NCBI GenBank assembly: GCA_051886655.1
Contig: JBJEYJ010000086.1
Location: 38-64,037, forward strand
DNA: 64,000 nucleotides
Direction of reading: 5' to 3'
Source of the DNA: Bacilli bacterium
GTDB taxonomy: Bacteria; Bacillota_I; Bacilli_A; RF39; UBA660
In this document: one piece after another, positions 1 through 64,000 of the stretch
Layout: every line of letters begins with the position of its first letter
How positions within the stretch are numbered: the stretch's first letter is position 1
Notes under the pieces: generated by a model
What the model was told of the DNA's origin: nothing
The model's database searches: none
Seen by the model: the letters and a program-made list of their open reading frames with translations, nothing else
Program-made: the position numbers and the translations under genes

Positions 1-1748
1 CCATTATTATAGTTAACAGTTAATGTTCCATCTTCAGCTAAAATAATACTATCAATTCATTTAATTTTGTTATTAGTATTAACATCTACATCTTCTCCAT
101 TTCCGCTATAGTGCAATGTAAGAAGACCATCTTCTGATAAACTAATATTATTAACTCATTTTAAATCTGTCTCATAAATATCATTATCTGTACCATTATC
201 TCTTTTAGTATTATAAGTTACAATTAAATGACCTTCATCAGTAGCTCCTTGAGTAGAAGATATTGCAACACTATTTATTCATCTTATTTTATTTTCAAAA
301 ATTTCATTTTTCTGTTCAATATTGTCTTTATAAGAATAAGAAAAAGTCATTGTTCCATTTTCATCAAGTGTAATATCTTTTATATATTGTAAATGAGTTT
401 CATAATGTGTTGTTGTATCTGGTATAGGAATTTTTTCTCCATTTACATCTAATATAAAATCTCCATTTTCATCTCTTTCATATTCTTGATCATAATTATA
501 ATCTATTTGTAATAAACCTGTCTCTGGATTTATTTGAATTCTATCAACAGCTTTTAAATAATTAGGATAATAATCTCTATGATTATGTGTATAATCAATA
601 ACAATAGTTCCATCTTCATCTATACGAAAATTATCTATCATATTATAATTACCTAAATAAATAGATATTGGATCTCCACTCGCATCTCTATCATAATTAT
701 AGTAATCATAAACTAAAATTTGTTTTTTATATGTTTCTGATGTATCTCTATAACTTTCTCCTGGATCTTGACCTTCATCAGTTCCAAAATGGATACCATT
801 TTCACTATTATCTATATCTACTGCTTGAACTACTCTAAAATTATTAAATGTTTCACCTTTTATTCCCTTTGGAATAGAAATATGTCATTTAGAGAAAAAT
901 GGATGTAGTAAGTCATCTGTTCTTTCAATTAATTCTGCATTATCAAAATCTGTAGTATTACCCTGTTCAGACCAGCCTTCTCAAGGTTTTCCTTTTCCTA
1001 CTTCTTCAGCTAAATATTTTGCATCATCCGTTCTATGATAATAAGGACTAACAGATTCAGCAGTATATTGAGGAACATGATAAGGAATTTTAAATCCAAT
1101 ATGAACTGTACTTTCATGTGATTCAAAATCTCTAATTGAACAAGCTATATATTCAATAGTATCATTAAATTTTTCTTCTCCATTTTCATAATATTGTCCT
1201 GGTAATAAATCACCAGAACCTTCTTCTGCACTTAATATATCTAAAGTTGCTTGAGTCTTTCTATATTGATTTAATTCTCCATCTTCAATAGTAGTTCCAT
1301 CATTTGGAATTACTAAACCATCTTCAGTTGTCATCTTTTGGATTGTGTCATAATTTTCTAATTCAGTATGAGGTGCCATTCCTGCAGGACCAACTATTTG
1401 TCCTATATAAACAGCTCCACCCATATCATTATTATATTCATATCCTCTACGATATACTTTTCCATTATCTATATCATTTTTATTATACGTATCTATTAAT
1501 ACATATTCATCATAGTTAACTGTTTTATATCCTCCAGCTTGACTAAAACAATAAACCATACAATTTTCTGCTAACCATTTATTTCTATTTTCAGAGGAAA
1601 TCTCTGCATCTTCTGGCAATTGTAAATCTTGTCTAATAATTTTATTAAAACCAAGATTATCTTCTGCTGGAGCTTTAATTGTTTTATATCTTTTTACTAT
1701 TACGAAGGAAGCACCTCGTCTTCCTCCATAGAAACTATTATATTCCAT
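1..1748 (-). CDS. tail fiber / host-recognition-like structural protein. Its 3' end is cut by the window start, so at least 580 aa lie inside the window. Frame is open only if TGA is sense.
   Basis: ATG at 1748 is preceded by AGGAGG. Track ORFs 981..1748 and 279..641 are in the same frame and separated only by TGA codons (981, 279, 156, 57). No in-frame TAA or TAG occurs down to position 1. Confidence 0.6.
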
Positions 1749-1762
1749 TTATGTGCCTCCTT

Positions 1763-2470
1763 CTAATATTGATAATCTAAAATAAAATATTTATTATCAT
1801 CTGGTGTTACTACAAAACCAATAAAATTAATAACTACTCCATTATTAATTTCATACAATCCGCTACGCCCTATTTTTATTTCTTCTCCATCTATACACAT
1901 TTGTAATCCTGGAGGTCCTTGCACTCCTATTTGTTTTAATTGTCCTTTGTTATCAATAGAAGAATTTAAAATATCTATTACATTATTAATTTCTTCTAAT
2001 CTATCTATTTCAAGTTTTACTATTCTCCCATAAGTTCCATCGCTATTTACAGTATTATAATCATCAACAATTCTATTTAAAGTAAATTCTATTCTATTAT
2101 ACACTGCGTTTGGAGGTATAACTATATCAAAAACTGAATAATCAGATTCATAACCTTGATCAACAGTAATAGTAGTTAATGTTTGAACATTATCAGTTTG
2201 TTTTAATGTATTTATTAATTTAATAGTAACTACTTGTGTAGTTTCTCACATTTTATAAACTTTATATTTTAAATAATAATTTTTTCTTTTTAATCCAGTT
2301 TCATCTACAAATTGCAATACATTATCTCCTGATAAATCAATTACTTGTTCATTAAAAATAACAGCTTTAGATAAAGGAGACTCTTCTTGAACACTTGTTA
2401 AATTATAATCTAACTTCTTTGAATAAGAATCATTTTGTCCACGTCTAAATTGACCAAATTTATAACTCAT
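1763..2470 (-). CDS. tail-associated structural protein, about 235 aa, with one in-frame TGA
   Basis: Track ORFs 2246..2470 and 1763..2104 are in the same frame and joined across a TGA at 2246. AAGGAG RBS lies upstream of the ATG at 2470. TAG stop is at 1763. Confidence 0.65.
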
Positions 2471-2490
2471 TTTAACACTCCTTTTCTATC

Positions 2491-4494
2491 CTAAAATCTT
2501 TCTAATGCTCTTGTTGCGGAAATTGTCATTGTTCCACTTATATCAAGAGGAATAGAAATCGTTGAGATCATATAATCTCCATAAATATTACTTTCTATAT
2601 CACGAACTCCAATTCTAGTATTAGGTTCTAAATGATAAATTGGCACTGATTGTAATGTAATACTTTCATTATAACTTGTATATTGATATAATAATTCACG
2701 AACTTTATTATAAGCAGAATTTTTACTTCCACCACCTGCTAACATACTATAAATTGAAGAATCTACTTGAATATAATTTTGTCCCTTTAATTCACATTCA
2801 TGACGTTTTTCTTCTGTATCATCTTTACCAAGTTCTATTAAAATAAAATCTGGTATATCTGGTTCAAATATACAGTTGATATCATTATCATTTATAACAA
2901 TTGTGCGTCGTCCAATATTAGAAATACTAAACTGTGATATTGCTGCGGTAGAATCAATAAAATCTAAATAATAATCAATGTTACTTGGAGTTTTTAATAC
3001 TTCAGGATAAAACTCTCCTAGTTGAACATCATATAATTTAGGTCATTCATTTAATAATTCAGTATAATAATAATTTGAATCAGTTCCAAAAGGTTCAGAT
3101 TGAACACCAGATAAATATAATTCTGTTCTTCAATCTTTAGTAGTAACTTCTGTCATGCCTATAGTATAAGGTATATATCCTTCTCCATTTCAAATATAAA
3201 TTATTCCTGTATCTTTAGCCATATAAAATACACCTGCGGCGCCCGCATTTTTATTAATTTCTTCAAAATTTTGATATATAATAGGGCATTTTGCTTTTAT
3301 TAATCCATCATCTGGATCTTCGTAAAAGAAACACTGATATGTATTTCCTATTTTAGGTTTACTGTCTATAGCTAAGTGATATCGAATAGGAACTTCATTT
3401 CCATTAGCATTTTCTTTAATTCCTCAAACTATAAAATCATTTTTTATCATATTATACTGAGGATTATTAGAATATGAAGTAATTAGATTGCTATTATCAA
3501 AGTTATATACGACTTTCCCTTTACTAATATCAATAATATAATCATCTTTAGTTAGTTTTTCTAATTCTATAGTTGCTTGTGATGTATTTAAATAATTTTT
3601 AATTTCTTGAAAATGAAAATTACCATCTATGTCATAAAAATATTCAAAATTACCTAGCGCATTTTTAATAGAATCTAATATAGTACAAACAGTACTTCCT
3701 GCGTCTCCAATTAGTTCATTTGGATAAATAAAGTCAGTATAAATAAAACCTATATCTTCTCCATATTCAAATGATTTATATGCTTTTCCTTGCGCTTCAG
3801 AATAGTTAGTTGTCATTGTATATGAACCGCTATCTTCAATTAAATATACAGGTGTATTTCCTATTCATTTCATAACTTGCTTTACTCTTGTGTCTAAATC
3901 ACTAATTAAAATTTTACTCAATTGTTCGCCTCCAAAGTGATTAACAACTTCTCTAATAATTTGAACAATTACTGGTTTTTCTATAATTCAATTTCCATTT
4001 TCATCAATAGTCTCATATTCATCAAACTGAGTTGAGGCTGGAATAGTACCTCCGCATTCACCATTTAATAAACACATTTTATCTTTTAATTGTAATGATA
4101 TTGAAGTTCCACTCGTACTATGTGAAATTGATGGATTAATAATTACAAAGATTCCTTGCGGAAATCATAACATATCATATTCTTTATATTTATCTGTAAT
4201 ATTCTTAAAACCTATTTCTAATCTAACTTTTTTGTTAATAGAAATTAAATTATCAACATTAGTAACTTTAGAATAATCTTCATCATGAATATAGACAGAT
4301 AAATTACAAGTTCTTCGTATTGAAGATTTACCATCTAATGTTAAATTTCCTCCTGTAATAATTCCTTGTATATCTTGTAAAGGTCTCTCTAATCAATCTA
4401 ATATGGTAATTTTAGCATACTGTTCTTGAATATGTAATTCATCTATATATTTTAAAAAATTTTCATCTTTTAAATATTTATATTCTTGTCTCAT
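2491..4494 (-). CDS. tail / baseplate structural protein, about 667 aa. The start is tentative; there are many in-frame TGA codons.
   Basis: Frame of track ORFs 3424..3816 and 2491..2745 is continuous when TGA is sense. First in-frame TAA upstream is at about 4510. ATG at 4494. TAG stop at 2491. Confidence 0.55.
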
Positions 4495-7256
4495 TATTCA
4501 TACCACCCTTTATAAATTTCACAAGTATAATCTATAATAGCTTCAACTGGACATAATAAATCATGAGTATCTGTAAATAACCATCATTTATCATTATATC
4601 ATATATATTTATTTTCTGTTAAGTTATCTGATAACATACTTGCAAAATTTTCATCATAAGATTGTAATATTAATTGAGAATAAACATCATTTTGAGATTG
4701 TTGAATTTTATCTATTGTTAAAATAGATACATCTTCTTCTAAAACAGAATTAGTATCAGTTAATATATATACTCCATTTTTTATTGGATTTATAATTTCA
4801 TTTAAATTAGATGTTTTTATTCCAGTTTCTATATATCTATAATCTGGTAATAAATCTCTAGATTGTTCCTCTATAGTCGCTTCTTCAAAATGTATTCCTG
4901 CAAAATATAATCCAATAATAATTGAATCTTCATCTTCAAAAGCTAATGTACAAGTAGGACCTATAATATGGCGTTCAAAATCACTCTCTTTAGTTTCTGC
5001 CACATACACAACTGTTCCTGGATCTGCTTCAATTCTTATACCATCTAGTGATAACATTGATTGAATATAAGTAGAATATTTTTCATAATATTTATTTCAT
5101 ATATTTTTAAATATAGAATCTTTATATCCAAAAGTACCTCATTGCTGACCTACCTTTTTACTATATTCAATAGTTTTAGGAAGTTGAGACTTATCTTCTA
5201 CTTGACTTATAGAAACATGATAAGTTAAATTTATTTTTGTATCAATAGGAAATACTATTGATGTAATTTTTACTCCTTCATTTTTTAACTCATAAATACC
5301 TTCTGGATTTATTACAATATTTTCTCCATTTATTTTTACTATATATCCTAAATATGATGAAATTGGATTAGCATCTACATCTGGATATTCATCATCTATA
5401 GGATAAGGCTCTCCAGCATTATCTTCTTTAATTAGATAAGGATCTTCTTCCATTTCTATCCTTAAATAATCTAAATAATCTGCAGTACAGATAAACCCTT
5501 CTTTCATTAATTTATTATATTTTTCTTGAATTAAATCTAAAACATCTACTCCTGTGGAAATAGTCTCTTCTAATTGTCCCATAAATTCTTCTGTATATGC
5601 TAATTCTGTATCTACTTCTCCAAGAGGCTGAATATTATATAAATTACAATTTTCCGTTGTAAATTCAGCTATTTCATAAGCATTACAAGAAAAACTATAA
5701 ACTAATCTTCCTAATGTCTGCTCTGGTGTAAAACTAATATCCATTAGTTTTACTAATATATTTCCTTCAGTTGGAGAACGAAATAATTTTACATTATTAT
5801 CATATAAAAACTCCATAACTTTTTCTCTAAAATCTCTTTCATATGTATAATCATTAAATGGAGTTATTCTATTTTCTGAATTATAATTATCATATAACTC
5901 TAATATTTCTTCATTATATAACTCTTCTCTAGAAGTTAACAATCCATCCTGGTCAGTAAAGTGAGATATTAATCCATTAATTGGAAATTGTCTATAATAC
6001 ATATATCCATTTCTTTTTATATAAGGATATTTAGAGCCAATTGTATCTGTCTTCGTTTCTGATACTGCATATTTAAAATTAGAAATTTGTGGATTAAATT
6101 TAATATTTAGTTGCTTTCCTTGAGTAGTTAAAAACATATTATCAAATACTACCATAACTGGATTTTTTAATTCTGTAACGACTCCTCTATTTCCTAAACT
6201 ATCTCTCTTTTGAGCACAATATTTATATCATACTCCACTTTTTATAGTGCAATCATATCATGTAATATCTAGCATTTCATTTTCAATAGATAAAGTATAA
6301 ACATCTTCTCATAAAGTAAAATTATTCTCACTTGACGTTCTTCTTATAGTTACGTTTCCTGTAAATCTATCAGTAGTATTACCTTTTATATTAATTCCAA
6401 TTCTACCACCTTCTTCATCTTTGATTGCAGAAAGAGTAGCATCCATTCTTCCAGAAGTTCCTACCATTACCATAAAAGTATATGTAACTACATCGCTATA
6501 TGCATTATTTGTAATATATTCAATAGTAACAGAATAGGTTTCTCCATCTTGAAAAGCGTATTTAAATGTATAATTAATCTCATTAATATTTACATAATTA
6601 TTAGTATATATTATATCACTATCTGTTAATAATTTTCCTAAATCATTATATAGTTTAATTCTATAACTTTTTAAAGTTTCAGTTTCTTCTGCATTTACAA
6701 AAGAAAGTTTTCCTGCAATAGTGATTAAATCAGTTGTCCATACTGTGTATTCTGCGGCGGTCTCAAACCCAGGAATCTTTAATGTTGGAGTACTTATTCC
6801 TCTAACTAAACAAACTGTAGACCATTCTGAGAACATTGATAAATTTGCTGCTAATCAACTGTCTATTGCTTGTGGAGTAGTCATACTGATAGAAGAAGCA
6901 TTTACTGATGTAAATCTAATTTGAACTTTATAATATTGATTAATTTCAAACTGATTATTCATCATATCTGTTTTCTTTATTTCAATATAATATTTATCAT
7001 CTGATTCTCTTTCTCTATCTATATAAATATTCGTTAACATTATTCCACAAGGATATTTTTCTTCATTTAATACTGAAGTGTTTGTATTTTGATTACATAT
7101 AGTAACTTGCGCATTTTGTATATCTGAATAACTATTATATAATGAAATAGAAAAATATATTTTACAAGTATTTTTTGATGTATTAATACTATCAATTAAA
7201 AAAGCTGGCGCATATGTATTTACAATTGGTGGATAAAGATTATTTAATATTGCCAT
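4443..7256 (-). CDS. large tail fiber / baseplate protein, about 937 aa
   Basis: Track ORFs 6855..7256, 6309..6836, 5139..6155 and 4599..5057 share one frame and are separated only by TGA. First real stop is TAG at about 4443. AAGGAGAG RBS precedes the ATG at 7256. Confidence 0.65.
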
Positions 7257-7287
7257 ATATTTTTCTCTCCTTTTCTCTCTTATATTT

Positions 7288-7794
7288 TTATTCTTTAAAT
7301 TCTTCCTCTTGTTCTTGTTCTTGAGGAATTACAGAAACCTTTGGTAGTCTTCTGATTTCTCTCATTAAATCTTCTATAAAGCTATTGCCGCCTTCATCTT
7401 TATAATGAGAATATCTTTTTTCAATACAATCTAAACTATAATCATCAATATATTTTAAGTCATAACAAAAATGATGATGTTGTTGTGTTATTCAAGACTT
7501 TATATCATCTTTATCTGAAGTTATAAGTAAATTAATAGTCTCTTTCATATTTAAAATTTCTGACATTAAATTACTTTGTTGCTCTAAAATTTGTTTAACT
7601 TGAGCATTACTTTGTTGAATATGAATATCTAATGCTTCTTTTTCTAATTGAGTTTTCATTTCTTTATTAAAAATCTTTTTAAGTCTATCTACCGCTCAAT
7701 CAAAAAAAGTTACAACACCTTTTAAAGCTAAAGCAAAAATTACCAAAAAAGTAATAATTTCTGTAAAAGAATAATTAGTTAATAAATCTAACAT
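7288..7794 (-). CDS. membrane protein of about 168 aa with an N-terminal TM helix and a coiled-coil tail; candidate holin or lysis-associated protein
   Basis: Not in the track because two TGA codons split it. AGGAGG RBS then ATG near 7794, TAA near 7288. Translation begins MLDLLTNYSFTEIITFLVIFALALKGVVTFFDW... Confidence 0.45.
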
Positions 7795-7888
7795 TATTTT
7801 TGCCTCCTACTTTATTCTTTTATTTTTACTAATTTTATATTATTTTTGTATTTTGATAATGATAATAAATAGCCCAATAATTTAAATA

Positions 7889-7919
7889 TAAAAAAAAGAG
7901 GTCTATAATATATAGACCT
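7889..7919 (-). terminator. rho-independent terminator (AGGTCTATA..TATAGACCT plus U-tract) after the 35-aa gene
   Basis: Perfect 9-bp stem with a T-run on the minus strand immediately 3' of the stop at about 7920. Confidence 0.5.
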
Positions 7920-8027
7920 TTATTTTAAATATTCTTCCATTTCTGGATATCTTTCAAATACTTGTTCTTTTGATAATTTTCCTATATCTATCTGAATTTT
8001 TAAATATTTTTTTAATCCTTCACTCAT
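7920..8027 (-). CDS. small protein of about 35 aa
   Basis: GGAGGATATAAAA then ATG. Translation MSEGLKKYLKIQIDIGKLSKEQVFERYPEMEEYLK. TAA stop followed by a terminator. Confidence 0.35.
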   Translation of the reverse strand: MSEGLKKYLKIQIDIGKLSKEQVFERYPEMEEYLK

Positions 8028-8042
8028 TTTTATATCCTCCTA

Positions 8043-8324
8043 TTAAAATCCTAATAGTAAATTTACTGCATCTTCTAATGCAGAAACTTTTTCTTCTAGA
8101 GAATAATTTTCTTTATATCTAGGATTTAAATAAAAATTCTCTTCATTATTATAACAATACTTAATTGGTGCTACATCTTCAGGAATAGATTCAACAGAAT
8201 AAATTTCTTTAACTAAATTTTTTGGAATAATAATCCCTTCATCTAATTCTATTATATTACTATCTTCTCTAACATCTTTTGAAATAGCAATAATTATATC
8301 ATTATTTTTTGTAATAATTTTCAT
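8043..8324 (-). CDS. hypothetical protein, 93 aa
   Basis: Track ORF. AAGGAGG RBS; ATG overlaps the upstream stop (TAATG). TAA stop. Confidence 0.6.
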   Translation of the reverse strand: MKIITKNNDIIIAISKDVREDSNIIELDEGIIIPKNLVKEIYSVESIPEDVAPIKYCYNNEENFYLNPRYKENYSLEEKVSALEDAVNLLLGF

Positions 8325-8325
8325 T

Positions 8326-9507
8326 TTATTTTTCCTCCTTTGGACAAAGAATTCTTACTTGATTTCCGCTCATTAATTCATAATTACTAATACAAATTCC
8401 AGCAATATAATCTTCTGATTTCGTAACTTTAGCTATATTTAAAGTTCCTTTTTGTAAATTAAAAATAATTTTTTTATTATTAAATAAAATAATTAATTTA
8501 TCTATATCTTGATATAATAATGTATAAGTAATTATATTAGATGCTAATAAAGAATTATTATATATTTCTCCATTATATGTAATGAAATGTATTGAATCAT
8601 CCATATAATCTTGATATATAATTCCTATTTTTTCTTCTAAATCATATACTTCATAATGATAAGTATTATTTAAATCAACTTGTAAAATATTATCTCTCAA
8701 AATATTGTTCTCATAATTTTGATTTATAATAAGCTCATGTAATACATTATCTGTTTCATAATAAATATGATATGTATCTTCAGTATTTCTTTCTTTTTTT
8801 GCAAGCTTAATTTTTCCATTTTTTAAATTACTTTTAATTAACATACCATTATAATATAAATCATTTGTATCAGTAATATAATAAATATTATCATTTTTTT
8901 CATCATAATAAAAATCTATTATATCTGATAATAGATATTTATCAATTTTAATTATTTCATTATTTTGAATAATTAAATTATTATTTTTAATTCCAAGAAT
9001 TTTTCCTTCTTGTTTATCTATAATAGAAATATTATTTTTTTCTATTAAAGTTTTATAATAATAATTATCTTTATTATACAAAATAACTATATTATCATCT
9101 TTCTTTATTACTTGTTTTAGCTCTATATAATTATTAGCTTCATCTAATAAATAAGTTTTTCTATCATAATAGAAATATAAATTATTGTCATTATCTGTAT
9201 ATAAACTACAAATTTTTTTATCGTTACTAACACAGTTGCTATATAATTTTATATTACTATCCATTTCTTCTTCTGTATATTGATAACTATTTGCTATCTT
9301 TATAAAATCTCCAGCTTTTAATTTTCCATTATATATACTATTATATTTATGTTCAATATAACTATTAGTTATATCTAAACCATTTTCTATTTTTTCAATA
9401 TTTTTAGCAATATTATCAACAGATAAGTCATTTATATCTGGTAATTTACTTCTTATAGCATTTCTAATTTTTTGAAAATATTCTTTAATTTTTTCAGTAT
9501 TAGTCAT
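8326..9507 (-). CDS. Asn/Tyr/Ile-rich repeat protein, 393 aa (tail-associated?)
   Basis: Uninterrupted track ORF. GGAGG RBS. Degenerate YY/ND repeats. TAA stop. Confidence 0.6.
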   Translation of the reverse strand: MTNTEKIKEYFQKIRNAIRSKLPDINDLSVDNIAKNIEKIENGLDITNSYIEHKYNSIYNGKLKAGDFIKIANSYQYTEEEMDSNIKLYSNCVSNDKKICSLYTDNDNNLYFYYDRKTYLLDEANNYIELKQVIKKDDNIVILYNKDNYYYKTLIEKNNISIIDKQEGKILGIKNNNLIIQNNEIIKIDKYLLSDIIDFYYDEKNDNIYYITDTNDLYYNGMLIKSNLKNGKIKLAKKERNTEDTYHIYYETDNVLHELIINQNYENNILRDNILQVDLNNTYHYEVYDLEEKIGIIYQDYMDDSIHFITYNGEIYNNSLLASNIITYTLLYQDIDKLIILFNNKKIIFNLQKGTLNIAKVTKSEDYIAGICISNYELMSGNQVRILCPKEEK

Positions 9508-9508
9508 T

Positions 9509-9814
9509 TTACACCTCCATACATGATGGAATTATAACTTCAATTTCAGTATCTGAAATTCTAGTTCCAGATATTCCAAAAAATCCTAAATTTTTATGGT
9601 ATTTTACAATTTTACCATCTCTATCCAAAGATACAAAATATTGTTCTGGTAATTCAGTATCTAATGTTTCATAAATTTTTTTAATTCCATTTATATTATG
9701 GTATTGTATAGAAGAAATAGCATCGGCCATTTCTTCTATTTTATATTTTTTATTAGAGCCTAATTTTAATCTAAGAATATTTCCTATATCTAAAAAAACC
9801 CTAATCAAATCCAT
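9509..9814 (-). CDS. hypothetical protein, 101 aa
   Basis: Track ORF. AGGAGG RBS 8 nt upstream. In-frame TAG and TAA lie just upstream, so the start is well defined. TAA stop. Confidence 0.6.
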   Translation of the reverse strand: MDLIRVFLDIGNILRLKLGSNKKYKIEEMADAISSIQYHNINGIKKIYETLDTELPEQYFVSLDRDGKIVKYHKNLGFFGISGTRISDTEIEVIIPSCMEV

Positions 9815-10134
9815 TAATAACTACCTCCTATTATGTTATCTAAGGTAGTATCAATTTTATTTTGCATTTGATATAATACTTCTTCTAAAGTCAAAGTTCC
9901 AGTTTGCTCTCCACTTGTAATAACTGCCATATCAACATCTATATATTTAGCATCTGTACTATATGGAATAGCAGCTCCAAAAGTTCCATCAGCTTGTTTA
10001 ATCTTTACTTTTTTAGTAAGTGATGGTGGAATTCATCCTTTGTCTTGTAATGCTGCTTTTGAAACTGGATTAGATATTAAAAAAGAAATTTGTTCATCAT
10101 TAAAACCTAATATATTTTTTAAATCGTCTATCAT
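9814..10134 (-). CDS. small protein of about 106 aa with one TGA; absent from the track
   Basis: ATG near 10134. Translation MIDDLKNILGFNDEQISFLISNPVSKAALQDKGW... TAA overlaps the next ATG (TAATG). Confidence 0.4.
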
Positions 10135-11533
10135 TTTATTGAACTCCTTTCCATCGTACATATTTTCTTTCTGGTAACCATAAAGCTATATTTATTAAAC
10201 TATTATTTGATAAATTATAACAATTTGCAAACGCATTGTTCATTCAAATATTATTAAGAGTTTCATTAACAGAAGTAACGTTAGTTACAGATACCAAATC
10301 AACATCTCTTAAATTATAACAATTTCTAAACATATTTTCAAGAGAATCAAGTTCTACTTTTTGAATTCCATTTTCTGAAGGCAAACATCAATTCATTCTA
10401 GGAATACTAACAATATTGTGACAGTCTTGAAAAAAATCATAAGGTTCTGAATCTAAAGGAAATTGAATTTCTTCAACTCCTTCTAATAATTTTAAATTAT
10501 AGCAATTTAAAAAAGCAGAATCAGGATATCTTGTTGCTTTTCATATTTTTGGACACTTTATTTTTGTTAAAGAAAAATCATTATAAAACATTCATTCAGA
10601 TAATATAGGCATCTCTGTATTTATTTCTTTCAAATTATAACATTCGGAAAATGCTCAAAGCGTTTCTTCAACAGTATCAATATTTATATTCATTAAATTA
10701 TTTACATATTGTAAATTACTACACTCACAAAATAAAAATGTCATATTTTTTACATTAGATCCCGTAAAATTCCAATTTGGAACTTCTTTTAGTTTTAAGC
10801 AACCTTCAAATAAACAATCAGCTTCTTCACAATGAGATAAATTTTGTGTACCAAAATTTTCTAAATTTGTACAATAATCAAACATTGATTGTATATTTAT
10901 AGCATTATTTAGATTAATATTTGGCATTATAGATAGATTTGAACAATTAAAAAAAGTCATATATGCATATTTTATATTTTCAGAAAGTATATCTGGATAT
11001 TGAGAAAAAGATGTGTGTGCATACATCTTATATATATTTTCTGCATTAATCGTATTTATTTTTGGAATTTCATTGATATTATCTTGTCCATAAAACATTT
11101 CTGAAAAATCAGTTAGATTAAATGTACTATTTAAATTTATAAAATTAATATTATTAAGTTTTATAAGTGTTTGATTATAGCCTCATCTTTTAAAGTATAA
11201 AACATCTCATATTGGAGCTATTTGTAAATAAACATTCTCTTCATCTCCAACATATCTATATTCTTGTGCATATCAATTCTGATTAGAAGCATTTCATTTA
11301 TAGTTAAGCGTTTGTAATTTATCTGTTTTATTAATTCCATCTAAATCAATAGTAATACTATCCAAAGTTGCTTCTGCTTTTAATAAAGGAAGTAAAAAAT
11401 TTTGTGTTTCAGATCTCTCCATATTAAAAAAACTATTAATAGTTCTAGTATTATATGTTACTGGTTCTAAAAAAGTATTTATAACGCCAGAATAGCCATT
11501 ATTTAAAACATAACTTAAATTTAAAGTAGCCAT
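10100..11533 (-). CDS. BspA-type leucine-rich-repeat (LRR_5-like) protein, about 477 aa
   Basis: Track ORFs 11294..11533 and 10655..11098 share a frame and are joined by TGA. AGGAGG RBS. Repeats such as MF..C.NL..I are typical of BspA-like LRRs. TAA near 10100. Confidence 0.55.
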
Positions 11534-11542
11534 TTTTGCCTC

Positions 11543-12637
11543 CTATTTATTAATAATTAATTTTTGTCCAACATAAATTTTATTTGGATTACTTCCAATA
11601 ATTGATTTATTATCTTCATAAATTTTATTCCAAGTAGTGCCATATTTTTTAGCAATAGAACTTAAAGTGTCTCCAGATTTTACAATATAAGTTATACTAT
11701 TACTTACTTTTGTATCTGAATTAATTTTATTCTGTACTTCATTATATCTACTTCCAAGAACTATTTTTCTAGTATCTCCATTACCATATTTTCCAGCTTT
11801 TGTTTCTTCTACTAATGTACTTATAGAAACTGAAGCAATATGATTTATAAAATCTTGAACTTCATTATATCTTGAACCTAAATTATTTTTTCTATCTTCA
11901 CCATTACCATATTTTCCTTGCATAACTCCAACTGCTAGCTCTAATACAGTTCCAGTAGGATTATTTATTATAGGTTCAGGTTTAGAAGGAATAATTACAT
12001 CTCCAATTCTAAAACTATCTAGATAAGCATAATTTGTATCAAGATTTCCATTATATCCATTAAATCTTCCTGCAGAAGTAAATTGCCATAAGTGAATATC
12101 ACTTCTACTATTAGCATCTGTAGCTAATCCCTTTTGAGCTCCTCCTGATGTTGGTCATTGAGCAACTCATTTATCATATTTATCTAATTCGCTTCCCTTT
12201 AATTGATTATTAAATCAAGATTGAGAAGCATAAATTCCAGTATAATATCCTGCTGCTTCTACTTTAGAACAAAATTTTGCACATATACTTCTTAATGTTG
12301 CATTTGATGGCATTCCATTTCTTCTTTTATATCCATCAGCATCTTCCATATCAAATCATACACCCATAGAATAATTATCTTTATAAGGTGCAATAGCATT
12401 AATACAAGCATCTGCTTCTGCGGCAGCCCCTTTTTCATCTAAAGCATATGAATACCAATAAAAACCAAATGGAATTCCTAATGATTTACATAAATCAGCA
12501 TTTCTTTTAAATTTAGTATCTAAAGTTCCTTTTGTTCCATATCCAACTCTAATAATTACAAAATCAATTTGAGATTTCAAACTATTTAAATCAATATTTC
12601 CTTGATGAGCAGATATATCTATTCCTCTTTTTGCCAT
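11543..12637 (-). CDS. endolysin: GH25 muramidase domain, two CW_7 (Cpl-7-type) repeats and a C-terminal LysM
   Basis: GIDISAHQGNID...FVIIRVGYG is a GH25 signature. The duplicated GKYGNG(E/D)(D/T)RK..LGSRYNEVQ..IN is a CW_7 motif. The C-terminal ...YIVKSGDTLSSIAKKYG is LysM. Two track ORFs are joined across TGA at 12356. TAG stop. Confidence 0.85.
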
Positions 12638-12712
12638 ACTATTCTTTCACCTCTTCTTCATAATTTCTTGATAATTCTCCATTACCTTCAATTATTTCTT
12701 TTTCGTCTTCCA

Positions 12713-13042
12713 TTACTCTTCTCCTTTCTCCTGTTTAAGTTCATTAAAAGTTTGAGAGATAACTTTATTAATATCTTTCCCTTTTGTATTTATTGTAAAA
12801 GTTCCATCTTCATTTTCTACCCTCTCTACTTCTACATCTTCATCAGAATTTGTATCTAAATCATCTTCAATATCATTTTTAATTTTCTCTTCTTGTTCAG
12901 GCATATTTAAAAATTCTAAATATGCATCTGAAACTTGTCTAAATACACTTTGCATAATATAATATTTTGCTTCTATAGAAAGAGGCGAATCGTTAATTAT
13001 ATTATATAAATTAATTTCTAATTCTTTAAAAAAGCTTTTCAT
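12713..13042 (-). CDS. acidic hypothetical protein, 109 aa
   Basis: Track ORF. AAGGAG RBS. TAA stop. Confidence 0.55.
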   Translation of the reverse strand: MKSFFKELEINLYNIINDSPLSIEAKYYIMQSVFRQVSDAYLEFLNMPEQEEKIKNDIEDDLDTNSDEDVEVERVENEDGTFTINTKGKDINKVISQTFNELKQEKGEE

Positions 13043-13057
13043 TTTTTTTTCTCCTTT

Positions 13058-16000
13058 TTATCCATTGAAAGTATAATCTAATATTTTAACTGTACTACTA
13101 GTTTTAGTTCCAGATGTTAAAATTCCTTGATTAAAATATAATTTGACTGTACTTATACCTAAAGATATAGAAAAATATGTAATAGCCGAACCACCTAATG
13201 CTTGAGGATTTCCACTCATAGTACAACTAGCTGATTCTAAAGAACAAATCATTAATCCATCTGTTATAGTACTAGAACCATTAATTTTTAATCCTTGCGT
13301 AATATCTAAAGTACCAGCAGTTACAGTACCTAAATCAGCAGTTATTGCTGATAATGTACTAACATTAAGTTTATCTGCTGTTACTGCGCCAGCAGATATT
13401 TTACTAGCCGTTACCGCACCTGTAGATATTTTACTAGCCGTTACCGCACCTGTAGATATTTTACCACTAGTAACAGCTTCTGATGCAATATTAGCATTTT
13501 TTACAAAAGCTCCATCAACTCTTTCTCCACCAATAGTACAACTACCATTAATAGTACAATTACTAAAACTACCACTAGTAGCAGTAATAGCTCCAGAAAC
13601 ATTTACATTATTGAATGTTCCTCCATTAGCAGTAATATTCCCATTTGTGTCAACACTAAAATTGCCAAATTTTGAAGAGCCATCGCTATGAATATATCAT
13701 CCTTTTCCTCCAGTGCAGTCTATATTCCCATTACTACTTAAAGTAACTTTTCCTGCGCTAATAGTATTTCTAGTTAAAGTCCATCCACCAACAGTACCTT
13801 CTCTTGCTGTTAAAGTACCTGAACTGGTAACTTGAAACTTGCTTTCTCCATTGCTATTATGAGTTCCAAGAGCAATACCATCTGTTCCAATATAAAATCC
13901 ACTAGCATTTGAACTAAAAGAACTTTTCTTTCCGCTATAAATAGCGCTATAATTTGTATTACCAGTACTCTTTCCAATAAAAATTGGATTTGTTCCTGAA
14001 CCAATAGAAGCTTCATTTGCTTTTAAATATCCATCATGGGTAACAAAAAAGTTATCTGTTCCAGCTCAAAATGCAATTGCTTTAGATTCTGTTTTTCATC
14101 CACTATCTTGAGCACTATCTGGTAATTTAACATCTTTTTTAGTTACTCCAGAACTATTTATATCATATATAGAACTCATTCCTGTTTTACCTGTTACTGT
14201 ACTTGAAGTACCTTTATCAATAGAATCAATTCTATAATCATTTATTTTTCATCCAGCAATTTGTCCTCCACCTTTTGCATATATGAATCCGTTTGGCTCT
14301 ACTCTAAAATTTCCTGAACCAAATAAAATACGTGGCGTTGTTAAATCTATAATCATACCAGCATTTTTATCTTGCATATCACTAGTACTTGTATTTGCTT
14401 GACCATTATATTTATGTGTAGTCTCATTGTATACATAAGTTGTTTGCGGCAATCCATTCTTTGTAGTATCTGTATTATCATCATGATATTTTTCTCAAAA
14501 ATTATTACTATATATCATTGCTTTTGAACTAGTTGGATCTAATATAATTTGACCAGGTCCATTTTTTCCAAAAATACCATAACCATCATATGCGCTAAGA
14601 TAAATAGTTCTTTGACCTTTATGATACCCAACTAAGCCTATATCCGCTTTTGATTGTCCAGCCTCTTTAACTTGACCAATTAGCATACCAGTAAAACTAT
14701 TATCTGTTTCTTTCTTTCCTGCTCCAACTTGAGGAGCTAAAATAACTCCATTACCATTTGCATCAATACTCACACTATTACCATCTCATGAATTAATTGC
14801 TGCTTGACCATATTTATTTAATAATAAATGAATTGGGATATGAATTCTAGCAATTTCAATATCATTTTGTTTTACTATACATTCTAATCCATTATTTACG
14901 CATTCTCCATTATAGTCATCTAATGGTTTAAAATCTAATGGGTTAATATTATATCCATTATTTGCTTTTACTAATCCTAAATTTATATTAAAATCTCACA
15001 TTTTTGTAACTGGATTATAAATTTTTCCTCTAATATTTCATTCATAAGTAACTGCATACTCATTACTTATTTGACTTATATCTTCTTCTATTCCATTAAT
15101 ATTTTGTTTTATAATTAATTCAAAAGGATTTGTATTATCATATTGAGGTCTACGTCCATCAGCACTATACGTAGCAAATCTAAAACCTGTATTCTCTTTT
15201 AATTTAATATTATATCCAGTATTTGAAGTTCCTGTTATAATTGGCATAGTTGCATAATATTGAACTCCATCATACAATAATGCACATTTAATTATATTTG
15301 CTGGAGTAGAATTATTTACATACCCTTTATAAGTACAAATTCCTGTTGTAGCATTAATTTCTATATCTGTATTATCTAAAATTGAAGTTGTATATTTATT
15401 TGCTAAAACACTTCATACAATAGCTAATGTTTTTCCTTCAGTAGTAGAACCACTTTCTGTTCCATCAAAAATTATTTCTCCATTATGTCATAATTGTACT
15501 TTTAATCATTTTCCAGATTGTTTTGGAGTATAATTTAATTGTCCATTTAATATCATAGGATAAGAAGAAAAATTTGTATCTACTGTATTAGGTACTAATC
15601 TACATAAAAATTCAGTTCCATTAGTACCAGGGTCTCCTTCTTTTGCAAAAGTAAAATTAGTCTTTGCAATTAAATTCATCCCTTTATAATTAACAATTAA
15701 CTGTATATTATTATTTGTTTTTGACACTGCATATTTTTCTTGAATTGTATAAGAAATACTTAATAAACTTGAATAAGTTTCTGTATTATTAATTAAGTCT
15801 ACATTTGTTTTATTAGCATCAAAAATACTAGGAATATTTATCATTGTATTTTGTGTAGGTACAATTCATTTAATATCACATTTTTCAATTATATCATCTG
15901 AAATTTTATTTCCTAGATTATCGTAAACTGTAAAACTTAATGGAGGTATTTCATATGGATTTTCAACAGTTTTGCTTGTTGGAGAAATTCCATTTTCATT

Positions 16001-17737
16001 GTATTTAAATACTTGAGCTCCATTATTTATAATTAATGAATATACATTTTCTGCTTCTAAACTATTTGTTAATACAATAGAAGATGTACCTATAAATATT
16101 CCTTTATAAAAAACAGAACATTTAAAATTACTAAAATTTGTAATTGTATTTATTTGTATTTTATGTAATTTATTTTTCTCTACTCTTAAGATTGTATCAT
16201 ATTTTTTGATTATTGTCAAATATTCATCCAATTTTTGCTGACTTGCTGCTGGCATAGCTATTTGAGCCTCTATATCAGCTTTTAATGCATTATACGCGGC
16301 AACCGCATTATTATATTCTTGATTTTCTTCTATTGTCTCAGATAAACCAAAAAAATTATTGTTACTATCTATTTCTGCCCATACATAAGTATAATCAGAA
16401 TTAATTAGTTCTTGATTATTAATCTTACAAGTTAAAGTAGGTGTTCCTATATCATAATAAAATTTAGTTCCTACATCAGATTCAATAGAAATTAAATAAT
16501 TAGATGAAAAATTAATAATCGTAATTTCTTTTGATAGAACTAAACTATCATAAATTACAACACATTTATATCTAGTTTCTTTTGCTGCAGAATCACTTTT
16601 TTTAATTTGACATTGATAAGTACCTGGAATTCATTCAACTACTGGAGCAATATTGTCTTCTCTTTGTTTAATAATATTATGAGAATTCAAACATTGTCAT
16701 CCTTGGCCTCCATACTTATTATATTGTTCACTCATTGTAGTAATTCCTACATTTTCAACAAATCAATAATAAGAAAGAGATTGAGAATTATTATCAATAA
16801 CTTTGCCTTTTACTCTAACCTGTGCTTGAATAGTTCTAATATCTGAATCTAAATCATTATCATCAAAATATATTCCTTGAGGAGTAATAAGAGTTAATGC
16901 ACAAGCAGATAATTCTTCTTGTGATAATATATTTGCACCACTTAATTCTAAATTACTTATAAATATATCTGTAGGTTTATCTGTAGCTCTATTTGGAAAA
17001 TCATAAACAAATAAATAAATTCTATTTACATCTATAAAATTATTATTATCTATATTAAAAATACCATATTGTCTAGTATCTTGTGGAATCTTATATGGGT
17101 TTCCGCGCATTTGATTAACATCTACAACATAATTTTTAGTATTAATTTTTCCTGTTGCGTTATCAGCAAAATTTAATTCAAATACAATTCCATAATTTCC
17201 TCTAAATTGCTGTTCAACTGGTAATTTTGTTCTAAAAACTCCACCACAAATAATTGAAGAAGATTGTTTTATATATGTTTCTACATTTTTTAAATCTAAA
17301 CCAATTTCATTAATAGAATTTTCTTTATCATAGATAACTTGTACTTTATTACTTAAATATGAACATAATTCATATTTATTATTTGAAGTTATACAATTTG
17401 TTCCTACTATTTCATAAGCTTCGTCACCTTCAGCATTATTAGTATAATTGACTCCAAGTTTTTTTGTAGTTCCTAAAATAGTTTTATCTCTACTCATATC
17501 GTTACCTGGAATTAAAATATATACTTCAGAACCTTTTGTATATGTAACATCTATACTTTGTGCATAAGCATAAAAAGAACTATCTTGATATTTTACTTTA
17601 TATTTACCAATAGTAGCATCAATACATTCTATTATATTAGCTTGAATAGTTTTATCATAACTTGCACTTTCAACAGCATGATTTACTATATACTCAATAG
17701 CTTCACATATATTATTTTCAATATCAGTACTTGCCAT
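13058..17737 (-). CDS. very large tail structural protein, about 1559 aa (distal-tail / tail-associated / host-recognition candidate)
   Basis: Nine track ORFs (16763..17737 down to 13058..13252) share one frame and are separated only by TGA. I scanned the 1-kb gap 13253..14248 and found no TAA or TAG. GGAGG RBS. TAA at 13058. Confidence 0.7.
13381..13490. repeat. 30-bp tandem repeat inside the large tail gene: unit TTACTAGCCGTTACCGCACCTGTAGATATT, two perfect copies plus degenerate flanking copies
   Basis: Seen directly at 13401-13430 and 13431-13460. Encodes a repeated decapeptide, so length variation is possible. Confidence 0.8.
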
Positions 17738-17804
17738 CTTTATTTCCTCCTTTTTTCTCTTTTAAATATATAACTTTTATTAAAATACAATTATTCATTA
17801 ATAC

Positions 17805-17838
17805 CCATAAAAAAAGAAGGCAGTTATAAAACTGCCTA
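17805..17838 (-). terminator. rho-independent terminator after the tape measure gene
   Basis: AGGCAGTT..AACTGCCT hairpin followed by a U-run on the minus strand, just 3' of TAA at 17839. Confidence 0.5.
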
Positions 17839-20800
17839 TTAATTTTTCTTTCTATATGTTCTTTGACTTGCTCGATTAACAAGATTATTAAGAGCATCTT
17901 CTATTTCTTTTGCATTTTGTACTCCTGGGAATGTAGCATCAATATGTACATTTTGCTCAATAGTATCTGTTGATGCGGCAATTGCTCCTGTAGGAGCATT
18001 TATTCCAGAACCAAGTTGTGCTAATCTAGATAACATAGAGCTTCCTACGGTATCAATAATACCTCTTAATGCATAAACTGCATTTAACATATTAGGAGTA
18101 TCATCTGAATTTAATACTAATTCTTTCTTATGTAATAATGCTAATTTACCAGAATTATCTCCTCAATTTCCAGTATATCCACCAGTATCATATCCAGATA
18201 ATTGAGATTTCTTTAACCAACCATATGCAGAATCTTTTGATTGAACATGAATTGGATAAGGACGACCATCTTCTTTTACTTGAGTAACGGTTACTTGTTT
18301 TCCTGGTCCTCTGTTACCAGAAGGTGATGTTCCATAAGAATCATAATAATAAGTTCCTCCAGTGTATGTACAAACATCTCCTACTCTTAATACTCCATCT
18401 CCATTTCCATAACCAGAAGTAGATGAACTAGAATTTGAAGCATTTGTATTATTAGTAGAGTTAGTATTACTAGAACTAGATTGAGCATTCTCTTTAGCAG
18501 CGACTGCCGCAGCTTCTCTTTCTTGTTCTTGCCAGTATTTAAAAGCAGCTTCTGATGCTGCTAATGCCGCATCTCTTGCTGCATTATATTTAGTAATTAA
18601 ACTTCCTAATTCAGCAATTATATCTCTTATTGCTTGTAATTGGTCACCATAACTTTCTATTAATTCATCATTTTTTCATAATAAATCTTCTGTTTGAATT
18701 ATAGTATTATCAGTTCCATTTGCAATATCATCAAATACTATTCCTGCAATATCTAATGTATCATTTAAACTATCTTCATAATCTTCAGTAGCTTGTTTTA
18801 ATTCTTCCATAGCTTCTTTACATACATTAGCAAATCCACCTTCGCCAGCAAATACATCTGCCATTTGTTGTACTCCAGAGCTCCACTGAGGAATCATATC
18901 GTTTAATAATATATCTTGTTCATCTTGTGTCAATTGTTGAAAATTAGCTAAATCAGTATTATATAAATCTGCTAATTCTGTAAATGCAGATTCATGTAAA
19001 TTTAATCTTATTGTTTCATTTTGTTCAACTAAACCATTAATTAATTCTCCATATTGTTCATTTAAAAGCAATTCTCTTTCTGCTCTTTTTTCTGGATCAT
19101 TAATCTGTGCAGCTTCCGCCATTTTTTCTTGATATTCTTCTCAAGCAGAATAGATTTGATCTAAATTATCTTTATATCTATCTAAATCAAAATTATATAA
19201 TTGATTATATAAATCTGCTAATTCATCTTTTAGAGTTCCTATTTCATCTTCGTCTGTAACAAATTGATAACTGTAATTACCTTGACTATCTCTTCTTAGT
19301 CTCATAGTAGATTTATTTTGTTGAGCTTCTTCAAGAGCAATCTGTTTTAATGCAATCTCATATTTCATATTAGCTCTATCTATATCATATTGGGTTAATT
19401 TATCTTTTTGTTCTAAAGCTGCTAATTCTTCTTGCATTAAAGCATTTAATTTTCTTTGAGCGGCAATATTGTCTGTTTGGTCTATTGCATCCAAATATTT
19501 ATTTTGTAAACTTTGAATACCATACATAGAATTAATAGTATCTAAATATTGTTCTGCATTTTGATTAATTAAATCTCATTCTTCAGAAATATAATCTAGT
19601 CCTGCGCCATTAGTTACTTTATCATTTAATTTTTCAAAAATTAAATTAATAGCATTTATATATTTATCCGTAATATTATCAACAGCATCTTCTACTGAAG
19701 AACGTCAATCTTCTACTGCATCCATTCAATTTTCTTTTGCGGCTTGTCATTCCTCAGATCCTTCTTCCGCAAGTTCCATTTGTTGTCTTCAAAAATCTAC
19801 TTGTTGTCTTTGGAAATCTAATTGTTTATTATAATTTTCTTCTTGTTTTTCATAATACTGAACTAATTCTTTATAACTATTATCTTCTCCATTTAATAAT
19901 TGAATTAATTTTATATCATGTTCAATTAAACTACTAATCTGTTCATATGTATCTAATTGTTCATCAAATTTTTCTTGAGCTTCATCTATCATATCTATAT
20001 AAGCATCATGAATTTCTTCTTGTAAATCTTCAATATCCTTTAAATCAGACATTAATTGTTGATAATATGTTTGTAAATCTTCTAATGCCTGAGCTCTATT
20101 GTCTCCATAAACATCAGATCAACCAGTTTCATCCATTTGTTTTAATTGAGATAATATATCTTCTACATGAGTAGTATTTCTTTGAATAATTCCTGTTTCA
20201 TCATCTTTATAATATGAATAAAAATCTTGTAATTTTGCTCTTGCGTTACCAAGAATATCATCATCTTTTATTTGATCTATTACTTTTCGTTTAAATTCAT
20301 TTCAATCTCTTTCTGCTTCTGCTAAATCTAAACGAATTTCAATTTCCATATTAAATTTTTCAATTTGTAATTCAATTTTCTCATCAATAGCATCTTGAAT
20401 ATCATTTTCTAATTCTGGAATAGTTTCAGTAATTAAAGTATCATAATTATTAATATCATCTACAAATTTATCAAAACTATCTTTTGCAGCTTCTAATGTA
20501 TCTTTAAAACTTTCTTGTGCTTCTGAGCTCATATTATTGTATTGAGTAATTAAACTATTTACATAAGCTAATTGTGCATCGTAAACTGCAGAATAATTTG
20601 CAATTGTTCCATCAGAATTAAAAGTTACTCCTTTTTGTGCTAATGCAGATCGTAACTCTAAGGCCTCTCCTTTAGCTATATTAATTTTTTCATTTGTTTT
20701 ATCAATTTGTTTATTTAATAATGTTAACTGCTTATTTAGATTATCTATTAAATCTTGACCGAATAATTTATCTTTTTGTTTTTGAATTCTGTCTAATTCA

Positions 20801-23800
20801 TTAGAAATTTGTTCAAGTTCAATATTAATATCATGATATCTATCTTTTTCATTTTCTAAATAATCTTCTTTATCAGGCTCTTTATCACTACCAGATCCTC
20901 CAATTTTAGCATCTCTTTGTGCTTTATCTAATGAATTACTTGCACTTTTTAATGCGGCAATACCAGCATCTGCAGCACCTATTTGAGCTTCAATACTATT
21001 TATTTCAGCTTGAGTAGATTTTATTAATGATTGTATTGTTGCATCATATTGAGCTTTATTATTATTAAATAAATCTTGAGTTTTTTGTTTTAAATCTGTA
21101 ATATCAATTTGATTAGCAGTTTGAGAAGTAGATTCAATATTAGTAGAACCAGTAATACCAAGGCTTACTCCTCCCGAACTAGCAGATTCATCTCCTACTT
21201 TAATTACTTCTCCACTTTCACTTGCAGCAATTTGTCTCGCTAAATTACTATAAGCTTGATGTAATTGATGAACATTATTAATTCTAGCTTGTATATTAGC
21301 TTGTTGATTGTTAGTAGCATCCTCTTCTGCTTGTTCTTCATTTTTTGCATCCTGTTCATACATCCCACCTAAAGCATTATATAATTCTGCATTAATATTT
21401 TGATTTTCTGTTGCTCCATCGGCTTCATCTTGTAATGATTGATTTAATGCTTCTGTTGCTGCTTCATATTCAAGATTTGCATTATTTACTTTTTCCATTG
21501 CAGTAGCTGCATCAACTGCAGTTTCTGCACTTGCCGCCTCTTGTAATGCAGATAATTTATTTTGTAAAGCATCTTTTTGAGCTTGTAATAAAATTTTTTG
21601 ATTTTCTAATTGGTCTATTTTAGCATTTTTATCAGCTTCAATTTCTGCTTGCTTATTATCTATAAATGAATTTAAAACATCTTTGTTTACTTGAATAGTA
21701 TTTTCTGCAGTTTCTTTCGCATTAGTAAATATTTCTCCATAACCTTTAGCAATTAATTCTTGAGCTTCTTCAAAAGTATATGTTAAATCATCTGACACTG
21801 CATTTTGTAATTGTTCTAATTCATTTGCTAATCCAAAAGCATCTTCAACATCTGATGCTAAATCTGTATCAATTTGTACTGTAATTTGATAATTAGTATC
21901 CTGTAATTTTTCTAATGCTTCTTCTACTTCTTCAGTTTTAGCTACTATTTCTATTTCTAATTTATTTTTCTTAGCTTCATCTTGTTCAGTATCATATTGT
22001 TCTTTTAACTGATCTAATTTTTCAATATTAGTTTGTAAATCTTCTTCTTGTTGTTTTTTAGAATTTTTCAATGCCGTTGCTGCATTTGTTTCTTGTTGTT
22101 CTTTAATTTCTCTTAATGTTTGTAAATATTCATGAGATGTTCTATCTTGAATTTTTCCAAGTTCTTCATATTCACTTTCTAATTGTTTTAAATAATTTAA
22201 TTGGTCATCATCTAAATCTGATTCATCACCTTTAGAAAGAATATTTAATACATCTTGTGATTGTTGAGCATATTTTGCATTTGTTTGATATTCTAAATCT
22301 CAATTTGGTTTATAATTTTCAATACCCTCTTGAATTTTACTAATATATTCTTCTGCATTGCTAATTCCCATAGATGTTCATTCTTCATCAGTAACATCTT
22401 TTAAATCATTTAATAATTCACCAGATTGAATTTTTTGTTTTAATTTATCTATTTGATCTTGAGTAACTTGAGTAGCATCAAAAGTTGTATCTTTTCCTGT
22501 TACAAATCCTAATAATTCAGTTTCTATATCAGAACTTACTTCAGCTCCAACTTTAGATATTTTTTGAATACCAGACATCATTTTATCTAATGTTTCTTCA
22601 TCATATTTACCAATTTGTTCTGAAATATCTCTTTGAACTAAATATGCACGAGCTGCATCATCTGTGATTTCATGTTCATTTCCTTCTGAATCTACATAAA
22701 TTGCTTTATCTCCTAATTTATCTTCTGATAGTGTTCATCCTCTAACGGCAGCATATTCACTATGAACTACATCTTCATTTCCACCACCAAAAATAGCGGC
22801 AGCATCTTGATATCACTTATCTCTAGCTTTCTGTTCTATATCTGCTTTTCTTTCTTCAGTTAGACCTTCTCCATAAATTTCTGCAACTGCATTTTTTTCT
22901 GCATCTGTCATTCCTGCATATGTAGTATTATTTTCTAAACTTGTACGTAAAGCTTCGTCTAAAAGCAACTGATTTGTATCATTTAATAATTTTGTATTAT
23001 TTGCTAATTCAATTAATTCTTCTCTATTATCGGTTTCCATTAAAGTATTAATTAAACTTTTATTACTTCCAACAATACTTTTTAAATCACTTTCTGTTAG
23101 TCCACCTGTTGTATTTATTACTTCAATAATTTTTTGTAATTGATCATCATTAAGAGCATCTCCAGTAAAAAATGCTTTTAAATCTCACCATCAATCCATA
23201 TTATTACTTCTAATAAATTCAGTTCTTTGACTTTTTAAACTAGCAGTATTAGCTTGTGTTTGTGCTATATTTGCAGCTCCTTCTGCAATATTTACATTTT
23301 TTAAAGACTGTTGTAATAATGTTTCAGTATCAATACCTTCAAATTCAATTAATCCTTGTGCATTTCTTTGTGCTTTTGAAATTAATTCTGGATTATTTTT
23401 CATTAATTCCATTGCTGCATCATTAGCTTCTTTTAATGCATCTGTATATTCTTGAGTTCCATAAGTTAAATCTTTCATTGCATCAACAGCATCATCATAA
23501 GCAGTAACGCTATCTTTTAATTCTTCGTAAGCATCTTTTGCTTCTTCTGCTGCAGTTGCCGCATCTTTGCTTGCCTGTGCTGCTTCTTTTGCAGCATTTG
23601 CATCTGCATTATAAGCATTAGATAAAGCACTTATACTTGCTACTAATGCTACAATAACAACTCCAATTGCAGCTAAAATTATTCATAATTCTCAAGTAGC
23701 TAATTTAAAACCTAAAACAGAAACTTTTGCAGTATTAAATCCTAATGAAATACCTTCTCCTGCAGTAGTTCCAACTGTTGCAGTAATAGGTAAAATTGCA

Positions 23801-26244
23801 TTAATACTTGATAAATTACTAATTAACATTGGTAATGTAAATAATAAAGTAGAGCCAATATTAACAAATTTTTCTCAACCAGTTAAACTATCATCATTTA
23901 ATGTTTTAACAATTCCTACAAACTGTTGTGTAATACTTACAAGAGCTGTTATTCCTTGAACTGTTTGTTGTACTGTAGCAATCCTTTCTTCTCCTGATAA
24001 TCCTTGTTTTAATTGACTTTCTTCTTGTTTTATACGTTTTTCAAGTTTTTCTGTCTCTCCACTTTCTATAGCTTGTTGCATTTCTTGCTCATATCTAATA
24101 TCTTTTTCTATATTTAACTGACGTTCTAAAGCTTGATTAATTGTTTCTTGTAATTTTAAGGTATCTTGCTCACTAAGCTCATCGTTTTCAAAATCTTTTA
24201 ACATTTTTTGAACTACTAATGATTCTTTTTTATCTAATAGTTGTTGTTTCATTAATCTTTCTGCTGCGTCTAAAATATCTACTTGTAAATCTAAAGCATT
24301 ATTTATATCATCTTGAGTTTCATAACCTTCATTTATATATAATTGTAATTGTTTAAATATTGGCACTAATTTAGTAGCTTCTTTTTGAATTGTTTGAGTA
24401 TGTTGCTTTTGAGCATTTAATTTAGTTGTAATAGAAGAAAGTGTTTGATTATTATCTTTAGTTGCTTCTTCATAATCATAAATGGCAGCTACTCTTAATT
24501 CATCTTGTGCTAAATTATGTTTTAAAGTATTTAATTCATTATATCTTTCTGTTGATAACTCTTTTGATAATGCTAATAATCTTTCTGAATATTCTATTTC
24601 TCTTTCATATACTTCAATTTCATTTTGACTACCAGCTTGAGACACTCCTTGCTGAGCAAGATTTAATGCAGCTTGAGCATTTTGTTCATTAAGAGTATTT
24701 ATATCTCTATTATTTAACATCTGTCCTATGCCAGAACCAATTTGTTTACTAAAAATATTACCTAACATTAAACCAATATTTGTTAAACTAGATAATCCTC
24801 CACCAGTTGTATCTAAAAAATTATTAAATATTGATAATACATTTGTTAAAGCATCTGAAAAATCATTTACTGTATCCATATTAAATAAAGTATCATAAGT
24901 TCTTTCTGCTTCAGTTTTTAATTGTTGTAAATGAGCTTCTGTGCTTTCCATATAAATATCTTGTTGTTCTTGTAGTGTTCCAACTGCGTTTTGAGAATCT
25001 TCTAAAGCTTGAGTATACATATCTCAGCTATCAAATAATGCAATTAAACGTGAATATTGCATTTTTCCAGCCATTGCTACTGCCGCAGCTTGTTTTTGAG
25101 CCTGAGTTCATGTTTGTCATTTTTCAGCTGTATCTTCAATAACATCACCCATATCACGCATATTACCTTGTTCATCAAGAATTTCAATTCCTAATTCGTG
25201 TAATTTACTTGATACATTTCCTAGAGTTACACCATATTCATCTTCTCCATCAAGAGCTAAATCACCCATACGGGCATAAATTGTCTTAAATGCAGAACCA
25301 ACAGTTTCTGGAGCTTCTCTAGTTACAGAAATAACTGTAGCAAGAGTAGCGTTTAATTGATCAATATCAACGCCTGCACTATTTGCGGCTGATGCTACTT
25401 TACTCATACCAGTTGCCATTTCTTCTAAATCTGCAGCTGTATTTGCAGCAACTTTAGCTACTTTATCTATATATAATTCAGTTTCTTCTGCAGAAACTTT
25501 ATAACCATTTCAAATAGCTGTTAATTGCTCTGATACGTCTTCACCTGTTTGTGCAGTAACATTTGCAGCTTTTAAAGTAACTTCTGTTCTTGCTGCAGTT
25601 TCTGCATCACTTAAACCTTGTTGATAGTAAATTGTAGATGCTTGAGTATAATCTAATGTACTACTTCCTAATGCTTTTGCTGCTTTATTAGCTTGAACTG
25701 CAAAACGTTCCATATCATCGGCAGATTTATTAGAAACAATTCTAATTTCATTTAAACTTGTATCTAATTTTACTGAATATTCATAAGCTTTTTGAATTTC
25801 ATTAGTTATTCTATTAAAAACACTTGATGAAATCCCAAATCTTACTGTATTAGCAAATGTGGTTGCCATATCATCTAATAATTTATTTGATTGTTTTAAT
25901 TGTAAATTTGTACTTAATAATTCAGATTGTAATTTATTAAAAACATTTCCTTGACCTAATGATTCTAATTTGGTTTTCATTTGATCTATACTACCATATG
26001 TTTTAGTTATAGATTGATTAACTTTACTTAAGTCTCATTGATTAAGTTTAGAATTTCAAGCTGAATTTAAAATTGATTCTAGTTTTTTAGCTTCTATTGA
26101 AGCTTGAGATAATTCATCTGTTAAAGTTCCTAATGAACCAGCTTTATTAGCTTCTATCTGAATATTTTTTAAAATATTATAAATATCATTTAATCCAGAT
26201 TTATCAGCAGAAAAACCAATCTGAACATTAATTTTATTTGCCAT
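17839..26244 (-). CDS. tail tape measure protein, about 2801 aa, containing more than 30 in-frame TGA codons
   Basis: Twelve consecutive track ORFs (26056..26244 through 17839..18090) are all in one frame. Every boundary I checked is TGA, and the gaps contain no TAA or TAG. Coiled-coil repeats, a hydrophobic TM segment, a G-rich C-terminus and a TMP-like motif (...GSAFKTIYARM...). Strong RBS at 26245-26265. TAA at 17839. Confidence 0.8.
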
Positions 26245-26345
26245 CTCCTTATTCCTCCTTTTTTATTTCAAAAATAAAAACCTCTATTATTATATTATAA
26301 TAATAGAGGCTAAAAAATTATTTTATCTTGACCTTGCAAAAAATT

Positions 26346-26882
26346 TTATTTAATTGGTCTGTTTCCATTAGCAGCTTCAGCAAAATTTTTTACAGCTGAA
26401 AATTTCTCTGGATCAAAATTATCAACAATTTTTAGTGCTGCTTCTGCCTGAGCTGGTAAATCGTTTACAAATTTATTTAATACACTTGCTGCAGTTGTAG
26501 TATATTTCATTTCATTTTCAATTTGTTCTTCTAAAAAAGTGATTAAATCATTGTATTCTTCTTCTTTTATATTTTCCAAAATCAAACTAATTAATCCATT
26601 ACTTTTTAAACAATCATATAATTTACTTTCATCTTCTCTTTGTTTATCTGTAAAAGATAAATTTGTATACATATATATTAGATATAAATGAAAATACATA
26701 TCTATTTTAATTGGATTGTATATTCCATTTTCTTTACTATTTTGTAAAGTAATCATTACTAAATCATATTTATCTTCAATTGGTAGATAATTTAATAATT
26801 CAATTTCATTATCATTGAATTTTATTTTAGTTACTGAATTATCCACTTTTAATTTTAAATTTGCATAACTTACTTTTGCCAT
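26346..26882 (-). CDS. tail assembly chaperone-like protein, 178 aa
   Basis: Uninterrupted ORF immediately upstream of the TMP gene. Function inferred from position only. Confidence 0.45.
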   Translation of the reverse strand: MAKVSYANLKLKVDNSVTKIKFNDNEIELLNYLPIEDKYDLVMITLQNSKENGIYNPIKIDMYFHLYLIYMYTNLSFTDKQREDESKLYDCLKSNGLISLILENIKEEEYNDLITFLEEQIENEMKYTTTAASVLNKFVNDLPAQAEAALKIVDNFDPEKFSAVKNFAEAANGNRPIK

Positions 26883-26948
26883 TTTTAACTCTCCTTTTCT
26901 CTCTTTTTCTTATAATAATTATAACATTAATTTTTATCATTGTCAAGT

Positions 26949-28382
26949 TTAATGCTCATATTGAATTTGAGTTATTAAATTATTTAAGTTTTTAATTACT
27001 TGTCTAGAACGTACAAATGCCATTACATTTTTATCTTTTACTGTTAAATCTTCAAAACCTGACTCTGTATTAAAAATTTTCTTTAATTGTTGTCCTTTAT
27101 ATTCAACTCTAGAAGAGGCAATTCCTTGAATACTTAATCCAGGAAGCTTATCAGGTGTTGTTGTAGCTAATTCTTCAAAAAATTCATCAATTCTAATTAA
27201 ATCATCTAAATATTGTATAAACAAAACATTTTCTCCTTGATTTAATCCTGTTGTTGCATTTAAAAAATTTTGTGCAGATATTTTTCTTCTTATATAATAA
27301 CTAAATCCATTTTTTCCATTATCTGTATTATGATATAAATTATTATAAAAAATATATTTTTCTAAGTTATTAATTTGATTTACAAAAACTCCTAATTTAC
27401 TAGTTTGAAATGTAGTAGTAACTTTTTTACCTTTATGTAAAGATTGTGCTTTAGCACTAATACCAAAAGTTAAATTTATAATTCCATCTTGAGAATTTAT
27501 AGAAATTTCATAATCTCCTTTTTTTGTTGTTCCATTTATTTGTTGAGTTCCAGTTCCTTCAAAAGAAACTTTCATTTTATCATTTTCAATAGTTCGTAAA
27601 AATTTTTCCAATTCTTGTAGTGCAAATAATGCTCCAACTCCTTCACCTATTCCCCCAAGAATATCAGAAAATAAATAGTGCATAGGATAAATAAAAGAAC
27701 TATAGGAAATTTTTTTCCCTTTATATTCTACAGTTCCATTCAAATCTCCACTTTGTATTTGTTTTTTAATATTTTCTAAATTTTTTACTCTTTGTCTTAA
27801 TGTATTAAATGCACTTAAAGCAGTTTTGTTAATTGCTAATAAATTCAATCCATTTTCAGTTTGAAATAATGTATTTATATTACTAATTATTGAACTATTA
27901 TTTTTGTATTTACTTAAAATATAGTTCATATAATCATCATTATTTTGATTGAATACATTAATTATATCTTTAATATATTCAATATATTTATCTAATATAG
28001 ATATTTTTTGATTTATATCAGATGTCTTATTTAAAATAGAAGCTGTCTTTTGTGATTCCATAATACCTATTCTAATCTTATCTGGTAAAGAAGATGCTAT
28101 TTCTTGTTCTATATTAGATAAAGTATTATTAGAGTTAAGATCTTTCAAAATTCCTAATGCAGAAGCTATTGTTTCACCATCTTTATTTGATATCTGTAAA
28201 AGTTCTGACATGCGTCCTTTTAAAATATTCGCATCTTGTTTATAAATATTGCTGATAGTATCTCAATTCATATCTATCATTCCATTAACATATTTTTTTC
28301 TATAATTTAAATAATTTTCTTTTTTATAATGAATATAAATTTCTTGTGCTAAATTAATATCTTTTTTGGCTATATCTGCCAT
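26949..28382 (-). CDS. tail-associated protein of about 477 aa (track ORF extended at the N-terminus)
   Basis: Track ORF 26949..28211 extends in frame to an ATG near 28382 preceded by AAGGGGGAG, with one TGA in the extension. Confidence 0.5.
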
Positions 28383-28399
28383 ATAAACTCCCCCTTAAT

Positions 28400-28428
28400 A
28401 ACAAAAAAGAGGGAGGCAATAGCCTCCC
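28400..28428 (-). terminator. rho-independent terminator after the major tail gene (GGGAGGCTATTGCCTCCC plus U-tract)
   Basis: Perfect GC-rich hairpin followed by a T-run on the minus strand. Confidence 0.55.
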
Positions 28429-28480
28429 ATTAATATATTTTTAATTAAATATTTCCATTTGTAGTTTTTGTATTAGTAGA

Positions 28481-29407
28481 TTATTCTGCTTCTCCAGAAA
28501 CTTCTGTTGAGTCTGCAGCAGCTTCATCAATATCAAATCCAGCTGGATGTGGCATTACACTCTTATTCATTGTAGAACCAGCTTTAGCATCTTCAATAAC
28601 TTGCATTACACATAAAACTTTTTTAGTTCTATCAAACATTGTGTATCCTGGGAAAGCATCCATTGTAAATGTAAATGTAGATGGATCTCCTGTAGAAGCC
28701 ATTGAGAATGTAAAGTTAGATTGAATTTTTACGTTAGGTAATGTAATTTCAGCAGGCATATCAACACCATCAGATTGTCTTCTAAATAATGTACTTGCTT
28801 CAACATAGTAATATCCAGCAAAGTTAGCTGCATCGATTTGTAATTCAGAAACATTTGCGCTTGATTTTACAACATAGAAATCTACAAATACTGTTTTACC
28901 AGCTGCTGTAGTTCCTCCTGTTAAAGATTTACCATCTTCAGCAACTACTAATGCATCTAATATTTCTCCTGTTATAGAACCATCATCTTCAGTAATTACT
29001 ACAAATACTGGAGCTGTAGCATCTATTTTTTCAGCTTCTTCTAATGCGTCTGTTAAATCAATTTTTCCATCAGCACCAACATATGCTGTAGCTGTTGTAT
29101 GAACATGAACTTGTTGTTCTGCATCTTTAAATAATCCTGCACCAGATAAAATTGCAAATCCAATAGGTGATAATAAAGCATCTTCAACTGTAAATGTTAA
29201 AGTTTTTTCACCTTCCCATGCAATTAATCTTGTATTTCCTTTTCCACCTTGTGCATATACTGTTGTTGCAGCACCTTCAATAGTAGAAGTTTTAGCTGTA
29301 TCTATATAAAGAACTGGTTGACCTTTTTTAAATGTAGTGTTACCAATTTTAGTATCAGCTTTTGCTTTAAAAACAACGTCACATATTTCACGTACACCAA
29401 ATTTCAT
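28481..29407 (-). CDS. major tail protein, 308 aa, with no TGA codons
   Basis: Uninterrupted ORF located upstream of chaperone and TMP, followed by a strong terminator. Composition is typical of siphovirus major tail proteins. TAA stop. Confidence 0.65.
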   Translation of the reverse strand: MKFGVREICDVVFKAKADTKIGNTTFKKGQPVLYIDTAKTSTIEGAATTVYAQGGKGNTRLIAWEGEKTLTFTVEDALLSPIGFAILSGAGLFKDAEQQVHVHTTATAYVGADGKIDLTDALEEAEKIDATAPVFVVITEDDGSITGEILDALVVAEDGKSLTGGTTAAGKTVFVDFYVVKSSANVSELQIDAANFAGYYYVEASTLFRRQSDGVDMPAEITLPNVKIQSNFTFSMASTGDPSTFTFTMDAFPGYTMFDRTKKVLCVMQVIEDAKAGSTMNKSVMPHPAGFDIDEAAADSTEVSGEAE

Positions 29408-29456
29408 TTATGCGTATCCTCCTTTTTAAATTTTATAATTAATAATTATATAAGAT

Positions 29457-30200
29457 TTATGAATGAATATCTTTCATTCAATCGTCTACTTCTTTTAAGT
29501 CCTTTGCTCCTGCTAATTTTGCTTGTAAATAAATATCATAATTCATTTTTAACTCATAGCGCTTGAATTCATCAAATAATTGATAAACTGTATATTGCAA
29601 TAAAGTATTTATATCTTTATGTTCTCCAACTGCTAAAATAGATACATATCTACTTAATATATCTACTTTTTGATTATATTCTGCAGGCTTATCTTCTGCT
29701 AATTTTTGATGTCTTTTTTTTAATTTATCAGCAATTCTTTTAGCTAAGTCACCTTTTGGATTATAATCTAAATTAGATCCTTCACTTAAACAAAACATTG
29801 AATTTAAAATTTGTAAAAATTCATCATAGTTATTTTTATCAATAATAAATATCTCATTTGTTTCAATGTCTGTCAAAGAGATATTATTTATTTTAAAATC
29901 AATTTTATATTTAGGGAATAACATAGTAAGGACCATAAAAACGCATACTTTATTTTTTTGAACAATTGCATTTTGTTCTTTTATTATTGACATTATTATT
30001 TCAAAATTTGATAGATTTTCTAAATTAATTCTGTCCTCTTCATTTAAATTATCTTTTGAAAATCTTAAAAATTCGCATCCAGTATAAAAACTCTCTTCTC
30101 CAATATAAGCAATTTCTTTAATTGTAGGTTGATGAATAATTAATTTTGCTTTTTCAAATGGAATATCATTACCTGATAATAATAATAAATCATTTAACAT
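29457..30200 (-). CDS. neck / tail-completion-like protein, about 247 aa
   Basis: Track ORF 29478..30200 continues through TGA to TAA at about 29457. Position lies between head and tail genes. Confidence 0.45.
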
Positions 30201-30793
30201 TAAATCACCTACTCTTTAGGTTCTATAATATCATCACTACCATGAATTGCTCTATAAGAAAGAGTATAACCAGATAAATTTTCATCTAAAATAATTTGAT
30301 TACAACTTAAAAAATTAAAAGTTCCTATTCCAGATAGTTTACAATTATTTAAAATACCATCTATATAACCAGCAATTTTTAAAGGTCTTAATCTATAATT
30401 ACCTATATCTCAATAATCTGTATTACAAATGATATCAAAATTAACAGTACAATCTCTAAATTGAGGATTTGTTGCATTCATTGTAAAATTATCAAAAGAA
30501 ATTAATAAATAAGATTTAACCTCTTCATGCTCTGGAAAACGAATTTTAGGTTCTAATTTAATATATCCTTCTCTTTTTAATTTTTCAACCGTCATTTCTT
30601 TTATTTTATTTTTATAAATCTCACTTTCCATATTATCAAGACAATCATTTGTATTTATAACTAAAAGTCTTTTTAATATATCACTATGAGGTTGACTACT
30701 TGTAAATAATTTTCTTAAAATAGCTTCAGCATCTTTCTCACATGATAAAAATGATGACTCTATTTGTGGTATCATTACTAAATTACGTTTCAT
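30200..30793 (-). CDS. head-tail joining / tail terminator-like protein, about 197 aa
   Basis: Track ORF 30410..30793 continues through TGA to TAA near 30200 (TAATG overlap with the next gene). AAAGGAG RBS. Confidence 0.45.
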
Positions 30794-30814
30794 CTTTTTC
30801 TCCTTTTATCTCTT

Positions 30815-31780
30815 TTATAAAGATTTTATTATAAGTGATAGTATAATAGGTTCTTCATTTTCTATATTATAAATTAAATCAATATTGCCACTTCTACCTG
30901 TTATAACCTCAAGAGCAACATCAGTCTCAGTTTGACTAATAATTCTTGCTTTATTATTACTTAAACTTCAAGAACCACCTAATTTATTTACTATTGAATA
31001 TTGTTTTATATCATAAGGATAAACAATAGTATCACCAGCAATATGCGGCAATGACGGATCTATTTCTTCTATTTTTGGAATATTATTTTCTTTTTCTTCT
31101 TGTTCTATAGAATTTTGAAAAGTCTCTTGTAAAAATACTGTAATAATTCCATCAGAAGTAAGATTATCTATAGCTACAACCTCTCAAGGTTTATTTTTTA
31201 AAATAATTTTACTAAATCTATGAAAAAAAGCTTCTGTTTCTTCATTTTTAGTAATATATAGTTCTAAATCATAATTCATATCACTTCATGAACCAAAACT
31301 TCTTCTACTATGCCATAACAAAGTATGCGCTCTTGGTCCATGTACATAAACTTTATATTTGTTTTGATTAATTTCAATTTCATAATTACACTTTCTGATT
31401 TCTGCTCTAAAATAAGCATCTTCTTCAAGCATTTGTAAATAAACTAGCCAATAAGTATTTGTTTCTTTTCATTCAAAAATATCTCCTACTTGTAAATTAA
31501 TTTCTTCTTCACCTTTTGAAGTCTTATCTTCTAATTTATCTTTATTCAAACAAATATCTTTATATGGAATTGAAATAATTTTATCTTCATAATCAATTTT
31601 ATTTTTATCTGGATTAATTAAACATCTAAATTCTCTACCATCCTCTAAAATCGCGGTCGCCGCCTGATAAGAATATAGTAAAGCCTTTTTTAAACTTCTT
31701 AACTTATCTGACTGCATTCGACCTTCTTGATTTCCGCCATTATATAAAAGTCTGGCTTTTAAATTATCTAATCCTGACAT
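30815..31780 (-). CDS. structural protein of about 321 aa with several TGA codons
   Basis: Track ORF 31469..31780 continues in frame through five TGA codons to TAA near 30815. The track shows no ORF of 60 aa or more here because of the TGA codons. Confidence 0.5.
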
Positions 31781-31950
31781 TGTTTCATTAAACTATTCAT
31801 TAAACTTAAACATTCAAAAATTGTTCTTCTATATAAGAAAAAATCTTCTTGTTCTGTTAATGTAAATAGTCCTTCTAATTTATTTAATAATGGAAAAAAG
31901 ATTTCTTGTTGGTCGATTAACATTCTATCCATTCCAGCTAATTCTTCCAT
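31768..31950 (-). CDS. small protein of 60 to 68 aa
   Basis: Track ORF. Possible upstream TTG start with a GAAGG RBS. TAG stop. Confidence 0.4.
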   Translation of the reverse strand: MEELAGMDRMLIDQQEIFFPLLNKLEGLFTLTEQEDFFLYRRTIFECLSLMNSLMKQCQD

Positions 31951-32075
31951 AATTGTTGATAATGGAATTTTTCAATCAATTCCTTCTTCTCTATTTGGAA
32001 GTAATTTATATATTTGATTTGTAATCTTTTTTAAATTATTTTTTATTATTTCGTTATCTATCTCTATATTATATT

Positions 32076-32654
32076 TTAATTCCATATCTTATTAGCCCCC
32101 TCATTCTTCATAGGAGCCATAATTATGTCCATTGTAGAAAGCATTCTTCCAGTATCTTTATCTGCCACTCTACGTTTATATAATCTTTGTAAATGAAAAC
32201 CCTCTCTCTCATAATCTTTTTTTATCGTTAATAATTTTTGCATATGATTTGCTTGTGAAGTAAATTTAAAATCAGAACCGCTATATTTCATTCTTGTATT
32301 TTCAACACTAGCTAATTGTTGACCAAGTCATTCTACAACCATGTATGTAGTAATAATATTAATTTCTTCCTGGGTTAATATAATATTAAAATGACCGCCG
32401 CCAAAAATAAATGCTTTTACTTCTTTTTTATCACTTTCTACTCCTGCATAAGTAGTTTCTTCTTCTACATATTCTAATTCATAATTATTGATATCCTGCC
32501 TAGGAAATTCAAATTTAGGTAATGCAGAAATTAATAATTCTTGCAATAATCTAAAAGTATCTAATTCATTTAATTCCATATACATATCATCAGTTATTTT
32601 TGATAAAAAGTTATCATAAATATTAGAGAAAGGTGTAGTATTTATATTATCCAT
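32076..32654 (-). CDS. head-tail connector / head completion-like protein, about 192 aa
   Basis: Track ORFs 32328..32654 and 32076..32291 are joined across TGA at 32328. TAA at 32076. Confidence 0.5.
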
Positions 32655-32674
32655 ATTACACCTCTACTTTCTTT

Positions 32675-33316
32675 TTATTTAATGATTTTATATTTAGAGT
32701 TTGCTGCTGTAGTTACTGGTGTACTACGTCTTCCAGTAGCGTTTTGATCGTTGACAACTGGAGTTGCTCTTCTTACTTTTGTTTCATCAGAAGTATCATT
32801 ATTTTCTGTTTCTTTATTAATTTCTATAGCTTTAGTAACATTAAATCCTGTTTTTTCTAAAATTACTTGACGTTTTGCAACATCATTTAATTCAGTTTTT
32901 ACAGCTAAATCTTTAATTAAATCAATGACTCCTTTTGGAGCAAAGTCTAAAGTATCTTTAAATTGATCTAATGTTCCATTAGATAATAAATACTTTATTT
33001 CTTTTTCACTATATTTATATTCTGGTTCAACAGAACCTAGTAATTCAGCAATAGCTTCATCATTTTCAATCATTAGGCAATCCTCTAAAATAACTTTTCC
33101 GCCAGGTATATATGATAATTTTCTTAATTCTTCCATCGTAACTTCTTTAGTTTCTCCAACACTAAAGTCACGATGTAAATTTCCTAAATCTGGAATAGTA
33201 TAACCAACTCTTCCATTATCTCTATTTCTAACTTTTATTAATGTATCTTTGTCTAACATATTTTTATTCTCCTTTTCTCTCCTTAATATATTTACAAAAA
33301 AATTGGGGAAGAGCAT
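32675..33316 (-). CDS. hypothetical head-associated protein; probable start is at MLDKD... near 33259
   Basis: Track ORF. An internal ATG is preceded by AAAGGAGAA. Confidence 0.5.
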   Translation of the reverse strand: MLFPNFFVNILRREKENKNMLDKDTLIKVRNRDNGRVGYTIPDLGNLHRDFSVGETKEVTMEELRKLSYIPGGKVILEDCLMIENDEAIAELLGSVEPEYKYSEKEIKYLLSNGTLDQFKDTLDFAPKGVIDLIKDLAVKTELNDVAKRQVILEKTGFNVTKAIEINKETENNDTSDETKVRRATPVVNDQNATGRRSTPVTTAANSKYKIIK

Positions 33317-33370
33317 AATTAAAATCCTCTATTCAATTATACTATAATCTTCCCCTATATTTTTAAACTA

Positions 33371-34396
33371 TTATCTAGTTAAAGATGTATTTCTATATAC
33401 ACAGATATTATTTGTAATAATAGCTGCAACACCCATTTTCTTATAAACTTGAACTTCTCTACTTCTGTCATAGTTTTGATATTCATTTACAATTGTAGAA
33501 CCTTCAAATGCAACTCTAACTGGTTTACTAGCTCCTGTAGGGATAATCCATGCATATGCTGGATCGATTACTTTAACTTCATTAGTTTCATCTTCATAAG
33601 ATTGTGGTAATACAATTACATTATGTCCTTTATAATTAGCTAAGTATCCATTATTCCATCTTTGATCTTTCATATCATTGCTTCTCCATCCTTCTTCAGG
33701 AACCATTGTAGCAGCAAATTCGAAAGTACAGTAAATAGTAGATTGACCATAAGAGTCAGCAATACTAATTAGTCTATCCATTTCATTTTCTACGAAACTT
33801 GTTTGAGATGTTTGGTTAGCAGCTGGTAAATTTGTAACAGCTCCTTTTAAAGCTCTTTCAATTTCAATATAAACACATCTGTCTAAACCTTCCATAACGA
33901 TGTCTAAAACATCTGCAAAATCTACTCTTCCATCTAGAAACTCTTCAAAACCAATTTGAGCAGCTCCACCGAAAGCTGATGTTGGTACTTCAAATGTTTT
34001 TCCATCTAATTTAAATACTTCATAAATACCAGCTAATCCAACTTTAGTAATAAATTGTTTAGCACGTCTTTTAGATGCTTCTGTAATTCTTTGTGTAAAT
34101 ACAGGTTTGTCTCCTTGAGCAAAAGTTTTTACTTCAGCAAATTGTCCATATTGTTCCATAACTTTTCTTGGTAATACATCATCAATTGTTTCTTCAATTA
34201 ATGAAAATACTGTATTTTTATTTTCTCTATATAATTGATATGTTCCAGCAATTTCTTTAAGTTCATTTCTTAAAGTTTCATTTAAATCTGAGTAGCTAAA
34301 TTTATCTTCTCCAAAAGAATAAGCAACTTGTGAAGAAGGATTTGCATTTGCTACTGTTTTAGCTAATTTAATTAAATCTGATTTATTTAAACTCAT
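33371..34396 (-). CDS. major capsid protein, 341 aa. All 3 Trp are TGG and there is no TGA.
   Basis: Uninterrupted ORF with AAGGAGG RBS. It follows scaffold and head-protein genes. Size and composition are MCP-like. TAA stop. Confidence 0.65.
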   Translation of the reverse strand: MSLNKSDLIKLAKTVANANPSSQVAYSFGEDKFSYSDLNETLRNELKEIAGTYQLYRENKNTVFSLIEETIDDVLPRKVMEQYGQFAEVKTFAQGDKPVFTQRITEASKRRAKQFITKVGLAGIYEVFKLDGKTFEVPTSAFGGAAQIGFEEFLDGRVDFADVLDIVMEGLDRCVYIEIERALKGAVTNLPAANQTSQTSFVENEMDRLISIADSYGQSTIYCTFEFAATMVPEEGWRSNDMKDQRWNNGYLANYKGHNVIVLPQSYEDETNEVKVIDPAYAWIIPTGASKPVRVAFEGSTIVNEYQNYDRSREVQVYKKMGVAAIITNNICVYRNTSLTR

Positions 34397-34411
34397 TATA
34401 TCCTATCCTCC

Positions 34412-34975
34412 TTACGCAATTCTCATTACCTTTACGGCAGCTTGACCGTCAGCTAATGTATAAATTTTTACTACTTGGAATTTAATTGATCCATCACCAG
34501 TTTTAGATAAATATCCTTTAGCATTTGGAGATAATTCATCTCCTACTGATAAATCTTCTGTTCCTGTTATTTCTGCTTTTCCATCTGTATTTCCAGCTTC
34601 TAAGCAGTTTGTTGTGTAAATGTCTCCTATATTTGTTTTTATAACTCTAGGAACCATTTGACCTTTGAATGGTCCATAACCTTCATGAGTATAGTCAGAA
34701 CCTTTTGTATAATTTTCTTTAATCATGGCGAAATCTTTATATGTTTCTCTCCATCTATCATCATATAATTTTACTTCGTTGAATACCATCATCCATTCGC
34801 CTTTACCTGTAAAATTAACTTCACTATTAGCGTAGTCATATTTTACATATTGACCATTTTCAAGAACTTCAATATCTTCTGCTGCAGGTAATTGAGCATA
34901 AATTTGAGCTGTTCTTTGAGCTGATAAATGATTAGGTTCAACTTGACCAAAACCAATTCTATTAATTGTAGCCAT
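34412..34975 (-). CDS. head protein, 187 aa (decoration or auxiliary capsid protein?)
   Basis: Uninterrupted ORF between the scaffold and MCP genes. Confidence 0.5.
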   Translation of the reverse strand: MATINRIGFGQVEPNHLSAQRTAQIYAQLPAAEDIEVLENGQYVKYDYANSEVNFTGKGEWMMVFNEVKLYDDRWRETYKDFAMIKENYTKGSDYTHEGYGPFKGQMVPRVIKTNIGDIYTTNCLEAGNTDGKAEITGTEDLSVGDELSPNAKGYLSKTGDGSIKFQVVKIYTLADGQAAVKVMRIA

Positions 34976-35001
34976 TATGTATCCTCCTTATTTTTATTAA
35001 A

Positions 35002-36375
35002 TTAATTCTCTCTACTTTTTTGAGTATTTTTTAATGCTGTAACCCATGCTGGCACAGAACTCTCTGTATTTTCAAGAGTATAAGTTGTAACTTCTTTATC
35101 TTCTACTGTATTATTATTTTTTGAAGAATTGTCTAAATCAAAATTAACCTTTTTTCTAACACAAATTATAGATAATTTTGCTTCAATGTCTTCTAATGAA
35201 TAATTAGCTTTATTTGCAATAACATCTGCTTTATCTTCATCTGATAACATATAGAAAGATTTAATTAATTCATCTTTTTGTTTATTTTCAATTTCTTGTT
35301 TAAATTGAACAAGTGCTTCATATTTTTCATTTAATTCAGCATATTGAATTTTTAAACTTTCATTTTCTTCAACTAATAAAGAATATTTTTTAGATTCATC
35401 GTCTTCTTCTTCTTTATCATCATTTTTTTCTTTTTTGTCATCTTCTTCAGAATTATCTTCTGCATGTTTAGTTTTTTCTTTCTTAGAACTTCCTCCTCCA
35501 CATGCATTTTTTGTAACATCTTCTTCTTCATCATCTTCATTTTTAGCAAATGTATCTTGAGCAGATTGAGCCTCTGTAGAATCTTGATTTTCAATTATTG
35601 GAGTTTCATTTGTTAATTCTTCTTCATTATTAACAATTTCTTCTTCAATATTTTCTTTATCATTATCCATATTGTTTTGTCCTCCTTCTAATGCAAATTT
35701 TAATTCTTGCATCATAGTATACAATGTTTTCTTAAAAGTATCATCTACTTTTGTAAATGAAGTACTTATTTCTGGTGCGGTAACACTTGCGCCTTCAAAA
35801 CAAGGCTCAACATCATCACCTAAAATACATAATTTTGAAAATATTGCATCATTTATAATGAAAAAATCCATACCAGTTTTACTATTTGTTGACCAATTTC
35901 CATCTAAAGAATCTTCATCTAATTCCATAGATTGAGGTCTACCTTCTTGTAATGCTAGCTGACATTCTTCATATTGTTTTGTCCATAAATATCCAGTAGT
36001 CATTAAATACTCTCTAGTTACTGTATTTCCAAAATCATCTGTATCTTCAAATTTTTGAAATCAAACTTTTGCGTCAGGAGCTACAAATCCATAAGGTTTA
36101 GTTAAACATTCAAATTTAATTCCTTCATCATCAAAAATAACTCTTTCTCCATGATCTGCAAAGTCTTCTTTTTCCTCTTTATAATACCCAACAATAGGAG
36201 CACCTCTAAGAGTTTTTGCCATATCACTAGCTACTTCTTTTGTTATATAGCTATGATTACGATTTTCTCCAATATATAAAACTTTTATTTCACAACTAGA
36301 CATTAATGGATTAATATCTAATGGTTGTAAGTTAATAAATTCTGGAGAATCAATAGTTGCTATAGATTGATGCAT
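35002..36375 (-). CDS. capsid scaffolding protein, about 457 aa, with a highly acidic coiled-coil C-terminal half
   Basis: Track ORFs 36061..36375 and 35002..36003 are in frame and joined by TGA at 36061. The D/E/K-rich low-complexity region is typical of scaffold proteins. TAA stop. Confidence 0.55.
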
Positions 36376-36451
36376 TGTATAATTCTCCTCTCTCTTAATA
36401 ATTAACTATAATAATATGATTTCTTACTTAATCAAATTATTATTTTTTGTC

Positions 36452-38050
36452 CTAATTTTCACTTTCTTTATTTTGTATTGTTTTTTCTGTAACATCTTTT
36501 CCTTTAGACTCATTAGTAGGTCTTCCGCCTTGACTATCTGAATCACTTGTTTTATTTCTATTAGCTAATACATCTGCATTCATTGTATTAGAAGACATTG
36601 GTGGTATGAATACATTTACCAAGTCTAATATATCATTTTCAAAATATGCATTTGCCAATATTGAACTTTGAGATTGACCCAACGCTATCTGCGGCAACAT
36701 TTTTGAATATCCTAATTGAGTTTGTTCTTTATAAAGTTTAGCCATTTCTTTATAATTATATATTGTAGTAGTTAAAATAGAAATTCTATAATATAATTTT
36801 TTTGGAGATGTATTAAATTTATCATTAATAACATAATTTAAAAAATCTTCAAATTGAAGAAGTAAATTATACATTGCTGCTTCATCATTTAATATAGATT
36901 TTTCTAATGCTATATTTCCATCTGTATTAAATTGCATTTGAGAAACACCAGCTTCATTATATACAGTTCTTTCTACTTTTTCTAATTCGTCTACTGTTGT
37001 TGTAGTGCTATTATCAGCCATGTCCGCAACATCAACATCAGCAAAAGTAGTTAATACATCTATACCAATTGCTTTACCCAACATTCTTACTGCATTATTA
37101 TGTAATTGTTGTGCTTCATCAACATCAAAAACTAAATCTCCATTTTTATCTACTGGCATTTTTTGAATAATAATTTTTAAAAGTTTTTGAGCCATTTTTT
37201 TTCTATCTAATTCTTGAGCTTCATCCAAATCTATTATAGATGGTATAACTGAAATAAAAGCAGGAAAATCCTCTCCATTTATATTAAATTTTATAACGTT
37301 TTTTGTTTCTAATAAGTACCATCCTATTGTATCTCCAGCGAAATCAGGTTTTAATTTATCTTCTTTATAAGCAATGTAACCTTTTCTAAATTCTTCTGGA
37401 AATAATTTTAACATTTTTATTCTTTGAGTTGTATCTCTAAACATTTCATCAAAAAATTTCATATTAAATTCAACTGCAGGACGTCCATTTACACTAAATC
37501 TAGAACGACAATACGCAGCAGGTAATTCTTGAATAGTAATTCTATTATCATTAGGAATAATATATCCATAATAACATCCATTTCTAATAACTTTTAAAGC
37601 TACCTCTCCAAAATATCTTTTTATATCTGAATTATCTAAATAATTTAATACTTTATCAAAAGTACTAAGTATTTTTTCATTTTTTACAGAATCTGAATTT
37701 ATATAAGGTGTAACCATTCAATCATATCTATATAAATATGCCATATAACGGCACAATCTTGAATAAATACCACTAGTTTTATAAAAGAAATTAGAAACAT
37801 CTCTCATAGTATCATAATCAGAATTATTAATCGCTCTTAATACTTCTTTTTTATCTCCTAATCTAGAATTGATTTTTTTATAATTACTTAAATCAACAAC
37901 AGCATCATCTAAAGTTTTTACTCCAACTTTAATTTTTGAAAAATCAATTTGATTAAAAGGAATATTATTATTAAAATTATTTCCGGTGTCATTAATAGTT
38001 TCCATTGAAAACCCTTTTTTCTTAATTTCTTGCATTCTTCTATTAATCAA
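36452..38050 (-). CDS. portal protein, about 532 aa
   Basis: Track ORFs 37718..38050 and 36452..37717 abut at an in-frame TGA. Position is between terminase and scaffold. Size is portal-like. TAG stop. Confidence 0.6.
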
Positions 38051-38088
38051 AGATAGACACCTTACCTTTCTTCTCTATTTTTTGTATA

Positions 38089-38457
38089 TTAAAAACCTCC
38101 TGCCGCATAATAAGCATTCATTATATAATCATAATTGATTCTTCCTTCATCCGTATATGGAATTGCAATTAAAATAATATTATGTTTTCTACAATAATCT
38201 CTTTTTTGCATATCATTATACTGTTGTTTTCTTAATCCAGAAAAACCACCAAACTTACTTTTAGGTTGATAATGTTGAATACCTTGATATTCAATTAAAA
38301 AATCTAAATCATTATTATCATCGAATACAGCAAAATCAAATCTTAAAGGTCTACCATTCGAACTAATCAAATCAGGAAATGAATATTCTTCTATAAAATT
38401 TAAGTTTGCTTCTTTTAAAATTTCTTCTATTTTTATTTCACCACGACTAGCTCTCAT
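38089..38457 (-). CDS. PD-(D/E)xK-type endonuclease, 122 aa (free-standing homing-endonuclease-like insertion between terminase and portal)
   Basis: D...(D/E)xK-like motif FDFAV...DFLIEYQG. A small gene in the classic homing-endonuclease location. Confidence 0.45.
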   Translation of the reverse strand: MRASRGEIKIEEILKEANLNFIEEYSFPDLISSNGRPLRFDFAVFDDNNDLDFLIEYQGIQHYQPKSKFGGFSGLRKQQYNDMQKRDYCRKHNIILIAIPYTDEGRINYDYIMNAYYAAGGF

Positions 38458-38537
38458 AAAACCTCCTTTTAATATACTTTTTGAAATCTATAATTATTTT
38501 ATTTTTTATGTATAAAAATATTCCAAAATTGTCCATT

Positions 38538-40271
38538 CTATGAAAAGAACATCATAGCAGCAATATTTCTTTGTTTTTTTCTTTTCTTTTTATCCTCTTC
38601 TTGTTTTATATAATATAGTCCATATTCAAAAGCAGAAAACTTATCTTTTTTTATTCCTCTTGAAGATTGCTTTAAAATAATATTAACACCTTCATTTTCT
38701 TCTACCAAATTTAACATTTGTTCTCTTAAAATAGTTGTTAATGTAAATGGTTTTAAGTACTCTGCTCTTTTATCTGCGTCCATATTCTGTCCCATTTTTG
38801 TACCCATTAATTTAGTTTTTGCTTGATTTTCATCTATTAAAAACTTTATCTTTCCGCTGGCTAGTTGAGTTTGTACATACGTATGGGCTTCAGTATTTAT
38901 TGGTGCATTTGCTTTAATTAAAAATAATGCATCTATTTCTGTTTCTCCAGTTTTATATTTTTTATAAAATCCTTCTTCATCATTTTCTACTCCAAAATCT
39001 GGTAATATTTCTCCGCTATCAGGATCTATTTGTGATTTAACCATATAATCTATTAATCCAATACCAAGTCCATTAGCATCAATTGCAATTTTTCTAGCTT
39101 TATATTTATAAAATAATCTTTTAATGTTAATAGCCTGTTCTTCAAAATGCTCTTCTTCTCAAGAGTACAAATTAACTAAAGTTTTTAATGAAGTTCCTTG
39201 CGCTTGCGGCGTTACTTTAAAAACACAAACTTCAGTTGTGCAACCCTTACGGCCAACGTCAACTCCAAGCACATAATATGCAGTTTTTGATGACCTTCCG
39301 CTAAATTCATATTCAGGTTGTAATAATACTCTATGTTTATCAAATTTTTCCGCAGAGAAAAATGCGTTTTCAGCATCACCACTTCATTCTGATTCATACT
39401 CTCTTGCAAAAGAACTATCATTATAAGTTCCATCTAATTTCAATTCTTCAATAAAACTTTTTCTTAATAACTTTTCCATAACAGGAACTCTTCAAGTTCC
39501 ACCTAATACAATAGCTTGTTCTGGATCAATTATTTGTTGAATTAAAGTTTGAATTAATTTTTCATAAGCAAAAGAATTTTTTCAACCAGCAGTAGTAACA
39601 AAAATTTGAGATTTATTAATTACTTCTTCCTCATGTCTACTTCCATCTGATAATCTTCTATCAACGTTCATAGTAGGAATAATAACTTCATTTAACATTG
39701 TTTGGTCTACTAGTATACACTCTTCAACTAATCCACCAGTAGCACGCTTACCTCTTGAAGATTGTTGAGCTGCCATAATATCTAACTTACTACCATTTTT
39801 AAATAAATATTCAACCATATTTTTAGAGGCTTTAGACGCTCCTCTTGACCAATCAATTTCATTCTTTAGTCCCGGAATTAATTTGCATAATTCTTCAGCT
39901 TTCTCTCTTGCAATACCTGCCGCCTGTTCTTTTCCTCCAGTAGTAACAAATAAATGAGCTCCTGGATATAAAACACATCTCAACATTAAAATTAATACTG
40001 ATAAAAATGACTTAGAATAAGCACGAGGAAAAGTTGCATAAGCATATCTATGACGCATTACCGCCCTTAAAAATAATCTTTGATAAAAAAACAAATGAAA
40101 ATTCTCTGGATTATTTCCGCATAAAAATTCAACAAACATATCTGGATATTCTCTTCAATATGCAATATACTGTCTAATTAATGGCATTTGTTGTCTAATT
40201 CTTTCTTCTGAAATACCTGTCTTTTTAGTCATCATAGAAGAAGATAATTTCATTAAATCTGCTAATGCCAT
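38538..40271 (-). CDS. terminase large subunit, about 577 aa
   Basis: Track ORFs 39582..40139 and 38538..39044 plus unlisted in-frame segments are joined by several TGA codons. ATG at 40271 overlaps the upstream TAG. ATPase and nuclease-like regions present. TAG stop at 38538. Confidence 0.8.
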
Positions 40272-40273
40272 GA

Positions 40274-41458
40274 CTAATCATCCCCTTTATATATTTCTTC
40301 ATCATTTTGTTTTTGTTCTTCTATACTATTATAAAATTCTTCAATATGTTCATCGATTAATTCACTTGGTTCTCCTGTTTCAAACTCTTGATCACTAGCT
40401 TCATTTAATTCTTGTTGAATTTGAATTTTCTTTAATGCATCTTCAATTTGTTGTCCAAAACCTAAATCTTGTGTAACAAGTTTATAAACATAATTATTCA
40501 TATCTTTTAATGTTAAGTCTACTTTATCTTGAGGAATATCTGTCGCAAAACGTGGAATAAAACCTTCTCTTTCACACATTGCAACTAGCTCTCCAACACA
40601 ATCAACAAAATCATTTTTTTCCTCTTTATTTTGAGCTGCAGTGAACTTTGCTGATTTTCTTAATGATTCGGATACTCTAGATAATTTTTGAAATCCATCT
40701 AAATCTCCTATATCTATTGCTTGATTCATTTTTAAATTTGTTTTACAAATCAAAATTAGAGTATTTATTGTATCCGCATCTTGAATATCAAAAGAAGCCA
40801 TCATTTCTTCATACATTTTTTCTAACTCTATTCATTCATTAGGTTTATATAATCTTCCTCATTTCATAGCTAAATATAATTTATCATCTTCTGTTAATTC
40901 TGCCGCAGGACCGCTTAATTCATCTTCATCTATGAAAGAAACATTTGAAGCAAATGGATTTCCAGATTCACTAGGAGATTGAGTAGGGGCAGCCGCATAT
41001 AATTCATTTTGTGCTTTTGCGCTTACTAAAGTTTTATATTCTGCTTCACTAATTTCTCCATTAGCGTATCTTTCTTTTGTCATTTTTTCTAATTCTTCTC
41101 ATTCTTTAGTTTTATTTAAATTTGTTTCTATATTTTTAGCTTGTAATTTTTCTGAATCACTCCATCTAAAATCTTTTCATTGCTTTAGTTTCATTTTTGA
41201 TATATACTTACCAAATACAGACATTCCATTTAAATTAGGATTTTTTGCAAAAGCTCTATCTCTTAAAACATTTCATTCCTCTGGAATATAAGGAACATCC
41301 ATTTTTTCTAATAATCATAAAAATGTGTCTGGATTAAAATTATCTATATGCATAGTTAAACATTTTTTACATAATTCTGTTTTTCTTCCATCTTTATATG
41401 TATAAAATTGATTTTCATCCATTGTCTTTCCACATTTTTCACAAACACATGTAGACAT
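40274..41458 (-). CDS. DNA-packaging / terminase small subunit-like protein, about 394 aa, with an N-terminal C4 zinc ribbon
   Basis: AAAGGAG RBS. CVCEKCGK...CKKC motif. Five in-frame TGA codons. Lies immediately upstream of terL. Confidence 0.4.
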
Positions 41459-41475
41459 ATTCTTCATCTCCTTTA

Positions 41476-42573
41476 TTTATTTTTATTATTTCTACAATCT
41501 TTACAAATTGAATAAAATCCATCTTTAGATGTTTTATTCTTTGAAAAGAATTTATTATTAGCTAGTTTAATTTGGCCGCATCTTGAACATTTTTTTCATT
41601 TGCCATATTCTCTTTCTGTATAATACCAAATTAAATAATCTTTTTTTGCGTATTCGGCTAATAATTTTGGAATTTTATTACGCCATAAAGAAGATATATA
41701 CTCTACTGAATGTTTTATACCATATTTCATTTCTAATAGCATTTGAATTTCTACATTTTGTTTACCGTCAATTTTATATATTAATAAATCATAATATAAA
41801 GGATACTCATCTTTTAATGTATCTTCAATTAAATTATCTAAATCTTCCATTAAATAATATATATCATTAATAAAATTTCCATAAGCTTCTTCCTTTAATG
41901 TAGAATAGTTGCATAATAAAGCAGATAAATGTTTAGGATTAAAAAATGACACTAATCCATCATTATGAGGCTCACCATTCTCATCGATGGTAATTTTATC
42001 TGCAAAATCAGAACGTGCAAAACTTTTTATCATATTTGAACCATAAATAGGTTGTTTATATTCTCCTTTGATTGTATATTGACTTTGACACATTTCAATT
42101 AATTGTTTTTTAAGTAAAAATTTCTTTTTTCCTGTTGCCTGTTTTTCTTGCTCTTTTACAATATCTATTGCTTCTTTTAAATCTCTTAATGGTTTAATTT
42201 CTTCTAAATCTTTTTCTGTAATTGAAACTTTTGGAGTTAAAATAACATTTTTATCTTCATGAATTAAATTATAAAGACCATCTTCTCCATTCTCAAATTT
42301 ACTTACTAATCCTTGATAAGATGTTTCTCTTTTATTTACAGTTATCATTCTATTTTCAGTTAATATATTTCTTTGTTTTCTTTCTTCTTTATCCATTGCA
42401 AAAATAATATAATCAGACAATATTTCTATATATTGATTTGTAAGTTTTTCTGGTGGTAATTCTTTTATAATTTTTGCTACAAAATCACTACGTTCTTCAG
42501 GAGACTTTAAAGTATAATCTAACTTTTTTGCGGTATTATTATTCTCTTGTTTTTCTACTTCCGCGTCATTCAT
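41476..42573 (-). CDS. hypothetical protein of about 365 aa with a C-terminal zinc ribbon (CSRCG...CKDC)
   Basis: Track ORF 41596..42573 continues past TGA to TAA near 41476. First gene of the leftward operon. Confidence 0.55.
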
Positions 42574-42638
42574 TTATACAATTTCGCTCCTTTCTTAAGA
42601 TAATTATTAAAATTTAATTATCTTTGACCTTTAATTAT

Positions 42639-42667
42639 ATTTTACCATAAAAAATTTTATTTGTCAA
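42639..42667 (-). promoter_or_regulatory. leftward promoter for the late/packaging operon (TTGACA, 17 nt, TAAAAT)
   Basis: Read on the minus strand; divergent from the early promoter. Confidence 0.4.
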
Positions 42668-42688
42668 GAGCGTTTCATGCATTTTTAA

Positions 42689-42717
42689 TTGATTAATTAT
42701 AAAAAATATAATATAAT
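42689..42717 (+). promoter_or_regulatory. rightward early promoter (TTGATT, 17 nt, TATAAT)
   Basis: Consensus spacing upstream of the first early gene. Confidence 0.45.
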
Positions 42718-42751
42718 ATATATAGAAAAAAATAAAGGAGTTGATATTATT

Positions 42752-43681
42752 ATGATAATAGATTTTACTTCAACAATAGTAGGAATAATTGGATATATAA
42801 TTATTTTATTCATTCTTGCTATTTTATGTAGTAAAATAGATGCGGGAAACCAGCCTAAAGATGCCATAGAGCGACGTCTCCGCGCCCATTATAAAGAATT
42901 AGAAAAAAGAGGATATGAAATTGTATGTTTATGTTTACAGGGAAGTCAAAACTATGGTTTAGATGAATATTCAAATGAATATCAATCTGATGTAGATTCT
43001 AAAGCTATTGTTTTACCAACATTTAAAGATTTTGTTTATAATAAAAGTCCTGTAAGTACAACGATTGTATTAGATAATAATGAACATATTGATGTAAAAG
43101 ATATTAGAGTTATGTTTGATATGTTTAAAAAAGAAAATATTAGTTATATTGAATTATTATATACAAAATATAAAATTATTAATCCTAAATATAAAAAATA
43201 CATTACTCCAGTCTTTGAGAACCGTGAAGCCATTGCCGCATTAAATACAAATCAATTTGTAAGATGTATTGCTGGCATGAGTATGGAAAAAAGAAAAGCG
43301 CTTTGTCATCCTTATCCAAATTTAATAGAAAAAATAGAAAAATATGGATTTGATGGAAAACAATTAAGTCATTGTGTAAGATTAAACAACTTTTTGTATA
43401 AATATATGAATAATTGCACAATAGCAGATTGTTTTGATGCGGATAGTAAAGAGGAATTAATGAATTATAAAAAACAATTAGTTAAAGATGGTTCTAGAAT
43501 TATGACAAAAGAAGAAGCAATTGAATTATGCGATGCTATGGATCAAAGTACTGCCGCAATGAAAGAACTTATTATAAGTTCGCATGAAGAAAAAATTGAT
43601 TATAATACTATTGATTTTTTAAATAAAATTAAATATAATATTTTAAAGAAAAAATTTAAGGAGGATTTAAAATGGTTATAG
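42752..43681 (+). CDS. Pol-beta-superfamily nucleotidyltransferase-fold protein with an N-terminal TM helix, about 309 aa
   Basis: AAAGGAG RBS then ATG at 42752. GS-x13-SDVD motif (LQGSQNYGLDEYSNEYQSDVD). Hydrophobic N-terminus IVGIIGYIIILFILAIL. TAG stop. Confidence 0.6.
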   Translation: MIIDFTSTIVGIIGYIIILFILAILCSKIDAGNQPKDAIERRLRAHYKELEKRGYEIVCLCLQGSQNYGLDEYSNEYQSDVDSKAIVLPTFKDFVYNKSPVSTTIVLDNNEHIDVKDIRVMFDMFKKENISYIELLYTKYKIINPKYKKYITPVFENREAIAALNTNQFVRCIAGMSMEKRKALCHPYPNLIEKIEKYGFDGKQLSHCVRLNNFLYKYMNNCTIADCFDADSKEELMNYKKQLVKDGSRIMTKEEAIELCDAMDQSTAAMKELIISSHEEKIDYNTIDFLNKIKYNILKKKFKEDLKWL

Positions 43682-43986
43682 TTACATCTAGTCAAATGAG
43701 AGAGAAAACTGAAAATGGTCTTAAAAATAAAGCTAAAGAGACTCTTGAAGTATTGTTGCCTGAGTTAGAAAAAAGTGCGGCGGATGGCAAATATGAGCTA
43801 TTTTATCGCGGAACATTAAATCAAGAAGCAGTTGATATTTTGAAAAGAGCTGGATATAAAGTTAAATATACGAGTGGAGAATTTGATGATTTTGGTAATT
43901 ATTATCAAGGATTCTTTTATATTAATTGGAAAGGGAAAAGAAAATTAAAAACAAAAATTAAGAATTTATTTTGTGGAGGATATTAA
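43672..43986 (+). CDS. hypothetical protein, 104 aa
   Basis: Track ORF. GGAGG RBS. ATG overlaps the upstream stop. Confidence 0.55.
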   Translation: MVIVTSSQMREKTENGLKNKAKETLEVLLPELEKSAADGKYELFYRGTLNQEAVDILKRAGYKVKYTSGEFDDFGNYYQGFFYINWKGKRKLKTKIKNLFCGGY

Positions 43987-44099
43987 TGGATAGTGTTGTT
44001 GCAGCTTTATTAACGATAGCTTGGGCTAGTACCAAAAATAGAGATGTTAGTCAACAAGAAATAAAATCTGTTTATAAGAATATGAAAGATAGTTTGTAA
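43986..44099 (+). CDS. small protein of about 37 aa
   Basis: TAATG overlap with the upstream gene. Translation MDSVVAALLTIAWASTKNRDVSQQEIKSVYKNMKDSL. Confidence 0.3.
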   Translation: MDSVVAALLTIAWASTKNRDVSQQEIKSVYKNMKDSL

Positions 44100-44665
44100 A
44101 ATATGTTATCGTATTTAGATTTTAAAAATGGATTTGGAGATTTTTAAAACGAGGGCAAATTAATTTTCAATATTTAAAAAAATTTTTTCCCAAAACATAC
44201 TCCCCCCAGAAAAAGAAATAAGTACGTTCAGTAGATTAGACAAAATAAAAAAATGCACAATCGCTCAATAGCCCCAGATAAAAAAGATTTAAAATAAAAC
44301 TATTTAAATCTTTTTTCTTTGCTTAATGATGCGATAATCAAATGCGTCGGCTTGCCAGCGGCCAAGGCAAGCCGCTTTGAGGTTAATATAATAGCTTTGC
44401 AAATTTTTTTATAGCTTTCATGCAAACAGATGTTCATGTGATGTTCCTATAACTCAGTTGCATCAAGCACTACAGCTGTTTCCTTACAGTGTCAACAGAT
44501 CCAGATCTACAAGGCGCAAAAAATGAACAAATGTTTACATTCCTTGCAAGCCTTGATACTGTAGGGCTCTAGCTGCTGCCGCAAACATTTGTTTACCTCT
44601 TGTAGAAGTTTACATAATCACTTGCAAATAAAATAAAAAAAAATAAAAAATTTTAATCAAAATGC

Positions 44666-44694
44666 TTGACAAATAAACACAATGGGTGTATAAT
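44666..44694 (+). promoter_or_regulatory. early promoter cassette (TTGACA, 17 nt, TATAAT) preceded by an A/T-tract UP-like element
   Basis: Perfect consensus hexamers with 17-nt spacing. Confidence 0.6.
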
Positions 44695-44726
44695 AAGTAT
44701 GAAGATAAGGAAAGGAGCTGATTGGT

Positions 44727-45044
44727 ATGATAGAGTTACAAATAACACTATTTGATAAGAATAAAAAGTATAAGCCAATGAGTACAATAGTAAAGATAGA
44801 AAGTATTGATTATTACAATACACACAAAGCAGAAGTACAAAAAAGAGCAATAGAGAACATAGCACATCAAAGGAAGATGTTACCAAGTGAGATAATAAAA
44901 GCAGGTTATACACAAGTTAAAACAAGAGTGTATGACAAAGAAAAGATAAAAGAACAACAAGAACTACAACATAAAATAAATTTAATTAAATACATTGAAA
45001 GAAAAAGAGAAGAAAGAAAGGAAAGTGATAATCTATGAGAATAA
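44727..45044 (+). CDS. hypothetical protein of 103 to 105 aa
   Basis: Track ORF. Ends at TGA (45036) that overlaps the next ATG and is followed two codons later by in-frame TAA. Confidence 0.55.
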
Positions 45045-45367
45045 CAAAAGTAATAAAAATGGTAAAAAAAAGTAATGTATTAACAAAGCAAGAGAAAAGA
45101 GGACTAATCATAAAAGGACTAATAGAAACTATAGTCAATGTCTATAAGACTATAGTCAAAGTACCTTTTGCTATAATAGGAATGATACTTGTTACACTTG
45201 AAACACTATTACATACAATAGCAGAAGGAATAGAACTAATAGAACAAGTGTTTAGTTGTATAGTAATACTACTTGACGAGAAATTACCAGAATGTAGTTT
45301 AACAAAAGGTCAAGCAAGAGATAAATTGATAAAAGAAATAAAAACAAACACTTTTAAAGTAAAATAG
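45035..45367 (+). CDS. small membrane protein, 110 aa
   Basis: Track ORF with a hydrophobic core (FAIIGMILVTLETLL). Confidence 0.55.
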   Translation: MRITKVIKMVKKSNVLTKQEKRGLIIKGLIETIVNVYKTIVKVPFAIIGMILVTLETLLHTIAEGIELIEQVFSCIVILLDEKLPECSLTKGQARDKLIKEIKTNTFKVK

Positions 45368-45382
45368 AAAGGGTTGATAAAA

Positions 45383-45550
45383 ATGAAAAAATTTTTAATT
45401 TTAGTTATTTGTTTATTATTAGGATTTATAAGTGGCATTGTTTATACAATAGAAACAATGCAAGTAGACATAGTAAGTGAAACTAGCAAAGGTGCAGTTA
45501 TAAGAATAATAGTATTAAATCAATGGTTTAATCATTATGTAGAAAAATAA
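45383..45550 (+). CDS. small membrane or secreted protein of about 55 aa
   Basis: ATG after GGGTTGATAAAA. Translation MKKFLILVICLLLGFISGIVYTIE... Confidence 0.4.
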   Translation: MKKFLILVICLLLGFISGIVYTIETMQVDIVSETSKGAVIRIIVLNQWFNHYVEK

Positions 45551-45571
45551 AATAAAAAAATAAAAAAACTA

Positions 45572-45600
45572 TTGACAAAATACCTTTTAGGGTGTATAAT
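45572..45600 (+). promoter_or_regulatory. early promoter cassette (TTGACA, 17 nt, TATAAT)
   Basis: Consensus hexamers with an upstream A-tract. Confidence 0.6.
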
Positions 45601-45629
45601 AATTATAGAAAAAGGAAAGGTGATTTAAA

Positions 45630-46106
45630 ATGAAAAAAATATTTTTAGATTTAGATGGAACAGTAGCAAAGTTCAATGTGAGAAATGCTTTAAAAAGATT
45701 TGAAACAGAAAAAGGGTTCTTCGCAAAGTTAGGAGCATACAAAGGAATTGAAAAAATTAATGAAATGGCAAAATGCGGAAATGTTTACATAATTAGTGCA
45801 AGTCCTAATGAACAAGCAGATAGCGACAAAATGGAATGGATAGAAAAATACTTAAATAATGTACCAATGGAAAATAGACTAATTTGCAGATGTGGAGATA
45901 ATAAGGCAGAGTTCTTAAAAGCAAAAGGAATTGAAATTGACAAGAATTGCTACTTATTAGATGATTACACAAAAAACTTAATAGAGTGGGAAGAAGTTGG
46001 CGGAATTGGTATAAAAAGAATTACAAAAGTAGCAGACAATAGCAGAAAACTTTGGAAAGGTTTAGAAGTGAAAAATTTAGGCAACCTAGCAACAGTGGTT
46101 GCCTAA
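45630..46106 (+). CDS. HAD-superfamily 5'(3')-deoxyribonucleotidase-like phosphatase, 158 aa
   Basis: N-terminal FLDLDGTVAKF (DxDGT motif I). Size matches NT5C-type phage dNMP phosphatases. Confidence 0.65.
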   Translation: MKKIFLDLDGTVAKFNVRNALKRFETEKGFFAKLGAYKGIEKINEMAKCGNVYIISASPNEQADSDKMEWIEKYLNNVPMENRLICRCGDNKAEFLKAKGIEIDKNCYLLDDYTKNLIEWEEVGGIGIKRITKVADNSRKLWKGLEVKNLGNLATVVA

Positions 46107-46121
46107 TAGATAGGAGGAAAA

Positions 46122-46325
46122 ATGGAAGAAGTTTATCATTGCAAAAAATGTGGTAAAGAATTAGAGTGGGCTGATACAATAGACCATGAGGGAGGAATAC
46201 AAGAGGGTTACATAATAGAAAGACAAATTTGGACTTGTGAAGATTGCGACACCTCTTATGTAATAGAGCAAAGAGCGGATTTTCAAGAGCAAGATGTATC
46301 AACAATTTATTTTGAAGAAAGTTAA
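46122..46325 (+). CDS. zinc-ribbon protein, 67 aa
   Basis: CKKCGK...CEDCD four-Cys motif. Confidence 0.5.
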   Translation: MEEVYHCKKCGKELEWADTIDHEGGIQEGYIIERQIWTCEDCDTSYVIEQRADFQEQDVSTIYFEES

Positions 46326-46336
46326 TAGATTATGTA

Positions 46337-46364
46337 AACTGCGGCAACCGCAGTTTTTATTTTA
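46337..46364 (+). terminator. rho-independent terminator (AACTGCGG-CAAC-CCGCAGTT plus T-run), itself embedded in an inverted pair of ATTATGTAAAC / GTTTACATAAT
   Basis: Seen directly. Confidence 0.65.
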
Positions 46365-46462
46365 CATAATCTAGGGTAAACTAATTATGTAAACTATTCG
46401 CTGGCGCGCGTGCGGTTGTGGCGCGCCGTTTGACAGTTAACATAATCACTTGCAATAATTTG

Positions 46463-46496
46463 CGAACAAATGTACGCTTTTTCGAACAAATGTTCG
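46463..46496. promoter_or_regulatory. two tandem LexA 'Cheo' boxes: CGAACAAATGTACG (one mismatch) and CGAACAAATGTTCG (perfect Gram-positive SOS box)
   Basis: Firmicutes LexA consensus is CGAAC-N4-GTTCG. Centres are 20 bp apart. Confidence 0.55.
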
Positions 46497-46603
46497 CATC
46501 CCAAAACTCTTGATACTCTAGCGTTTGATCGGATCGCCGCAATCCTTACAGCCTCAAGGCATTGCCGCTCTTGAAAAAAATAAAAATTTTTTTTAAAAAA
46601 TGC

Positions 46604-46632
46604 TTGACAAACAATACAAATGGTAGTATAAT
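46604..46632 (+). promoter_or_regulatory. early promoter cassette (TTGACA, 17 nt, TATAAT)
   Basis: Consensus, with UP-like A/T tracts. Confidence 0.6.
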
Positions 46633-46663
46633 AATTACAGAGTTAAGGAAAGAGGGTATAAAA

Positions 46664-47362
46664 ATGAAAGTTGATAAAAGAAAAAAATATTTAATGGTTT
46701 TAGATGTAGAAACTACAAACAATATTATGGAAAAAGGAGCTCCAAACGATGGTTTGGTTTATGATATAGGTTTTACAATTATTGATAAACAAGGAAACAT
46801 TTACGCAAAAAGAAGTTTTGCAATTAAAGAAATATTTGATTGGAAAGAACTTATGTCTACTGCTTATTATGCTAAAAAATTACCTATTTATTATGAAAGA
46901 CTTAAACAAGGAAAAATGGAAAAGATTACAATTTGGCAAGCAAGAAAAAGAATACACCAAGCAATAGAATACTTTGGAATAAAAGAAGTGTATGCCTACA
47001 ATGCAAATTTTGATTATACAACATTAAATAATACAGTTAGATATTTAAGTGGAAGTGCTTGTCGTTGGTTTTTTCCTTATGGAACACAAATTTGTGATAT
47101 TTGGCACATTGCTTGTCAAACATTATGTCTACAAAAAACTTTCCAATGGGAAAATGTAAGAAATGCAAACAATAATTTAATTACAAATGCAGAAAGAGTG
47201 TTTGGCTATTGTGAACAAACAGATTTTGAAGAAGAACACACAGGGCTAGCCGATGCAATAGTAGAAAGTCAAATTTTAGCAAGATGTTTTAAATCACATA
47301 AAAGCATTGATAAAAAAATAAATAGGGCTTGTTGGAGAATACCACAACAAGCCACTGCCTAA
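46664..47362 (+). CDS. DEDDh-family 3'-5' exonuclease (DnaQ / RNase T-like), about 232 aa
   Basis: Exo I LVLDVETT, Exo II YAYNANFDY and Exo III HTGLADA motifs. RBS AAGGAAAGAGGG. All 6 Trp are TGG. Confidence 0.75.
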   Translation: MKVDKRKKYLMVLDVETTNNIMEKGAPNDGLVYDIGFTIIDKQGNIYAKRSFAIKEIFDWKELMSTAYYAKKLPIYYERLKQGKMEKITIWQARKRIHQAIEYFGIKEVYAYNANFDYTTLNNTVRYLSGSACRWFFPYGTQICDIWHIACQTLCLQKTFQWENVRNANNNLITNAERVFGYCEQTDFEEEHTGLADAIVESQILARCFKSHKSIDKKINRACWRIPQQATA

Positions 47363-47392
47363 AAAAAAAATAAAAATTTTTTTAAAAAAGTA

Positions 47393-47421
47393 TTGACAAA
47401 TAATACAAATGGTAGTATAAT
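47393..47421 (+). promoter_or_regulatory. early promoter cassette (TTGACA, 17 nt, TATAAT)
   Basis: Consensus. Confidence 0.6.
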
Positions 47422-47454
47422 AATTATAGAAGTTAGGAAAGAGGAGGAAAACAA

Positions 47455-47619
47455 ATGAAAGAGTTAGTAAAAAATTTAATAGGTGGAATAATTTTAACAG
47501 GTTTAGTACTAGGGTTCTTCTATTTACTAGGAATAGTAGAAATGATAATAGAAAGACATTTTTGGTTAATGATACCACTAACAATTTATGTAATCTATTT
47601 AATATTAAAAGAAATTTAA
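47455..47619 (+). CDS. small membrane protein of about 54 aa
   Basis: GAGGAGG RBS. Two predicted TM segments. Not in the track because it is shorter than 60 aa. Confidence 0.45.
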   Translation: MKELVKNLIGGIILTGLVLGFFYLLGIVEMIIERHFWLMIPLTIYVIYLILKEI

Positions 47620-47628
47620 AAAAAAGTA

Positions 47629-47657
47629 TTGACAAATATTAAAAAATAGAATATAAT
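47629..47657 (+). promoter_or_regulatory. early promoter cassette
   Basis: TTGACA, 17 nt, TATAAT. Confidence 0.55.
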
Positions 47658-47684
47658 ATAATAAAGAAAGGGAAGGTGATAACA

Positions 47685-47915
47685 ATGATAACTTTTAAGT
47701 CAATAACAGTTTTAAAGTTAATCCAAGAAAAACTTTTTAATCAAACAGAGGATTTTGAAGAAGAATATTACTTTATTGTAAATGATATTTTCTTTCCTAT
47801 TCAAGAAATATTTGTTTTTGAAGGTGGGATAGAAGTAAAAAATACATCTTATGATATAGACATTGAAATAAAAGCAAATGAAAAAGACTTGATCTGGAAA
47901 AAAGAAGAAGAATAA
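47685..47915 (+). CDS. hypothetical protein of about 76 aa
   Basis: GGAAGGTG RBS then ATG. Confidence 0.5.
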   Translation: MITFKSITVLKLIQEKLFNQTEDFEEEYYFIVNDIFFPIQEIFVFEGGIEVKNTSYDIDIEIKANEKDLIWKKEEE

Positions 47916-47941
47916 AAAATAAAAATTTTTTCAAAAAAGTA

Positions 47942-47970
47942 TTGACAAACAAAAGAAAAAGTAGTATAAT
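47942..47970 (+). promoter_or_regulatory. early promoter cassette
   Basis: TTGACA, 17 nt, TATAAT, followed by a long structured leader. Confidence 0.55.
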
Positions 47971-48058
47971 AAAAGTACAATAAGGGTAGGGTAAAAAGTT
48001 GATAATAACCTACGGTAGCAACTCATAAATAAAATTTTTGAAAGGTTAGGTGGTAGTT

Positions 48059-48427
48059 ATGGCAAACAAAGTAACTAAAAAAGAAAGATTTATGGAGTTA
48101 TTAAACATTAGAGAGGTAGCAGAAAATGCGGAAATGGTAGAGTTCATTAATCACGAACTAGAACTATTAAATAAAAAAAGTGCAAAAAGTGGTATGACAG
48201 CAAATCAAAAAGTAAATGAAGGACTAAAAGAGGTTATTACAGAACATTTAAAACTAGCAGGAAGAGCAATGACAATTACAGAACTACAAAGCGAAATTAA
48301 AGAAATTGCAGAATTAAGTAATCAAAAAGTAAGTGCATTACTAACACAACTTGTAAATACTAATGTAATCATTAGAGAGAAAGACAAAAAGACAACATTG
48401 TTCAAATACAACGATGAACAAATATAG
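48059..48427 (+). CDS. paralog family A member 1: small protein with a C-terminal winged-helix-like region (regulator?)
   Basis: Shares ELELL.KK.AKSGMTANQKVNE and a C-terminal SNQK.SALL..LV.T...KDKK.T.F block with 50242..50607 (plus strand) and 55363..55719 (minus strand). Confidence 0.6.
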   Translation: MANKVTKKERFMELLNIREVAENAEMVEFINHELELLNKKSAKSGMTANQKVNEGLKEVITEHLKLAGRAMTITELQSEIKEIAELSNQKVSALLTQLVNTNVIIREKDKKTTLFKYNDEQI

Positions 48428-48556
48428 ATAGAGGGCGAAAGCCCTTTATTTTTATGTTAAGTGCAGAAACAGATGTTTGGTTTCCAGTATGCAACTGATT
48501 ATGTAAACCAAAATTTTGTTCGCCGGCGCGTCGTGGATTGTGACGCGCCGTTTGAC

Positions 48557-48570
48557 AGAACAGTTGTTCG
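48557..48570. promoter_or_regulatory. LexA Cheo box AGAACAGTTGTTCG (perfect GAAC-N4-GTTC core)
   Basis: Intergenic, next to a GTTTACATAAT motif. Confidence 0.5.
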
Positions 48571-48630
48571 GTTTACATAATTTTTTTTCCAATTTTTTCC
48601 AGTTTACATAATCTGTTGACTCCTAAAACT

Positions 48631-48642
48631 GAACATCTGTTC
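48631..48642. promoter_or_regulatory. LexA Cheo box GAACATCTGTTC (perfect core)
   Basis: Lies 70 bp upstream of an early promoter -35. Confidence 0.5.
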
Positions 48643-48710
48643 ATACTAAATCTCGCAGATCAGCTTGGGAGTAAGGATCGCCGCATTATAAAGAATTTTT
48701 TAAAAAAATG

Positions 48711-48739
48711 CTTGACAAACACGCTATAAAGTAGTATAA
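48711..48739 (+). promoter_or_regulatory. early promoter cassette
   Basis: TTGACA, 17 nt, TATAAT. Confidence 0.6.
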
Positions 48740-48758
48740 TAATTATAGTAAAGGAAAG

Positions 48759-49223
48759 GTGATACAAATGAACTTGATTAAAAAATTTTATGTTAAACAA
48801 TTCGTACATTCTATTGATAAAAATATTAAAGTTAAATTTGGAAAAAATTTACAATGCGACATAGAAAATCAAACAATTTATGTAACTAATAAAACTGATA
48901 AAATAGATATTCAAACTTTTAAAGAGTATGTAAGAGAATTGAATAGTAAATGTTTTTTTAATACTTTTATTTTAGGAATATTACACGAAATAGGACATAT
49001 TTACACTTATGATGAAAGAGATGAGGAAGAATATTTTAGAGATAACGAACTATTAACACTACTTTTTCAAGAGAAAAAAATTGATGCCGTAGATTTTAAT
49101 AAATTCTATCTAAGATTAGAAATGGAGAAAAAAGCAACTCAATGGGCTATTGATTTTTCAATGTTAAATAAAGATTTTTGTAAAAAATATCAAAAAAAAT
49201 TAGGCAAAGAAATTTATAAATAG
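48759..49223 (+). CDS. HExxH metallopeptidase-like protein (ImmA/IrrE/DUF955-like?), 154 aa
   Basis: GILHEIGHIYTYDERDEEE: an HEIGH zinc-binding motif in a protein of about 150 aa, the size of ImmA-type anti-repressor proteases. Confidence 0.5.
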   Translation: MIQMNLIKKFYVKQFVHSIDKNIKVKFGKNLQCDIENQTIYVTNKTDKIDIQTFKEYVRELNSKCFFNTFILGILHEIGHIYTYDERDEEEYFRDNELLTLLFQEKKIDAVDFNKFYLRLEMEKKATQWAIDFSMLNKDFCKKYQKKLGKEIYK

Positions 49224-49226
49224 GGG

Positions 49227-49255
49227 TTGACAAAAGCCCCTAACTATGTTATAAT
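49227..49255 (+). promoter_or_regulatory. early promoter cassette
   Basis: TTGACA, 17 nt, TATAAT. Confidence 0.55.
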
Positions 49256-49281
49256 AGTATTATAGAAAGGAAGATGTAAAA

Positions 49282-49500
49282 ATGAGAAAAGATATTTTTA
49301 AAAATGCTAATCAAGTAAGAGCAACAGCCGAAGACTATAATGCAAAATGTTGTAAAAGATATAAAGGACAAGGAAAAATATTAAGAAGATACGCAAGACA
49401 CAAATTAAATGAACATGATAAAGAAGAAATAAGACAGGTATTAGCATTTCAAAAAAATATAAATTTTTACAAAATTAAAAAGGAAAGGAATTGATAATTA
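49282..49500 (+). CDS. basic small protein of about 71 aa
   Basis: Track ORF. Ends TGA then TAA (TGATAA). Confidence 0.45.
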
Positions 49501-49838
49501 TGAAAAAAGAACCAATGCAAATTTTGTATATTTTAAGAAATGGAGAAACAAATCAGTATAAAATAGGAATTACAGATAATCTAAATAGAAGATTATCTCA
49601 ACTACAAACTGGTTGTCCAGAAGAATTACAGATAATTAAATTATGGAAACATTATCAAAGAAACATAGTCAAAAGATATGAAAGAGTGTTGCATAGATAT
49701 TTTACAAAATGTGGTTGTAGAATAAGACCAAATGGAGAATGGTTTAATTTAAAACAAGTTGATATAAATTATTTATGTAAACCAAATACAATAGCAGAAC
49801 AAAATGAGATAATAGAAAATTTATTAGAAATGATGTAA
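49500..49838 (+). CDS. GIY-YIG / T5orf172-type domain protein, about 112 aa
   Basis: ILYILRNGETNQYKIGITDNLNRRLSQ matches the Y..L....-YKIG.T.N...R pattern. Confidence 0.5.
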   Translation: MKKEPMQILYILRNGETNQYKIGITDNLNRRLSQLQTGCPEELQIIKLWKHYQRNIVKRYERVLHRYFTKCGCRIRPNGEWFNLKQVDINYLCKPNTIAEQNEIIENLLEMM

Positions 49839-49872
49839 AGTGCGGGCTTCCGCACTTTTTCTACATAACTCT

Positions 49873-49990
49873 AGAACAAATGTTTCCACGAACGATCGTT
49901 TGGAGCCCGTTTCGCAGGTTTACATAATAACTTAACATTTTTCATTATGAAAAATTATTTTCAGATCGAACATTTGTACTCCTAAAACTC
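49873..49990. promoter_or_regulatory. cluster of three one-mismatch Cheo-like boxes (AGAACAAATGTTTC, CGAACGATCGTTTG, CGAACATTTGTACT) interleaved with GTTTACATAAT motifs
   Basis: Intergenic region upstream of the double promoter at 50045 to 50164. Confidence 0.35.
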
Positions 49991-50044
49991 GTCGCAGTTT
50001 ACATAATGTATTGCAAATAAAATAAAAATTTTTTTTAAAAAGTA

Positions 50045-50073
50045 TTGACTTTTTATAATAATTATAGTATAAT
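50045..50073 (+). promoter_or_regulatory. promoter (TTGACT, 17 nt, TATAAT)
   Basis: First promoter of a tandem pair. Confidence 0.5.
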
Positions 50074-50135
50074 AATTATAGTCAAAAGGAAATAGAAAAT
50101 CTTAAAAATTAATTTTAAGAAATTTTAAAAAACTC

Positions 50136-50164
50136 TTGACAAACAAAACAAAAAATGTTATAAT
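50136..50164 (+). promoter_or_regulatory. promoter (TTGACA, 17 nt, TATAAT)
   Basis: Second promoter of the tandem pair. Its leader contains a GAAC..GTTC hairpin. Confidence 0.55.
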
Positions 50165-50241
50165 AATTATAACAAAGGAAGATAAAAAACCTTGAGAACT
50201 TCCTGTAAAGGTTCATAAAAATAAAAATAAAAAATTGAAAG

Positions 50242-50607
50242 GTGGAATGTATTATGGCAAACAAAAAAACAAAAAGAGAATTATTTGGAGAAATCAGAGA
50301 AATTGTAGTAGGAAATGAAGAACTTGTAAACTTCATAGACCACGAATTAGAACTATTAGACAAGAAACACGCAAAAAGTGGAATGACAGCAAATCAAAAA
50401 GTAAATGCTGAAATAGTTGACAAATTATACAGTGCATTAGTTGAAGTTGAAACAGCCCTAACAATAAATGAAATCCAAGAACAATTTGATTTTACCAAAG
50501 AATTAAGTAATCAAAAAATAAGTGCATTATTAAAGAAATTAGTTGATACTGGAAAAGTTGAAAGAATAAAAGACAAAAAAGTTACAAGATTTCAAGCAAT
50601 AGTATAG
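50242..50607 (+). CDS. paralog family A member 2, 121 aa
   Basis: See 48059..48427. C-terminus is SNQKISALLKKLVDTGKVERIKDKKVTRF. Confidence 0.6.
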   Translation: MECIMANKKTKRELFGEIREIVVGNEELVNFIDHELELLDKKHAKSGMTANQKVNAEIVDKLYSALVEVETALTINEIQEQFDFTKELSNQKISALLKKLVDTGKVERIKDKKVTRFQAIV

Positions 50608-50661
50608 AGTAAGGGGCAAATGCCCCTACTCAAAAAAAAATAAAATTTTTTCAAAATACTA

Positions 50662-50690
50662 TTGACAAATTTTCTCAATAGTAGTATAAT
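50662..50690 (+). promoter_or_regulatory. early promoter cassette
   Basis: TTGACA, 17 nt, TATAAT. Confidence 0.55.
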
Positions 50691-50714
50691 AATAATAGAA
50701 AAGGAGTTGATAGT

Positions 50715-51125
50715 ATGATAGTAAAAATTAAAAATAAGGAAGTAAAAATTCCAGAAGAAGAAATTAAAAAGAATATGAAAATACTTGACATAACAGAAGA
50801 AGAAGCAATACAAATGTATTTAGAAGATGAAGGTTATGAGGTTAATGAAGAAGTAGAAAAGTTGACTAAAAAGGCAAAAGAAAATAATATAAAAATAAGG
50901 GGCGACAGTGATAAACCTAGAGCCAAGCGAAATATAGAACGCAAAACAAATCCAGTTAAAGAAGAAGTTATACAAATATTAGCACAGACACTAGCAAATT
51001 ATGGAAACCTTAATATTCATAATGTAAAAGTGGAAAATATTGGAAAACTTATTACTTTTAATGTAGGAGAGCGTCAATTCAAACTAGATTTAATAGAAAA
51101 AAGACCTCCAAAAGCCTCAAAATAG
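50715..51125 (+). CDS. paralog family B member 1, 136 aa
   Basis: Shares LTKKAKEN...DKPRAKR...NIGKLI.F...KLDLI with 54038..54439 on the minus strand. Confidence 0.6.
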   Translation: MIVKIKNKEVKIPEEEIKKNMKILDITEEEAIQMYLEDEGYEVNEEVEKLTKKAKENNIKIRGDSDKPRAKRNIERKTNPVKEEVIQILAQTLANYGNLNIHNVKVENIGKLITFNVGERQFKLDLIEKRPPKASK

Positions 51126-51353
51126 GGCTTTTTACAAAAGAAAAAGGCTAAAAGGCTTGAAAAATCTTGTCTTTTGGTTGAAAATGGCGGAAATGAGCGA
51201 ATAATCGCTCATTTTTTCGCGTTTTAGGCGAACTTTTGTTTAAATTTACATAAAATAATGTAAATTTTTGTAAAAAATGGTTGAAAGTGTTGCGGCTGTA
51301 GGGATTTAGCAGGTTTACATAATTTGCCGGCTCGGCGTGGAGCGCCTTTGAGC

Positions 51354-51367
51354 CGAACACGCGTTCT
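51354..51367. promoter_or_regulatory. LexA Cheo box CGAACACGCGTTCT
   Basis: Perfect GAAC-N4-GTTC core in a long non-coding region. Confidence 0.45.
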
Positions 51368-52032
51368 AAAATACCTATATGCGATTTTTTCGTAGGTTTT
51401 GGGCTTTATGCTCTTTTTCTCTAGCTTCCTGAAACCTCTTAGGTTTACATAATAACTTTACAGGCGCGATTCCAGATTCTTTTAACCTACATCCGCGCAA
51501 TATGCAAAATTGCCATAGTTTCAGGCTTCTTTATGACTTGATTTTTTTAAAAATTTTTGATATAATACTAAAAAAACTTAAAATATTGCCGCATAAAACC
51601 AAAAATAAAGTTGACATTTTAAGCCAACTTTTTTCTTTAAAATCATTCTCATGCTTTCATATTTGCCCCATCTACTTTTAACTAAAATTTTAAACAAAAG
51701 CAAATGTATCTGCCTAATAAAAAATTTTACTTCCATCTCTATACTTTAACTAACTGGGGGCCGCGCTCTTTTTAAGGACAGACTTTCCATTATATCATCT
51801 TTATTATATTATATCAAATTTTTTATAAAATATCAACTTTAATAAAATTTGCCACAATTTTTTAAATTATTTTCCTTGATCCTTCCTATTTCACATGAGT
51901 GCAATAGTCAAGCAAAATGAGAAGCAAAATAATATCTCTAACTTTTACAAATTAAAAAAAGAAGAAAAAAATATTCTTTTCTTTTATTGCGGAGACGGAG
52001 ATACGAGGATCTGTTAACCCAGGTCGCCGCAT

Positions 52033-52061
52033 TTGCAAATTATAAAAAAATATGATATAAT
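52033..52061 (+). promoter_or_regulatory. promoter (TTGCAA, 17 nt, TGaTATAAT extended -10)
   Basis: Preceded by a GGTCGCCGCA element. Confidence 0.5.
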
Positions 52062-52087
52062 AAATATATAAATAGTAAGGAGGAAAA

Positions 52088-52474
52088 GTGAAAATAATGA
52101 AAAATATGAATGTCAAAGATATGTTAAAAGCAGGTGTATCTGCAAAAGACTTAAGAAATAAACTAGAACAAGAAATAGAAAAAGCAACAGCCGCAATAAA
52201 AGAAGAAGCTGAAGATAAAAAAGTTGGTTTAATGAGAAAAAGATTAGTTGATGCGGCAATTGATTATATGCAAGCTATGGACTGGTTAGAAGAAGGATTA
52301 AATGAAGAAGACAGGCAAGACTTAGTTGAAGTATTAAAAGATTTAGAAGATGAGCTTGGAACTTATGTAGATATTATAAAATTATTGATTAGAAAAGAAA
52401 CTAATAAAAATAAAAAGAAAGATAATGGTTCTACTGCTGAAGATATAATCAATAAATTTTTAGGTACACTATAA
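52088..52474 (+). CDS. helical hypothetical protein, 128 aa
   Basis: Track ORF. AAGGAGG RBS. Confidence 0.6.
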   Translation: MKIMKNMNVKDMLKAGVSAKDLRNKLEQEIEKATAAIKEEAEDKKVGLMRKRLVDAAIDYMQAMDWLEEGLNEEDRQDLVEVLKDLEDELGTYVDIIKLLIRKETNKNKKKDNGSTAEDIINKFLGTL

Positions 52475-52489
52475 TATATATAATATAAT

Positions 52490-52527
52490 ATAAAAAAAGA
52501 AGAGGTTTTATACCTCTTCTTTTTTGC
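52490..52527. terminator. bidirectional rho-independent terminator (GAAGAGGT-TTTA-TACCTCTTC flanked by A- and T-runs) between convergent units
   Basis: Seen directly. Confidence 0.6.
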
Positions 52528-52617
52528 TTTGTTTTTTGAGTAGCGGAATATAATAAAAAATAGTACGAATTCTATTTTTATAAGGATTGAGAAATAAAAC
52601 ATTTAAAACGCGCTCGG

Positions 52618-52740
52618 GCCACCACAAATTCCACAAATGCCACATATCTACAAATCTACATATCTATATACTCGCATATCTACACTATATACTACATATC
52701 TACATATCTATATACATACATTATATCTCCATATACTTGC
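52618..52740. repeat. array of short direct repeats: CCACAAAT x3 followed by about six ATATCTA(C/T)A units
   Basis: Seen directly: ccacaaattccacaaatgccacatatctacaaatctacatatctatatactcgcatatctacactatatactacatatctacatatctatatacat... Confidence 0.75.
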
Positions 52741-52797
52741 ACGCACCTTATTTCTCTATCTCTCCAATTCCTCATTTCTATTTTCAAAAAGTAATTC

Positions 52798-53508
52798 TTA
52801 ATTTTTCACTTCAATTAACGCATTTCTTTCTACAAGAGTTCCTCTTACTACTTGACAACCAATCTTCTCCTGCAATTCCTTTAAAAATGTTAAAAAGTTC
52901 ATATCCGTCATATTTGTCATCTCTTCTAATACATCTCACGCCTCATCTTTTGTTATCTCTCCTGCCGCAACCATTCCCTTTACTAATATCTGCTTTTCAG
53001 TTGTATCTCCAAAATATTTAGTTTGTAAATTCTTTTTTATTTGCTCTTCCTCAGGAGTTAAAAAACTATATTCTCCAGTTTCTTTATCTCTTTTACATCA
53101 CAAATAAATACATTTACCTAATTTTCCTCCACTCATAAAAGGTTTTCCATATAATTCATTTCTACCTTCTCTTGTATATTTTACAATAGTATCAGGTTGT
53201 CTAGTTACCCCCTCTTTATTTAATAATTCACATATCTCATTTCCAACCCTTGTACAACTATCTAATCCATTTTCGCTTCAAACCTCATCAATTTTTTTAA
53301 CAACCATCTGCTTTGTTTTTGCTTGCTGCTTTTGATAAACAGGTTCATAAATTTCTGTAATAACAACTTTACCTTTTTCTTCGTAAAAATCAGCAAATAA
53401 TTTCAATTCCTCTAATTTTTTTTCTTTATTATTTCTAAAAGTTGCATAACTAATTCCAAATCATTCAGCAAGTTCTTTAGAAGATATTTTTCCAATTTGT
53501 AATTGCAC
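52798..53508 (-). CDS. HTH DNA-binding protein of about 236 aa containing four in-frame TGA codons (candidate late-gene regulator or replication-organiser)
   Basis: GAGAGGAGAG RBS then GTG start. N-terminal KISSKELAEWFGISYATFRNN HTH-like segment. TAA near 52798. Absent from the track because of the TGA codons. Confidence 0.5.
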
Positions 53509-53588
53509 TTTTTTATCTCTCCTCTCAATAATATATAAATTTTTTACTAATTAAATATTACAAAATTAACCAAATGTCATAAAAAATT

Positions 53589-53646
53589 TTGTAACATTTT
53601 TTTCCGCCCATAGAAATAATATTATGGGCGGAAAAAAATGTTACAA
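53589..53646. repeat. 58-bp near-perfect palindrome: 24-bp arms TTGTAACATTTTTTTCCGCCCATA and its reverse complement, separated by a 10-bp spacer
   Basis: Seen directly. Confidence 0.8.
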
Positions 53647-53860
53647 AATAATAAAAGTAATAGGCGGTTGGGGGAACCTCCATATCCGAGCTTCGCTCTC
53701 CATGGAGTCACCCAACCGATAGGTAGGTAAGAGTAATCCGTAAAAAGTATATTTAGTTTCGTTTTTTCGTTAGATAAAGATTTTTTTAAAAGTAGCTTTT
53801 TTTTATATGATGCGGCAATTCTTGCTCTATGGCCCGCCTAATCGAGTTCCCGCATAATAA
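53640..53860 (-). ncRNA. GC-rich structured non-coding island with a long imperfect hairpin (CGGTTGGG...CCCAACCG); candidate ncRNA
   Basis: No ORF. Local GC is much higher than background. Nested stems. Shares a GGAACTCG(A)TTAGG motif with 55160..55362. Confidence 0.3.
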
Positions 53861-53863
53861 AAG

Positions 53864-54031
53864 GGACTAATTGTCCCTTATAATAACCTTATCAGATTTA
53901 AAGAAATTTCTTATAATCTTTTCAGCTTCGCTTTTATCTATTTCTATAATATATTCTCCACCGTCATAATATCCTGCATATTTATGGATATCTATTAAAT
54001 TTTTCGTTTCTTCTATTTGATTAAAATTATA
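53864..54031 (-). CDS. small protein of about 55 aa
   Basis: AAAGGAGGAAATAGGGG then TTG start. Translation MYNFNQIEETKNLIDIHKYAGYYDGGEYIIEIDKSEAEKIIRNFFKSDKVIIRDN. Confidence 0.35.
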
Positions 54032-54037
54032 CAACCC

Positions 54038-54439
54038 CTATTTCCTCCTTTGAATTAAATCTAATTTATATTTATTACCGTCACATTCAAATTCTATAAG
54101 TTTACCAATATTAGTTATTTTTAAATGTTCTACACCATCTAAATTAGTTAGCATTTGAGCAACTGCGGCAATTATTCTTTCTTTTGTTGGATTTTCCTTT
54201 CTAGTAACTTCTCTCTTTGCTCTTGGCTTATCTTCAGCTTTTGCTTCATGAATTGTTGCGGTAATCCTATTTTCTTTTGCTTTTTTAGTTAATCTTTCTT
54301 CTTGTTCATTTTTAATATAATCATTATCGGCTAACCATGTATCTATGGCTTCTTGCATTGATATTTCAAGAGTATCAACTAATCTATCTATTTCCTCATC
54401 TGGAATTTCAATTATTTTATTTTCAAATTTATATTTCAT
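54038..54439 (-). CDS. paralog family B member 2, 133 aa
   Basis: See 50715..51125. Driven by a TTGACT, 17 nt, TGaTATAAT promoter near 54470. Confidence 0.6.
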   Translation of the reverse strand: MKYKFENKIIEIPDEEIDRLVDTLEISMQEAIDTWLADNDYIKNEQEERLTKKAKENRITATIHEAKAEDKPRAKREVTRKENPTKERIIAAVAQMLTNLDGVEHLKITNIGKLIEFECDGNKYKLDLIQRRK

Positions 54440-54605
54440 AAATAACCACCCTTCCTTTTTATTATTTATATAATAATTATATCATATTTTTTTTAAAAAG
54501 TCAATAGACAGGTTAAACCTATACACCAAAAATTTTTAAGGAGCGGCAACCGATGGTATATAGATACATTACTCACGAATAAAAAAGCGACATACATGCC
54601 GCCAG

Positions 54606-54917
54606 CTATTTATTAAATAATACTGTATTATATATTGAAGTTAAATATTGTTTTCCATCTTTACTCTTGATCTTAATTTTACCATCGTCTAAACTATTCC
54701 AAGTATCAACGTCAACTTCTATATATTCACTTCCTATTGTTATATATGCTTTTGTATATAATGTATTTACATTTGTCATATCCATATTACTTGTCATAGA
54801 TGGCGGAACCACTATAATATATGCTATTCCTCCAATAAGTATAAAAACTACTAATGCTATTGCAATAATTCCAATTGCATCTAACACATCATAATACATT
54901 CTAATTAACCTCCTCAT
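54606..54917 (-). CDS. membrane protein, 103 aa
   Basis: TM segment IIAIALVVFILIGGIAYIIVV. Confidence 0.55.
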   Translation of the reverse strand: MRRLIRMYYDVLDAIGIIAIALVVFILIGGIAYIIVVPPSMTSNMDMTNVNTLYTKAYITIGSEYIEVDVDTWNSLDDGKIKIKSKDGKQYLTSIYNTVLFNK

Positions 54918-55104
54918 ACATAATCAATAAAGTTAAGTATATTCCAGTTTCAGTCTTCTTTTCTATAATATTATCTTCTATTGTTGTAACAATAGTATCT
55001 GTACTCATTTTTATATCTATAATCTTTTTATCTAGCATCCATTTATTGATAACATCTTTTGCTTTAACATCATTTGGTGCTATTGTAAAATATTCTATTT
55101 TCAT
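54901..55104 (-). CDS. hypothetical protein of about 67 aa; start at MKIEY...
   Basis: Track ORF 54901..55155, with an internal ATG preceded by AAAGAAAGGAATG. Confidence 0.45.
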   Translation of the reverse strand: MKIEYFTIAPNDVKAKDVINKWMLDKKIIDIKMSTDTIVTTIEDNIIEKKTETGIYLTLLIMYEEVN

Positions 55105-55159
55105 ATTTTCATTCCTTTCTTTAATAAATAAGAGATAGAATGATTCCCCGCTCATCCTA

Positions 55160-55362
55160 TCTCTACCTAAGTTTGTGCTACTTGGGAAGCTGTTCTTTAT
55201 TTATCCTCGCATCCCCTAACGAGTTCCTATATTTTACTAGCTGTAACACTAGGAGGCTTTTACTATCGGTTAGAGACCATACCTCAACGGTATTATTTAT
55301 ACTCGACTCAAGTGTCCGCAGACCTTAAGCCCCGAGTTAGAGTGCGGCAATCGCCGCATCTC
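55160..55362 (-). ncRNA. GC-rich structured 3' region between two genes (GCGGCGATTGCCGC hairpin and others, ending in an 8-bp-stem terminator-like hairpin); candidate ncRNA
   Basis: About 200 nt with no ORF. GC content far above background. Shares a motif with 53640..53860. Confidence 0.3.
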
Positions 55363-55719
55363 TTATTCACTCTCTTTTATAGAGAATAATGTAACCTTTT
55401 TGTCTTTTACTCTTACTACTCTATTAGTATCTACTAATTTCTTTAAAAGAGCAGACATTTTTTGATTTGAGAAATCAGCTATTGTTTCATCTTCAGCTTG
55501 GATTTCAGCAACAGTAGCAGGTTTTCCTAATCTTGCTAATGCTTCATATACAACTTCTACTAATCCTTCATTTTCTTTTTGTGTTTTTGTTTGAGCAAAT
55601 TTTCTATTTGCTAATCTTTCAATTTCTTTTTCGCAGAATTCTACTGCTCCTTGTTCTCCAGCCTCAACAGCTAAATCTCTTAAAACTCCTAAATAATCTT
55701 TTTTTGTCATTTTTTCCAT
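55363..55719 (-). CDS. paralog family A member 3, 118 aa
   Basis: C-terminus SNQKMSALLKKLVDTNRVVRVKDKKVTLF. Preceded by two tandem TTGATT, 17 nt, TATAAT promoters (55773..55801 and 55858..55886). Confidence 0.6.
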   Translation of the reverse strand: MEKMTKKDYLGVLRDLAVEAGEQGAVEFCEKEIERLANRKFAQTKTQKENEGLVEVVYEALARLGKPATVAEIQAEDETIADFSNQKMSALLKKLVDTNRVVRVKDKKVTLFSIKESE

Positions 55720-55857
55720 AATAAATCACCTCATTTAACCTTTCTTTATATTTTTATTTTTTCTATACTTATATTATATAATAATTTTTTTATATAATCA
55801 ATTATTATTTCTTTAAGGTGCATAGAAACCTTTTTTTCTTTTTCTTTTGTTAATATA

Positions 55858-55886
55858 ATTATATAATATTTTTTTTATATAATCAA
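55858..55886 (-). promoter_or_regulatory. module-2 promoter (TTGATT, 17 nt, TATAAT on the minus strand)
   Basis: One copy of a roughly 45-bp cassette repeated at least 11 times. Confidence 0.5.
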
Positions 55887-55899
55887 CTTAGTGGTACTT

Positions 55900-56376
55900 A
55901 TGTTATTTTACAAGTCCTATATGCCCCACTAAGTATTATGTAGGCGACTTGGTATTCCTTTCGCACTTTAAGGTATGCTGCCAGGGTTACTCAGGCTACC
56001 TTTGATATATATTAGCCTATCAAAAAAATAGTTACCAACTACAACCACGAGGAGGTTTATATCGTATGTAGTTATCTATAGATGGAAGCTTTGCTCACTG
56101 GTTTACCAACCTTTATATATAAGAGCGGCGGATGAGGAAATAATAATTTAATTTTTAGAAAGGAATTTTTACTATAACAGACCGCCGCATAATTAGGAAG
56201 GGGGGCAAAGAGTGTTTTCACCAAATCTATAAACTATCACCAAATTTCTTCGGTGAGATGAGACTCGAACTCATCTTCTCTCTTACCAATAGGATTTTAT
56301 AAGCTCTTGCCTTTTGTTCCTATCTTCAACGATTATCTCTAAACCGTCAACATTTATATTTTTCTTTTCTTTTTCT
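55900..56376 (-). ncRNA. non-coding transcript candidate of about 470 nt, driven by the module-2 promoter at 56383..56411. GC-rich hairpins and a tRNA T-arm-like element (GATGAGTTCGAGTCTCATC).
   Basis: No ORF longer than about 12 codons on the minus strand. Consensus promoter at its 5' end. Multiple stems (GCGGCGG..CCGCCGC, CTTAGTGG..CCACTAAG). Confidence 0.35.
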
Positions 56377-56382
56377 ATATAT

Positions 56383-56411
56383 ATTATATAATAATTTTTA
56401 AAAATTATCAA
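56383..56411 (-). promoter_or_regulatory. module-2 promoter (TTGATA, 17 nt, TATAAT)
   Basis: Seen directly. Confidence 0.5.
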
Positions 56412-56575
56412 TTAAATCGGCGGGAGGAGGCTTTTCACCTTACCACTCTGGGAATTATGGATTTCACAACCTTGTTTAAGCTTGATCAGCTCTAGGAGTT
56501 GGTCCTCCAAGTGTTCCATTGATTCACTTCATTTATTATCTTCACACCTATATACTTTGGCTATCCCGCTAATAT

Positions 56576-56947
56576 TTAATCCATATCTATACCTCTATAA
56601 TAATGTATTATATCACAAGAATAATCATCTCCGCTTTCACCAAATACTTTTCTTTCTTCAATATCTGATAGCTCTTCTCCTAATCTTACAAAACTATATG
56701 GTTTACCATTCTCTTGTATCTCTATTAAATAATTTTCTATATATTGCACATCTTCATTATCTTGATACCATTTAACCCAATCCCAGTATAAAATAACTAC
56801 ATTATCACTAGGATTTCTAACTTCACCATAATCTATTAAATCTATAACATCTTGCCTATTATTTATTTTTGCTCTCTCAACTAATTCCTCATAATCACTT
56901 TTTTTCATTGCTATTGCAACTTCTGATCTATATCCCATAACAATCAC
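56576..56947 (-). CDS. hypothetical protein, 123 aa
   Basis: Track ORF. Promoter at 56966..56994. Confidence 0.55.
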   Translation of the reverse strand: MIVMGYRSEVAIAMKKSDYEELVERAKINNRQDVIDLIDYGEVRNPSDNVVILYWDWVKWYQDNEDVQYIENYLIEIQENGKPYSFVRLGEELSDIEERKVFGESGDDYSCDIIHYYRGIDMD

Positions 56948-56994
56948 TTTCCTTTCTATACTTATATTATATAATATTTTTTAATAATTATCAA

Positions 56995-57201
56995 TTATCT
57001 TTTTTGTACTATTTCAAATTTATCTTCACTTTTAATAATTTCTGCATTCTCATAGTCTTCAAGTACTCTTCTTTGCATTTCATCAATAGCTCCAATTCCT
57101 TCTATAATTTCACCTGCAATTCTATCAATTACTTTCATATACATACCTTCTTTCTTTTCTTTTTCTATATATATTATATAATAATTTTTAATTATTATCA
57201 A
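56995..57201 (-). CDS. hypothetical protein, 68 aa
   Basis: Track ORF. Confidence 0.4.
   Translation of the reverse strand: MIIIKNYYIIYIEKEKKEGMYMKVIDRIAGEIIEGIGAIDEMQRRVLEDYENAEIIKSEDKFEIVQKR
57173..57201 (-). promoter_or_regulatory. module-2 promoter (TTGATA, 17 nt, TATAAT)
   Basis: Overlaps the 3' end of the upstream gene. Confidence 0.5.
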
Positions 57202-57551
57202 TAAAGAAAATAATCTTCATCATTTATAGTATAAGTATAGTTTCTTATTTTTAGTTTTTTGGCTATTGCGGCAACCGCCTTATTTAGATAAAATTTTCTT
57301 TCTTTTTCATTTTTAAATCTAGAATCGCTTTCTATGCCTAAATATAATAATAGTTCTTTACCATAGTCTGGATAATAGCATGTAAATCCATGATTTCTTA
57401 ATCTTAAATATCCTACTTGTTCATCATCTAAAAAAACATCATATTGCTCTGGACATGCATAACTAGTTAATTTCAATAAAAAAATACTTTTATTCTTTTT
57501 TCTCATCTTTATTTCCTTTCTTTGTAAAAAATACAGTATGATAATCTTCAT
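57198..57551 (-). CDS. hypothetical protein, 117 aa; ends TGA then TAA
   Basis: Track ORF. Confidence 0.5.
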   Translation of the reverse strand: MKIIILYFLQRKEIKMRKKNKSIFLLKLTSYACPEQYDVFLDDEQVGYLRLRNHGFTCYYPDYGKELLLYLGIESDSRFKNEKERKFYLNKAVAAIAKKLKIRNYTYTINDEDYFLY

Positions 57552-57735
57552 TAGAATAATAATATATCAATCCATAATCAAATTGAACTTTGTGTTTTAT
57601 GGTATCTATATTAACTAATTTATGTCCTCTAAACCAATATTCATTTTCTTTATAAAAATCTTTAACATCTTTGTAATTCTTTAATTGCTTTAGCACTCTA
57701 TATAAACTTATTCTTTCCATAAAACACACCTCCAA
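57490..57735 (-). CDS. hypothetical protein, 81 aa
   Basis: Track ORF. Overlaps the start of 57198..57551 in another frame. Confidence 0.45.
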   Translation of the reverse strand: MEVCFMERISLYRVLKQLKNYKDVKDFYKENEYWFRGHKLVNIDTIKHKVQFDYGLIYYYSNEDYHTVFFTKKGNKDEKKE

Positions 57736-58095
57736 TTAAACTAATTTATTAAAACAATTCAAATAATAATCTTGTTTTGGATCATACCTTTCTGGATCAT
57801 TATGATATTTACTCCAAAAATCAGAACGAACTATAAAATCATTTACTTCTTCATAAAATTCACTAACTAAAAACTGTGAGCTTCCCCATATCCATCCTTT
57901 TGAAAATAAAGTGTCTCTATTAGGTTCTAATCTATCTTTTAATTCATAAAGATAATAGAAACAACCTTCATAATCTCCTCTTTGTCTAGCAACTTGTTTA
58001 ATCCAGAATCTATCCCCAAAAACATCTTTTTTTAACTCTCTATTTAATCGTTTTGCTATTCTGTTTATTTTTTTATCAACTTTATTTTTAGCCAT
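57736..58095 (-). CDS. hypothetical protein, 119 aa
   Basis: Track ORF. AAGGAGTG RBS. Promoter at 58129..58157. Confidence 0.55.
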   Translation of the reverse strand: MAKNKVDKKINRIAKRLNRELKKDVFGDRFWIKQVARQRGDYEGCFYYLYELKDRLEPNRDTLFSKGWIWGSSQFLVSEFYEEVNDFIVRSDFWSKYHNDPERYDPKQDYYLNCFNKLV

Positions 58096-58165
58096 AGTTA
58101 AACACTCCTTTCTTTATTTTCTATATATATTATATAATAAATTTTATAAATTATCAATAAATATA

Positions 58166-58456
58166 TTATTCAAGAAACAAATATCCTATTTCTAATGGGA
58201 TAATTTTTAAATGATATGCATAACATTCATTTATATTTTTAGGGGCTATAAAAGATTCAACTACAGCCCCTATTTCTTTTATTACATCAAAAGTGTTATC
58301 TTTTTCATATGGAAATATAGTAGCTTTAAGAGCGGCAACCGCATCTTCATAAGTATTATATGGACTTATAAAAGATTGTCTTATAATTTCATTTGAATTT
58401 TCTAAAAACATATAACATTCTGCTTTTATACCAAATACATTAAGCATTCTCATCAT
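58166..58456 (-). CDS. hypothetical protein, 96 aa
   Basis: Track ORF. Overlaps the upstream gene by 17 nt. Confidence 0.5.
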   Translation of the reverse strand: MMRMLNVFGIKAECYMFLENSNEIIRQSFISPYNTYEDAVAALKATIFPYEKDNTFDVIKEIGAVVESFIAPKNINECYAYHLKIIPLEIGYLFLE

Positions 58457-59990
58457 CCTCCATATTTGTAATTATATTCCAATTACATAAATAATTTGTT
58501 GCATATGGAGAAATTGTTGTAGTAATTCCTTCTGTTAATGCTGACTCCACTTGTTTATCTACTATTTTTTTAATCTCAGTATTAAGATCTTCAGTAGTAA
58601 AATGTGTAACTAAGCTATCATTATTTTCTGATTCTTCTTCCATTTCCTCTTTATATCTAGGACAATCCTTACAATGGTCATAATTACTACACATAACTCC
58701 ATCATCTATATAACGAAAACTTGGATTATCACATTCTTCATTATCTAAATCACATTGAGGATGTTCATCTTGCCAATATCCACAATCAGAGCAATTACAT
58801 TCACAACATGAAGTACATCCTTCTCTACAATAGTCATCAGCTAAATCACACCAATATCTCATATTAAAATGTTCTGCTACAAACCCTTCTCCATTATAAT
58901 CTGCTTCTGCTTCATCATCTGGATATGTTGGTGGTAAAAAGTCTCCACATCCGCAAGGACATAGTATTTCTTCATTAAATACTGTAAATTCTGTTTCATT
59001 TTTTGTATCTTTTAAAGTCCAAATTCTTTCATCAGAATACTCAGAATATCCATATCCATGTTCTCTATAACAATTGCAATCCCAATTCTTTTTCCATTTA
59101 TTTTCTTTATTATGACATTTTGCTACTACTTCTTCAACTATTTCTCTTAATTCTTTTTCAAAATCTTCATCATAATCTTTGCCAGGATATATACAGTTGA
59201 AATGTATTGATGTCATATTTGGAGATAAAGCAATCCATTGACGCATTCTTTTATATCTTATATTTTTAAATTTATAAGTATCATATAAATCAAATTTTCC
59301 TTCATTATTCCAAACATAAGTAATTAAGCTAGCATTATCTAAAACTGCGGCAAGGCATCCATCTGCATGAGAGTCATCTCTATTTAATTCTAGTCTATAA
59401 CAAGAGGTCCAATCATATGGATTTTCTGAAGCTAACATCATATCAACTGGATCGATAGAAATAGTGTAATTAGCTTTTACCTTTTGATTTTCAAAAATCT
59501 TTCCTATTTCTGTTACTAACTCATCTGGTGCATTTAAACAAGATTTAAAAAAATGTGTAATTGAACTTCCATCTAATCTATATTGTGGAAATAGATCTTT
59601 TATAGCGTCTCTTACTTCATATCCAATTTTGTATGCTTCTATTTTATTATTTATTTGTCTTGTGAAACCTTTTAACCAAAGTGCAAAAATTGGAAATTTT
59701 TTAGAAATATCATTTATTTCATTTTCAATATCTTGTCTTTGTCTATTATATTCAAAAGCAACATCTAATCTAGTTTTATTACCAAGCATTTTATAAAAAT
59801 TATATTTATTTGTAGCCCAAGTAATTAAATAACTTTTTATTACTGCATCTGGAATTTTAGAAATATTTAATCCAGAAAATTGAGCTATACATTTTGTAAA
59901 ATCTGGAATATTAACTTCCTTTAACATTGATATATATTTTTCTGATTCCGTTCCTTCCATATTATCTATTAAATCACAAGTTTTTAACAT
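58440..59990 (-). CDS. large hypothetical protein, 516 aa, with a Cys-rich (about 25 Cys) acidic C-terminal region
   Basis: Uninterrupted ORF. CPCGCGD...CREGCTSCCECNCSDCGYW...CDNPS...CKDCPRY cluster. Promoter at 60039..60067. Confidence 0.6.
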   Translation of the reverse strand: MLKTCDLIDNMEGTESEKYISMLKEVNIPDFTKCIAQFSGLNISKIPDAVIKSYLITWATNKYNFYKMLGNKTRLDVAFEYNRQRQDIENEINDISKKFPIFALWLKGFTRQINNKIEAYKIGYEVRDAIKDLFPQYRLDGSSITHFFKSCLNAPDELVTEIGKIFENQKVKANYTISIDPVDMMLASENPYDWTSCYRLELNRDDSHADGCLAAVLDNASLITYVWNNEGKFDLYDTYKFKNIRYKRMRQWIALSPNMTSIHFNCIYPGKDYDEDFEKELREIVEEVVAKCHNKENKWKKNWDCNCYREHGYGYSEYSDERIWTLKDTKNETEFTVFNEEILCPCGCGDFLPPTYPDDEAEADYNGEGFVAEHFNMRYWCDLADDYCREGCTSCCECNCSDCGYWQDEHPQCDLDNEECDNPSFRYIDDGVMCSNYDHCKDCPRYKEEMEEESENNDSLVTHFTTEDLNTEIKKIVDKQVESALTEGITTTISPYATNYLCNWNIITNMEDDENA

Positions 59991-60077
59991 AATACCGACC
60001 TCCTACAATCTTATTATATTATTTTCTTTTCATATATATATTATATAATAATTTTAATAAAAAATCAAAAAGGATTA

Positions 60078-60461
60078 TTAATCCTTTTTCAAGTCTAATA
60101 ATCCAAATTTAGTATTTGTATGTCCCCATATAAATTCATTAAAATCATTATGCGAAAAATCTATCTGATTTAAATCTATTAACAATAATACTTGAGGTTG
60201 TATATGTTCTACACCAGTAACTTTCCCAGTTTCATATTCGTATTCACTTATTGGGCGGCGGCTAGTGATATCAAGCATATAAAATCCAGTTCTTTTTTCT
60301 TCTAATTTAGTTATATCATATCCAGAATCTTCTACTACTGTTTTTAAAGTTTCATTTCCATAAAACCCAACTTCTGTACTAAAATAATATCTTTCATGAT
60401 ATACTAATATTGCTATCCAATTACTTTTTTTATTTATTTCCAATATTTGCAACCTCCCCAT
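60078..60461 (-). CDS. hypothetical protein, 127 aa
   Basis: Track ORF. TAA stop. Confidence 0.5.
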   Translation of the reverse strand: MGRLQILEINKKSNWIAILVYHERYYFSTEVGFYGNETLKTVVEDSGYDITKLEEKRTGFYMLDITSRRPISEYEYETGKVTGVEHIQPQVLLLIDLNQIDFSHNDFNEFIWGHTNTKFGLLDLKKD

Positions 60462-60667
60462 TCTTTTTCTTCATTTATAAGATTTCCATATATTTGTTGT
60501 AATTTATAAAATTCTTCATCAGAAATTAATTCCATTTCATCATTAAAATTTGTATCTTGAAATTTTTGAATAATCTCAGAAAAAATCTGTTCTATTCTTT
60601 GTAATTCTTTTCTTCTTTCTGTTCTTCTAAAATCACAATAAATAATATTATTTTTCATAGCATCCAC
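60434..60667 (-). CDS. hypothetical protein, 77 aa
   Basis: Track ORF. Promoter at 60705..60733. Confidence 0.45.
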   Translation of the reverse strand: MDAMKNNIIYCDFRRTERRKELQRIEQIFSEIIQKFQDTNFNDEMELISDEEFYKLQQIYGNLINEEKEWGGCKYWK

Positions 60668-60756
60668 CCCTTAAAATAAATGTTTAATATTTTATTACAT
60701 TTATATTATATAATAATTTTATATAATAATCAATAAAAAATAGAAGCATTTAGCTT

Positions 60757-62301
60757 CTATTTTATTACTTCATATCTTTCACTCATTAGTTTTTCATACA
60801 TTATATCTATTCCTTTTACTCCACGAATTATTTGTTCAAATAAAACTGGTGTGCATCCTGATACAAATGATACATTTGGTCCAGAATCAAGAATAGTATT
60901 ATCTCTCGCATCAACATTCCAATATACTAGATGTGGAAGTATTAAACCATCTTCCGCCCATTCTTGTCTTATTTTTTCCATTTCTGTTGCTGTATTTTCT
61001 TTTGTCCAACAATCGTCATCATCATCATACCAATATCTTCCTGAACCAGATCCACTATCTATTTCCATATCAGAAATTACTATAAGTGTAGTAGGAATGT
61101 CTTCTTCTCTTATGCCATCTTTAAGTATCATATTTTTTAGCATATTAAACACTGCTGGTAAATTAGTATTTTCACATTGATTTCTTCTATATACTCTTGC
61201 TACTTTATCTGCAAAATCTACTCCTTCAAATTTTATTAATTCAGGATGTTGTGAGAATGTAATAAAATAATCTTTGAAAGGACCGCCTATTCTTTCAGCG
61301 CAGTACATACCTAATGATAATGCAACATCTATTGGCTTAGTAGAACCATTATAAGAATCCATACTTCCAGATGTATCTATAATTGTCATTATTTTACAAG
61401 CCTCTCCTTTTAAATAATCTGGTAAATTTTCCCAATATTTTTCTACCATTTTTCTATCAGTGTCAGACATATCTATATCATCATTCCAATATCCAATATT
61501 ATTAGTTACTTTATTTACTACTTCATATGGGAATAAAGTCTTAGCATTTACTTTTGTATCTTTATCTTTTGCAAAAGTTTCATATTTTTTAGCAATTATA
61601 TCTCTTCTTGCAAAAGCATTCTTATATATTAATCCAGCTTTTGAAGGAATTTTGTCAAATTCAATTTCGTCCCATCTATTTTCACTCATTAATCTTTCAA
61701 CAATATTTATTTTCTTTCTTAATATAGCTAATACTTTTCTATATTGTTTATGAGTCATCTTTAAGTATTTTCTTACTTTATTTGCCATTTTTTTAGTGTG
61801 ATGTGCAGAAGCATTTTCAGATGGTAACCATTTTCCTAAAAGTGAAGGTGTTTTGCTTTCTAAGTCAAGAGCTAATTGTTCTCTTACTAAAAATAAAGCA
61901 TAATCTTCCATTTTAGTTCCATCAGTTGCATATAATAAATCATCCCATCTGCCATACTCAGATAATTGATTTAAGTTTCTTTTTGCGGCATCTGGATAAT
62001 TATCGCATAACCATTTAAAACATATACGGAAAAATCTTCTTTCGCCTTGACCTCCACGAATATCTCTTAAATAAAATAAACATTTTAAAGCCATAATTTC
62101 ATCTTCTTCTATTGCATTTTTAAACAATAGAATGCAATCAGCTTCACTTCTTTTTCTATAAGCTCCACCAAGAGCAAACATATCATATACAGCTGAGTTA
62201 GTTGCTTTATGAGCTACTGCTCCATTTTCTGTATATTTATAATTTGTTATGTCTTTTAAACTGTTTATAAAACTATTACAATTTTCAAACATTTTTTCCA
62301 A
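60757..62301 (-). CDS. TROVE-like (DUF2828-type) plus von Willebrand A domain protein, 514 aa; Ro60-like architecture
   Basis: C-terminal vWA MIDAS motif IIDTSGSMDS. The N-terminal ~300-aa region preceding the vWA MIDAS motif matches the domain order of Ro60/TROVE and DUF2828 proteins (TROVE-like assignment by architecture only; HHpred needed). TAG stop followed by a hairpin terminator. Promoter at 62356..62384. Confidence 0.55.
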   Translation of the reverse strand: MEKMFENCNSFINSLKDITNYKYTENGAVAHKATNSAVYDMFALGGAYRKRSEADCILLFKNAIEEDEIMALKCLFYLRDIRGGQGERRFFRICFKWLCDNYPDAAKRNLNQLSEYGRWDDLLYATDGTKMEDYALFLVREQLALDLESKTPSLLGKWLPSENASAHHTKKMANKVRKYLKMTHKQYRKVLAILRKKINIVERLMSENRWDEIEFDKIPSKAGLIYKNAFARRDIIAKKYETFAKDKDTKVNAKTLFPYEVVNKVTNNIGYWNDDIDMSDTDRKMVEKYWENLPDYLKGEACKIMTIIDTSGSMDSYNGSTKPIDVALSLGMYCAERIGGPFKDYFITFSQHPELIKFEGVDFADKVARVYRRNQCENTNLPAVFNMLKNMILKDGIREEDIPTTLIVISDMEIDSGSGSGRYWYDDDDDCWTKENTATEMEKIRQEWAEDGLILPHLVYWNVDARDNTILDSGPNVSFVSGCTPVLFEQIIRGVKGIDIMYEKLMSERYEVIK

Positions 62302-62384
62302 TTCAAATCACCTAATTATCTCTGTCGAGATACCTTTCTTATTTTTTCTATATATATTATATCAAAAATTTTTATAGAAATCAA

Positions 62385-62957
62385 TTAGATTTCATATTCT
62401 TCATCAATTAATTGTTGTAATTCTCTCTTTTTCATCGCACGAGTTGGATTTTTTAATCTTTGATATTTTTCTGATTTTTGTTTTTCTTTTCTTTTTTCTT
62501 CGATGAAAGCATTTTGTTCTGGTGTATTATCATATAATGGTATTACTAAATATTCTGCGGCGGTCGTAGGTTCAATGCTTGTTGAATCAAGAATCTCTCT
62601 ATTTCCGCGCATTGCAATTATATTTATTTTAAATTCTCTTAACATATCATTTATTTTTTCTTCATCATCTCTTGGTAAACTATGTGCGTATTGATGTGCA
62701 ATCTCAGCAATAACTGCACAATTCTCTTCTGTTGTTTCTCCACCTTCACTAATGTGCTTTAAATGATGAACTGTTAATTGATAACTAATAGCTTTACCCT
62801 TATATCTTTTTTCTTCAACAAAAATCCTAAAAGTTTTTATACCACCCATAGCTTCTATTCTTTCTGCAATATGAGCTCTCTCAAAAAAGCACCCTTTTCC
62901 ATAGATAGTTTGTAATTTTCTTTTCATTTTTTGATTTTTTGCATTATTTTTACTCAT
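62385..62957 (-). CDS. HNH endonuclease, 190 aa
   Basis: LTVHHLKHISEGGETTEENCAVIAEIAHQYAH (an H-N-H motif). Promoter at 62996..63024. Confidence 0.7.
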   Translation of the reverse strand: MSKNNAKNQKMKRKLQTIYGKGCFFERAHIAERIEAMGGIKTFRIFVEEKRYKGKAISYQLTVHHLKHISEGGETTEENCAVIAEIAHQYAHSLPRDDEEKINDMLREFKINIIAMRGNREILDSTSIEPTTAAEYLVIPLYDNTPEQNAFIEEKRKEKQKSEKYQRLKNPTRAMKKRELQQLIDEEYEI

Positions 62958-63118
62958 TAGTTATCAAATCCTTTCTTTTTAATAACTTTATTTATATTAT
63001 ATAAAATTTTATTTTAAAAATCAATCTATATACTTATAGGTCAAGTTACAAAAATCTTATAATAGATTTTTTCATAGTTTTTTAGTGAATAAAAAATAAG
63101 AAAGGCAGGTATTATTTT

Positions 63119-63301
63119 ATGTATAGATTATATAAACAAAATGACGATATTCAAGCTTATGTTACTGAATATGTTGCAGATACAGATGCTGATGTTGCTG
63201 ACCTACCTACCAATGTTTATCCAGGAAGTACTTGTATAGTTGCAGATAGCGCAAGTGTATATATATTAAATGCTTCTAAACAATGGATAAAATTAGGATA
63301 A
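63119..63301 (+). CDS. hypothetical protein, 60 aa
   Basis: Track ORF. Start of a new rightward unit. Confidence 0.4.
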   Translation: MYRLYKQNDDIQAYVTEYVADTDADVADLPTNVYPGSTCIVADSASVYILNASKQWIKLG

Positions 63302-63316
63302 AAGGAGGAATGAACC

Positions 63317-63787
63317 GTGGATGTAGTAGTATATGCATTATGTAAAAAAATGATTAGTCAAGGCATTTCTGTTATTGGCAATATTTTTACTTTAAAAGGT
63401 TCTGTTTCTTCTAAAGATAACTTACCAACTACTGGAAATAATAATGGTGATATATATCTAGTAGGACCAAAAACTGATGGTTCTTATGATGAATATTATT
63501 GGATTGATCCAGGTAGATGGGAACTCATGGGAACTACTTCTACAGATTTAGGTGAATGTATTACAATTAATACATTATATGCTGGTGAAGATGGAACTGG
63601 AACTATTGAAAATCCTGCTTCTAATACAATTTTAGCAATAGTAAATTCAAAAAATCGTGAAAATTTTTTAGCAAAAGATAATGAAATTGAATATACTCCT
63701 ACAGAAAATTATCATCCAGCAACTAAAAAATATGTAGATGATATAAGGGCAGAAATAGAAAAAAATAATGAGTTAGAAATCATTTAG
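63317..63787 (+). CDS. hypothetical protein, 156 aa
   Basis: Track ORF. GGAGG RBS. Confidence 0.55.
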   Translation: MDVVVYALCKKMISQGISVIGNIFTLKGSVSSKDNLPTTGNNNGDIYLVGPKTDGSYDEYYWIDPGRWELMGTTSTDLGECITINTLYAGEDGTGTIENPASNTILAIVNSKNRENFLAKDNEIEYTPTENYHPATKKYVDDIRAEIEKNNELEII

Positions 63788-63808
63788 AAAGGAGAAAAAT
63801 CAAATAAT

Positions 63809-64000
63809 ATGAAATTTATTGCAACAACTAGTGATAAAATAGATAGTATATCTGTTGTATCTGGACAATTGATTTTCTCCAGAGATGATAGAGTTATTTA
63901 TCTAGATACCGATGTCAGAACATCATTTCAGCAAATCATTACTCTTATAAATGATGAGCAAAGATTGGCAATTCAATTTCCTTTACAAGGATATTATTTT
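63809..64000 (+). CDS. hypothetical protein, 3' end truncated by the window
   Basis: GGAGAAAAATCAAATAAT then ATG at 63809, open to the window end. Confidence 0.45.
   Translation, partial: MKFIATTSDKIDSISVVSGQLIFSRDDRVIYLDTDVRTSFQQIITLINDEQRLAIQFPLQGYYF

Follow-up and report, generated by a model that had tools for sequence, protein, structure and literature searches.

The HEIGH protein (151 aa) encoded in the window, the stretch of 64,000 nucleotides analysed here as a whole, is probably a gluzincin-type zinc metallopeptidase, soluble and stand-alone, and one of the products of the early gene arrays of uncultured gut phages; it would cleave specific cytoplasmic proteins. Its family is a new one within a well-known kind of enzyme. 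The ImmA/IrrE-type anti-repressor proteases (Peptidase_M78), with which a sequence-only reading of the same DNA had associated the protein, resemble this family at the level of motif and topology, and membership is not demonstrated.

The HEIGH gene and the conservation of its product

The HEIGH open reading frame lies on the forward strand and has two in-frame candidate starts, GTG 48759 and ATG 48768, both leading to the same stop at 49223. The sequence-only reading had let the gene run from 48759 to 49223; the reading frame and its strand were confirmed, but the homologues and an identical 151-aa NCBI entry ('MAG: hypothetical protein ACI4PE_03345 [Bacilli bacterium]') place the true start 9 nt further inside, at ATG 48768, and the GTG falls within the ribosome-binding site (AAAGGAAAGGTG). 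The sequence of the 151-aa protein contains no hydrophobic segments and its model is a compact soluble domain. The positions of the gene, its motifs and the elements around it are collected in Table 1.

Table 1. Coordinates of the HEIGH gene and of neighbouring sequence elements, numbered along the window
Feature	Position	Strand	Remarks
Upstream neighbour, 122 aa	48059..48427	+	winged-helix-like C-terminus
Long imperfect inverted repeat bounded by ATTATGTAAACC / GGTTTACATAAT	48498..48581	.	encloses a perfect 9-bp G+C stem
Weaker promoter-like site TTGACA-N18-CATAAT	48552-48581		spans the AGAACAGTTGTTCG box
Cheo/LexA-like box AGAACAGTTGTTCG	48557..48570	.	in the spacer of the weaker promoter-like site
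Cheo/LexA-like box TGAACATCTGTTCA	48630..48643	.	about 70 nt upstream of the -35 hexamer of the main promoter
Perfect sigma-70/sigma-A type promoter TTGACA-N17-TATAAT	48712..48740	+	ends 27 nt before the ATG
Ribosome-binding site AAAGGAAAGG	48750..48759	+	8 nt before ATG 48768; read from the sequence
HEIGH gene, 151 aa	48768..49223	+	TAG stop included; without in-frame TGA; sole Trp codon is TGG
HExxH motif H73-E74-I75-G76-H77	48984..48998	+	from the sequence; on helix 66-79 of the AlphaFold2 model
Codons Y114 to E120, start of the Y..LP.E..AT.WA motif	49107..49127	+	from the alignment; E120 on helix 118-133 in the model
E120 codon	49125-49127	+	presumed third zinc ligand
Hairpin over the HEIGH stop codon (TAGGGGTTGACAAAAGCCCCTA) with the perfect promoter of the next gene (49227-49255)	49221..49255	+	

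An exhaustive HMMER profile search recovered 413 cluster representatives at E<=1e-3 (clusters defined at 50% identity), nearly all of 140-170 aa, and a word-indexed search gave 171 close relatives at 65-73% identity, none of which (0/171) carries a Pfam domain or a name. Conservation was examined in an alignment of 129 full-length members sharing 18-45% identity with the HEIGH query. Only four columns are invariant, H73, E74, H77 and E120, and a further six positions (L72, G76, T80, Y114, A123 and W126) are conserved in at least 90% of the members, the conserved element downstream of HEIGH being Y..LP.E..AT.WA around E120. The HExxH motif, whose conservation in homologues had been made a condition of the earlier reading, is kept as HE[IVLM]GH in all homologues covering the region, with one HEVYH exception. 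The signature of gluzincins combines a pair of His ligands with a catalytic Glu and a further Glu ligand at a distance. The invariant set H73/E74/H77/E120 is this signature, and the HEIGH motif is far beyond chance occurrence. The four invariant residues thus bear out the earlier description of a protein of about 150 aa resembling HExxH zinc metallopeptidases. The acidic stretch that had been pointed out downstream of the motif (YDERDEEEYFRD, residues 81-92) is present in the query but not conserved across the family. Judging from the invariance and from the predicted structure, H73, H77 and E120 would bind zinc, while E74 would act as the catalytic base of a putative peptidase.

The family is absent from Pfam, PHROGs v4 and NCBIfam and was previously undescribed. 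Nothing in the Pfam or PHROGs libraries matched the HEIGH query, NCBIfam gave nothing meaningful for all 129 members, and PHROGs searched with all 129 members returned just four weak matches (4/129), to phrog_87 'metallo-protease'. The alignments of 20 and of 129 members found 0 matches at E<=10 among PDB sequence profiles. The family is also rare in curated collections: no match was obtained by tblastn of the query protein against 50,697 deposited phage genomes or when the 8-kb neighbourhood was compared with phages and plasmids by megablast, and a scan with the alignment of close relatives yielded one locus in IMG/VR and five in metagenomes. All ten sampled clusters (10/10) come solely from raw metagenome assemblies, without names. 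A pattern scan of 185,579 GTDB species genomes detected no relatives and hence no sign of prophages.

The weak Pfam matches of the 129 members, on the other hand, fall almost only on zincin families, namely DUF4344 (11 of the 129 members), Peptidase_M78 (PF06114; 8, best 3.2e-4), Peptidase_Mx (7), Zincin_1 (6), Reprolysin_3 (5), M60 (4), M54 (3) and MPTase-PolyVal (PF18818; 3). Scattered as they are over these families, the matches point to a zincin, and M78 is not preferred among them.

The AlphaFold2 model of the HEIGH protein, built from a 20-sequence alignment, is confident (pLDDT 92.7, pTM 0.87) and shows an alpha/beta part followed by a helical one, in the order helix 3-16, strands 21-24, 29-31 and 36-39, helix 48-58, helix 66-79 with the HExxH motif, helices 83-101 and 107-115, helix 118-133 with E120, and helix 135-145. 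Zincin features are thereby found in the model, with a three-stranded sheet before the active-site helix, the HExxH helix itself and a later Glu helix, the second His and E120 being 43 residues apart with two inserted helices between them. Foldseek against the PDB gave no significant zincin match, the best being the MtfA-like structure 3dl1 (E 1.3). In BFVD, the best fold match is a 159-aa predicted phage protein named 'Peptidase' (E 5.4e-4, TM 0.63), which is the only significant structural match, and the second is a phage protein named 'Lethal factor'.

The HEIGH protein could conceivably not be a peptidase at all, being instead another metal-dependent hydrolase, such as a phosphohydrolase of HD type, or a non-catalytic binder with a relic motif. 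Weak HD-domain matches (E 0.11 for the query; 8 of the 129 members) and the resemblance of LLHEIGH to the HD motif LLHDIGK would favour the hydrolase, and Rir, an HExxH protein of a related family that acts by binding without cleavage, is a precedent for the binder (PMC6868357). However, the invariant H, E and H with the distal E correspond exactly to the gluzincin set, and the strict invariance of E74 argues for catalysis. The 129-member alignment has no invariant upstream His or downstream Asp, as an HD domain needs, and the sheet of three strands that the model places before the motif helix is unlike the all-helical HD domains. The HD-domain candidate was rejected (PF01966 matches weak, with E of at least 0.045; no H/D pattern; sheet in the model), and a function other than that of a peptidase is regarded as very improbable.

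Comparison with ImmA/IrrE and other gluzincins

Peptidase_M78 includes ImmA of ICEBs1, IrrE/PprI of Deinococcus and Rir of TP-J34 (= Sfi21 orf122), which like the HEIGH protein are small, carry HE[ILV]GH and are often phage-borne. Membership in this family (COG2856/DUF955), as put forward by the sequence-only reading, would make the HEIGH protein an anti-repressor that cleaves or titrates a repressor after DNA damage and that forms, with the LexA boxes, a second layer of an SOS switch. The linear layout of the HEIGH family is indeed M78-like, in that an N-terminal helix and three strands are followed by LLHE[IVL]GH on a helix and by a later Glu helix in an E..A[NT].[FW]A context. Its E..A[TN].WA element resembles the E.EAN.FA of M78, one subfamily consensus reading EADANKWA, and the weak matches to PF06114 and phrog_87 in 8 and 4 of the 129 members point in the same direction. 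The HEIGH motif and the invariant E120 in E..AT.WA are thus present, but this motif is also common to other gluzincins and E120 lies 43 residues past the second His.

Direct comparisons did not extend this resemblance. PF06114 matched neither the HEIGH query, even at E<=10, nor nine consensus sequences of the family and its subfamilies, whereas Sfi21 orf122, the positive control of Rir type, matched it at 6e-14. In tblastn, orf122 and the 'putative metallo-proteinase' of phage TP-J34 share 100% identity, and Rir is the COG2856 protein of that phage (PMC6868357). With hhalign, the 129-member alignment and the M78 alignment could be paired over 16 columns around HExxH at a probability of 71%, the M78 profile being narrow (Neff 1.7), as it was built from orf122 and Streptococcus-phage relatives only. 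Local HMM searches between the two families were driven, in both directions, by LLHExGH alone. The profile comparison with the ImmA/IrrE-type family that had been suggested as a check consequently shows no homology beyond the HExxH helix.

Given the narrowness of the M78 profile, a positive control for Foldseek was added. The model of orf122 (pLDDT 85.7) consists of a helix, three strands, the HExxH helix and a Glu helix, and it recovered IrrE/PprI (3dti, 8sln, 3dte) at ranks 1-3, followed by a M. tuberculosis transcriptional regulator (6d2s/6cz6), selecase, jannalysin, abylysin, Wss1, BlaR1 and lethal factor. The HEIGH model retrieved none of these matches, IrrE/PprI and 6d2s/6cz6 included. 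Since the control recovers IrrE/PprI, the negative result with the HEIGH model is meaningful at the sensitivity of Foldseek. Compared with M78, the HEIGH protein has an extra helix (48-58) before the HExxH helix and two more (83-115) after it, and its His-to-Glu spacing of 43 residues contrasts with 17 in orf122. The proposed COG2856/DUF955 membership was therefore not upheld by Pfam, hhalign or Foldseek.

The gene context is likewise unlike that of M78 proteins, with no XRE partner and with an early array of lytic type in place of a lysogeny module. The homologue contexts were drawn from 12 loci in public assemblies (L001-L008, L090-L093), with L094 added by ORF scan. A search for an adjacent HTH_XRE gene, which had been recommended for the flanking DNA, gave none in the window, in the called genes of the 12 homologue loci or in the ORF scan of L094, so that no XRE gene adjoins a HEIGH-family gene in any context examined. 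The remark that no XRE partner was obvious in the window thus proved correct among the neighbours and the other small proteins scanned.

Other gluzincins were also considered. The minigluzincins (selecase, proabylysin, projannalysin) and the M48/M56 cores (BlaR1/MecR1) share with the HEIGH protein a minimal soluble scaffold of about 100-150 aa made of HExxH and a Glu helix, but neither the minigluzincins nor BlaR1 were recovered by Foldseek with the HEIGH model, whereas both were with the M78 control; BlaR1/MecR1 (M56) further differ from the HEIGH protein, which is without membrane or sensor domains. MtfA (Peptidase_M90; 3dl1, 3khi) provides the best PDB fold matches of the HEIGH model, which are non-significant (E 1.3-3.9, TM about 0.24) and no evidence of relatedness. 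Gluzincins of the MtfA/anthrax lethal factor kind have a conserved Tyr a few residues before the Glu ligand, and in the HEIGH family Y114 likewise stands a few residues before E120; the name 'Lethal factor' of the second BFVD match is another likeness, although the HEIGH protein is much smaller than these enzymes. The zincins of MPTase-PolyVal/ArdC type, from phages and conjugative elements, are another point of comparison, and Iyer et al. are said to have described, in 2017, zincin domains expressed or delivered early by mobile elements against host defences. These zincins form part of large polyvalent or ssDNA-binding proteins; the HEIGH protein stands alone, and the PF18818 matches of three of the 129 members are not significant.

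Promoters and LexA-like boxes in the early region of a recoded phage

The window encodes a large terminase, a portal, an endolysin and a tail protein, and it is a phage genome. In the late genes (1763-42573, reverse strand) Trp is encoded by TGA 97 times versus 33 times by TGG. Reading TGA as Trp raises the ORF coverage from 33 to 55 kb and reveals ORFs of 1559 and 2801 aa, which carry 15 and 25 in-frame TGA, respectively. The forward-strand early island (42.7-52.5 kb) and the right arm, compared over 42700-63000, hold at most 10 TGA versus 52 TGG. From codon usage, the late genes make sense only if TGA is read as Trp, and the pattern resembles the stop-codon recoding of late genes in phages; ARAGORN found no tRNA, hence no suppressor tRNA, in the window. 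The HEIGH gene itself sits in a code-neutral early array of lytic type. Integrase, cI, cro and Ant were not detected among the window proteins scanned, in a search of limited sensitivity that covered the late region in part, and phmmer with Int, cI, Cro and Ant of Sfi21 produced no match below E 0.04 among the full set of ORFs in the window.

Other features of the window and of related contigs were recorded. At 52600-52760, between the early island and the reverse-strand right arm, G-poor degenerate ATATCTACA-like units are found, and this stretch is a candidate origin, packaging site or genome end. A 516-aa protein at 58440-59990 (reverse strand) has a very Cys-rich C-terminal half with many CxxC-like pairs and no Pfam match. 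Close relatives of the early region occur on contigs of 144-151 kb (L001, 151,110 bp; L097, 146,680 bp; L094/L098, 143,829 bp), more than twice the size of the 64.3-kb contig of the window; phages that differ widely in genome size may share this early module, or else the long contigs may be chimeras or linked to a host.

Ten perfect (12/12) TTGACA-N17-TATAAT promoters, one per small gene, are distributed over the forward strand at 44666-50690, and nearly every gene of the early array has its own. These promoters are embedded in a repeated module of 82 nt (family D1, 8 copies) with an A/T-rich upstream element, one copy of which serves the HEIGH gene. A perfect promoter ending 25-28 nt before the start codon was found in five of nine contexts (window, L001, L006, L090 and L093) and a near-perfect one (10-11 of 12 positions) in three more. 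The layout of one promoter per gene is also seen in related loci, L001 having 12 perfect promoters in 10 kb. At the other end of the gene, the hairpin at the stop codon and the promoter of the next gene embedded in it indicate that the HEIGH gene is its own transcription unit. The loop and 3' arm of the TAGGGGTTGACAAAAGCCCCTA hairpin hold the -35 hexamer of the next promoter, so that a terminator-like stem overlaps a promoter.

Upstream of the gene, the long inverted repeat encloses a perfect 9-bp G+C stem (48524-48532 / 48542-48550). In L001 the homologue is preceded by a comparable element, whose stem differs in sequence and yet pairs, so that it is the structure that is conserved and not the sequence. 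No Rfam match was obtained for the whole window at gathering scores or for the early region 44000-52200 at E<=1. The intergenic regions at 46326-46603, 48428-48711, 49839-50135, 51126-51500 and about 44400-44640 are composite modules, which hold long imperfect hairpins around perfect G+C stems as well as Cheo/LexA-like boxes. Also part of these modules are the repeats GTTTACATAA / TTATGTAAAC, which occur in 12 copies versus 0.37 expected, all within 44.6-51.5 kb, that is, in the early region.

The LexA-like boxes that the sequence-only reading had seen around the HEIGH gene were substantiated. The window contains four GAACN4GTTC sites versus 0.23 expected, all in the early island, and two of them (48558 and 48631) lie upstream of the gene; with up to two mismatches to CGAACN4GTTCG, 13 sites were counted versus 2.7 expected, 11 of the 13 between 44.4 and 51.4 kb. 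The AGAACAGTTGTTCG box forms part of the right arm of the long hairpin. A tandem pair of such boxes is also present at 46461-46498. In close relatives of 48-73% protein identity, comparable boxes stand at -143 to -181 in L001, L095, L096 and L097, and L094 has one at -356. With the window included, five of the seven loci of the close clade (window, L001, L095, L096 and L097) have a box some 140-180 nt ahead of the start codon. The association of box and gene is therefore real in this clade. The distant family loci L004-L008 and L090-L093, on the other hand, have no Cheo/LexA-like boxes, and SOS control is consequently not a property of the protein family.

The boxes kept upstream in the close clade would suit the ImmA/IrrE-type anti-repressor and its SOS switch. 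They do not overlap the perfect promoter of the HEIGH gene, however, and they lie at least about 70 nt upstream of its -35 hexamer. The two-layer SOS switch was accordingly not sustained, as the boxes are off the main promoter and absent from distant members and no XRE partner was found. Nor did the anti-repressor role find support in the context of the gene, which is served by a consensus promoter of its own within a lytic-type array, with no adjoining XRE gene and no integrase or lysogeny module found. With the similarity to M78 limited to 16 hhalign columns, or LLHExGH, the two insertions that widen the His-to-Glu spacing and no relatives of integrase, cI, cro or Ant detected, an ImmA/IrrE-type anti-repressor is considered quite unlikely.

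Winged-helix neighbours and the proposed role of the HEIGH protein

All contexts of HEIGH-family genes are one-directional arrays of small unannotated genes, in homologue loci whose GC ranges from 26 to 41%. In the window, the upstream neighbour of the HEIGH gene is one of three winged-helix-like (wHTH) paralogues of about 120 aa (48059-48427 and 50254-50607 on the forward strand, 55363-55719 on the reverse strand), and the other neighbours are a 70-aa basic protein downstream, a T5orf172/MUG113 protein, an NT5C-like nucleotidase and a phrog_20187 protein. One wHTH paralogue is weakly similar to TrmB (3.1e-4) and to Penicillinase_R (PF03965; 9.7e-4, 19.9 bits for a cut-off of 22.6), both matches being below the Pfam cut-offs.

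Additional recurrences were noted among the neighbours. The window carries, at 60757-62301 (reverse strand), the gene for a DUF2828/DUF7788 protein of about 510 aa, and a DUF2828/DUF7788 gene stands directly upstream of, or one gene from, the HEIGH-family gene in L004 (2597-4174) and L005 (2733-4244), in both of which a calcineurin-like phosphoesterase homologue, annotated Metallophos in L004, lies near it. Two proteins of 133-136 aa, at 50715-51125 (forward strand) and 54038-54439 (reverse strand), look alike by eye. Paralogues and look-alikes thus flank about 51-54 kb on opposite strands, as would follow from a partial inverted duplication of the two early arms.

The winged-helix neighbours would offer a more specific substrate, in that the zincin could be paired with the nearby early wHTH protein of about 120 aa and cleave a regulator of the phage itself, timing the early-to-middle switch in a manner similar to BlaR1-BlaI or ImmA-ImmR but with another DNA-binding fold. 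BlaR1 cleaves the winged-helix repressor BlaI, and a possible likeness to this system is seen in the weakly Penicillinase_R-like family near the HEIGH gene. A member of the wHTH family lies within 3 kb of the HEIGH-family gene on the same strand in seven of nine contexts, adjoining it on the upstream side in the window and in L090, a distant locus, and the GTTTACATAA repeats, with their 12 copies confined to the early region, are possible wHTH binding sites. However, gene order is not fixed, the wHTH matches stay below the Pfam cut-offs, and L004 and L005 have no wHTH gene in the DNA available. Other early genes, such as the phrog_20187 family, recur as well, and shared ancestry of the early module explains the proximity equally well, for which reason cleavage of the wHTH protein is rated unlikely.

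The preferred reading, a gluzincin-type peptidase acting on specific cytoplasmic proteins, would operate as follows. Host sigma-A RNA polymerase would transcribe the HEIGH gene right after infection from its own consensus promoter, and expression would precede the switch of the phage to TGA as Trp. That the product is a zinc metallopeptidase made early is, on balance, likely. It would then cleave one or a few specific cytoplasmic proteins, most likely a host protein, in takeover or anti-defence, or alternatively an early regulator of the phage. A host-protein target is the default for genes in such early arrays.

A broader proposal is that the HEIGH protein is the founding member of a widespread unannotated family of phage early zincins, proteases with a role in regulation or in counter-defence. 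Such a protease would cleave the neighbouring wHTH regulators or a box-binding host repressor (e.g. LexA), thus timing the phage programme, or a host immunity protein before the TGA=Trp switch, which would amount to an ImmA-ImmR- or BlaR1-BlaI-like arrangement made of unrelated parts in a virulent recoded phage. As a whole this proposal is speculative and rather unlikely.

In practical terms, these results avoid an ImmA/IrrE annotation, and a temperate, SOS-inducible reading of the phage, drawn from motif resemblance alone. If the HEIGH protein is an active protease, uncultured gut phages would be seen to possess one more proteolytic tool, compact and expressed early. Knowing what it cleaves could uncover a defence or a regulator of the host that these phages have to eliminate first or, alternatively, a new protease-controlled step in the phage developmental switch.

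What the first reader, a model, noticed from the sequence alone, without database searches (positions are those of the whole stretch)
50242..55719. Inverted duplication of a two-gene cassette (family A plus family B) around a central short-repeat array
On the plus strand lie A (50242..50607) and B (50715..51125). On the minus strand lie B' (54038..54439) and A' (55363..55719), in mirror order. The A/A' C-termini are about 80 % identical (SNQK.SALLKKLVDT..V.R.KDKKVT.F) and B/B' share LTKKAKEN, DKPRAKR, NIGKLI and KLDLI. Near the axis lie a bidirectional terminator, the CCACAAAT/ATATCTACA repeat array (52618-52740), a 550-bp AT-rich ORF-free stretch with iteron-like CCATCT..TTTAACTAA repeats (51666 and 51732), and a 58-bp perfect palindrome (53589-53646). 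The arrangement resembles a replication origin or partition/centromere region flanked by duplicated regulators.
Basis: seen in the sequence. Interest (0 to 1): 0.6.

Follow-up and report, generated by a model that had tools for sequence, protein, structure and literature searches.

The report
Mirrored phage early-gene paralog pairs
Two old, diverged copies of a small two-gene module (a winged-helix DNA-binding protein plus an orphan partner) face each other where two early-gene arms of a stop-codon-recoded, roughly 140-kb gut phage converge. The centre is a transcription-termination zone holding a conserved gene that needs the phage's altered genetic code, and nothing found here shows it to be a replication origin.

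Summary
A/A' (43% identity, E=6e-24) and B/B' (46%, E=7e-34) are true paralogs in mirror order. The window holds a third A copy at 48050-48427. The duplication is ancient: related ~130-150 kb uncultured phage contigs carry separate orthologs of each copy. In two lineages the two A-B pairs lie in tandem on one arm, so mirror symmetry is not required. A is a winged-helix protein. B is an orphan family with no Pfam or PDB match.

Several props of the origin/centromere reading fail:
- The "AT-rich" stretch has average GC.
- The "iterons" recur at chance level.
- DnaA boxes are not enriched.
- The skew flip coincides with the strand switch and has terminus polarity.

The palindrome and the repeat array belong to a central 236-aa gene (52798-53508, minus strand), not to A/B. 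Its four Trp codons are all TGA. Orthologs are TGA- or TAG-recoded in other recoded lineages. A long hairpin upstream, with compensatory arm changes, and a purine-rich tract downstream accompany it in several lineages.

Best reading: this is the convergence zone of two sigma-70-driven early arms, with paralogous DNA-binding modules and a code-switch-gated central gene. Function is inferred, not shown.

The parts
48050..48427 (+). A3, third paralog of family A (probable start ATG 48059); own perfect TTGACA-17-TATAAT promoter at 47942-47970
   Evidence: 53% identity to A, E=2e-34; tblastn; promoter
50136..50164 (+). perfect sigma-70 consensus promoter of A; a second 11/12 promoter lies at 50045-50073
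50242..50607 (+). A: small protein with two N-terminal helices and a C-terminal winged helix; likely start ATG 50254 (117 aa)
50662..50690 (+). perfect sigma-70 consensus promoter of B
50715..51125 (+). B: 136-aa orphan protein with two small domains joined by a basic, low-confidence linker; last gene of the long plus arm
51311..51453 (+). conserved non-coding module ending the plus arm: GTTTACATAAT (51311-51323 and 51441-51453) flanking a GC hairpin (51328-51355) and a GAACACGCGTTC (GAAC-N4-GTTC) box (51355-51366)
   Evidence: about 80% identity to L002/L007/L009/L010, above the 72% of the adjacent coding DNA; motif enrichment
51538..51836 (.). promoter-dense spacer: plus promoter 51538-51566, tandem minus promoters 51789-51836, minus terminator-like hairpin 51607-51631. 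No ORF, average GC. In L007/L009 the homologous tandem minus promoters precede a C236 paralog
52088..52474 (+). g128, acidic helical protein of unknown function, own promoter 52033-52061; orthologs in L007, L009, L011, L024
52493..52525 (.). bidirectional intrinsic terminator at the convergence point
   Evidence: 14-bp stem, T-runs on both strands; fold z -6.5 and -7.2
52598..52797 (-). purine-rich, C-poor tract just 3' of C236 (G31:C3 over the first 120 nt). It contains the 8-nt-period array (52622-52737) and ends in GTGGTGGCCCGAGCGC (52610-52625 on the plus strand)
   Evidence: equivalent tracts or motif in L013, L019, L020, L021, L024
52798..53508 (-). C236: conserved 236-aa protein with an HTH-like N-terminus (by eye only). 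All 4 Trp codons are TGA. It is the only gene with internal TGA in 42.6-62.4 kb
53586..53649 (-). 27-bp perfect hairpin followed by T6 on the minus strand, 77 nt upstream of the C236 start. Its position is conserved while the arm sequences differ between lineages
53650..53879 (-). GC-richer (39%) structured spacer with two further hairpins and a terminator-like hairpin (53861-53879) after g55. The GCGG..TTGCCGC hairpin is also seen in L015
53867..54034 (-). g55, small gene between B' and the hairpin
   Evidence: L012 gene call
54038..54439 (-). B', paralog of B; promoter 54476-54504 (TTGACT-17-TATAAT with TG)
55363..55719 (-). A', paralog of A; promoters 55773-55801 and 55858-55886 (TTGATT type)

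Best explanation
The locus is the place where two convergently transcribed early-gene arms meet in a TGA-to-Trp recoded, SPbeta/Enterococcus-EF1-related phage of about 140 kb, probably infecting Bacillota.

Each small gene in the arms has its own host-type sigma-70 promoter. A (winged helix) and B (orphan) form a two-gene module kept in at least two diverged copies per genome. One copy closes the long arm. The other sits upstream of a conserved central gene, C236.

The 'axis' is a termination and insulation zone. It holds a bidirectional intrinsic terminator. It also holds a very long hairpin with a T-run that separates the early A'-B' unit from C236.

C236 has no consensus sigma-70 promoter, and all its Trp codons are TGA. 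It can therefore be made only after the phage has switched the cell to the altered code.

Inferred mechanism: A/B pairs are early-expressed DNA-binding regulators that have subfunctionalised. The two arms carry different promoter flavours and different operator-like motifs. C236 is a delayed, code-switch-gated factor acting later in the programme.

Shown: paralogy, conservation, promoters, terminators, hairpin covariation and recoding. Inferred: timing, DNA binding by B and C236, and all regulatory roles.
For: - Paralogy statistics.
- Separate orthologs of each paralog exist in L007, L009, L013 and L024, at 61-76% identity to A'/B' and 62-67% to A/B.
- The order A..B-C236 converging on B-A recurs in L013, L017, L019 and L024. 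L015 and L020 instead have the pairs in tandem.
- Ten perfect TTGACA-17-TATAAT promoters lie on the plus strand at 44.6-50.7 kb. Seven promoters one mismatch from consensus lie on the minus strand at 51.8-58.2 kb, six with TTGATA and one with TTGACT. With one mismatch allowed, the window total is 23 against 3.0 expected.
- Terminators.
- Late block 1-42.5 kb is TGA-rich (for example 25 TGA: 4 TGG in one 2801-aa ORF). Early genes use TGG.
- The four TGA codons of C236 fall on invariant or near-invariant Trp columns.
- Orthologs carry 3 TGA (L019), 2 TGA (L017) or 6 in-frame TAG read as Gln (L021). They use the standard code in L013, L015 and L020.
- The hairpin is present upstream of C236 in 7 lineages. 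At the 8 outer-arm positions of the six lineages tabulated, 48/48 cells pair, with 2-4 pair types per position.
- A fold.
- In L013 an RpoD-like sigma factor sits between A and B in the same operon, an association with transcription control.
- Terminase is 46-47% identical to Enterococcus and Geobacillus phages of 134-142 kb. A has weak homologs in those Enterococcus phages.
Against: - No expression data, so 'early' rests on promoter consensus and standard-code usage only.
- B has no recognisable fold (pLDDT 64.5, no Foldseek, Pfam or PDB match).
- The HTH of C236 was seen by eye only (no Pfam, PHROG or PDB match).
- The function of the purine-rich repeat tract is unexplained. A gene-linked repeat tract next to a DNA-binding-like protein is also what an initiator-plus-iteron origin looks like.
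- No suppressor tRNA was found in the window, so the code-switch machinery is unseen.
- The NJ tree does not cleanly resolve two ancient B orthogroups in the most distant lineages.
Confidence: 0.55

Rival explanations
1. The centre is a replication origin. C236 is the initiator, the 8-nt-period purine tract directly 3' of its gene is the iteron array, the long palindrome is a structural origin element, and A/B are accessory DNA-binding proteins.
For: - The protein gene, short-repeat tract and large palindrome are linked across lineages.
- The tract sequence differs between lineages, as expected if it co-evolves with a specific binding protein.
- There are weak sub-threshold Phage_rep_O / phrog_345 hits for A3 (E=0.007 and 0.0095).
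Against: - No Rep/O/DnaA-type domain in C236.
- No AT-rich unwinding region.
- No DnaA-box enrichment.
- The tract shrinks to about 30-45 nt in L013, L019 and L020.
- Skew polarity is terminus-like and confounded by gene orientation.
- An initiator that cannot be translated until the late code switch would be odd for a replication function. In the recoded phages described by Borges et al. (bioRxiv 10.1101/2021.08.26.457843), replication genes stay in standard code.
Confidence: 0.12
2. The centre marks a physical feature of the linear virion DNA: a terminal-repeat boundary, a packaging site, or a T5-like injection-stop region between a first-injected early segment and the rest of the genome.
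For: - Like the T5 first-step-transfer region, the arm holds a 5'-deoxyribonucleotidase homolog (45630-46106) and a T5orf172-domain gene (49491-49838), with many strong promoters.
- T5 iss regions are described as non-coding, full of repeats, inverted repeats and palindromes (Davison, bioRxiv 10.1101/866236).
- Two independent assemblies end just upstream of A' (L002 and L012).
Against: - T5 iss is defined by ordered DnaA boxes, which are absent here.
- Other assemblies run straight through the region (L007, L009, L010).
- Contig ends in k-mer assemblies are weak evidence.
- The terminase gene is about 12 kb away.
Confidence: 0.07
3. The centre is a plasmid-prophage partition locus: a centromere-binding protein (A, which has a TubR-like winged-helix fold class, or C236) plus a centromere made of short direct repeats.
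For: Winged-helix protein A; a direct-repeat array.
Against: - No ParA, ParM or TubZ NTPase among the ORFs scanned in 47-60 kb.
- No integrase or lysogeny marker was seen in the ORFs scanned.
- The array is linked to C236, not to A.
Confidence: 0.03
4. The mirror pair is a recent inverted duplication or an assembly artefact.
For: None beyond the mirror order itself.
Against: - The copies share only 43-46% amino-acid identity.
- Each copy has its own orthologs in other phages.
- An independent contig is 100% identical over 12.35 kb.
Confidence: 0.01

Closest known systems
Multi-promoter early / host-takeover regions of large virulent phages (SPO1 host-takeover module; T5 pre-early region). SPO1 from my own knowledge; T5 from Davison, bioRxiv 10.1101/866236
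   Same: Dense arrays of small genes, each with its own strong host-type promoter; a dNMPase and a T5orf172-type gene are present; large non-coding stretches with palindromes and repeats.
   Different: No sequence homology of A, B or C236 to SPO1 or T5 proteins was found. No DnaA-box pattern. Terminal-repeat location is not shown.
Stop-codon recoding confined to late genes of gut phages (Borges et al., bioRxiv 10.1101/2021.08.26.457843; TGA-recoded 'Agate' phages of about 127-154 kb)
   Same: TGA is used as sense in structural and packaging genes, and standard code is used in the early region.
   Different: Here a single small regulator-like gene embedded in the early region is fully recoded, and its orthologs are recoded with TGA or with TAG in different lineages. 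Membership in the Agate clade was not tested. No suppressor tRNA lies in the window.
MecI/BlaI, ArsR/SmtB and Fur/Zur winged-helix repressors
   Same: The C-terminal roughly 65 residues of A superpose on their DNA-binding domains (Foldseek probability 1.0, rmsd about 2-2.5 A). The recognition-helix region SNQK.SAL.KKLV is the most conserved part across paralogs.
   Different: The winged helix is C-terminal, preceded by two helices. All Pfam and NCBIfam hits are below threshold. No sensor or dimerisation domain of those families is present.
Initiator-plus-iteron origins (lambda O/ori, plasmid Rep/iterons) and type II/III partition centromeres (ParR/parC, TubR/tubC); from my own knowledge
   Same: A gene for a DNA-binding-like protein lies next to an array of short direct repeats, with a large palindrome nearby.
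   Different: No family signature, no AT-rich region, an 8-nt rather than about 11-22-nt repeat unit, variable tract length, no NTPase.

Membership tests
Iteron-type replication origin | Adjacent initiator protein with a recognisable Rep/O/DnaA-type domain | tested here: not met
   C236 has no Pfam, PHROG, NCBIfam or PDB match. A3 has only sub-threshold Phage_rep_O (17.3 bits against a 28.7 cutoff).
Iteron-type replication origin | Three or more direct repeats that bind the initiator | tested here: inconclusive
An 8-nt-period array exists at 52622-52737 and analogous tracts exist in other lineages, but binding is untestable here.
Iteron-type replication origin | AT-rich unwinding element and/or DnaA boxes | tested here: not met
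   GC is 26.7% against 27.0% for the window. TTATCCACA with up to 1 mismatch: 20 found against 21.7 expected, none in 51-54 kb.
Iteron-type replication origin | Cumulative GC-skew minimum or read-coverage peak | tested here: not met
   There is a local maximum, not a minimum, at about 51-52 kb, coincident with the strand switch. Coverage is not testable with these tools.
Plasmid/phage partition locus | ParA/ParM/TubZ-type NTPase next to the centromere-binding protein | tested here: not met
   None among the ORFs scanned in 47-60 kb.
Winged-helix (MarR/BlaI/ArsR-like) DNA-binding proteins, for A | Three-helix bundle plus beta-hairpin wing | tested here: met
   AF2 model pLDDT 82, elements H50-68, H75-81, H90-102, E106-111, E114-119. 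The leading Foldseek matches are winged-helix domains, but all have E>1e-3.
Winged-helix (MarR/BlaI/ArsR-like) DNA-binding proteins, for A | Score above a curated family threshold (TrmB, Penicillinase_R, etc.) | tested here: not met
   TrmB 20.8 against 25.6 bits; Penicillinase_R 19.8 against 22.6.
Code-4 (TGA=Trp) recoded phage | In-frame TGA at conserved Trp positions; ORFs fragmented under the standard code | tested here: met
Code-4 (TGA=Trp) recoded phage | Phage-encoded TGA suppressor tRNA | tested here: not met
   ARAGORN and Rfam find no tRNA in the 64-kb window. The rest of the genome is unseen.
Intrinsic (Rho-independent) terminator | GC-containing stem-loop followed by a U-run | tested here: met
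   52493-52525 on both strands. Hairpin 53586-53649 followed by T6 on the minus strand.
HDV-like / theta ribozyme (side observation at 56003-56072) | Rfam gathering score; cleavage site abutting a tRNA 3' end | tested here: not met
   38.8 bits against a gathering score of 44. No tRNA is adjacent.

The most novel reading that the evidence does not exclude
A-(sigma)-B / hairpin / C236 / purine tract is a conserved developmental switch of a large group of uncultured Bacillota phages. C236 is deliberately written in the phage's alternative code: TGA in some lineages, TAG in another. It therefore appears only after the suppressor system is active. It then acts on the hairpin, the tract or the early promoters, either to shut off the early arms and start the late programme or to fire replication. 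The two A-B pairs would be its early-expressed DNA-binding partners with divided roles.
Probability: 0.2. Interest if true: 0.7.

Novelty: new member of a known kind. Interest (0 to 1): 0.35.

Why it matters
As an 'origin flanked by duplicated regulators' the finding does not hold up, and taken alone it is ordinary phage early-region architecture.

Following it up did expose a conserved, uncharacterised core in phages of about 130-150 kb. That core is an orphan protein gene that is recoded whenever the phage is recoded, with either stop codon. It is preceded by a covarying long hairpin and followed by a repeat tract.

If that gene is a regulator, it would be a concrete and testable example of stop-codon recoding used as a timing device for a control protein rather than for lysis or structural genes.

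The locus also defines two protein families with no Pfam or PDB match that always travel as a pair. Family A has 452 hits at E<=0.001. Family B has 910 cluster representatives at 50% identity.

Tried and rejected
- **DnaA-box reading of the ATATCTACA array:** rejected. No enrichment, and no match within 1 mismatch in the array.
- **AT-rich unwinding element and iterons at 51666/51732:** rejected.
- **TRAP-like (G/U)AG repeat binding site:** considered and dropped. The spacers are mostly 5 nt where 2-3 nt are needed (own knowledge; not tested further).
- **tRNA or suppressor tRNA in the GC-rich spacers:** none found.
- **Rfam families for the palindrome:** only spurious miRNA and snoRNA hits.
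- **B fold search:** low-confidence model, no meaningful match. A profile of 42 diverse B relatives gave no Pfam or PDB match.
- **C236:** no Pfam, PHROG, NCBIfam, PADLOC or PDB match.
- **GenBank phage collection:** the 10-kb region has no DNA match, and B and C236 have no tblastn match.
- **IMG/VR scan with the C236 profile:** only 2 loci were found, possibly because the back-translated patterns miss TGA-encoded Trp.
it rested on L007/L009, which carry a distant C236 paralog. It was revised.

Full report
**1. Context**

The window has 27% GC and looks like a tailed phage. A portal-like ORF (by eye), a terminase and a virion structural protein (PHROG match) lie on the minus strand in 1-42.5 kb. 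The terminase is 46-47% identical to those of Enterococcus phages H1, VRE9_4, EF1/EF5 and Geobacillus virus E3 (134-142 kb), and more distantly to SPbeta-type YonF.

Under the standard code the late block is shattered. Reading TGA as sense restores ORFs of 2801 aa (25 TGA, 4 TGG) and 1559 aa (15 TGA, 2 TGG). Genes in 42.6-52.5 kb (plus strand) and 53.8-62.4 kb (minus strand) are intact in the standard code and use TGG. The finding therefore lies in the standard-code, presumably early, part of a code-4 recoded phage. This matches the layout described for TGA-recoded gut phages by Borges et al. (bioRxiv 10.1101/2021.08.26.457843). Clade membership was not tested.

Two MAG contigs carrying a C236 homolog are labelled Bacillota and Bacilli.

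**2. The observation**

- A/A' and B/B' are genuine paralogs (E=6e-24 and 7e-34).
- A third A copy lies at 48050-48427. tblastn in code 4 finds no more.
- The terminator, the array and the palindrome exist as described.
- Two descriptive claims fail. The 'AT-rich' stretch has average GC, and its 'iteron' repeats occur at chance frequency.

**3. Age and conservation of the duplication**

Family B has 536 database relatives at E<=0.001. A profile search finds 910 representatives at the 50% clustering level, nearly all 125-150 aa. Family A has 452 relatives.

Contigs of related phages were fetched. In L007/L009, each window paralog has its own ortholog:
- A to 9527 (67%)
- A' to 15933 (74%)
- B to 9947 (63%)
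- B' to 14767 (62%)

The order A..B-C236 converging on B-A recurs in L013, L017, L019 and L024. L001 has A-A-B converging on B-A-A. L015 and L020 carry both A-B pairs in tandem on the long arm. What is conserved is therefore two A-B modules per genome, with A upstream of B. Symmetry about an axis is not conserved.

A rough NJ tree groups the window's B' with the C236-linked copies of L007 and L013, and B with the arm copy of L007. It does not resolve the deepest lineages.

**4. What A and B are**

- **A:** the AF2 model (pLDDT 82) has two N-terminal helices and a C-terminal winged helix. The leading Foldseek matches are winged-helix DNA-binding domains such as MecI/BlaI, ArsR/SmtB and Zur. Sequence-family hits are all sub-threshold. 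The putative recognition helix (SNQK.SAL.KKLV) is the most conserved segment across paralogs.
- **B:** a low-confidence two-domain model joined by a basic linker. No fold, Pfam or PDB match was found, even with a 42-member profile. The resemblance of its N-terminus to a ribbon-helix-helix was seen by eye only.
- **Association:** in L013 an RpoD-like sigma factor lies between A and B. This links the module with transcription control.

**5. Transcription signals**

- Ten perfect TTGACA-17-TATAAT promoters lie on the plus strand between 44.6 and 50.7 kb, one before almost every small gene.
- The minus arm has seven promoters one mismatch from consensus, six with TTGATA and one with TTGACT. With one mismatch allowed, the window total is 23 against 3.0 expected.
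- The direct and inverted 'repeats' D1-D4 and I3-I7 are these promoters.
- The arms meet at the bidirectional terminator 52493-52525.
- The plus arm's intergenic spacers also contain GAAC-N4-GTTC boxes (4 exact against 0.23 expected) and GTTTACATAAT motifs (26 against 6.7 expected). Both cluster at 44.4-51.5 kb.
- The last such module (51311-51453) is about 80% identical in relatives. The minus arm lacks these motifs.

The two A-B copies therefore sit under visibly different control signals.

**6. The centre belongs to another gene**

On the minus strand, 52798-53508 encodes a 236-aa protein if TGA is read as Trp. It has 234 database homologs (the 120 listed are 52-77% identical). The four TGA codons align with invariant or near-invariant Trp columns. 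It is the only gene with internal TGA in 42.6-62.4 kb.

Recoding of its orthologs:

| Locus | State of the C236 ortholog |
|---|---|
| L019 | 3 TGA |
| L017 | 2 TGA |
| L021 | 6 in-frame TAG, translated as Gln by the source database |
| L013, L015, L020 | standard code |

Features linked to C236:
- In every fetched lineage C236 is the last or near-last gene of a short arm converging on the long arm. A non-coding stretch of 260-530 nt lies upstream of it.
- That upstream stretch holds a long hairpin 26-106 nt before the start codon. The arms differ between lineages: TGTAACA-T7 in the window and L019, TTACCACA-T6 in L020, AGTATTTAC-T8 in L021, CCAACGAG-T4 in L015, TTAGCTTTGCGCTA-T6 in L009.
- In the six lineages tabulated, all 48 outer-arm cells pair, with 2-4 pair types per position. 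Fold z-scores across the seven lineages range from -3.7 to -10.8. The arms were chosen by a palindrome search, so pairing is partly by construction. The evidence is the recurrence of such a palindrome at the same place.
- In the window the hairpin is followed by T6 on the C236 strand. No consensus sigma-70 promoter follows it.
- Directly 3' of the stop codon, several lineages (window, L013, L019, L020, L021, L024) carry a purine-rich, C-poor short-repeat tract of variable length, about 30-190 nt. It ends in a GTGG..CCG(A)-like motif. The window's ATATCTACA array is this tract.

**7. Origin or centromere?**

Against:
- no AT-rich element and chance-level iterons
- no DnaA boxes
- no initiator or partition families
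- terminus-type skew polarity that simply tracks gene orientation, with the opposite flip at 42.5 kb
- non-conserved symmetry
- recoding of the only candidate initiator

For: the linkage of a DNA-binding-like gene with a lineage-specific repeat tract and a palindrome.

I keep an origin at about 0.12, a physical-end or injection-stop analogue at about 0.07, and a partition locus at about 0.03. The tract could also act as a C-rich, G-poor Rho-loading site on antisense read-through from the plus arm. That is inference only.

**8. Verdict**

The best-supported reading is a convergence and termination zone between two differently controlled early arms. Each arm carries a copy of an ancient A-B DNA-binding module. 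At the centre sits a hairpin-insulated gene gated by the code switch. Function remains inferred. Read-coverage analysis and binding assays would decide.

Noticed in passing
window 1-42573 (minus strand): The late, structural block uses TGA as a sense codon: for example 17839-26244 is 2801 aa with 25 TGA and 4 TGG, and the terminase 38538-40271 has 5 TGA. Early genes use TGG. No suppressor tRNA, and no tRNA at all, was found in the 64-kb window.
   Followed up: partly
window 56003-56072 (-), with 56074-56234 (-) and 56257-56275 (-): A sub-threshold HDV-like ribozyme hit (RF02682, 38.8 bits against a gathering score of 44, E=1.7e-5) has the conserved GGCUAA core. Its 5' end abuts a roughly 160-nt closed stem domain. 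A T-arm-like hairpin (GAUGAGUUCGAGUCUCAUC) lies just upstream. The whole 55887-56352 stretch is an insertion relative to L007/L009/L010, flanked by a duplicated promoter. No tRNA is adjacent, unlike the described theta ribozymes (PMC10879173).
   Followed up: partly
L019 4253-4328 and 5166-5739 (+): In a related phage, the slot upstream of the A-B-C236 unit holds a tRNA-Lys(UUU) and a full-length ROOL RNA (RF03087, 175.7 bits). L020 also has a tRNA-Lys(UUU) at 13392-13464. L001 has a tRNA-Met and a tmRNA-like hit.
   Followed up: no
window 44424-51366, intergenic spacers of the plus arm: GAAC-N4-GTTC boxes resembling the Gram-positive LexA/Cheo box are clustered here (4 exact against 0.23 expected). 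One (48558-48569) lies in the spacer of a TTGACA-18-CATAAT promoter. The same spacers hold GTTTACATAAT motifs (26 against 6.7 expected), GC hairpins and TCGCCGCAWT (3 against 0.01 expected). Similar motifs occur in L013 and L019, including CGAACATATGTTCG.
   Followed up: partly
L021 8001-8717 (+): The C236 ortholog in this 146-kb contig has six in-frame TAG codons, read as Gln in the database protein, and four TGG. The same gene is thus recoded under a different code (TAG to Gln) in another lineage.
   Followed up: partly
L013 617-1429 (+): A phage-encoded RpoD-like sigma-70 factor (regions 2-4; 355 bits to NF004208 RpoD, below that model's 555-bit curated cutoff) is inserted between the A and B homologs, upstream of C236.
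   Followed up: no
window 44.6-50.7 kb versus 51.8-58.2 kb: The two arms use different promoter flavours: perfect TTGACAAA...TATAAT on the plus arm, and mostly TTGATAAT...TATATAAT on the minus arm. This suggests different strength or timing.
   Followed up: no
window 60757-62301 (-), 62385-62957 (-), 49491-49838 (+), 45630-46106 (+): A DUF2828/DUF7788 protein that PHROGs labels 'RNA-binding protein' (phrog_850, E=2e-116); an HNH endonuclease; a T5orf172/MUG113 (GIY-YIG-like) protein; and a 5'-deoxyribonucleotidase homolog. Whether the RNA-binding protein pairs with the structured RNA at about 56.1-56.3 kb is only a lead.
   Followed up: no
L007 12812-13642 (-) and 13812-14222 (-): Relatives carry extra genes in the centre that the window lacks: a homing-endonuclease-like gene (PHROG hit E=1.3e-5) and a DUF6291 protein. 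The convergence zone is therefore a variable-content hotspot.
   Followed up: no
window 51575-51790: Convergent promoters (plus strand 51538-51566; minus strand 51789-51836, in tandem) bracket about 225 nt with no ORF and a minus-strand terminator-like hairpin (51607-51631). This could be an overlapping sense/antisense small-RNA pair, or a remnant of the C236-paralog gene that occupies this position in L007/L009. Fold z is only -1.6.
   Followed up: partly

What the first reader, a model, noticed from the sequence alone, without database searches (positions are those of the whole stretch)
52798..53508. An HTH regulator gene at the boundary of the early region itself needs TGA read-through (four TGAs): a possible translational checkpoint for late expression
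This is the only recoded gene outside the structural block. It has an N-terminal HTH (KISSKELAEWFGISYATF), a GTG start and a strong RBS. It sits convergent to the early operon, just past the bidirectional terminator. If it encodes a late activator or replication organiser, its synthesis would depend on suppressor activity, coupling late transcription to recoding.
Basis: inference. Interest (0 to 1): 0.55.

Follow-up and report, generated by a model that had tools for sequence, protein, structure and literature searches.

The report
Recoded DNA-binding gene outside late block
A conserved phage gene for a probable DNA-binding protein, sitting alone between the early genes and another non-structural block, writes all four of its tryptophans with the stop codon TGA, so it can probably be translated only after the phage switches the genetic code; the same gene has been recoded repeatedly in related phages.

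Summary
Window 52798-53508 (-) is an intact 236-codon gene with a GTG start, a GAGAGGAGAG ribosome-binding site, a TAA stop and four in-frame TGAs. All four TGAs sit on invariant or near-invariant Trp columns of a family of more than 230 protein clusters. It is the only one of 35 non-late genes in the window with an internal TGA: 4 TGA/0 TGG, against 0/56 for the other 34 (Fisher p=2e-6). The late block has 95 TGA/33 TGG.

Comparison with relatives adds weight. The family gained TGA at Trp codons at least 5 times, and other lineages filled the gene with in-frame TAG, while flanking early genes stayed in standard code. It therefore belongs to the code-switch-dependent class of genes.

The function is not established. 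No Pfam, PHROG, NCBIfam or PDB match is significant. A confident AlphaFold model (pLDDT 92) shows an N-terminal winged-helix-like domain plus two further domains. The gene is an insulated single-gene unit that lacks both clear promoter classes of the window. Nothing links it to the late promoter, so the "late activator checkpoint" remains conjecture.

In passing: in the TAG-recoded relatives, TAG aligns with glutamate, not glutamine, in three independent protein families.

The parts
52798..53508 (-). Gene for a 236-aa conserved protein (GTG start, TAA stop). It has three predicted domains, an N-terminal winged-helix/HTH-like domain, and conserved Cys85, Cys133, Cys138 and Cys218.
   Evidence: Translation; 234 homologous clusters; alignments A1 and A2; AlphaFold model of the 78%-identical homologue P0001, pLDDT 92, pTM 0.79.
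53461..53463 (-). In-frame TGA, codon 16 (Trp in the ELAEWFG helix). This is the position most often recoded in relatives.
   Evidence: TGA in 12 of 41 aligned homologues, at least 5 changes on the tree.
53278..53280 (-). In-frame TGA, codon 77 (invariant Trp).
53098..53100 (-). In-frame TGA, codon 137 (invariant Trp in the GxCxYxWCK motif).
52936..52938 (-). In-frame TGA, codon 191 (Trp in the EAW motif; invariant in A1, at least 90% conserved in A2).
53517..53526 (-). Shine-Dalgarno GAGAGGAGAG, 8 nt upstream of the GTG.
53527..53585 (-). Presumed own promoter region. It contains neither of the two clear promoter classes of the window. Relatives conserve TTTTGGACAAA and TATATA(A/T) elements here.
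53586..53649 (-). 27-bp perfect hairpin followed by a U-run on the - strand. It is the intrinsic terminator that insulates the gene from the upstream operon, and it is conserved in relatives with covarying outer arms.
   Evidence: I1; -37.7 kcal/mol, z -11.2; GTAACA/TGTTAC, GTACTA/TAGTAC, GTCATA/TATGAC, GTTAAC/GTTAAC.
52620..52740 (.). Iteron-like repeat array in the 273-nt gap after the stop codon. It holds five exact CATATCTAY copies (52643-52711) inside a 44-nt tandem duplication. It is a candidate binding-site array; its role is unknown.
   Evidence: 14 matches in the window against 2.5 expected, 5 of them clustered here.
52493..52525 (.). Bidirectional intrinsic terminator shared with the convergent early operon.
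   Evidence: (I14).

Best explanation
The gene encodes a conserved three-domain protein that is probably a sequence-specific DNA-binding protein. It belongs to a large family of low-GC gut and rumen phages (large siphovirus-type phages of Bacillota) that has no described function. SHOWN: the gene is intact and TGA stands for Trp. It is a stand-alone transcription unit, with a conserved terminator upstream and a bidirectional terminator downstream. Its Trp codon usage (4/4 TGA) matches the late block and is the opposite of all 34 other non-late genes. The same family has been recoded again and again in relatives, by TGA at Trp and by TAG in other lineages, while adjacent early genes stay in standard code. 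INFERRED: the phage infects a standard-code host and switches TGA from stop to Trp during infection. The suppressor machinery is encoded outside this window. Until the switch, ribosomes stop at codon 16 and make only a 15-residue peptide. After it, the full protein accumulates together with virion and lysis proteins. The TGAs thus act as a translational lock that keeps this protein out of the early phase whatever its transcription. MOST LIKELY ROLE (weakest step): a late-phase regulator that binds phage DNA. I favour shut-off or remodelling of the non-late regions over activation of late transcription. Packaging or replication-terminus functions remain open.
For: Gene and code. Partition of Trp codons: (target 4/0; non-late 0/56; late 95/33; p=2e-6). 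The three non-late genes that end in TGA each have a TAA 0-1 codons later, as expected if TGA is first a stop and later a sense codon. Close relatives use TGG at all four sites, and L001 even terminates the gene with TGA, so the ancestral state was standard code. Recurrent recoding: 13 of 42 aligned homologues carry TGA at Trp sites, with at least 5 changes on a neighbour-joining tree; 19 carry 2 or more in-frame TAG (18 are real; L020's two lie past the gene's 3' end). Flanking conserved genes have no homology-supported in-frame stops, and the other recoded genes nearby are lysis-type enzymes. Insulated unit. No early-class or middle-class promoter. DNA-binding character: AlphaFold order strand-helix-helix-helix-strand-strand at residues 6-53. 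The best partial fold matches are winged-helix, MerR, excisionase or TraN-type DNA binders. There are faint but repeated HTH hits: Xre-like-HTH in 14 and Phage_CI_repr in 8 of 121 members; PHROG repressor in 5 and excisionase in 2. Standard-code hosts are plausible: the nearest cultured terminase relatives infect Enterococcus, Geobacillus and Alicyclobacillus, and sister lineages recode TAG instead of TGA. The general model is that of Borges et al. (bioRxiv 10.1101/2021.08.26.457843).
Against: No suppressor tRNA, release factor or TrpRS is present in the 64-kb window, even with relaxed ARAGORN settings, and none was found in 38 related loci. The code switch is therefore inferred. The host is unknown. 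Homologues are binned with low-GC 'Bacilli' and 'Anaeroplasmatales' MAGs, so a host that natively reads TGA as Trp is not formally excluded. Timing of expression is not measured. No family, fold or binding-site evidence fixes the function. All profile hits are below threshold and all whole-chain fold matches are insignificant. The adjacent repeat motifs differ between relatives: CATATCTAY here, ATTATGTAAAC arrays in L013 and L014.
Confidence: 0.6

Rival explanations
1. The protein is the activator of late transcription (or a replication organiser), so late gene expression is made conditional on suppressor activity: a translational checkpoint upstream of the late genes.
For: The gene is recoded, HTH-like and monocistronic, and it lies at a regulatory junction. 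The most frequently recoded site is codon 16, which gives the tightest block. A DNA-binding protein gated by the code switch could form an AND gate.
Against: There is no homology to ArpU/RinA, Mor, DnaD or sigma families. The late block is headed by its own sigma-like gene (phrog_5767, E 6e-51) driven by a perfect TTGACA-17-TAAAAT host-type promoter. No motif linked to the target (CATATCTAY, or the TGTAACA arms) occurs near 42.6 kb. A gene recoded as heavily as the virion and lysis genes looks co-expressed with them rather than ahead of them.
Confidence: 0.15
2. The protein is a late-acting DNA-handling factor rather than a transcription regulator. It could be a packaging-site recognition (small-terminase-like) protein. 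It could instead be a replication-terminus-binding protein acting on the repeat array next to its gene, at the point where the two transcription and replication directions converge.
For: There is an Xis/MerR-type winged helix as in lambda gpNu1 (own knowledge). Terminase_5 and GP3_package give faint hits in 2 members each. Repeat arrays lie directly downstream of the gene here and in relatives. The gene sits at the convergent strand-switch and GC-skew turning point near 52.5 kb. Late coding fits a packaging function.
Against: The large terminase lies 12.5 kb away (38538-40271) with another candidate partner gene directly upstream of it. The repeat motif is not conserved between relatives. GC skew here simply follows gene orientation. 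No significant terminase or terminator-protein homology was found.
Confidence: 0.15
3. There is no gating. The host itself decodes TGA as Trp (code 4), and the TGA/TGG split between gene classes reflects mutation bias, gene age or horizontal origin of the early genes.
For: No suppressor tRNA is in the window. GC content is very low, about 27%. Some homologue contigs are binned with Mollicutes-like MAGs.
Against: The partition is absolute: 0 of 56 Trp codons are TGA in 34 non-late genes, against 74% in late genes. TGA is used as a terminator, with TAA backup, in three non-late genes and in relative L001. Sister phages of the same family recode TAG instead. The nearest cultured relatives infect standard-code Bacillota. 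Borges et al. report detectable suppressor tRNAs in only 35% of code-4 phage genomes.
Confidence: 0.08
4. The gene is a decaying pseudogene and the TGAs are inactivating mutations.
For: Under table 11 the ORF is broken into pieces.
Against: All four stops fall exactly on conserved Trp columns and nowhere else. Every invariant residue of the family is kept. The same pattern recurs in many relatives.
Confidence: 0.01

Closest known systems
Stop-codon-recoded late, structural and lysis genes of gut phages (Agate, crAss-like, Jade and others; Borges et al., bioRxiv 10.1101/2021.08.26.457843)
   Same: TGA is reassigned to Trp. Early genes stay in standard code and virion and lysis genes are recoded. 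The genome has low GC and few TGA terminators. Close relatives use different codes. The proposed role is to prevent premature translation.
   Different: The recoded gene here is neither structural nor lytic. It is a putative DNA-binding protein in its own insulated unit among standard-code genes. It is not among the three families those authors found preferentially recoded in Agate phages. No suppressor tRNA is visible in the window.
Recoded group I intron homing endonuclease inside an early gene of Agate phages (Borges et al.)
   Same: It is a precedent for a heavily TGA-recoded non-structural gene embedded in a standard-code region, read as delaying its protein until late.
   Different: That gene is a mobile-element nuclease. 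This one is a conserved single-copy core gene of the phage group with no nuclease or intron features.
Excisionase/MerR-type winged-helix DNA-binding domains (Pfam HTH_17; PHROG excisionase and repressor families; Enterococcus TraN, RacA)
   Same: The N-terminal domain (residues 6-53) has the strand-helix-helix-helix-strand-strand order. Its best partial structural matches and faint profile hits are to this class.
   Different: All matches are below significance. The protein has about 180 further residues in two more domains and four conserved cysteines with no counterpart in those families.
Phage Phass-1 group, Enterococcus phages EF1 and H1, Geobacillus virus E3 (large Bacillota siphoviruses)
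   Same: The large terminase is 44-47% identical. Phass-1 is stop-codon-recoded in virion genes (PMC10607447).
   Different: A tblastn search finds no homologue of the target protein in any of 50,697 phage records or 72,556 plasmids. Phass-1 recodes TAG, which its authors read as Gln.

Membership tests
Code-switch-dependent (TGA to Trp) gene class of alternatively coded phages | In-frame TGA at positions that are Trp in unrecoded homologues | tested here: met
   4 of 4 TGAs fall on Trp columns that are invariant, or for W16 (and W191 in the 121-sequence alignment) at least 90% conserved.
Code-switch-dependent (TGA to Trp) gene class of alternatively coded phages | The same genome keeps another set of genes free of in-frame TGA (standard-code compatible) | tested here: met
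   34 non-late genes have 0 internal TGA and 56 TGG; late genes have 95 TGA and 33 TGG.
Code-switch-dependent (TGA to Trp) gene class of alternatively coded phages | Phage-encoded code-change machinery (tRNA-Sup UCA, RF1, TrpRS) | tested here: inconclusive
   There is no tRNA in the 64-kb window with default or relaxed ARAGORN, and no Rfam tRNA hit. The window is only part of a genome likely larger than 64 kb (relatives are 70-150 kb).
Code-switch-dependent (TGA to Trp) gene class of alternatively coded phages | The host uses the standard code | not testable with these tools
   Only indirect evidence: terminase relatives infect standard-code Bacillota, sister lineages recode TAG, and MAG binning is ambiguous.
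Code-switch-dependent (TGA to Trp) gene class of alternatively coded phages | The protein appears only late in infection | not testable with these tools
   This needs time-resolved proteomics or Ribo-seq.
   These families do not appear among the reported hits (E up to 10 for the protein alone; the 25 most-shared families at E up to 0.1 across 121 members) in Pfam, nor in PHROGs or NCBIfam.
Excisionase/MerR-type winged HTH (HTH_17) | Profile match above the gathering threshold | tested here: not met
   HTH_17 best E 0.0068 in 3 of 121 members; HTH_DeoR E 0.078 (13.2 bits against a cutoff of 21).
Excisionase/MerR-type winged HTH (HTH_17) | Winged-helix topology of the domain | tested here: inconclusive
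Small terminase subunit | Gene adjacent to the large terminase, plus a family profile match | tested here: not met
   The large terminase is at 38538-40271, 12.5 kb away. Terminase_5 and GP3_package hits appear in only 2 of 121 members, at E above 0.03.

The most novel reading that the evidence does not exclude
This uncharacterised protein family is the dedicated effector of the code switch. It would be a DNA-binding master regulator whose synthesis is deliberately locked behind reassigned stop codons: TGA=Trp in some lineages, and TAG in others, where TAG appears to mean Glu. The change of genetic code itself, not a transcription cascade, would then trigger the early-to-late transition (late activation and/or early shut-off) across a whole group of large Bacillota phages.
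Probability: 0.15. Interest if true: 0.75.

Novelty: new member of a known kind. Interest (0 to 1): 0.5.

Why it matters
Stop-codon recoding in phages is thought to delay translation of lysis and virion genes, but no regulatory protein has been shown to be under that lock. This gene gives a concrete, testable candidate. It is a conserved, confidently folded, probably DNA-binding protein that evolution has recoded repeatedly, under two different reassignments, while its neighbours stayed standard. Replacing TGA with TGG in this one gene would test whether the code switch is used as a timing device for regulation. The comparative data also expose a probable TAG=Glu reassignment. I found no report of it for phages, and public protein sets mistranslate those TAG codons as Gln.

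Tried and rejected
Pfam, PHROGs and NCBIfam, run on the protein and (Pfam, PHROGs) on all 121 aligned members, gave nothing significant.

A profile search of PDB sequences gave only chance hits at E 0.56.

Foldseek of the AlphaFold model had no match at E of 0.001 or below against PDB. Against BFVD it found only two uncharacterised viral proteins.

The 78%-identical homologue P0001 was modelled instead.

A tblastn search against 50,697 phage records and 72,556 plasmids found no match.

Looking for a suppressor tRNA with ARAGORN (default, relaxed, with introns), with Rfam, and with ARAGORN in 38 related loci found none. The relaxed hits were intron artefacts.

I searched for the target's possible binding motifs near the late promoter. 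CATATCTAY and the TGTAACA arms are absent there.

A 12-mer shared by the target and one late-gene upstream region (AATTAGTAAAAA) is not enriched: 10 matches against 7.2 expected.

AACAAATGTT is only marginally enriched: 29 matches against 19.7 expected.

My first all-ORF count of residues aligned to stop codons was dominated by the target family and by non-coding frames. I replaced it with per-column tests on curated families.

Full report
THE OBSERVATION. The reverse strand of 52798-53508 is one open frame of 236 sense codons. It starts at a GTG, with GAGAGGAGAG 8 nt upstream, and ends at TAA. It is interrupted only by four TGAs, at codons 16, 77, 137 and 191, and it has no TGG. A search of 5.8 billion proteins returned 234 relatives, nearly all full length (about 236-250 aa) and 50-78% identical. 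All are metagenomic and unnamed. In alignments of 21 and 121 sequences the four TGAs fall on W16 (at least 90% conserved) and on W77 and W137 (invariant in both alignments). W191 is invariant among 21 sequences and at least 90% conserved among 121. The GTG aligns with the homologues' ATG, and every invariant residue of the family is kept. The gene is therefore intact, and TGA means Trp.

THE WINDOW. GC content is about 27%. A minus-strand block from 1 to 42573 holds the virion and lysis genes. These include the large terminase (38538-40271), the portal (36452-38050), a GH25-type endolysin-like gene (read from its sequence, not searched) and two giant tail proteins. A sigma-like gene (41473-42573, phrog_5767, E 6e-51) heads the block. 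A plus-strand block from 42752 to 52474 holds small early genes: a nucleotidyltransferase, a deoxyribonucleotidase, an exonuclease and a T5orf172-type nuclease. A second minus-strand block from 53867 to 62957 holds other non-structural genes, including a Ro/TROVE-like RNA-binding protein.

Trp codon usage splits cleanly between these classes. The 29 late genes have 95 TGA and 33 TGG. The 34 non-late genes have 0 internal TGA and 56 TGG. The target has 4 TGA and 0 TGG (Fisher p=2e-6 against non-late genes; 4/4 is unremarkable at the late frequency). Three non-late genes end in TGA, each with a TAA zero or one codon later.

The pattern matches that described for alternatively coded gut phages, in which early genes are compatible with the host's standard code and late genes need a code switch (Borges et al.). 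The large terminase is 44-47% identical to those of Enterococcus phages H1 and EF1, Geobacillus virus E3 and the TAG-recoded Phass-1. No tRNA or other code-change gene is in the window.

RELATIVES. I fetched 59 related loci and read the codons at the four Trp columns in those whose sequence covers them.

- The closest relatives (L001, L013 and L014, 71-73% identical) use TGG at all four Trp columns. L001 even ends the gene with TGA.
- L016 has 4 of 4 TGA. L045 and L053 have 3. L015, L020, L032, L034 and L038 have 2. L049, a partial sequence covering only the last two Trp columns, has TGA at W191. L007/L017/L019, L033, L036, L040 and L042 have TGA only at W16.
- On a neighbour-joining tree the TGA-at-Trp state changed at least 5 times.
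- Eighteen further loci carry 2-8 in-frame TAGs in the same gene.
- In loci with 10 kb of flank, conserved neighbouring early genes have no homology-supported in-frame stops. The only other recoded genes nearby are lysis-type enzymes: a GH114 hydrolase and a CW_7 + metallo-beta-lactamase protein.

The family is therefore a recurrent and selective target of recoding under two different reassignments. This is the strongest argument that its protein belongs to the post-switch phase.

ANATOMY OF THE UNIT. A 27-bp perfect hairpin at 53586-53649 (-37.7 kcal/mol, z -11) lies upstream and is followed by a U-run on the gene's strand. It recurs in five relatives with covarying outer arms. It is the terminator of the upstream operon.

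The 59 nt between the hairpin and the ribosome-binding site contain neither of the window's two sharply defined promoter classes. The first class is the perfect host-type TTGACA-N17/18-TATAAT. It has ten copies on the + strand at 44666-50662, one before the sigma-like gene at 42639-42667 (-), and one more inside the late block at 26918 (-). The second is the TTATATAATATA element, with eight copies on the - strand at 55770-62993.

Downstream, 273 nt separate the stop codon from the bidirectional terminator at 52493-52525. This gap holds five exact CATATCTAY repeats inside a 44-nt duplication. Relatives L013, L014 and L001 have arrays of a different motif, ATTATGTAAAC, at the same place. In the window, all 12 exact copies of that motif lie in the early operon (44.6-51.5 kb; 9 of them in intergenic regions).

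FUNCTION. No library gives a significant match, and the family is absent from PHROGs. AlphaFold on the 120-sequence alignment, with P0001 as first row, gives pLDDT 92 and pTM 0.79. It predicts three domains:

- residues 6-53: strand-helix-helix-helix-strand-strand;
- residues 62-149: three helices plus a hairpin;
- residues 152-228: four helices plus a strand.

Whole-chain Foldseek matches are insignificant, but the list is dominated by winged-helix, MerR, excisionase and TraN-type DNA binders. Faint HTH hits recur across members: Xre-like-HTH in 14, CI-repressor HTH in 8, PHROG repressor in 5 and excisionase in 2. Four cysteines (85, 133, 138, 218) are invariant or nearly so. I conclude that it is probably a DNA-binding protein. 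Its target and role are unknown.

INTERPRETATION. The best-supported reading is a late-translated DNA-binding protein whose synthesis is locked by reassigned stop codons. The first lock is at codon 16.

The late block has its own sigma-like gene with a perfect host-type promoter. No motif linked to the target occurs at 42.6 kb. The gene is recoded as heavily as the genes it would have to precede.

A repressor or shut-off role, a packaging role and a terminus-binding role are all open. A natively code-4 host is unlikely for three reasons: the absolute codon partition, the use of TGA as a terminator here and in relatives, and the TAG-recoding sister lineages.

AN UNEXPECTED SIDE RESULT. In the TAG-recoded relatives, TAG does not align with Gln. 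Three families were tested.

- Target family: of the 31 TAG columns scored, 17 have Glu as the majority residue (Lys 6, Asp 2, Arg 2, Gln 1). These include the near-invariant E34, E154 and E184. A per-column likelihood puts Glu ahead of Lys by 59 nats and ahead of Gln by 92 nats. The TGA control returns Trp.
- CW_7/metallo-beta-lactamase protein (L052, L055): across 13 TAG columns, Glu is best, Asp is 7 nats behind and Gln more than 29 nats behind.
- GH114 hydrolase (L055:9233-9988): 7 of 8 TAG sites lie in Glu-dominated columns, two of them 42/42 and 41/41 Glu. Glu is best and Gln is 39 nats behind.

The public proteins of this clade show Q exactly at TAG codons because the gene caller applied code 15. 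Literature searches found TAG=Gln assumed throughout for phages and no report of TAG=Glu. From my own knowledge, the only catalogued TAG=Glu code is the peritrich ciliate nuclear code. One TAG sits on an invariant Tyr column and is unexplained. I rate TAG=Glu in this clade at about 0.7-0.8. It needs peptide evidence and the identity of the tRNA.

VERDICT. The finding is a new member of a known phenomenon, code-switch-gated phage genes, and it has an unusually strong comparative signal and unknown function. Interest is moderate (0.5). The side result on TAG deserves its own follow-up.

Noticed in passing
Related loci L022-L031, L037, L044, L046, L047, L050-L052, L054 (target homologue); L052:3209-4954(-), L055:10001-11743 and L055:9233-9988: In the TAG-recoded relatives, in-frame TAG aligns with glutamate, not glutamine, in three independent protein families. 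In the target family 17 of 31 TAG columns are Glu-majority. In GH114, 7 of 8 sites are Glu columns, two of them invariant. In the CW_7/metallo-beta-lactamase protein Glu is the best fit. Likelihoods favour Glu over Gln by 92, 39 and more than 29 nats. This is a probable TAG=Glu reassignment. I found no report of it for phages.
   Followed up: partly
Proteins P0121-P0138, P0226-P0255; L055:10001-11743: Public protein records of this clade carry Q at exactly the TAG codons (8 of 8 in P0125). The gene caller applied code 15, so these Q residues are annotation artefacts and are probably wrong.
   Followed up: yes
window 41473-42573 (-); TGA at 41596-41598; promoter 42639-42667 (-): The sigma-like gene heading the late block has a perfect host-type promoter (TTGACA-17-TAAAAT). 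Its single TGA, at codon 326, lies just before a C-terminal CxxC...CxxC zinc-ribbon tail of 40 residues. Before the code switch a truncated protein would be made, and after it the full one.
   Followed up: partly
window 44666-50662 (+) and 55770-62993 (-): There are two sharply separated promoter classes. Ten perfect TTGACA-N17/18-TATAAT promoters lie in the plus-strand early operon. Eight copies of TTATATAATATA, with no -35 element, lie before genes of the minus-strand block at 55.7-63 kb.
   Followed up: partly
window 56003-56072 (-): An HDV-like ribozyme matches Rfam RF02682 (HDV-F-prausnitzii) at 38.8 bits (gathering score 44), E 3e-5. Both helices keep their pairing through changes relative to the consensus, and the core (ACCUC.UCGUGGU, GGCUAA) is intact. 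HDV-like 'theta' ribozymes are reported adjacent to tRNAs in recoded gut phages (PMC10879173), but no tRNA is detectable upstream here.
   Followed up: partly
window 56250-56278 (-): The sequence GAAGATGAGTTCGAGTCTCATCTCACCGA looks like a tRNA T-arm plus a 3' acceptor strand, but it has no matching 5' half. It could be a tRNA remnant, an attachment-site core or a non-canonical tRNA.
   Followed up: no
window 46329-46446, 48498-48612, 49918-50007, 51313-51453, 44608-44618: The early operon carries a repeated intergenic motif, ATTATGTAAAC/GTTTACATAAT. At 46384-46446 and 48498-48581 the two orientations bracket a GC-rich hairpin (GGCGCG...CGCGCC followed by GTTTGACAG). All 12 exact copies of the 11-mer lie within 44.6-51.5 kb (24 matches with up to 1 mismatch against 5 expected). 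The same motif forms 13-nt-spaced arrays next to the target homologue in L013 and L014.
   Followed up: partly
window 45036-45044, 49492-49497, 57195-57200: The only three non-late genes that end in TGA each have an in-frame TAA zero or one codon later. This is as expected if TGA later becomes a sense codon.
   Followed up: partly
window 55363-55719 and 54038-54439 (-); 50254-50607 and 50715-51125 (+); 48050-48427 (+): Paralogous gene pairs flank the target in inverted orientation. Each pair is a winged-helix-like protein of about 120 aa followed by a protein of about 135 aa. The same arrangement (families 1 and 3) recurs around the homologue in L001 and L042, with partial versions in L007, L019, L006 and L014.
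   Followed up: partly
L055:3610-4287 (-): A 225-aa protein whose N-terminus resembles the target family by eye (no alignment was run), for example ...DLAxQLF...KKKYLEYLKxF.... It also carries 4 in-frame TAGs.
   Followed up: no
window 53663-53718: A GC-rich stem-loop (GGTTGGG...CCCAACC enclosing CTCCAT...ATGGAG) lies between the upstream gene and the terminator hairpin. It folds at -29.9 kcal/mol, z -2.3. L015 and L016 have GC-rich sequence at the same place.
   Followed up: partly
L007/L017:23-2586: In a relative that has TGA at W16, a tRNA array (Met, Asn, Ile, Ser) and an ARAGORN tmRNA call lie about 5 kb upstream of the target homologue. No suppressor tRNA is among them.
   Followed up: no

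What the first reader, a model, noticed from the sequence alone, without database searches (positions are those of the whole stretch)
54440..63030. Second conserved promoter cassette on the minus strand (TATATATTATATAATAATTTTTAANAATTATCAAT, read as TTGATA/TTGATT, 17 nt, TATAAT) upstream of at least 11 small genes
Copies lie at about 54470, 55773, 55858, 56383, 56966, 57173, 58129, 60039, 60705, 62356 and 62996, with an inward-facing copy at 51800. The monocistronic small genes are mostly ORFans. Two are membrane proteins, with an HNH nuclease, a TROVE-vWA protein and a Cys-rich protein. This looks like a second, distinct early or middle regulon.
Basis: seen in the sequence. Interest (0 to 1): 0.55.

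Follow-up and report, generated by a model that had tools for sequence, protein, structure and literature searches.

The report
Early promoter array of a recoded phage
Eleven near-identical bacterial-type promoters drive a block of small early genes and RNA genes in a large gut or rumen phage whose late genes read the TGA stop codon as an amino acid. This is a familiar kind of phage early-gene module, in an interesting phage.

Summary
The window has 15 TTGATW-N17-TATAAT matches where 0.46 are expected by chance.

They form a sequence class separate from the plus-strand TTGACA array. In a syntenic relative (41-76% protein identity), 8 of the 11 sites have same-strand counterparts at the same gene junctions, 7 of them with a TTGAT-type -35.

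The window is a large phage. Its late genes (1-42.6 kb) need TGA read as sense. The promoter-dense arms contain no in-frame TGA. I therefore read the array as a standard-code early regulon, recognised by a sigma-70-type holoenzyme, most likely the host's.

- Nine of the 11 sites precede a ribosome-binding site and start codon. One (56411) heads a 490-nt stretch without a gene. One (55886) is the upstream half of a tandem pair.
- Most units hold one gene, but four hold two or three.
- Relatives encode their own sigma-70-like factor inside this regulon. Whether the two classes fire at different times is untested.

Verdict: real, a new member of a known kind (closest to the SPO1 host-takeover module). 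Several RNA observations came up on the way.

The parts
62996..63024 (-). Promoter P1: TTGATT-17-TATAAT, upstream of the HNH gene
   Evidence: The start codon is 38 nt after the -10. Ortholog L089 P5304.
62385..62957 (-). HNH endonuclease gene (190 aa)
   Evidence: Pfam HNH 25.7 bits, cut-off 21.4. 69% identical ortholog in L089.
62356..62384 (-). Promoter P2: TTGATT-17-TATAAT, upstream of the Ro60-like gene. The 63-nt leader holds a hairpin, GGUAUCUC-GACA-GAGAUA.
   Evidence: A TTGATT promoter lies 63-89 nt upstream of the ortholog in 11 of 26 loci.
60757..62292 (-). Ro60-like (DUF2828 + DUF7788/vWA) RNA-binding protein gene, 511 aa from the ATG
   Evidence: Pfam. phrog_850 E 2e-116. AlphaFold model with pLDDT 78, whose top 13 PDB matches are all Ro60/TROVE proteins. 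Terminator-like hairpin at 60763-60737.
60705..60733 (-). Promoter P3: TTGATT-17-TATAAT. Two-gene unit, 60434-60658 and 60078-60461.
60040..60068 (-). Promoter P4: TTGATT-17-TATAAT. Unit holds the Cys-rich 516-aa gene (58440-59990) and a 96-aa gene (58166-58456).
   Evidence: Ortholog L089 P8061. The Cys-rich protein is 41-61% identical in L001, L024, L049, L064, L066 and L089.
58129..58157 (-). Promoter P5: TTGATA-17-TATAAT. Three-gene unit: 57736-58095, 57490-57720 and 57198-57509.
   Evidence: Ortholog L089 P10028, also TTGATA.
57173..57201 (-). Promoter P6: TTGATA-17-TATAAT, upstream of a short ORF of about 48 aa (56995-57143)
   Evidence: Identical to P8 over 39 nt. No counterpart in L089.
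56966..56994 (-). Promoter P7: TTGATA-17-TATAAT, upstream of a 120-aa gene (56576-56938). A 164-nt GC-richer non-coding tail follows (56575-56412).
   Evidence: Ortholog L089 P10954.
56383..56411 (-). Promoter P8: TTGATA-17-TATAAT, with no protein gene downstream
   Evidence: Positional ortholog L089 P11372 also heads a unit without a gene, about 150 nt long.
55887..56376 (-). Transcribed region without a gene, a putative ncRNA. It holds a tRNA-like module in permuted order (about 56330-56188), a long GC-clamped hairpin (56188-56124) and a sub-threshold HDV-like ribozyme match (56072-56003).
   Evidence: No ribosome-binding site and start codon. GC 33-42% and GC skew about 0, against 22-30% and about -0.5 in coding flanks. 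Rfam HDV-F-prausnitzii 38.8 bits, gathering score 44. Folds. No homolog found.
55858..55886 (-). Promoter P9: TTGATT-17-TATAAT, the upstream member of a tandem pair 85 nt from P10
   Evidence: Tandem promoters precede 21 of 28 genes of this family in relatives. Orthologs L089 P11552/P11628.
55773..55801 (-). Promoter P10: TTGATT-17-TATAAT, upstream of the 118-aa family gene (55363-55719)
   Evidence: phrog_19455. Paralogs at 48050-48427(+) and 50242-50607(+).
55159..55227 (-). Conserved structured RNA motif in the region 3' of the 118-aa gene. It lies directly before the terminator-like hairpin 55164-55131 and two small genes without their own promoter (54901-55107, 54606-54899).
   Evidence: Model R2, 82 bits. 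Covariation 0.523 against 0.131 in shuffles, 0 of 500. Terminator scan. The surrounding 241 nt fold with z = -4.3.
54476..54504 (-). Promoter P11: TTGACT-17-TATAAT with TG before the -10, a hybrid type. It precedes the 133-aa family gene (54038-54439), the last gene of the arm.
   Evidence: Paralog at 50715-51125(+) ends the opposite arm. Terminator-like hairpin 54603-54586 lies just upstream.
51808..51836 (-). Outlying class-2-type promoter (TTGATA-17-TATAAT). It faces a plus-strand TTGATT promoter at 51538-51566.
42689..42717 (+). Class-2-type promoter on the plus strand (TTGATT...TATAATATATATAGAAAA), upstream of a 330-aa nucleotidyltransferase-like gene. A second copy is at 43611-43639.
   Evidence: weight-matrix score 41.6. 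phrog_388 E 3e-10.
44666..50690 (+). Convergent arm: 11 class-1 promoters of the form AAA..TTGACA-17-(g)tagTATAAT-AATTATAG

Best explanation
**What it is.** The eleven cassettes are working sigma-70-type promoters. Each has a -35 of TTGATT or TTGATA, an A/T-only 17-nt spacer, a perfect TATAAT, and a conserved ATATATAG(A)n start region. Together they form the leftward arm of two convergent early-gene arrays in a large phage.

**The phage.** Relatives sit on contigs of 104-200 kb. The host is probably a low-GC gut or rumen member of the Bacillota. The late genes are translated with TGA read as an amino acid, probably Trp.

**How it works.** RNA polymerase carrying a primary-type sigma factor starts about 7 nt after each TATAAT. 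The host's own sigma must do this at the onset of infection. The result is short units:
- nine protein-coding units holding 15 small genes, among them an HNH nuclease, a Ro60-like RNA-binding protein, a Cys-rich protein and multi-copy small-protein families;
- one unit without a protein gene, a putative ncRNA;
- one tandem booster promoter.

Because these genes contain no in-frame TGA, the host's unmodified translation machinery can read them. This would be the programme that runs before the code switch.

**In relatives.** The same promoter type drives tRNA arrays, tmRNA, ROOL RNA and a phage sigma-70-like factor. One relative's array also holds a UCA-anticodon tRNA.

**Shown and inferred.**
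- Shown: the motif, its excess over chance, its orientation and distance to start codons, its conservation at orthologous positions, and the split in codon usage.
- Inferred: promoter activity, dependence on the host sigma, and early timing.
For: **The motif and its excess**
- The 11 copies and their anatomy.
- 15 observed against 0.46 expected.
- A weight matrix finds 13 sites and 0 in random windows.

**Position**
- Nine of 11 lie 27-63 nt upstream of a ribosome-binding site and ATG.

**Strand rule in relatives**
- In 273 kb around Ro60-like orthologs there are 59 TTGATW-N17-TATAAT sites on the gene strand and 0 on the other.
- A TTGATT promoter lies 63-89 nt upstream of the ortholog in 11 of 26 loci.

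**Synteny**
- L089 (41-76% amino-acid identity) has same-strand promoters at 8 of the window's 11 positions, 7 of them TTGATT/A and one TTGACA.
- These include the unit without a gene and the tandem pair.

**Second relative**
- L001 has the same convergent layout: 14 TTGATT/A sites and one TTGACA on one strand, facing 7 TTGAC(A/T) sites and one TTGATA on the other.

**Class separation**
- Flank identity is 0.54 within a class and 0.42 between classes.
- Nearest-neighbour classification is right for 25 of 26 sites.

**Early status**
- Late genes were identified by PHROGs as tail, endolysin, portal and large terminase.
- Read with code 4, they carry 98 in-frame TGA against 33 TGG.
- The minus-arm genes carry 0 TGA and 37 TGG.
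- The endolysin profile match spans residues 11-381, across 5 TGA codons.

**Host sigma at onset**
- In every relative where I could check, the phage sigma-70-family gene lies behind a TTGATT/A promoter.
- In seven of them the promoter is 63-71 nt from the sigma start codon.

**RNA cargo in relatives**
- L001 holds 19 tRNAs including one with a UCA anticodon, a tmRNA and ROOL.
- L085 and L087 hold more than 20 tRNAs each, interleaved with TTGATT promoters.
Against: - There are no transcript data. Promoter activity, start sites and timing are inferred from sequence.
- In 27% GC DNA, loose sigma-70-like matches are no commoner than chance: 93 found against 93.5 expected. Only the strict class is significant.
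- TTGATT departs from TTGACA at two positions. A modified or phage-encoded specificity is not excluded.
- The phage sigma gene was not found in this 64-kb window, and the rest of the genome is unseen.
- The scan found few intrinsic terminators, so unit boundaries are uncertain and read-through is likely.
- Identical 39-nt stretches between neighbouring cassettes show recent copying or gene conversion. This inflates the apparent conservation within the window.
Confidence: 0.72

Rival explanations
1. The TTGATT class is read mainly by a phage-encoded sigma-70-family factor, not the host's. It would then be a middle regulon, or one that amplifies itself, while the TTGACA class is the true host-read early class.
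For: - Relatives encode a 281-aa sigma factor with regions 1.2, 2, 3 and 4 (Pfam).
- Eight of the 61 stretches retrieved with the class-2 promoter pattern hold this sigma gene.
- The class departs from the TTGACA consensus at the same two -35 positions across a whole clade.
Against: - The sigma gene itself lies behind TTGATT/A promoters in all 11-12 relatives, seven times at -63 to -71. Something else must read the class first.
- Its region 4.2 recognition helix (SRERIRQIEEKALRK) and region 2.4 (YWIRQAITKAI) keep the residues that E. coli sigma-70 uses to read TTGACA and TATAAT (sequence; the comparison rests on my own knowledge). No altered specificity is evident.
- No sigma gene lies in this window.
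Confidence: 0.18
2. The two 'classes' are not regulatory classes. They are two lineages of one cassette, kept uniform within each arm by unequal recombination or gene conversion. All are simply strong constitutive promoters with the same timing.
For: - P57201 and P56411 are identical over 39 nt.
- Each class is largely confined to one arm.
- Public assemblies of this phage break at the cassettes: L077 starts at about window 56390.
- Paralogous genes occur in both arms, as expected after a duplication.
Against: - The T at -31/-30 and the A/T spacer persist at orthologous positions in phages whose proteins are only 41-66% identical and whose spacers have diverged. That points to selection rather than recent copying.
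- L001 keeps the same two-class convergent layout.
- Class-2 copies also occur on the plus strand at 42689 and 43611.
Confidence: 0.3
3. The cassettes are not promoters. They would be repeats with another role, such as recombination or mobile-cassette junctions like the PeSL elements of T4-type phages, or binding sites for a phage protein.
For: They are repeated, A/T-rich, flank small variable genes and coincide with assembly breaks. Gene content between cassettes differs between the window and L089: the 48-aa ORF unit is absent and the unit without a gene differs in length.
Against: - All have a perfect TATAAT and an exact 17-nt spacing.
- Co-orientation with genes is strict, 59 to 0.
- The distance to start codons is constant and leader-like.
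- Only three have an adjacent stem-loop.
- A role in gene shuffling would add to promoter function, not replace it.
Confidence: 0.05

Closest known systems
Host-takeover module of Bacillus phage SPO1 (genes 37-60)
   Same: A compact block of many small early genes, each or nearly each with its own strong sigma-A-type promoter and strong ribosome-binding site, organised in short operons (PMC6873191). The window has 15 genes plus one RNA unit behind 11 promoters in 9 kb.
   Different: - No sequence similarity to SPO1 genes was seen.
- The -35 is TTGATT or TTGATA rather than TTGACA.
- The array also carries RNA genes.
- The phage recodes TGA in its late genes.
- Whether the array lies in a terminal redundancy could not be tested. 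Many related arrays lie near contig ends, which could equally reflect assembly breaks.
- SPO1 uses dedicated phage sigma factors with unrelated promoter motifs for middle and late genes (own knowledge). The phage sigma seen here in relatives is primary-like.
Phages that reassign a stop codon (code 4 or code 15) and are thought to start infection in the standard code
   Same: - Late, structural and lysis genes need TGA read as sense, while an early block is free of in-frame TGA.
- Relatives carry tRNA arrays, one with a UCA-anticodon tRNA.
- A nucleotidyltransferase-like gene is present. tRNA nucleotidyltransferase genes are reported to be enriched in theta-ribozyme-bearing phages (PMC10879173).
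   Different: - That literature describes codon usage and tRNAs, not the promoter architecture of the standard-code block.
- No suppressor tRNA lies in this window.
- The model that early genes stay compatible with the standard code comes from my own knowledge of Borges et al. 2022, which I did not read here.
Promoter-early stem-loop (PeSL) cassettes of T4-type phages
   Same: Repeated early-promoter cassettes separate small, variable, mostly uncharacterised genes. Gene content between cassettes varies among relatives.
   Different: Most cassettes here lack the adjacent stem-loop: only three terminator-like hairpins were found. No evidence for cassette-mediated shuffling was gathered. The comparison rests on my own knowledge of Arbiol et al. 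2010.
Bacterial Ro60 (Rsr) with YrlA-type Y RNAs
   Same: - The array encodes a protein with a Ro60-like fold.
- 4.4 kb downstream, an RNA without a gene can be drawn in the order the paper describes: basal stem, V, T, capped acceptor-like stem, D (PMC4201824).
- It has a UUCGAGU T-loop, a GG-containing D-loop, UUAU at the start of V, and GUUGAAG where YrlA has GNCGAA(N)G.
   Different: - The protein is DUF2828, not Pfam TROVE.
- The RNA is not adjacent to the gene.
- No Rfam family matched.
- ARAGORN does not call the un-permuted construct a tRNA.
- A model built from it finds no homolog in 1.04 Mb of related loci.
- Its folding energy is only 1.8 sd below shuffles.

Membership tests
Sigma-70 (primary sigma) -35/-10 promoter | -10 hexamer close to TATAAT | tested here: met
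   6 of 6 in all 11 copies
Sigma-70 (primary sigma) -35/-10 promoter | -35 hexamer close to TTGACA | tested here: met
   4 or 5 of 6. TTGATT in 6 copies, TTGATA in 4, TTGACT in 1. The first four bases, TTGA, are invariant.
Sigma-70 (primary sigma) -35/-10 promoter | Spacer of 17 +/- 1 nt | tested here: met
   Exactly 17 nt in all 11
Sigma-70 (primary sigma) -35/-10 promoter | Lies upstream of, and co-oriented with, a transcription unit | tested here: met
   9 of 11 are 27-63 nt from a ribosome-binding site and start codon. One heads an RNA unit and one is a tandem partner. Strand ratio in relatives is 59 to 0.
Sigma-70 (primary sigma) -35/-10 promoter | Transcription starts there with the holoenzyme | not testable with these tools
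   Needs 5'-end mapping or in vitro transcription
SPO1-type early host-takeover module | Cluster of small genes in short operons with strong promoters and ribosome-binding sites | tested here: met
   Description of the family in PMC6873191.
SPO1-type early host-takeover module | Expressed early, by unmodified host polymerase | not testable with these tools
   Indirect support only: standard-code codon usage and the phage sigma gene lying downstream of the class
SPO1-type early host-takeover module | Location in the terminal redundancy; products shut off host functions | not tested
   The genome ends are unknown for this window. Most products have no family.
   Model with pLDDT 78. Top 13 Foldseek PDB matches are all Ro60, Rsr or TROVE proteins over the full length. 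E-values run from 4e-6 to 1e-3 and query TM-scores from 0.37 to 0.49.
   Pfam gives DUF2828 + DUF7788, and VWA_2 only at E 0.007. No sequence match in the PDB.
YrlA-type Y RNA | tRNA-like domain in the order V, T, acceptor-like stem-loop, D, closed by a basal stem that carries GNCGAA(N)G | tested here: inconclusive
   - The layout can be drawn at -29.7 kcal/mol against a minimum free energy of -32.9.
- The motif differs by one base (GUUGAAG).
- No Rfam match.
- ARAGORN is negative on the un-permuted form.
- With a relaxed threshold it calls only a weak 'permuted tmRNA'.
YrlA-type Y RNA | Encoded next to the Ro60 gene and conserved with it | tested here: not met
   It lies 4.4 kb away in the same array. 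No homolog was found near 26 Ro60-like orthologs.
HDV-like / theta ribozyme | Score at or above the Rfam gathering threshold | tested here: not met
   HDV-F-prausnitzii 38.8 bits against 44, E 4.4e-5 in a 2.3-kb search. No match in the gathering-level scan.
HDV-like / theta ribozyme | Nested P1, P2, P3 and P4 helices with the catalytic C in J4/2 | tested here: inconclusive
   The Rfam alignment pairs P1, P3 and P4 and keeps GGCUAA. P2 (GAUAUA/UAUAUC) is visible by eye. The first nucleotide is A rather than the usual G.
HDV-like / theta ribozyme | Cleavage site abuts the 3' end of a tRNA (theta subgroup, PMC10879173) | tested here: not met
   No tRNA anywhere in the window, or upstream of 56072 with relaxed settings

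The most novel reading that the evidence does not exclude
The TTGATT promoter class marks the 'pre-switch' programme of a clade of TGA-recoding phages of gut and rumen Bacillota. This would be a host-readable, standard-code regulon whose cargo is largely an RNA toolkit:
- tRNA arrays, which in one relative include a UCA-anticodon tRNA;
- tmRNA and ROOL;
- a Ro60-like protein, possibly with a tRNA-mimicking partner RNA;
- an HDV-like ribozyme;
- a newly seen motif next to a terminator;
- the phage's own primary-like sigma factor.

Together with the TTGACA class and a TGA-containing helix-turn-helix gene (52798-53508), which could only be translated after the switch, this would form a transcription-translation timer for the lytic cycle.
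Probability: 0.25. Interest if true: 0.7.

Novelty: new member of a known kind. Interest (0 to 1): 0.4.

Why it matters
Dense arrays of strong early promoters are a standard feature of large lytic phages, so the finding itself is unsurprising.

Its value lies in the context. It gives a sequence definition of the standard-code early regulon in an uncultured clade of TGA-recoding phages. The signature is TTGAT(T/A)-17-TATAAT-ATATATAG.

With that signature, early genes, RNA genes and the phage sigma factor can be located in metagenomic contigs. The order of events around the genetic-code switch also becomes testable.

The promoter set is a ready list of candidate strong promoters for low-GC gut Bacillota.

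Tried and rejected
**Searches for the phage itself**
- Megablast of the 10-kb region against 50,697 phage records found nothing.
- tblastn of a 589-aa late-gene fragment found nothing.

**RNA and tRNA scans of the window**
- Rfam at gathering level gave no match.
- ARAGORN found no tRNA.

**Homologs of the unit without a gene (56376-55887)**
- blastn against the fetched loci gave only a spurious 40-nt A/T-rich match.
- A degenerate T-arm/acceptor pattern in viral contigs gave 0 hits.
- An exact 26-mer in metagenome contigs gave 0 hits.
- A structure model built from the single sequence found nothing below E = 0.7 in 1.04 Mb. The weak hits look like tRNA pairs.

**Is it a hidden or permuted tRNA?**
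- ARAGORN was negative on six un-permuted constructs.
- It was negative on the region at default settings and with introns allowed. At a relaxed threshold without introns it was also negative.
- At a relaxed threshold with introns allowed, it returned only implausible tRNAs with 230-380-nt introns. The tmRNA search at that threshold returned weak 'permuted tmRNA' calls.
- I rejected the idea that this is the missing suppressor tRNA.

**Other dead ends**
- The 120-aa protein (56576-56938) has no relatives in viral contigs.
- Exact-protein look-ups returned only fragments of the same phage assembly, so the genome could not be extended beyond the window.
- A sequence search of the Ro60-like protein against the PDB found nothing. 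Only the fold comparison worked.
- 'DUF2828' appears in five papers of the held library. None is a study of the domain's function, judging by titles and abstracts.

**A host that uses code 4 (rejected)**
- TGA and TGG are split between late and early genes rather than mixed.
- Of the 15 minus-arm genes, one ends in TGA; the rest end in TAA or TAG.

Full report
**1. The observation**

The -35 starts are at 63024, 62384, 60733, 60068, 58157, 57201, 56994, 56411, 55886, 55801 and 54504. An outlying copy starts at 51836.

All have a 17-nt spacer and a perfect TATAAT. Ten carry TTGATT or TTGATA and one carries TTGACT.

TTGATW-N17-TATAAT occurs 15 times in the window against 0.46 expected. By contrast, the loose sigma-70 scan is at chance level in this 27% GC DNA, with 93 found and 93.5 expected. 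Only the strict class means anything.

The conserved block runs from about -38 to +15: ttaTTGATwaTT..AAAAAtTATTATATAATATAtATAGAAAA. A weight matrix with a leave-one-out threshold finds the 11 copies plus 42689(+) and 52033(+). It finds none of the plus-strand TTGACA sites and nothing in 20 random windows.

**2. Two classes**

The plus-strand array (44666-50690) has a different consensus: an A/T tract, then TTGACAAA...gtagTATAATAATTATAG. With the 12 hexamer positions removed, flank identity is 0.54 within each class and 0.42 between them. Nearest-neighbour assignment is right for 25 of 26 sites.

Class 2 is not strictly a minus-strand feature. Copies at 42689 and 43611 are on the plus strand.

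**3. What the cassettes precede**

Nine of the 11 have a Shine-Dalgarno sequence and a start codon 27-63 nt after the -10. The units are:
- HNH nuclease;
- the Ro60-like protein;
- two small genes;
- the Cys-rich 516-aa protein plus a 96-aa gene;
- three small genes;
- a short ORF of about 48 aa;
- a 120-aa gene;
- the 118-aa family gene, followed by a structured RNA and two small genes;
- the 133-aa family gene.

That makes 15 genes, and four units hold more than one. 'Monocistronic' is therefore only partly right. The scan found terminator-like hairpins at just three places in the array.

P56411 has no gene behind it. The next 490 nt lack a ribosome-binding site and start codon. They have 33-42% GC and a GC skew near zero, while the coding flanks have 22-30% GC and a skew near -0.5.

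P55886 is followed only by P55801, 85 nt further on. This is not an orphan. Of 28 genes of the same 118-aa family in this and related phages, 21 have two to four consensus promoters in tandem, usually about 85-100 nt apart.

**4. What kind of genome this is**

The left 42.6 kb is a minus-strand block. Its reading frames are broken by TGA under the standard code and become long ORFs when TGA is read as sense. PHROG matches identify:
- a tail protein;
- an endolysin, whose match spans residues 11-381 across five TGA codons;
- a portal protein;
- a large terminase.

These late genes hold 98 in-frame TGA and 33 TGG. The genes of the minus-strand array hold no in-frame TGA and 37 TGG. For example, the Cys-rich protein has 11 TGG and 0 TGA, and the Ro60-like protein has 10 and 0.

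The window is therefore part of a large phage that reassigns TGA, probably to Trp, in its late genes. The two promoter-dense arms are its standard-code genes. In such phages the standard-code block is expected to be the part expressed before the suppressor acts (own knowledge of Borges et al. 2022; see also PMC10879173). This supports 'early' independently of the promoter sequence.

Related phage contigs are binned with MAGs named Anaeroplasmatales, Bacilli, Mollicutes, Erysipelotrichaceae, Oscillospiraceae and others from animal guts. That is only a weak pointer to a low-GC host in the Bacillota.

**5. Conservation**

The cassette pattern occurs in 61 stretches of viral contigs, most from contigs of roughly 50-200 kb.
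- **L001** is a 136-kb contig whose Cys-rich protein is 44% identical. It has the same convergent layout: 14 TTGATT/A sites and one TTGACA on one strand, facing 7 TTGAC(A/T) sites and one TTGATA on the other.
- **Ro60-like orthologs.** Around 26 orthologs (36-66% identity, 273 kb), TTGATW-N17-TATAAT occurs 59 times on the gene strand and never on the other. A TTGATT promoter sits 63-89 nt upstream of the ortholog in 11 loci.
- **L089** is fully syntenic with 62957-54038 at 41-76% protein identity. It has same-strand promoters at 8 of the window's 11 positions, 7 of them TTGATT/A and one TTGACA. These include the unit without a gene and the tandem pair, even though the sequence of that unit is unrelated.

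This argues for selection on the promoters and on the T at -31/-30. Recent copying alone does not explain it, although copying also happens: P57201 and P56411 are identical over 39 nt.

**6. Who reads them**

Relatives encode a 281-aa sigma-70-family protein with regions 1.2, 2, 3 and 4. The window does not contain one.

In every relative where I could check, the nearest same-strand promoter upstream of this gene is TTGATT/A. In seven of them it lies 63-71 nt from the start codon. The sigma gene is thus a member of the TTGATT regulon, so the regulon must first be read by something already in the cell, namely the host holoenzyme.

The phage sigma keeps the region 4.2 and 2.4 residues that E. 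coli sigma-70 uses for TTGACA and TATAAT (sequence; the comparison is from my own knowledge). It probably reads the same kinds of sites, perhaps sustaining them later.

I therefore favour host-read early promoters (confidence 0.72 for the whole statement). A phage-sigma-dependent class is the main rival. Nothing I could run addresses whether the two classes differ in timing.

**7. Cargo**

In relatives the TTGATT class drives RNA genes:
- L001 holds 19 tRNAs, one with a UCA anticodon, plus a tmRNA and a ROOL RNA at 152 bits.
- L085 and L087 hold more than 20 tRNAs each, interleaved with TTGATT promoters.
- L081, L082 and L084 hold ROOL and tRNAs. L081 and, weakly, L084 hold a tmRNA, and L084 an OLE-like fragment.

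The window has no tRNA, but it does have RNA units.

The 'TROVE-vWA' label is right at the level of fold. Pfam sees DUF2828 + DUF7788. A model with pLDDT 78 has Ro60, Rsr and TROVE structures as its top 13 PDB matches, over the full length.

**8. The unit without a gene**

Between 56330 and 56188 the RNA can be drawn as a basal stem enclosing four elements:
- a variable hairpin;
- a T-arm (AGAUGAG-UUCGAGU-CUCAUCU);
- an acceptor-like stem capped by GAAA;
- a D-like hairpin with GG in its loop.

This is the V-T-AS-D order described for YrlA-type Y RNAs (PMC4201824). The drawing costs -29.7 kcal/mol against a minimum free energy of -32.9.

Support is weak:
- z = -1.8;
- no Rfam match;
- ARAGORN is negative on un-permuted constructs;
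- no homolog anywhere I searched.

Further on, 56072-56003 matches the HDV-F-prausnitzii ribozyme model at 38.8 bits (gathering score 44, E 4e-5). The match pairs P1, P3 and P4 and keeps the GGCUAA junction. It starts with A instead of G and has no tRNA next to it (PMC10879173).

I report both as leads, not as identifications.

**9. A by-product with good support**

A 69-nt RNA motif lies 3' of the 118-aa gene, at 55227-55159. It consists of:
- hairpin CUCG-UUAGGGGAUG-CGAG;
- the linker GAUAAAUAAAGAACAGC;
- a second hairpin with an AGCA(U/C)AA loop.

It recurs in 32 places (17 distinct sequences) in phage-like contigs from gut and rumen metagenomes. Six of the seven pairs of the second helix show compensatory changes. 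The covariation score is 0.523, against 0.131 in shuffles (0 of 500) and at most 0.126 in slid controls. No Rfam family covers it.

In the window and in L089 it stands directly before an intrinsic terminator. That terminator is followed by small genes with no promoter of their own. The motif therefore looks like a conditional terminator.

**10. Verdict**

The finding is real and the promoter reading is well supported by comparative evidence. It is a new member of a known kind, closest to the SPO1 host-takeover module (PMC6873191). What raises it above routine is the setting: a TGA-recoding phage clade whose early regulon is rich in RNA genes.

Noticed in passing
window 1-42600 (minus strand) compared with 42689-63024: The late genes (tail, endolysin, portal, large terminase) need TGA read as sense: 98 in-frame TGA against 33 TGG. 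The two promoter-dense arms have none. The phage reassigns TGA only in its late module. No suppressor tRNA lies in the window.
   Followed up: yes
window 55159-55227 (minus strand); also L064 3638-3707, L089 12121-12191, L079, L081, L082, L116-L143: A conserved 69-nt structured RNA motif with no Rfam family. It has two hairpins joined by UAAAUAAAGAACAGC, with strong covariation in the second helix. It usually stands directly before an intrinsic terminator and is linked to the 118-aa gene family. It may be a conditional terminator.
   Followed up: yes
window 56188-56330 (minus strand): A tRNA-like module in permuted order (variable hairpin, T-arm with UUCGAGU loop, GAAA-capped acceptor-like stem, D-like hairpin) enclosed by a long basal stem. 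It resembles YrlA-type Y RNAs or a two-piece tmRNA. It lies in the same array as a Ro60-like protein gene. No homolog was found and the statistical support is weak.
   Followed up: partly
window 56003-56072 (minus strand): A sub-threshold match to the HDV-like ribozyme family of F. prausnitzii: 38.8 bits against a gathering score of 44, E 4.4e-5. The conserved GGCUAA junction is present, but there is no adjacent tRNA and the first nucleotide is A.
   Followed up: partly
window 52798-53508 (minus strand): A 236-aa gene with an N-terminal helix-turn-helix-like sequence and four in-frame TGA codons at Trp-like positions. It sits between the two standard-code arms. It could only be made after the code switch, so it is a candidate timer or regulator. 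It has no Pfam family.
   Followed up: partly
L064 4442-5284; L066; L001 14494-15327; L003, L009, L019, L033, L050, L053, L061, L079: Related phages encode a 281-aa primary-like sigma-70-family factor with regions 1.2-4. It always lies behind a TTGATT/A promoter. None is present in the 64-kb window.
   Followed up: yes
window 48050-48427(+), 50242-50607(+), 55363-55719(-); 50715-51125(+), 54038-54439(-): Each convergent arm ends with the same pair of gene families, the 118-aa family and then the 133-aa family. The paralogs sit under different promoter classes. L001 has the same mirror-like layout.
   Followed up: partly
window 55773-55886 (minus strand), 50045-50164 (plus strand); L068, L071, L072, L085, L089: Tandem promoters, two to four copies usually about 85-100 nt apart, are a conserved feature upstream of genes of the 118-aa family (21 of 28 genes). 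This holds in both promoter classes.
   Followed up: yes
window 51538-51566 (plus strand) and 51808-51836 (minus strand): Two class-2-type promoters face each other about 270 nt apart, across a short ORF (51578-51736, minus strand) and a terminator-like hairpin (51631-51607). The arrangement suggests overlapping sense and antisense transcripts.
   Followed up: no
window about 51330-51375 (minus strand); L063 3714-3742, L065, L067, L068, L070-L076 (antisense strand): A recurring element in relatives: TTGACAaaa...tgtggTATAAT on the strand opposite the array, followed at once by 'aaattttcgg' and a GC-rich hairpin. The window has a similar hairpin (ttcggctcaaaggcgctccacgccgagccg) in the GC-rich gap between the arms.
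   Followed up: no
window 56412-56575 (minus strand): A GC-richer 164-nt non-coding tail after the 120-aa gene, closed by GCGGGA...UCCCGC. Its folding energy is not distinctive (z = -1.3), and it is absent from the syntenic relative L089.
   Followed up: partly
L085 12090-13631: In one relative the Ro60-like gene is followed, after a 95-aa gene, by a Band_7 (SPFH) protein and a set of NAD-salvage genes. All lie behind TTGATT promoters.
   Followed up: no
loci L006-L062 (positions within their contigs): Many stretches holding the class-2 cassette lie within a few kb of a contig end. Either the arrays sit near genome termini, as in SPO1, or assemblies break at the repeated cassettes.
   Followed up: no
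window 42689-43681 (plus strand): A 330-aa nucleotidyltransferase-like gene (phrog_388) sits behind a class-2 promoter. It may be a tRNA CCA-adding enzyme, a gene type reported to be enriched in phages with theta ribozymes.
   Followed up: no
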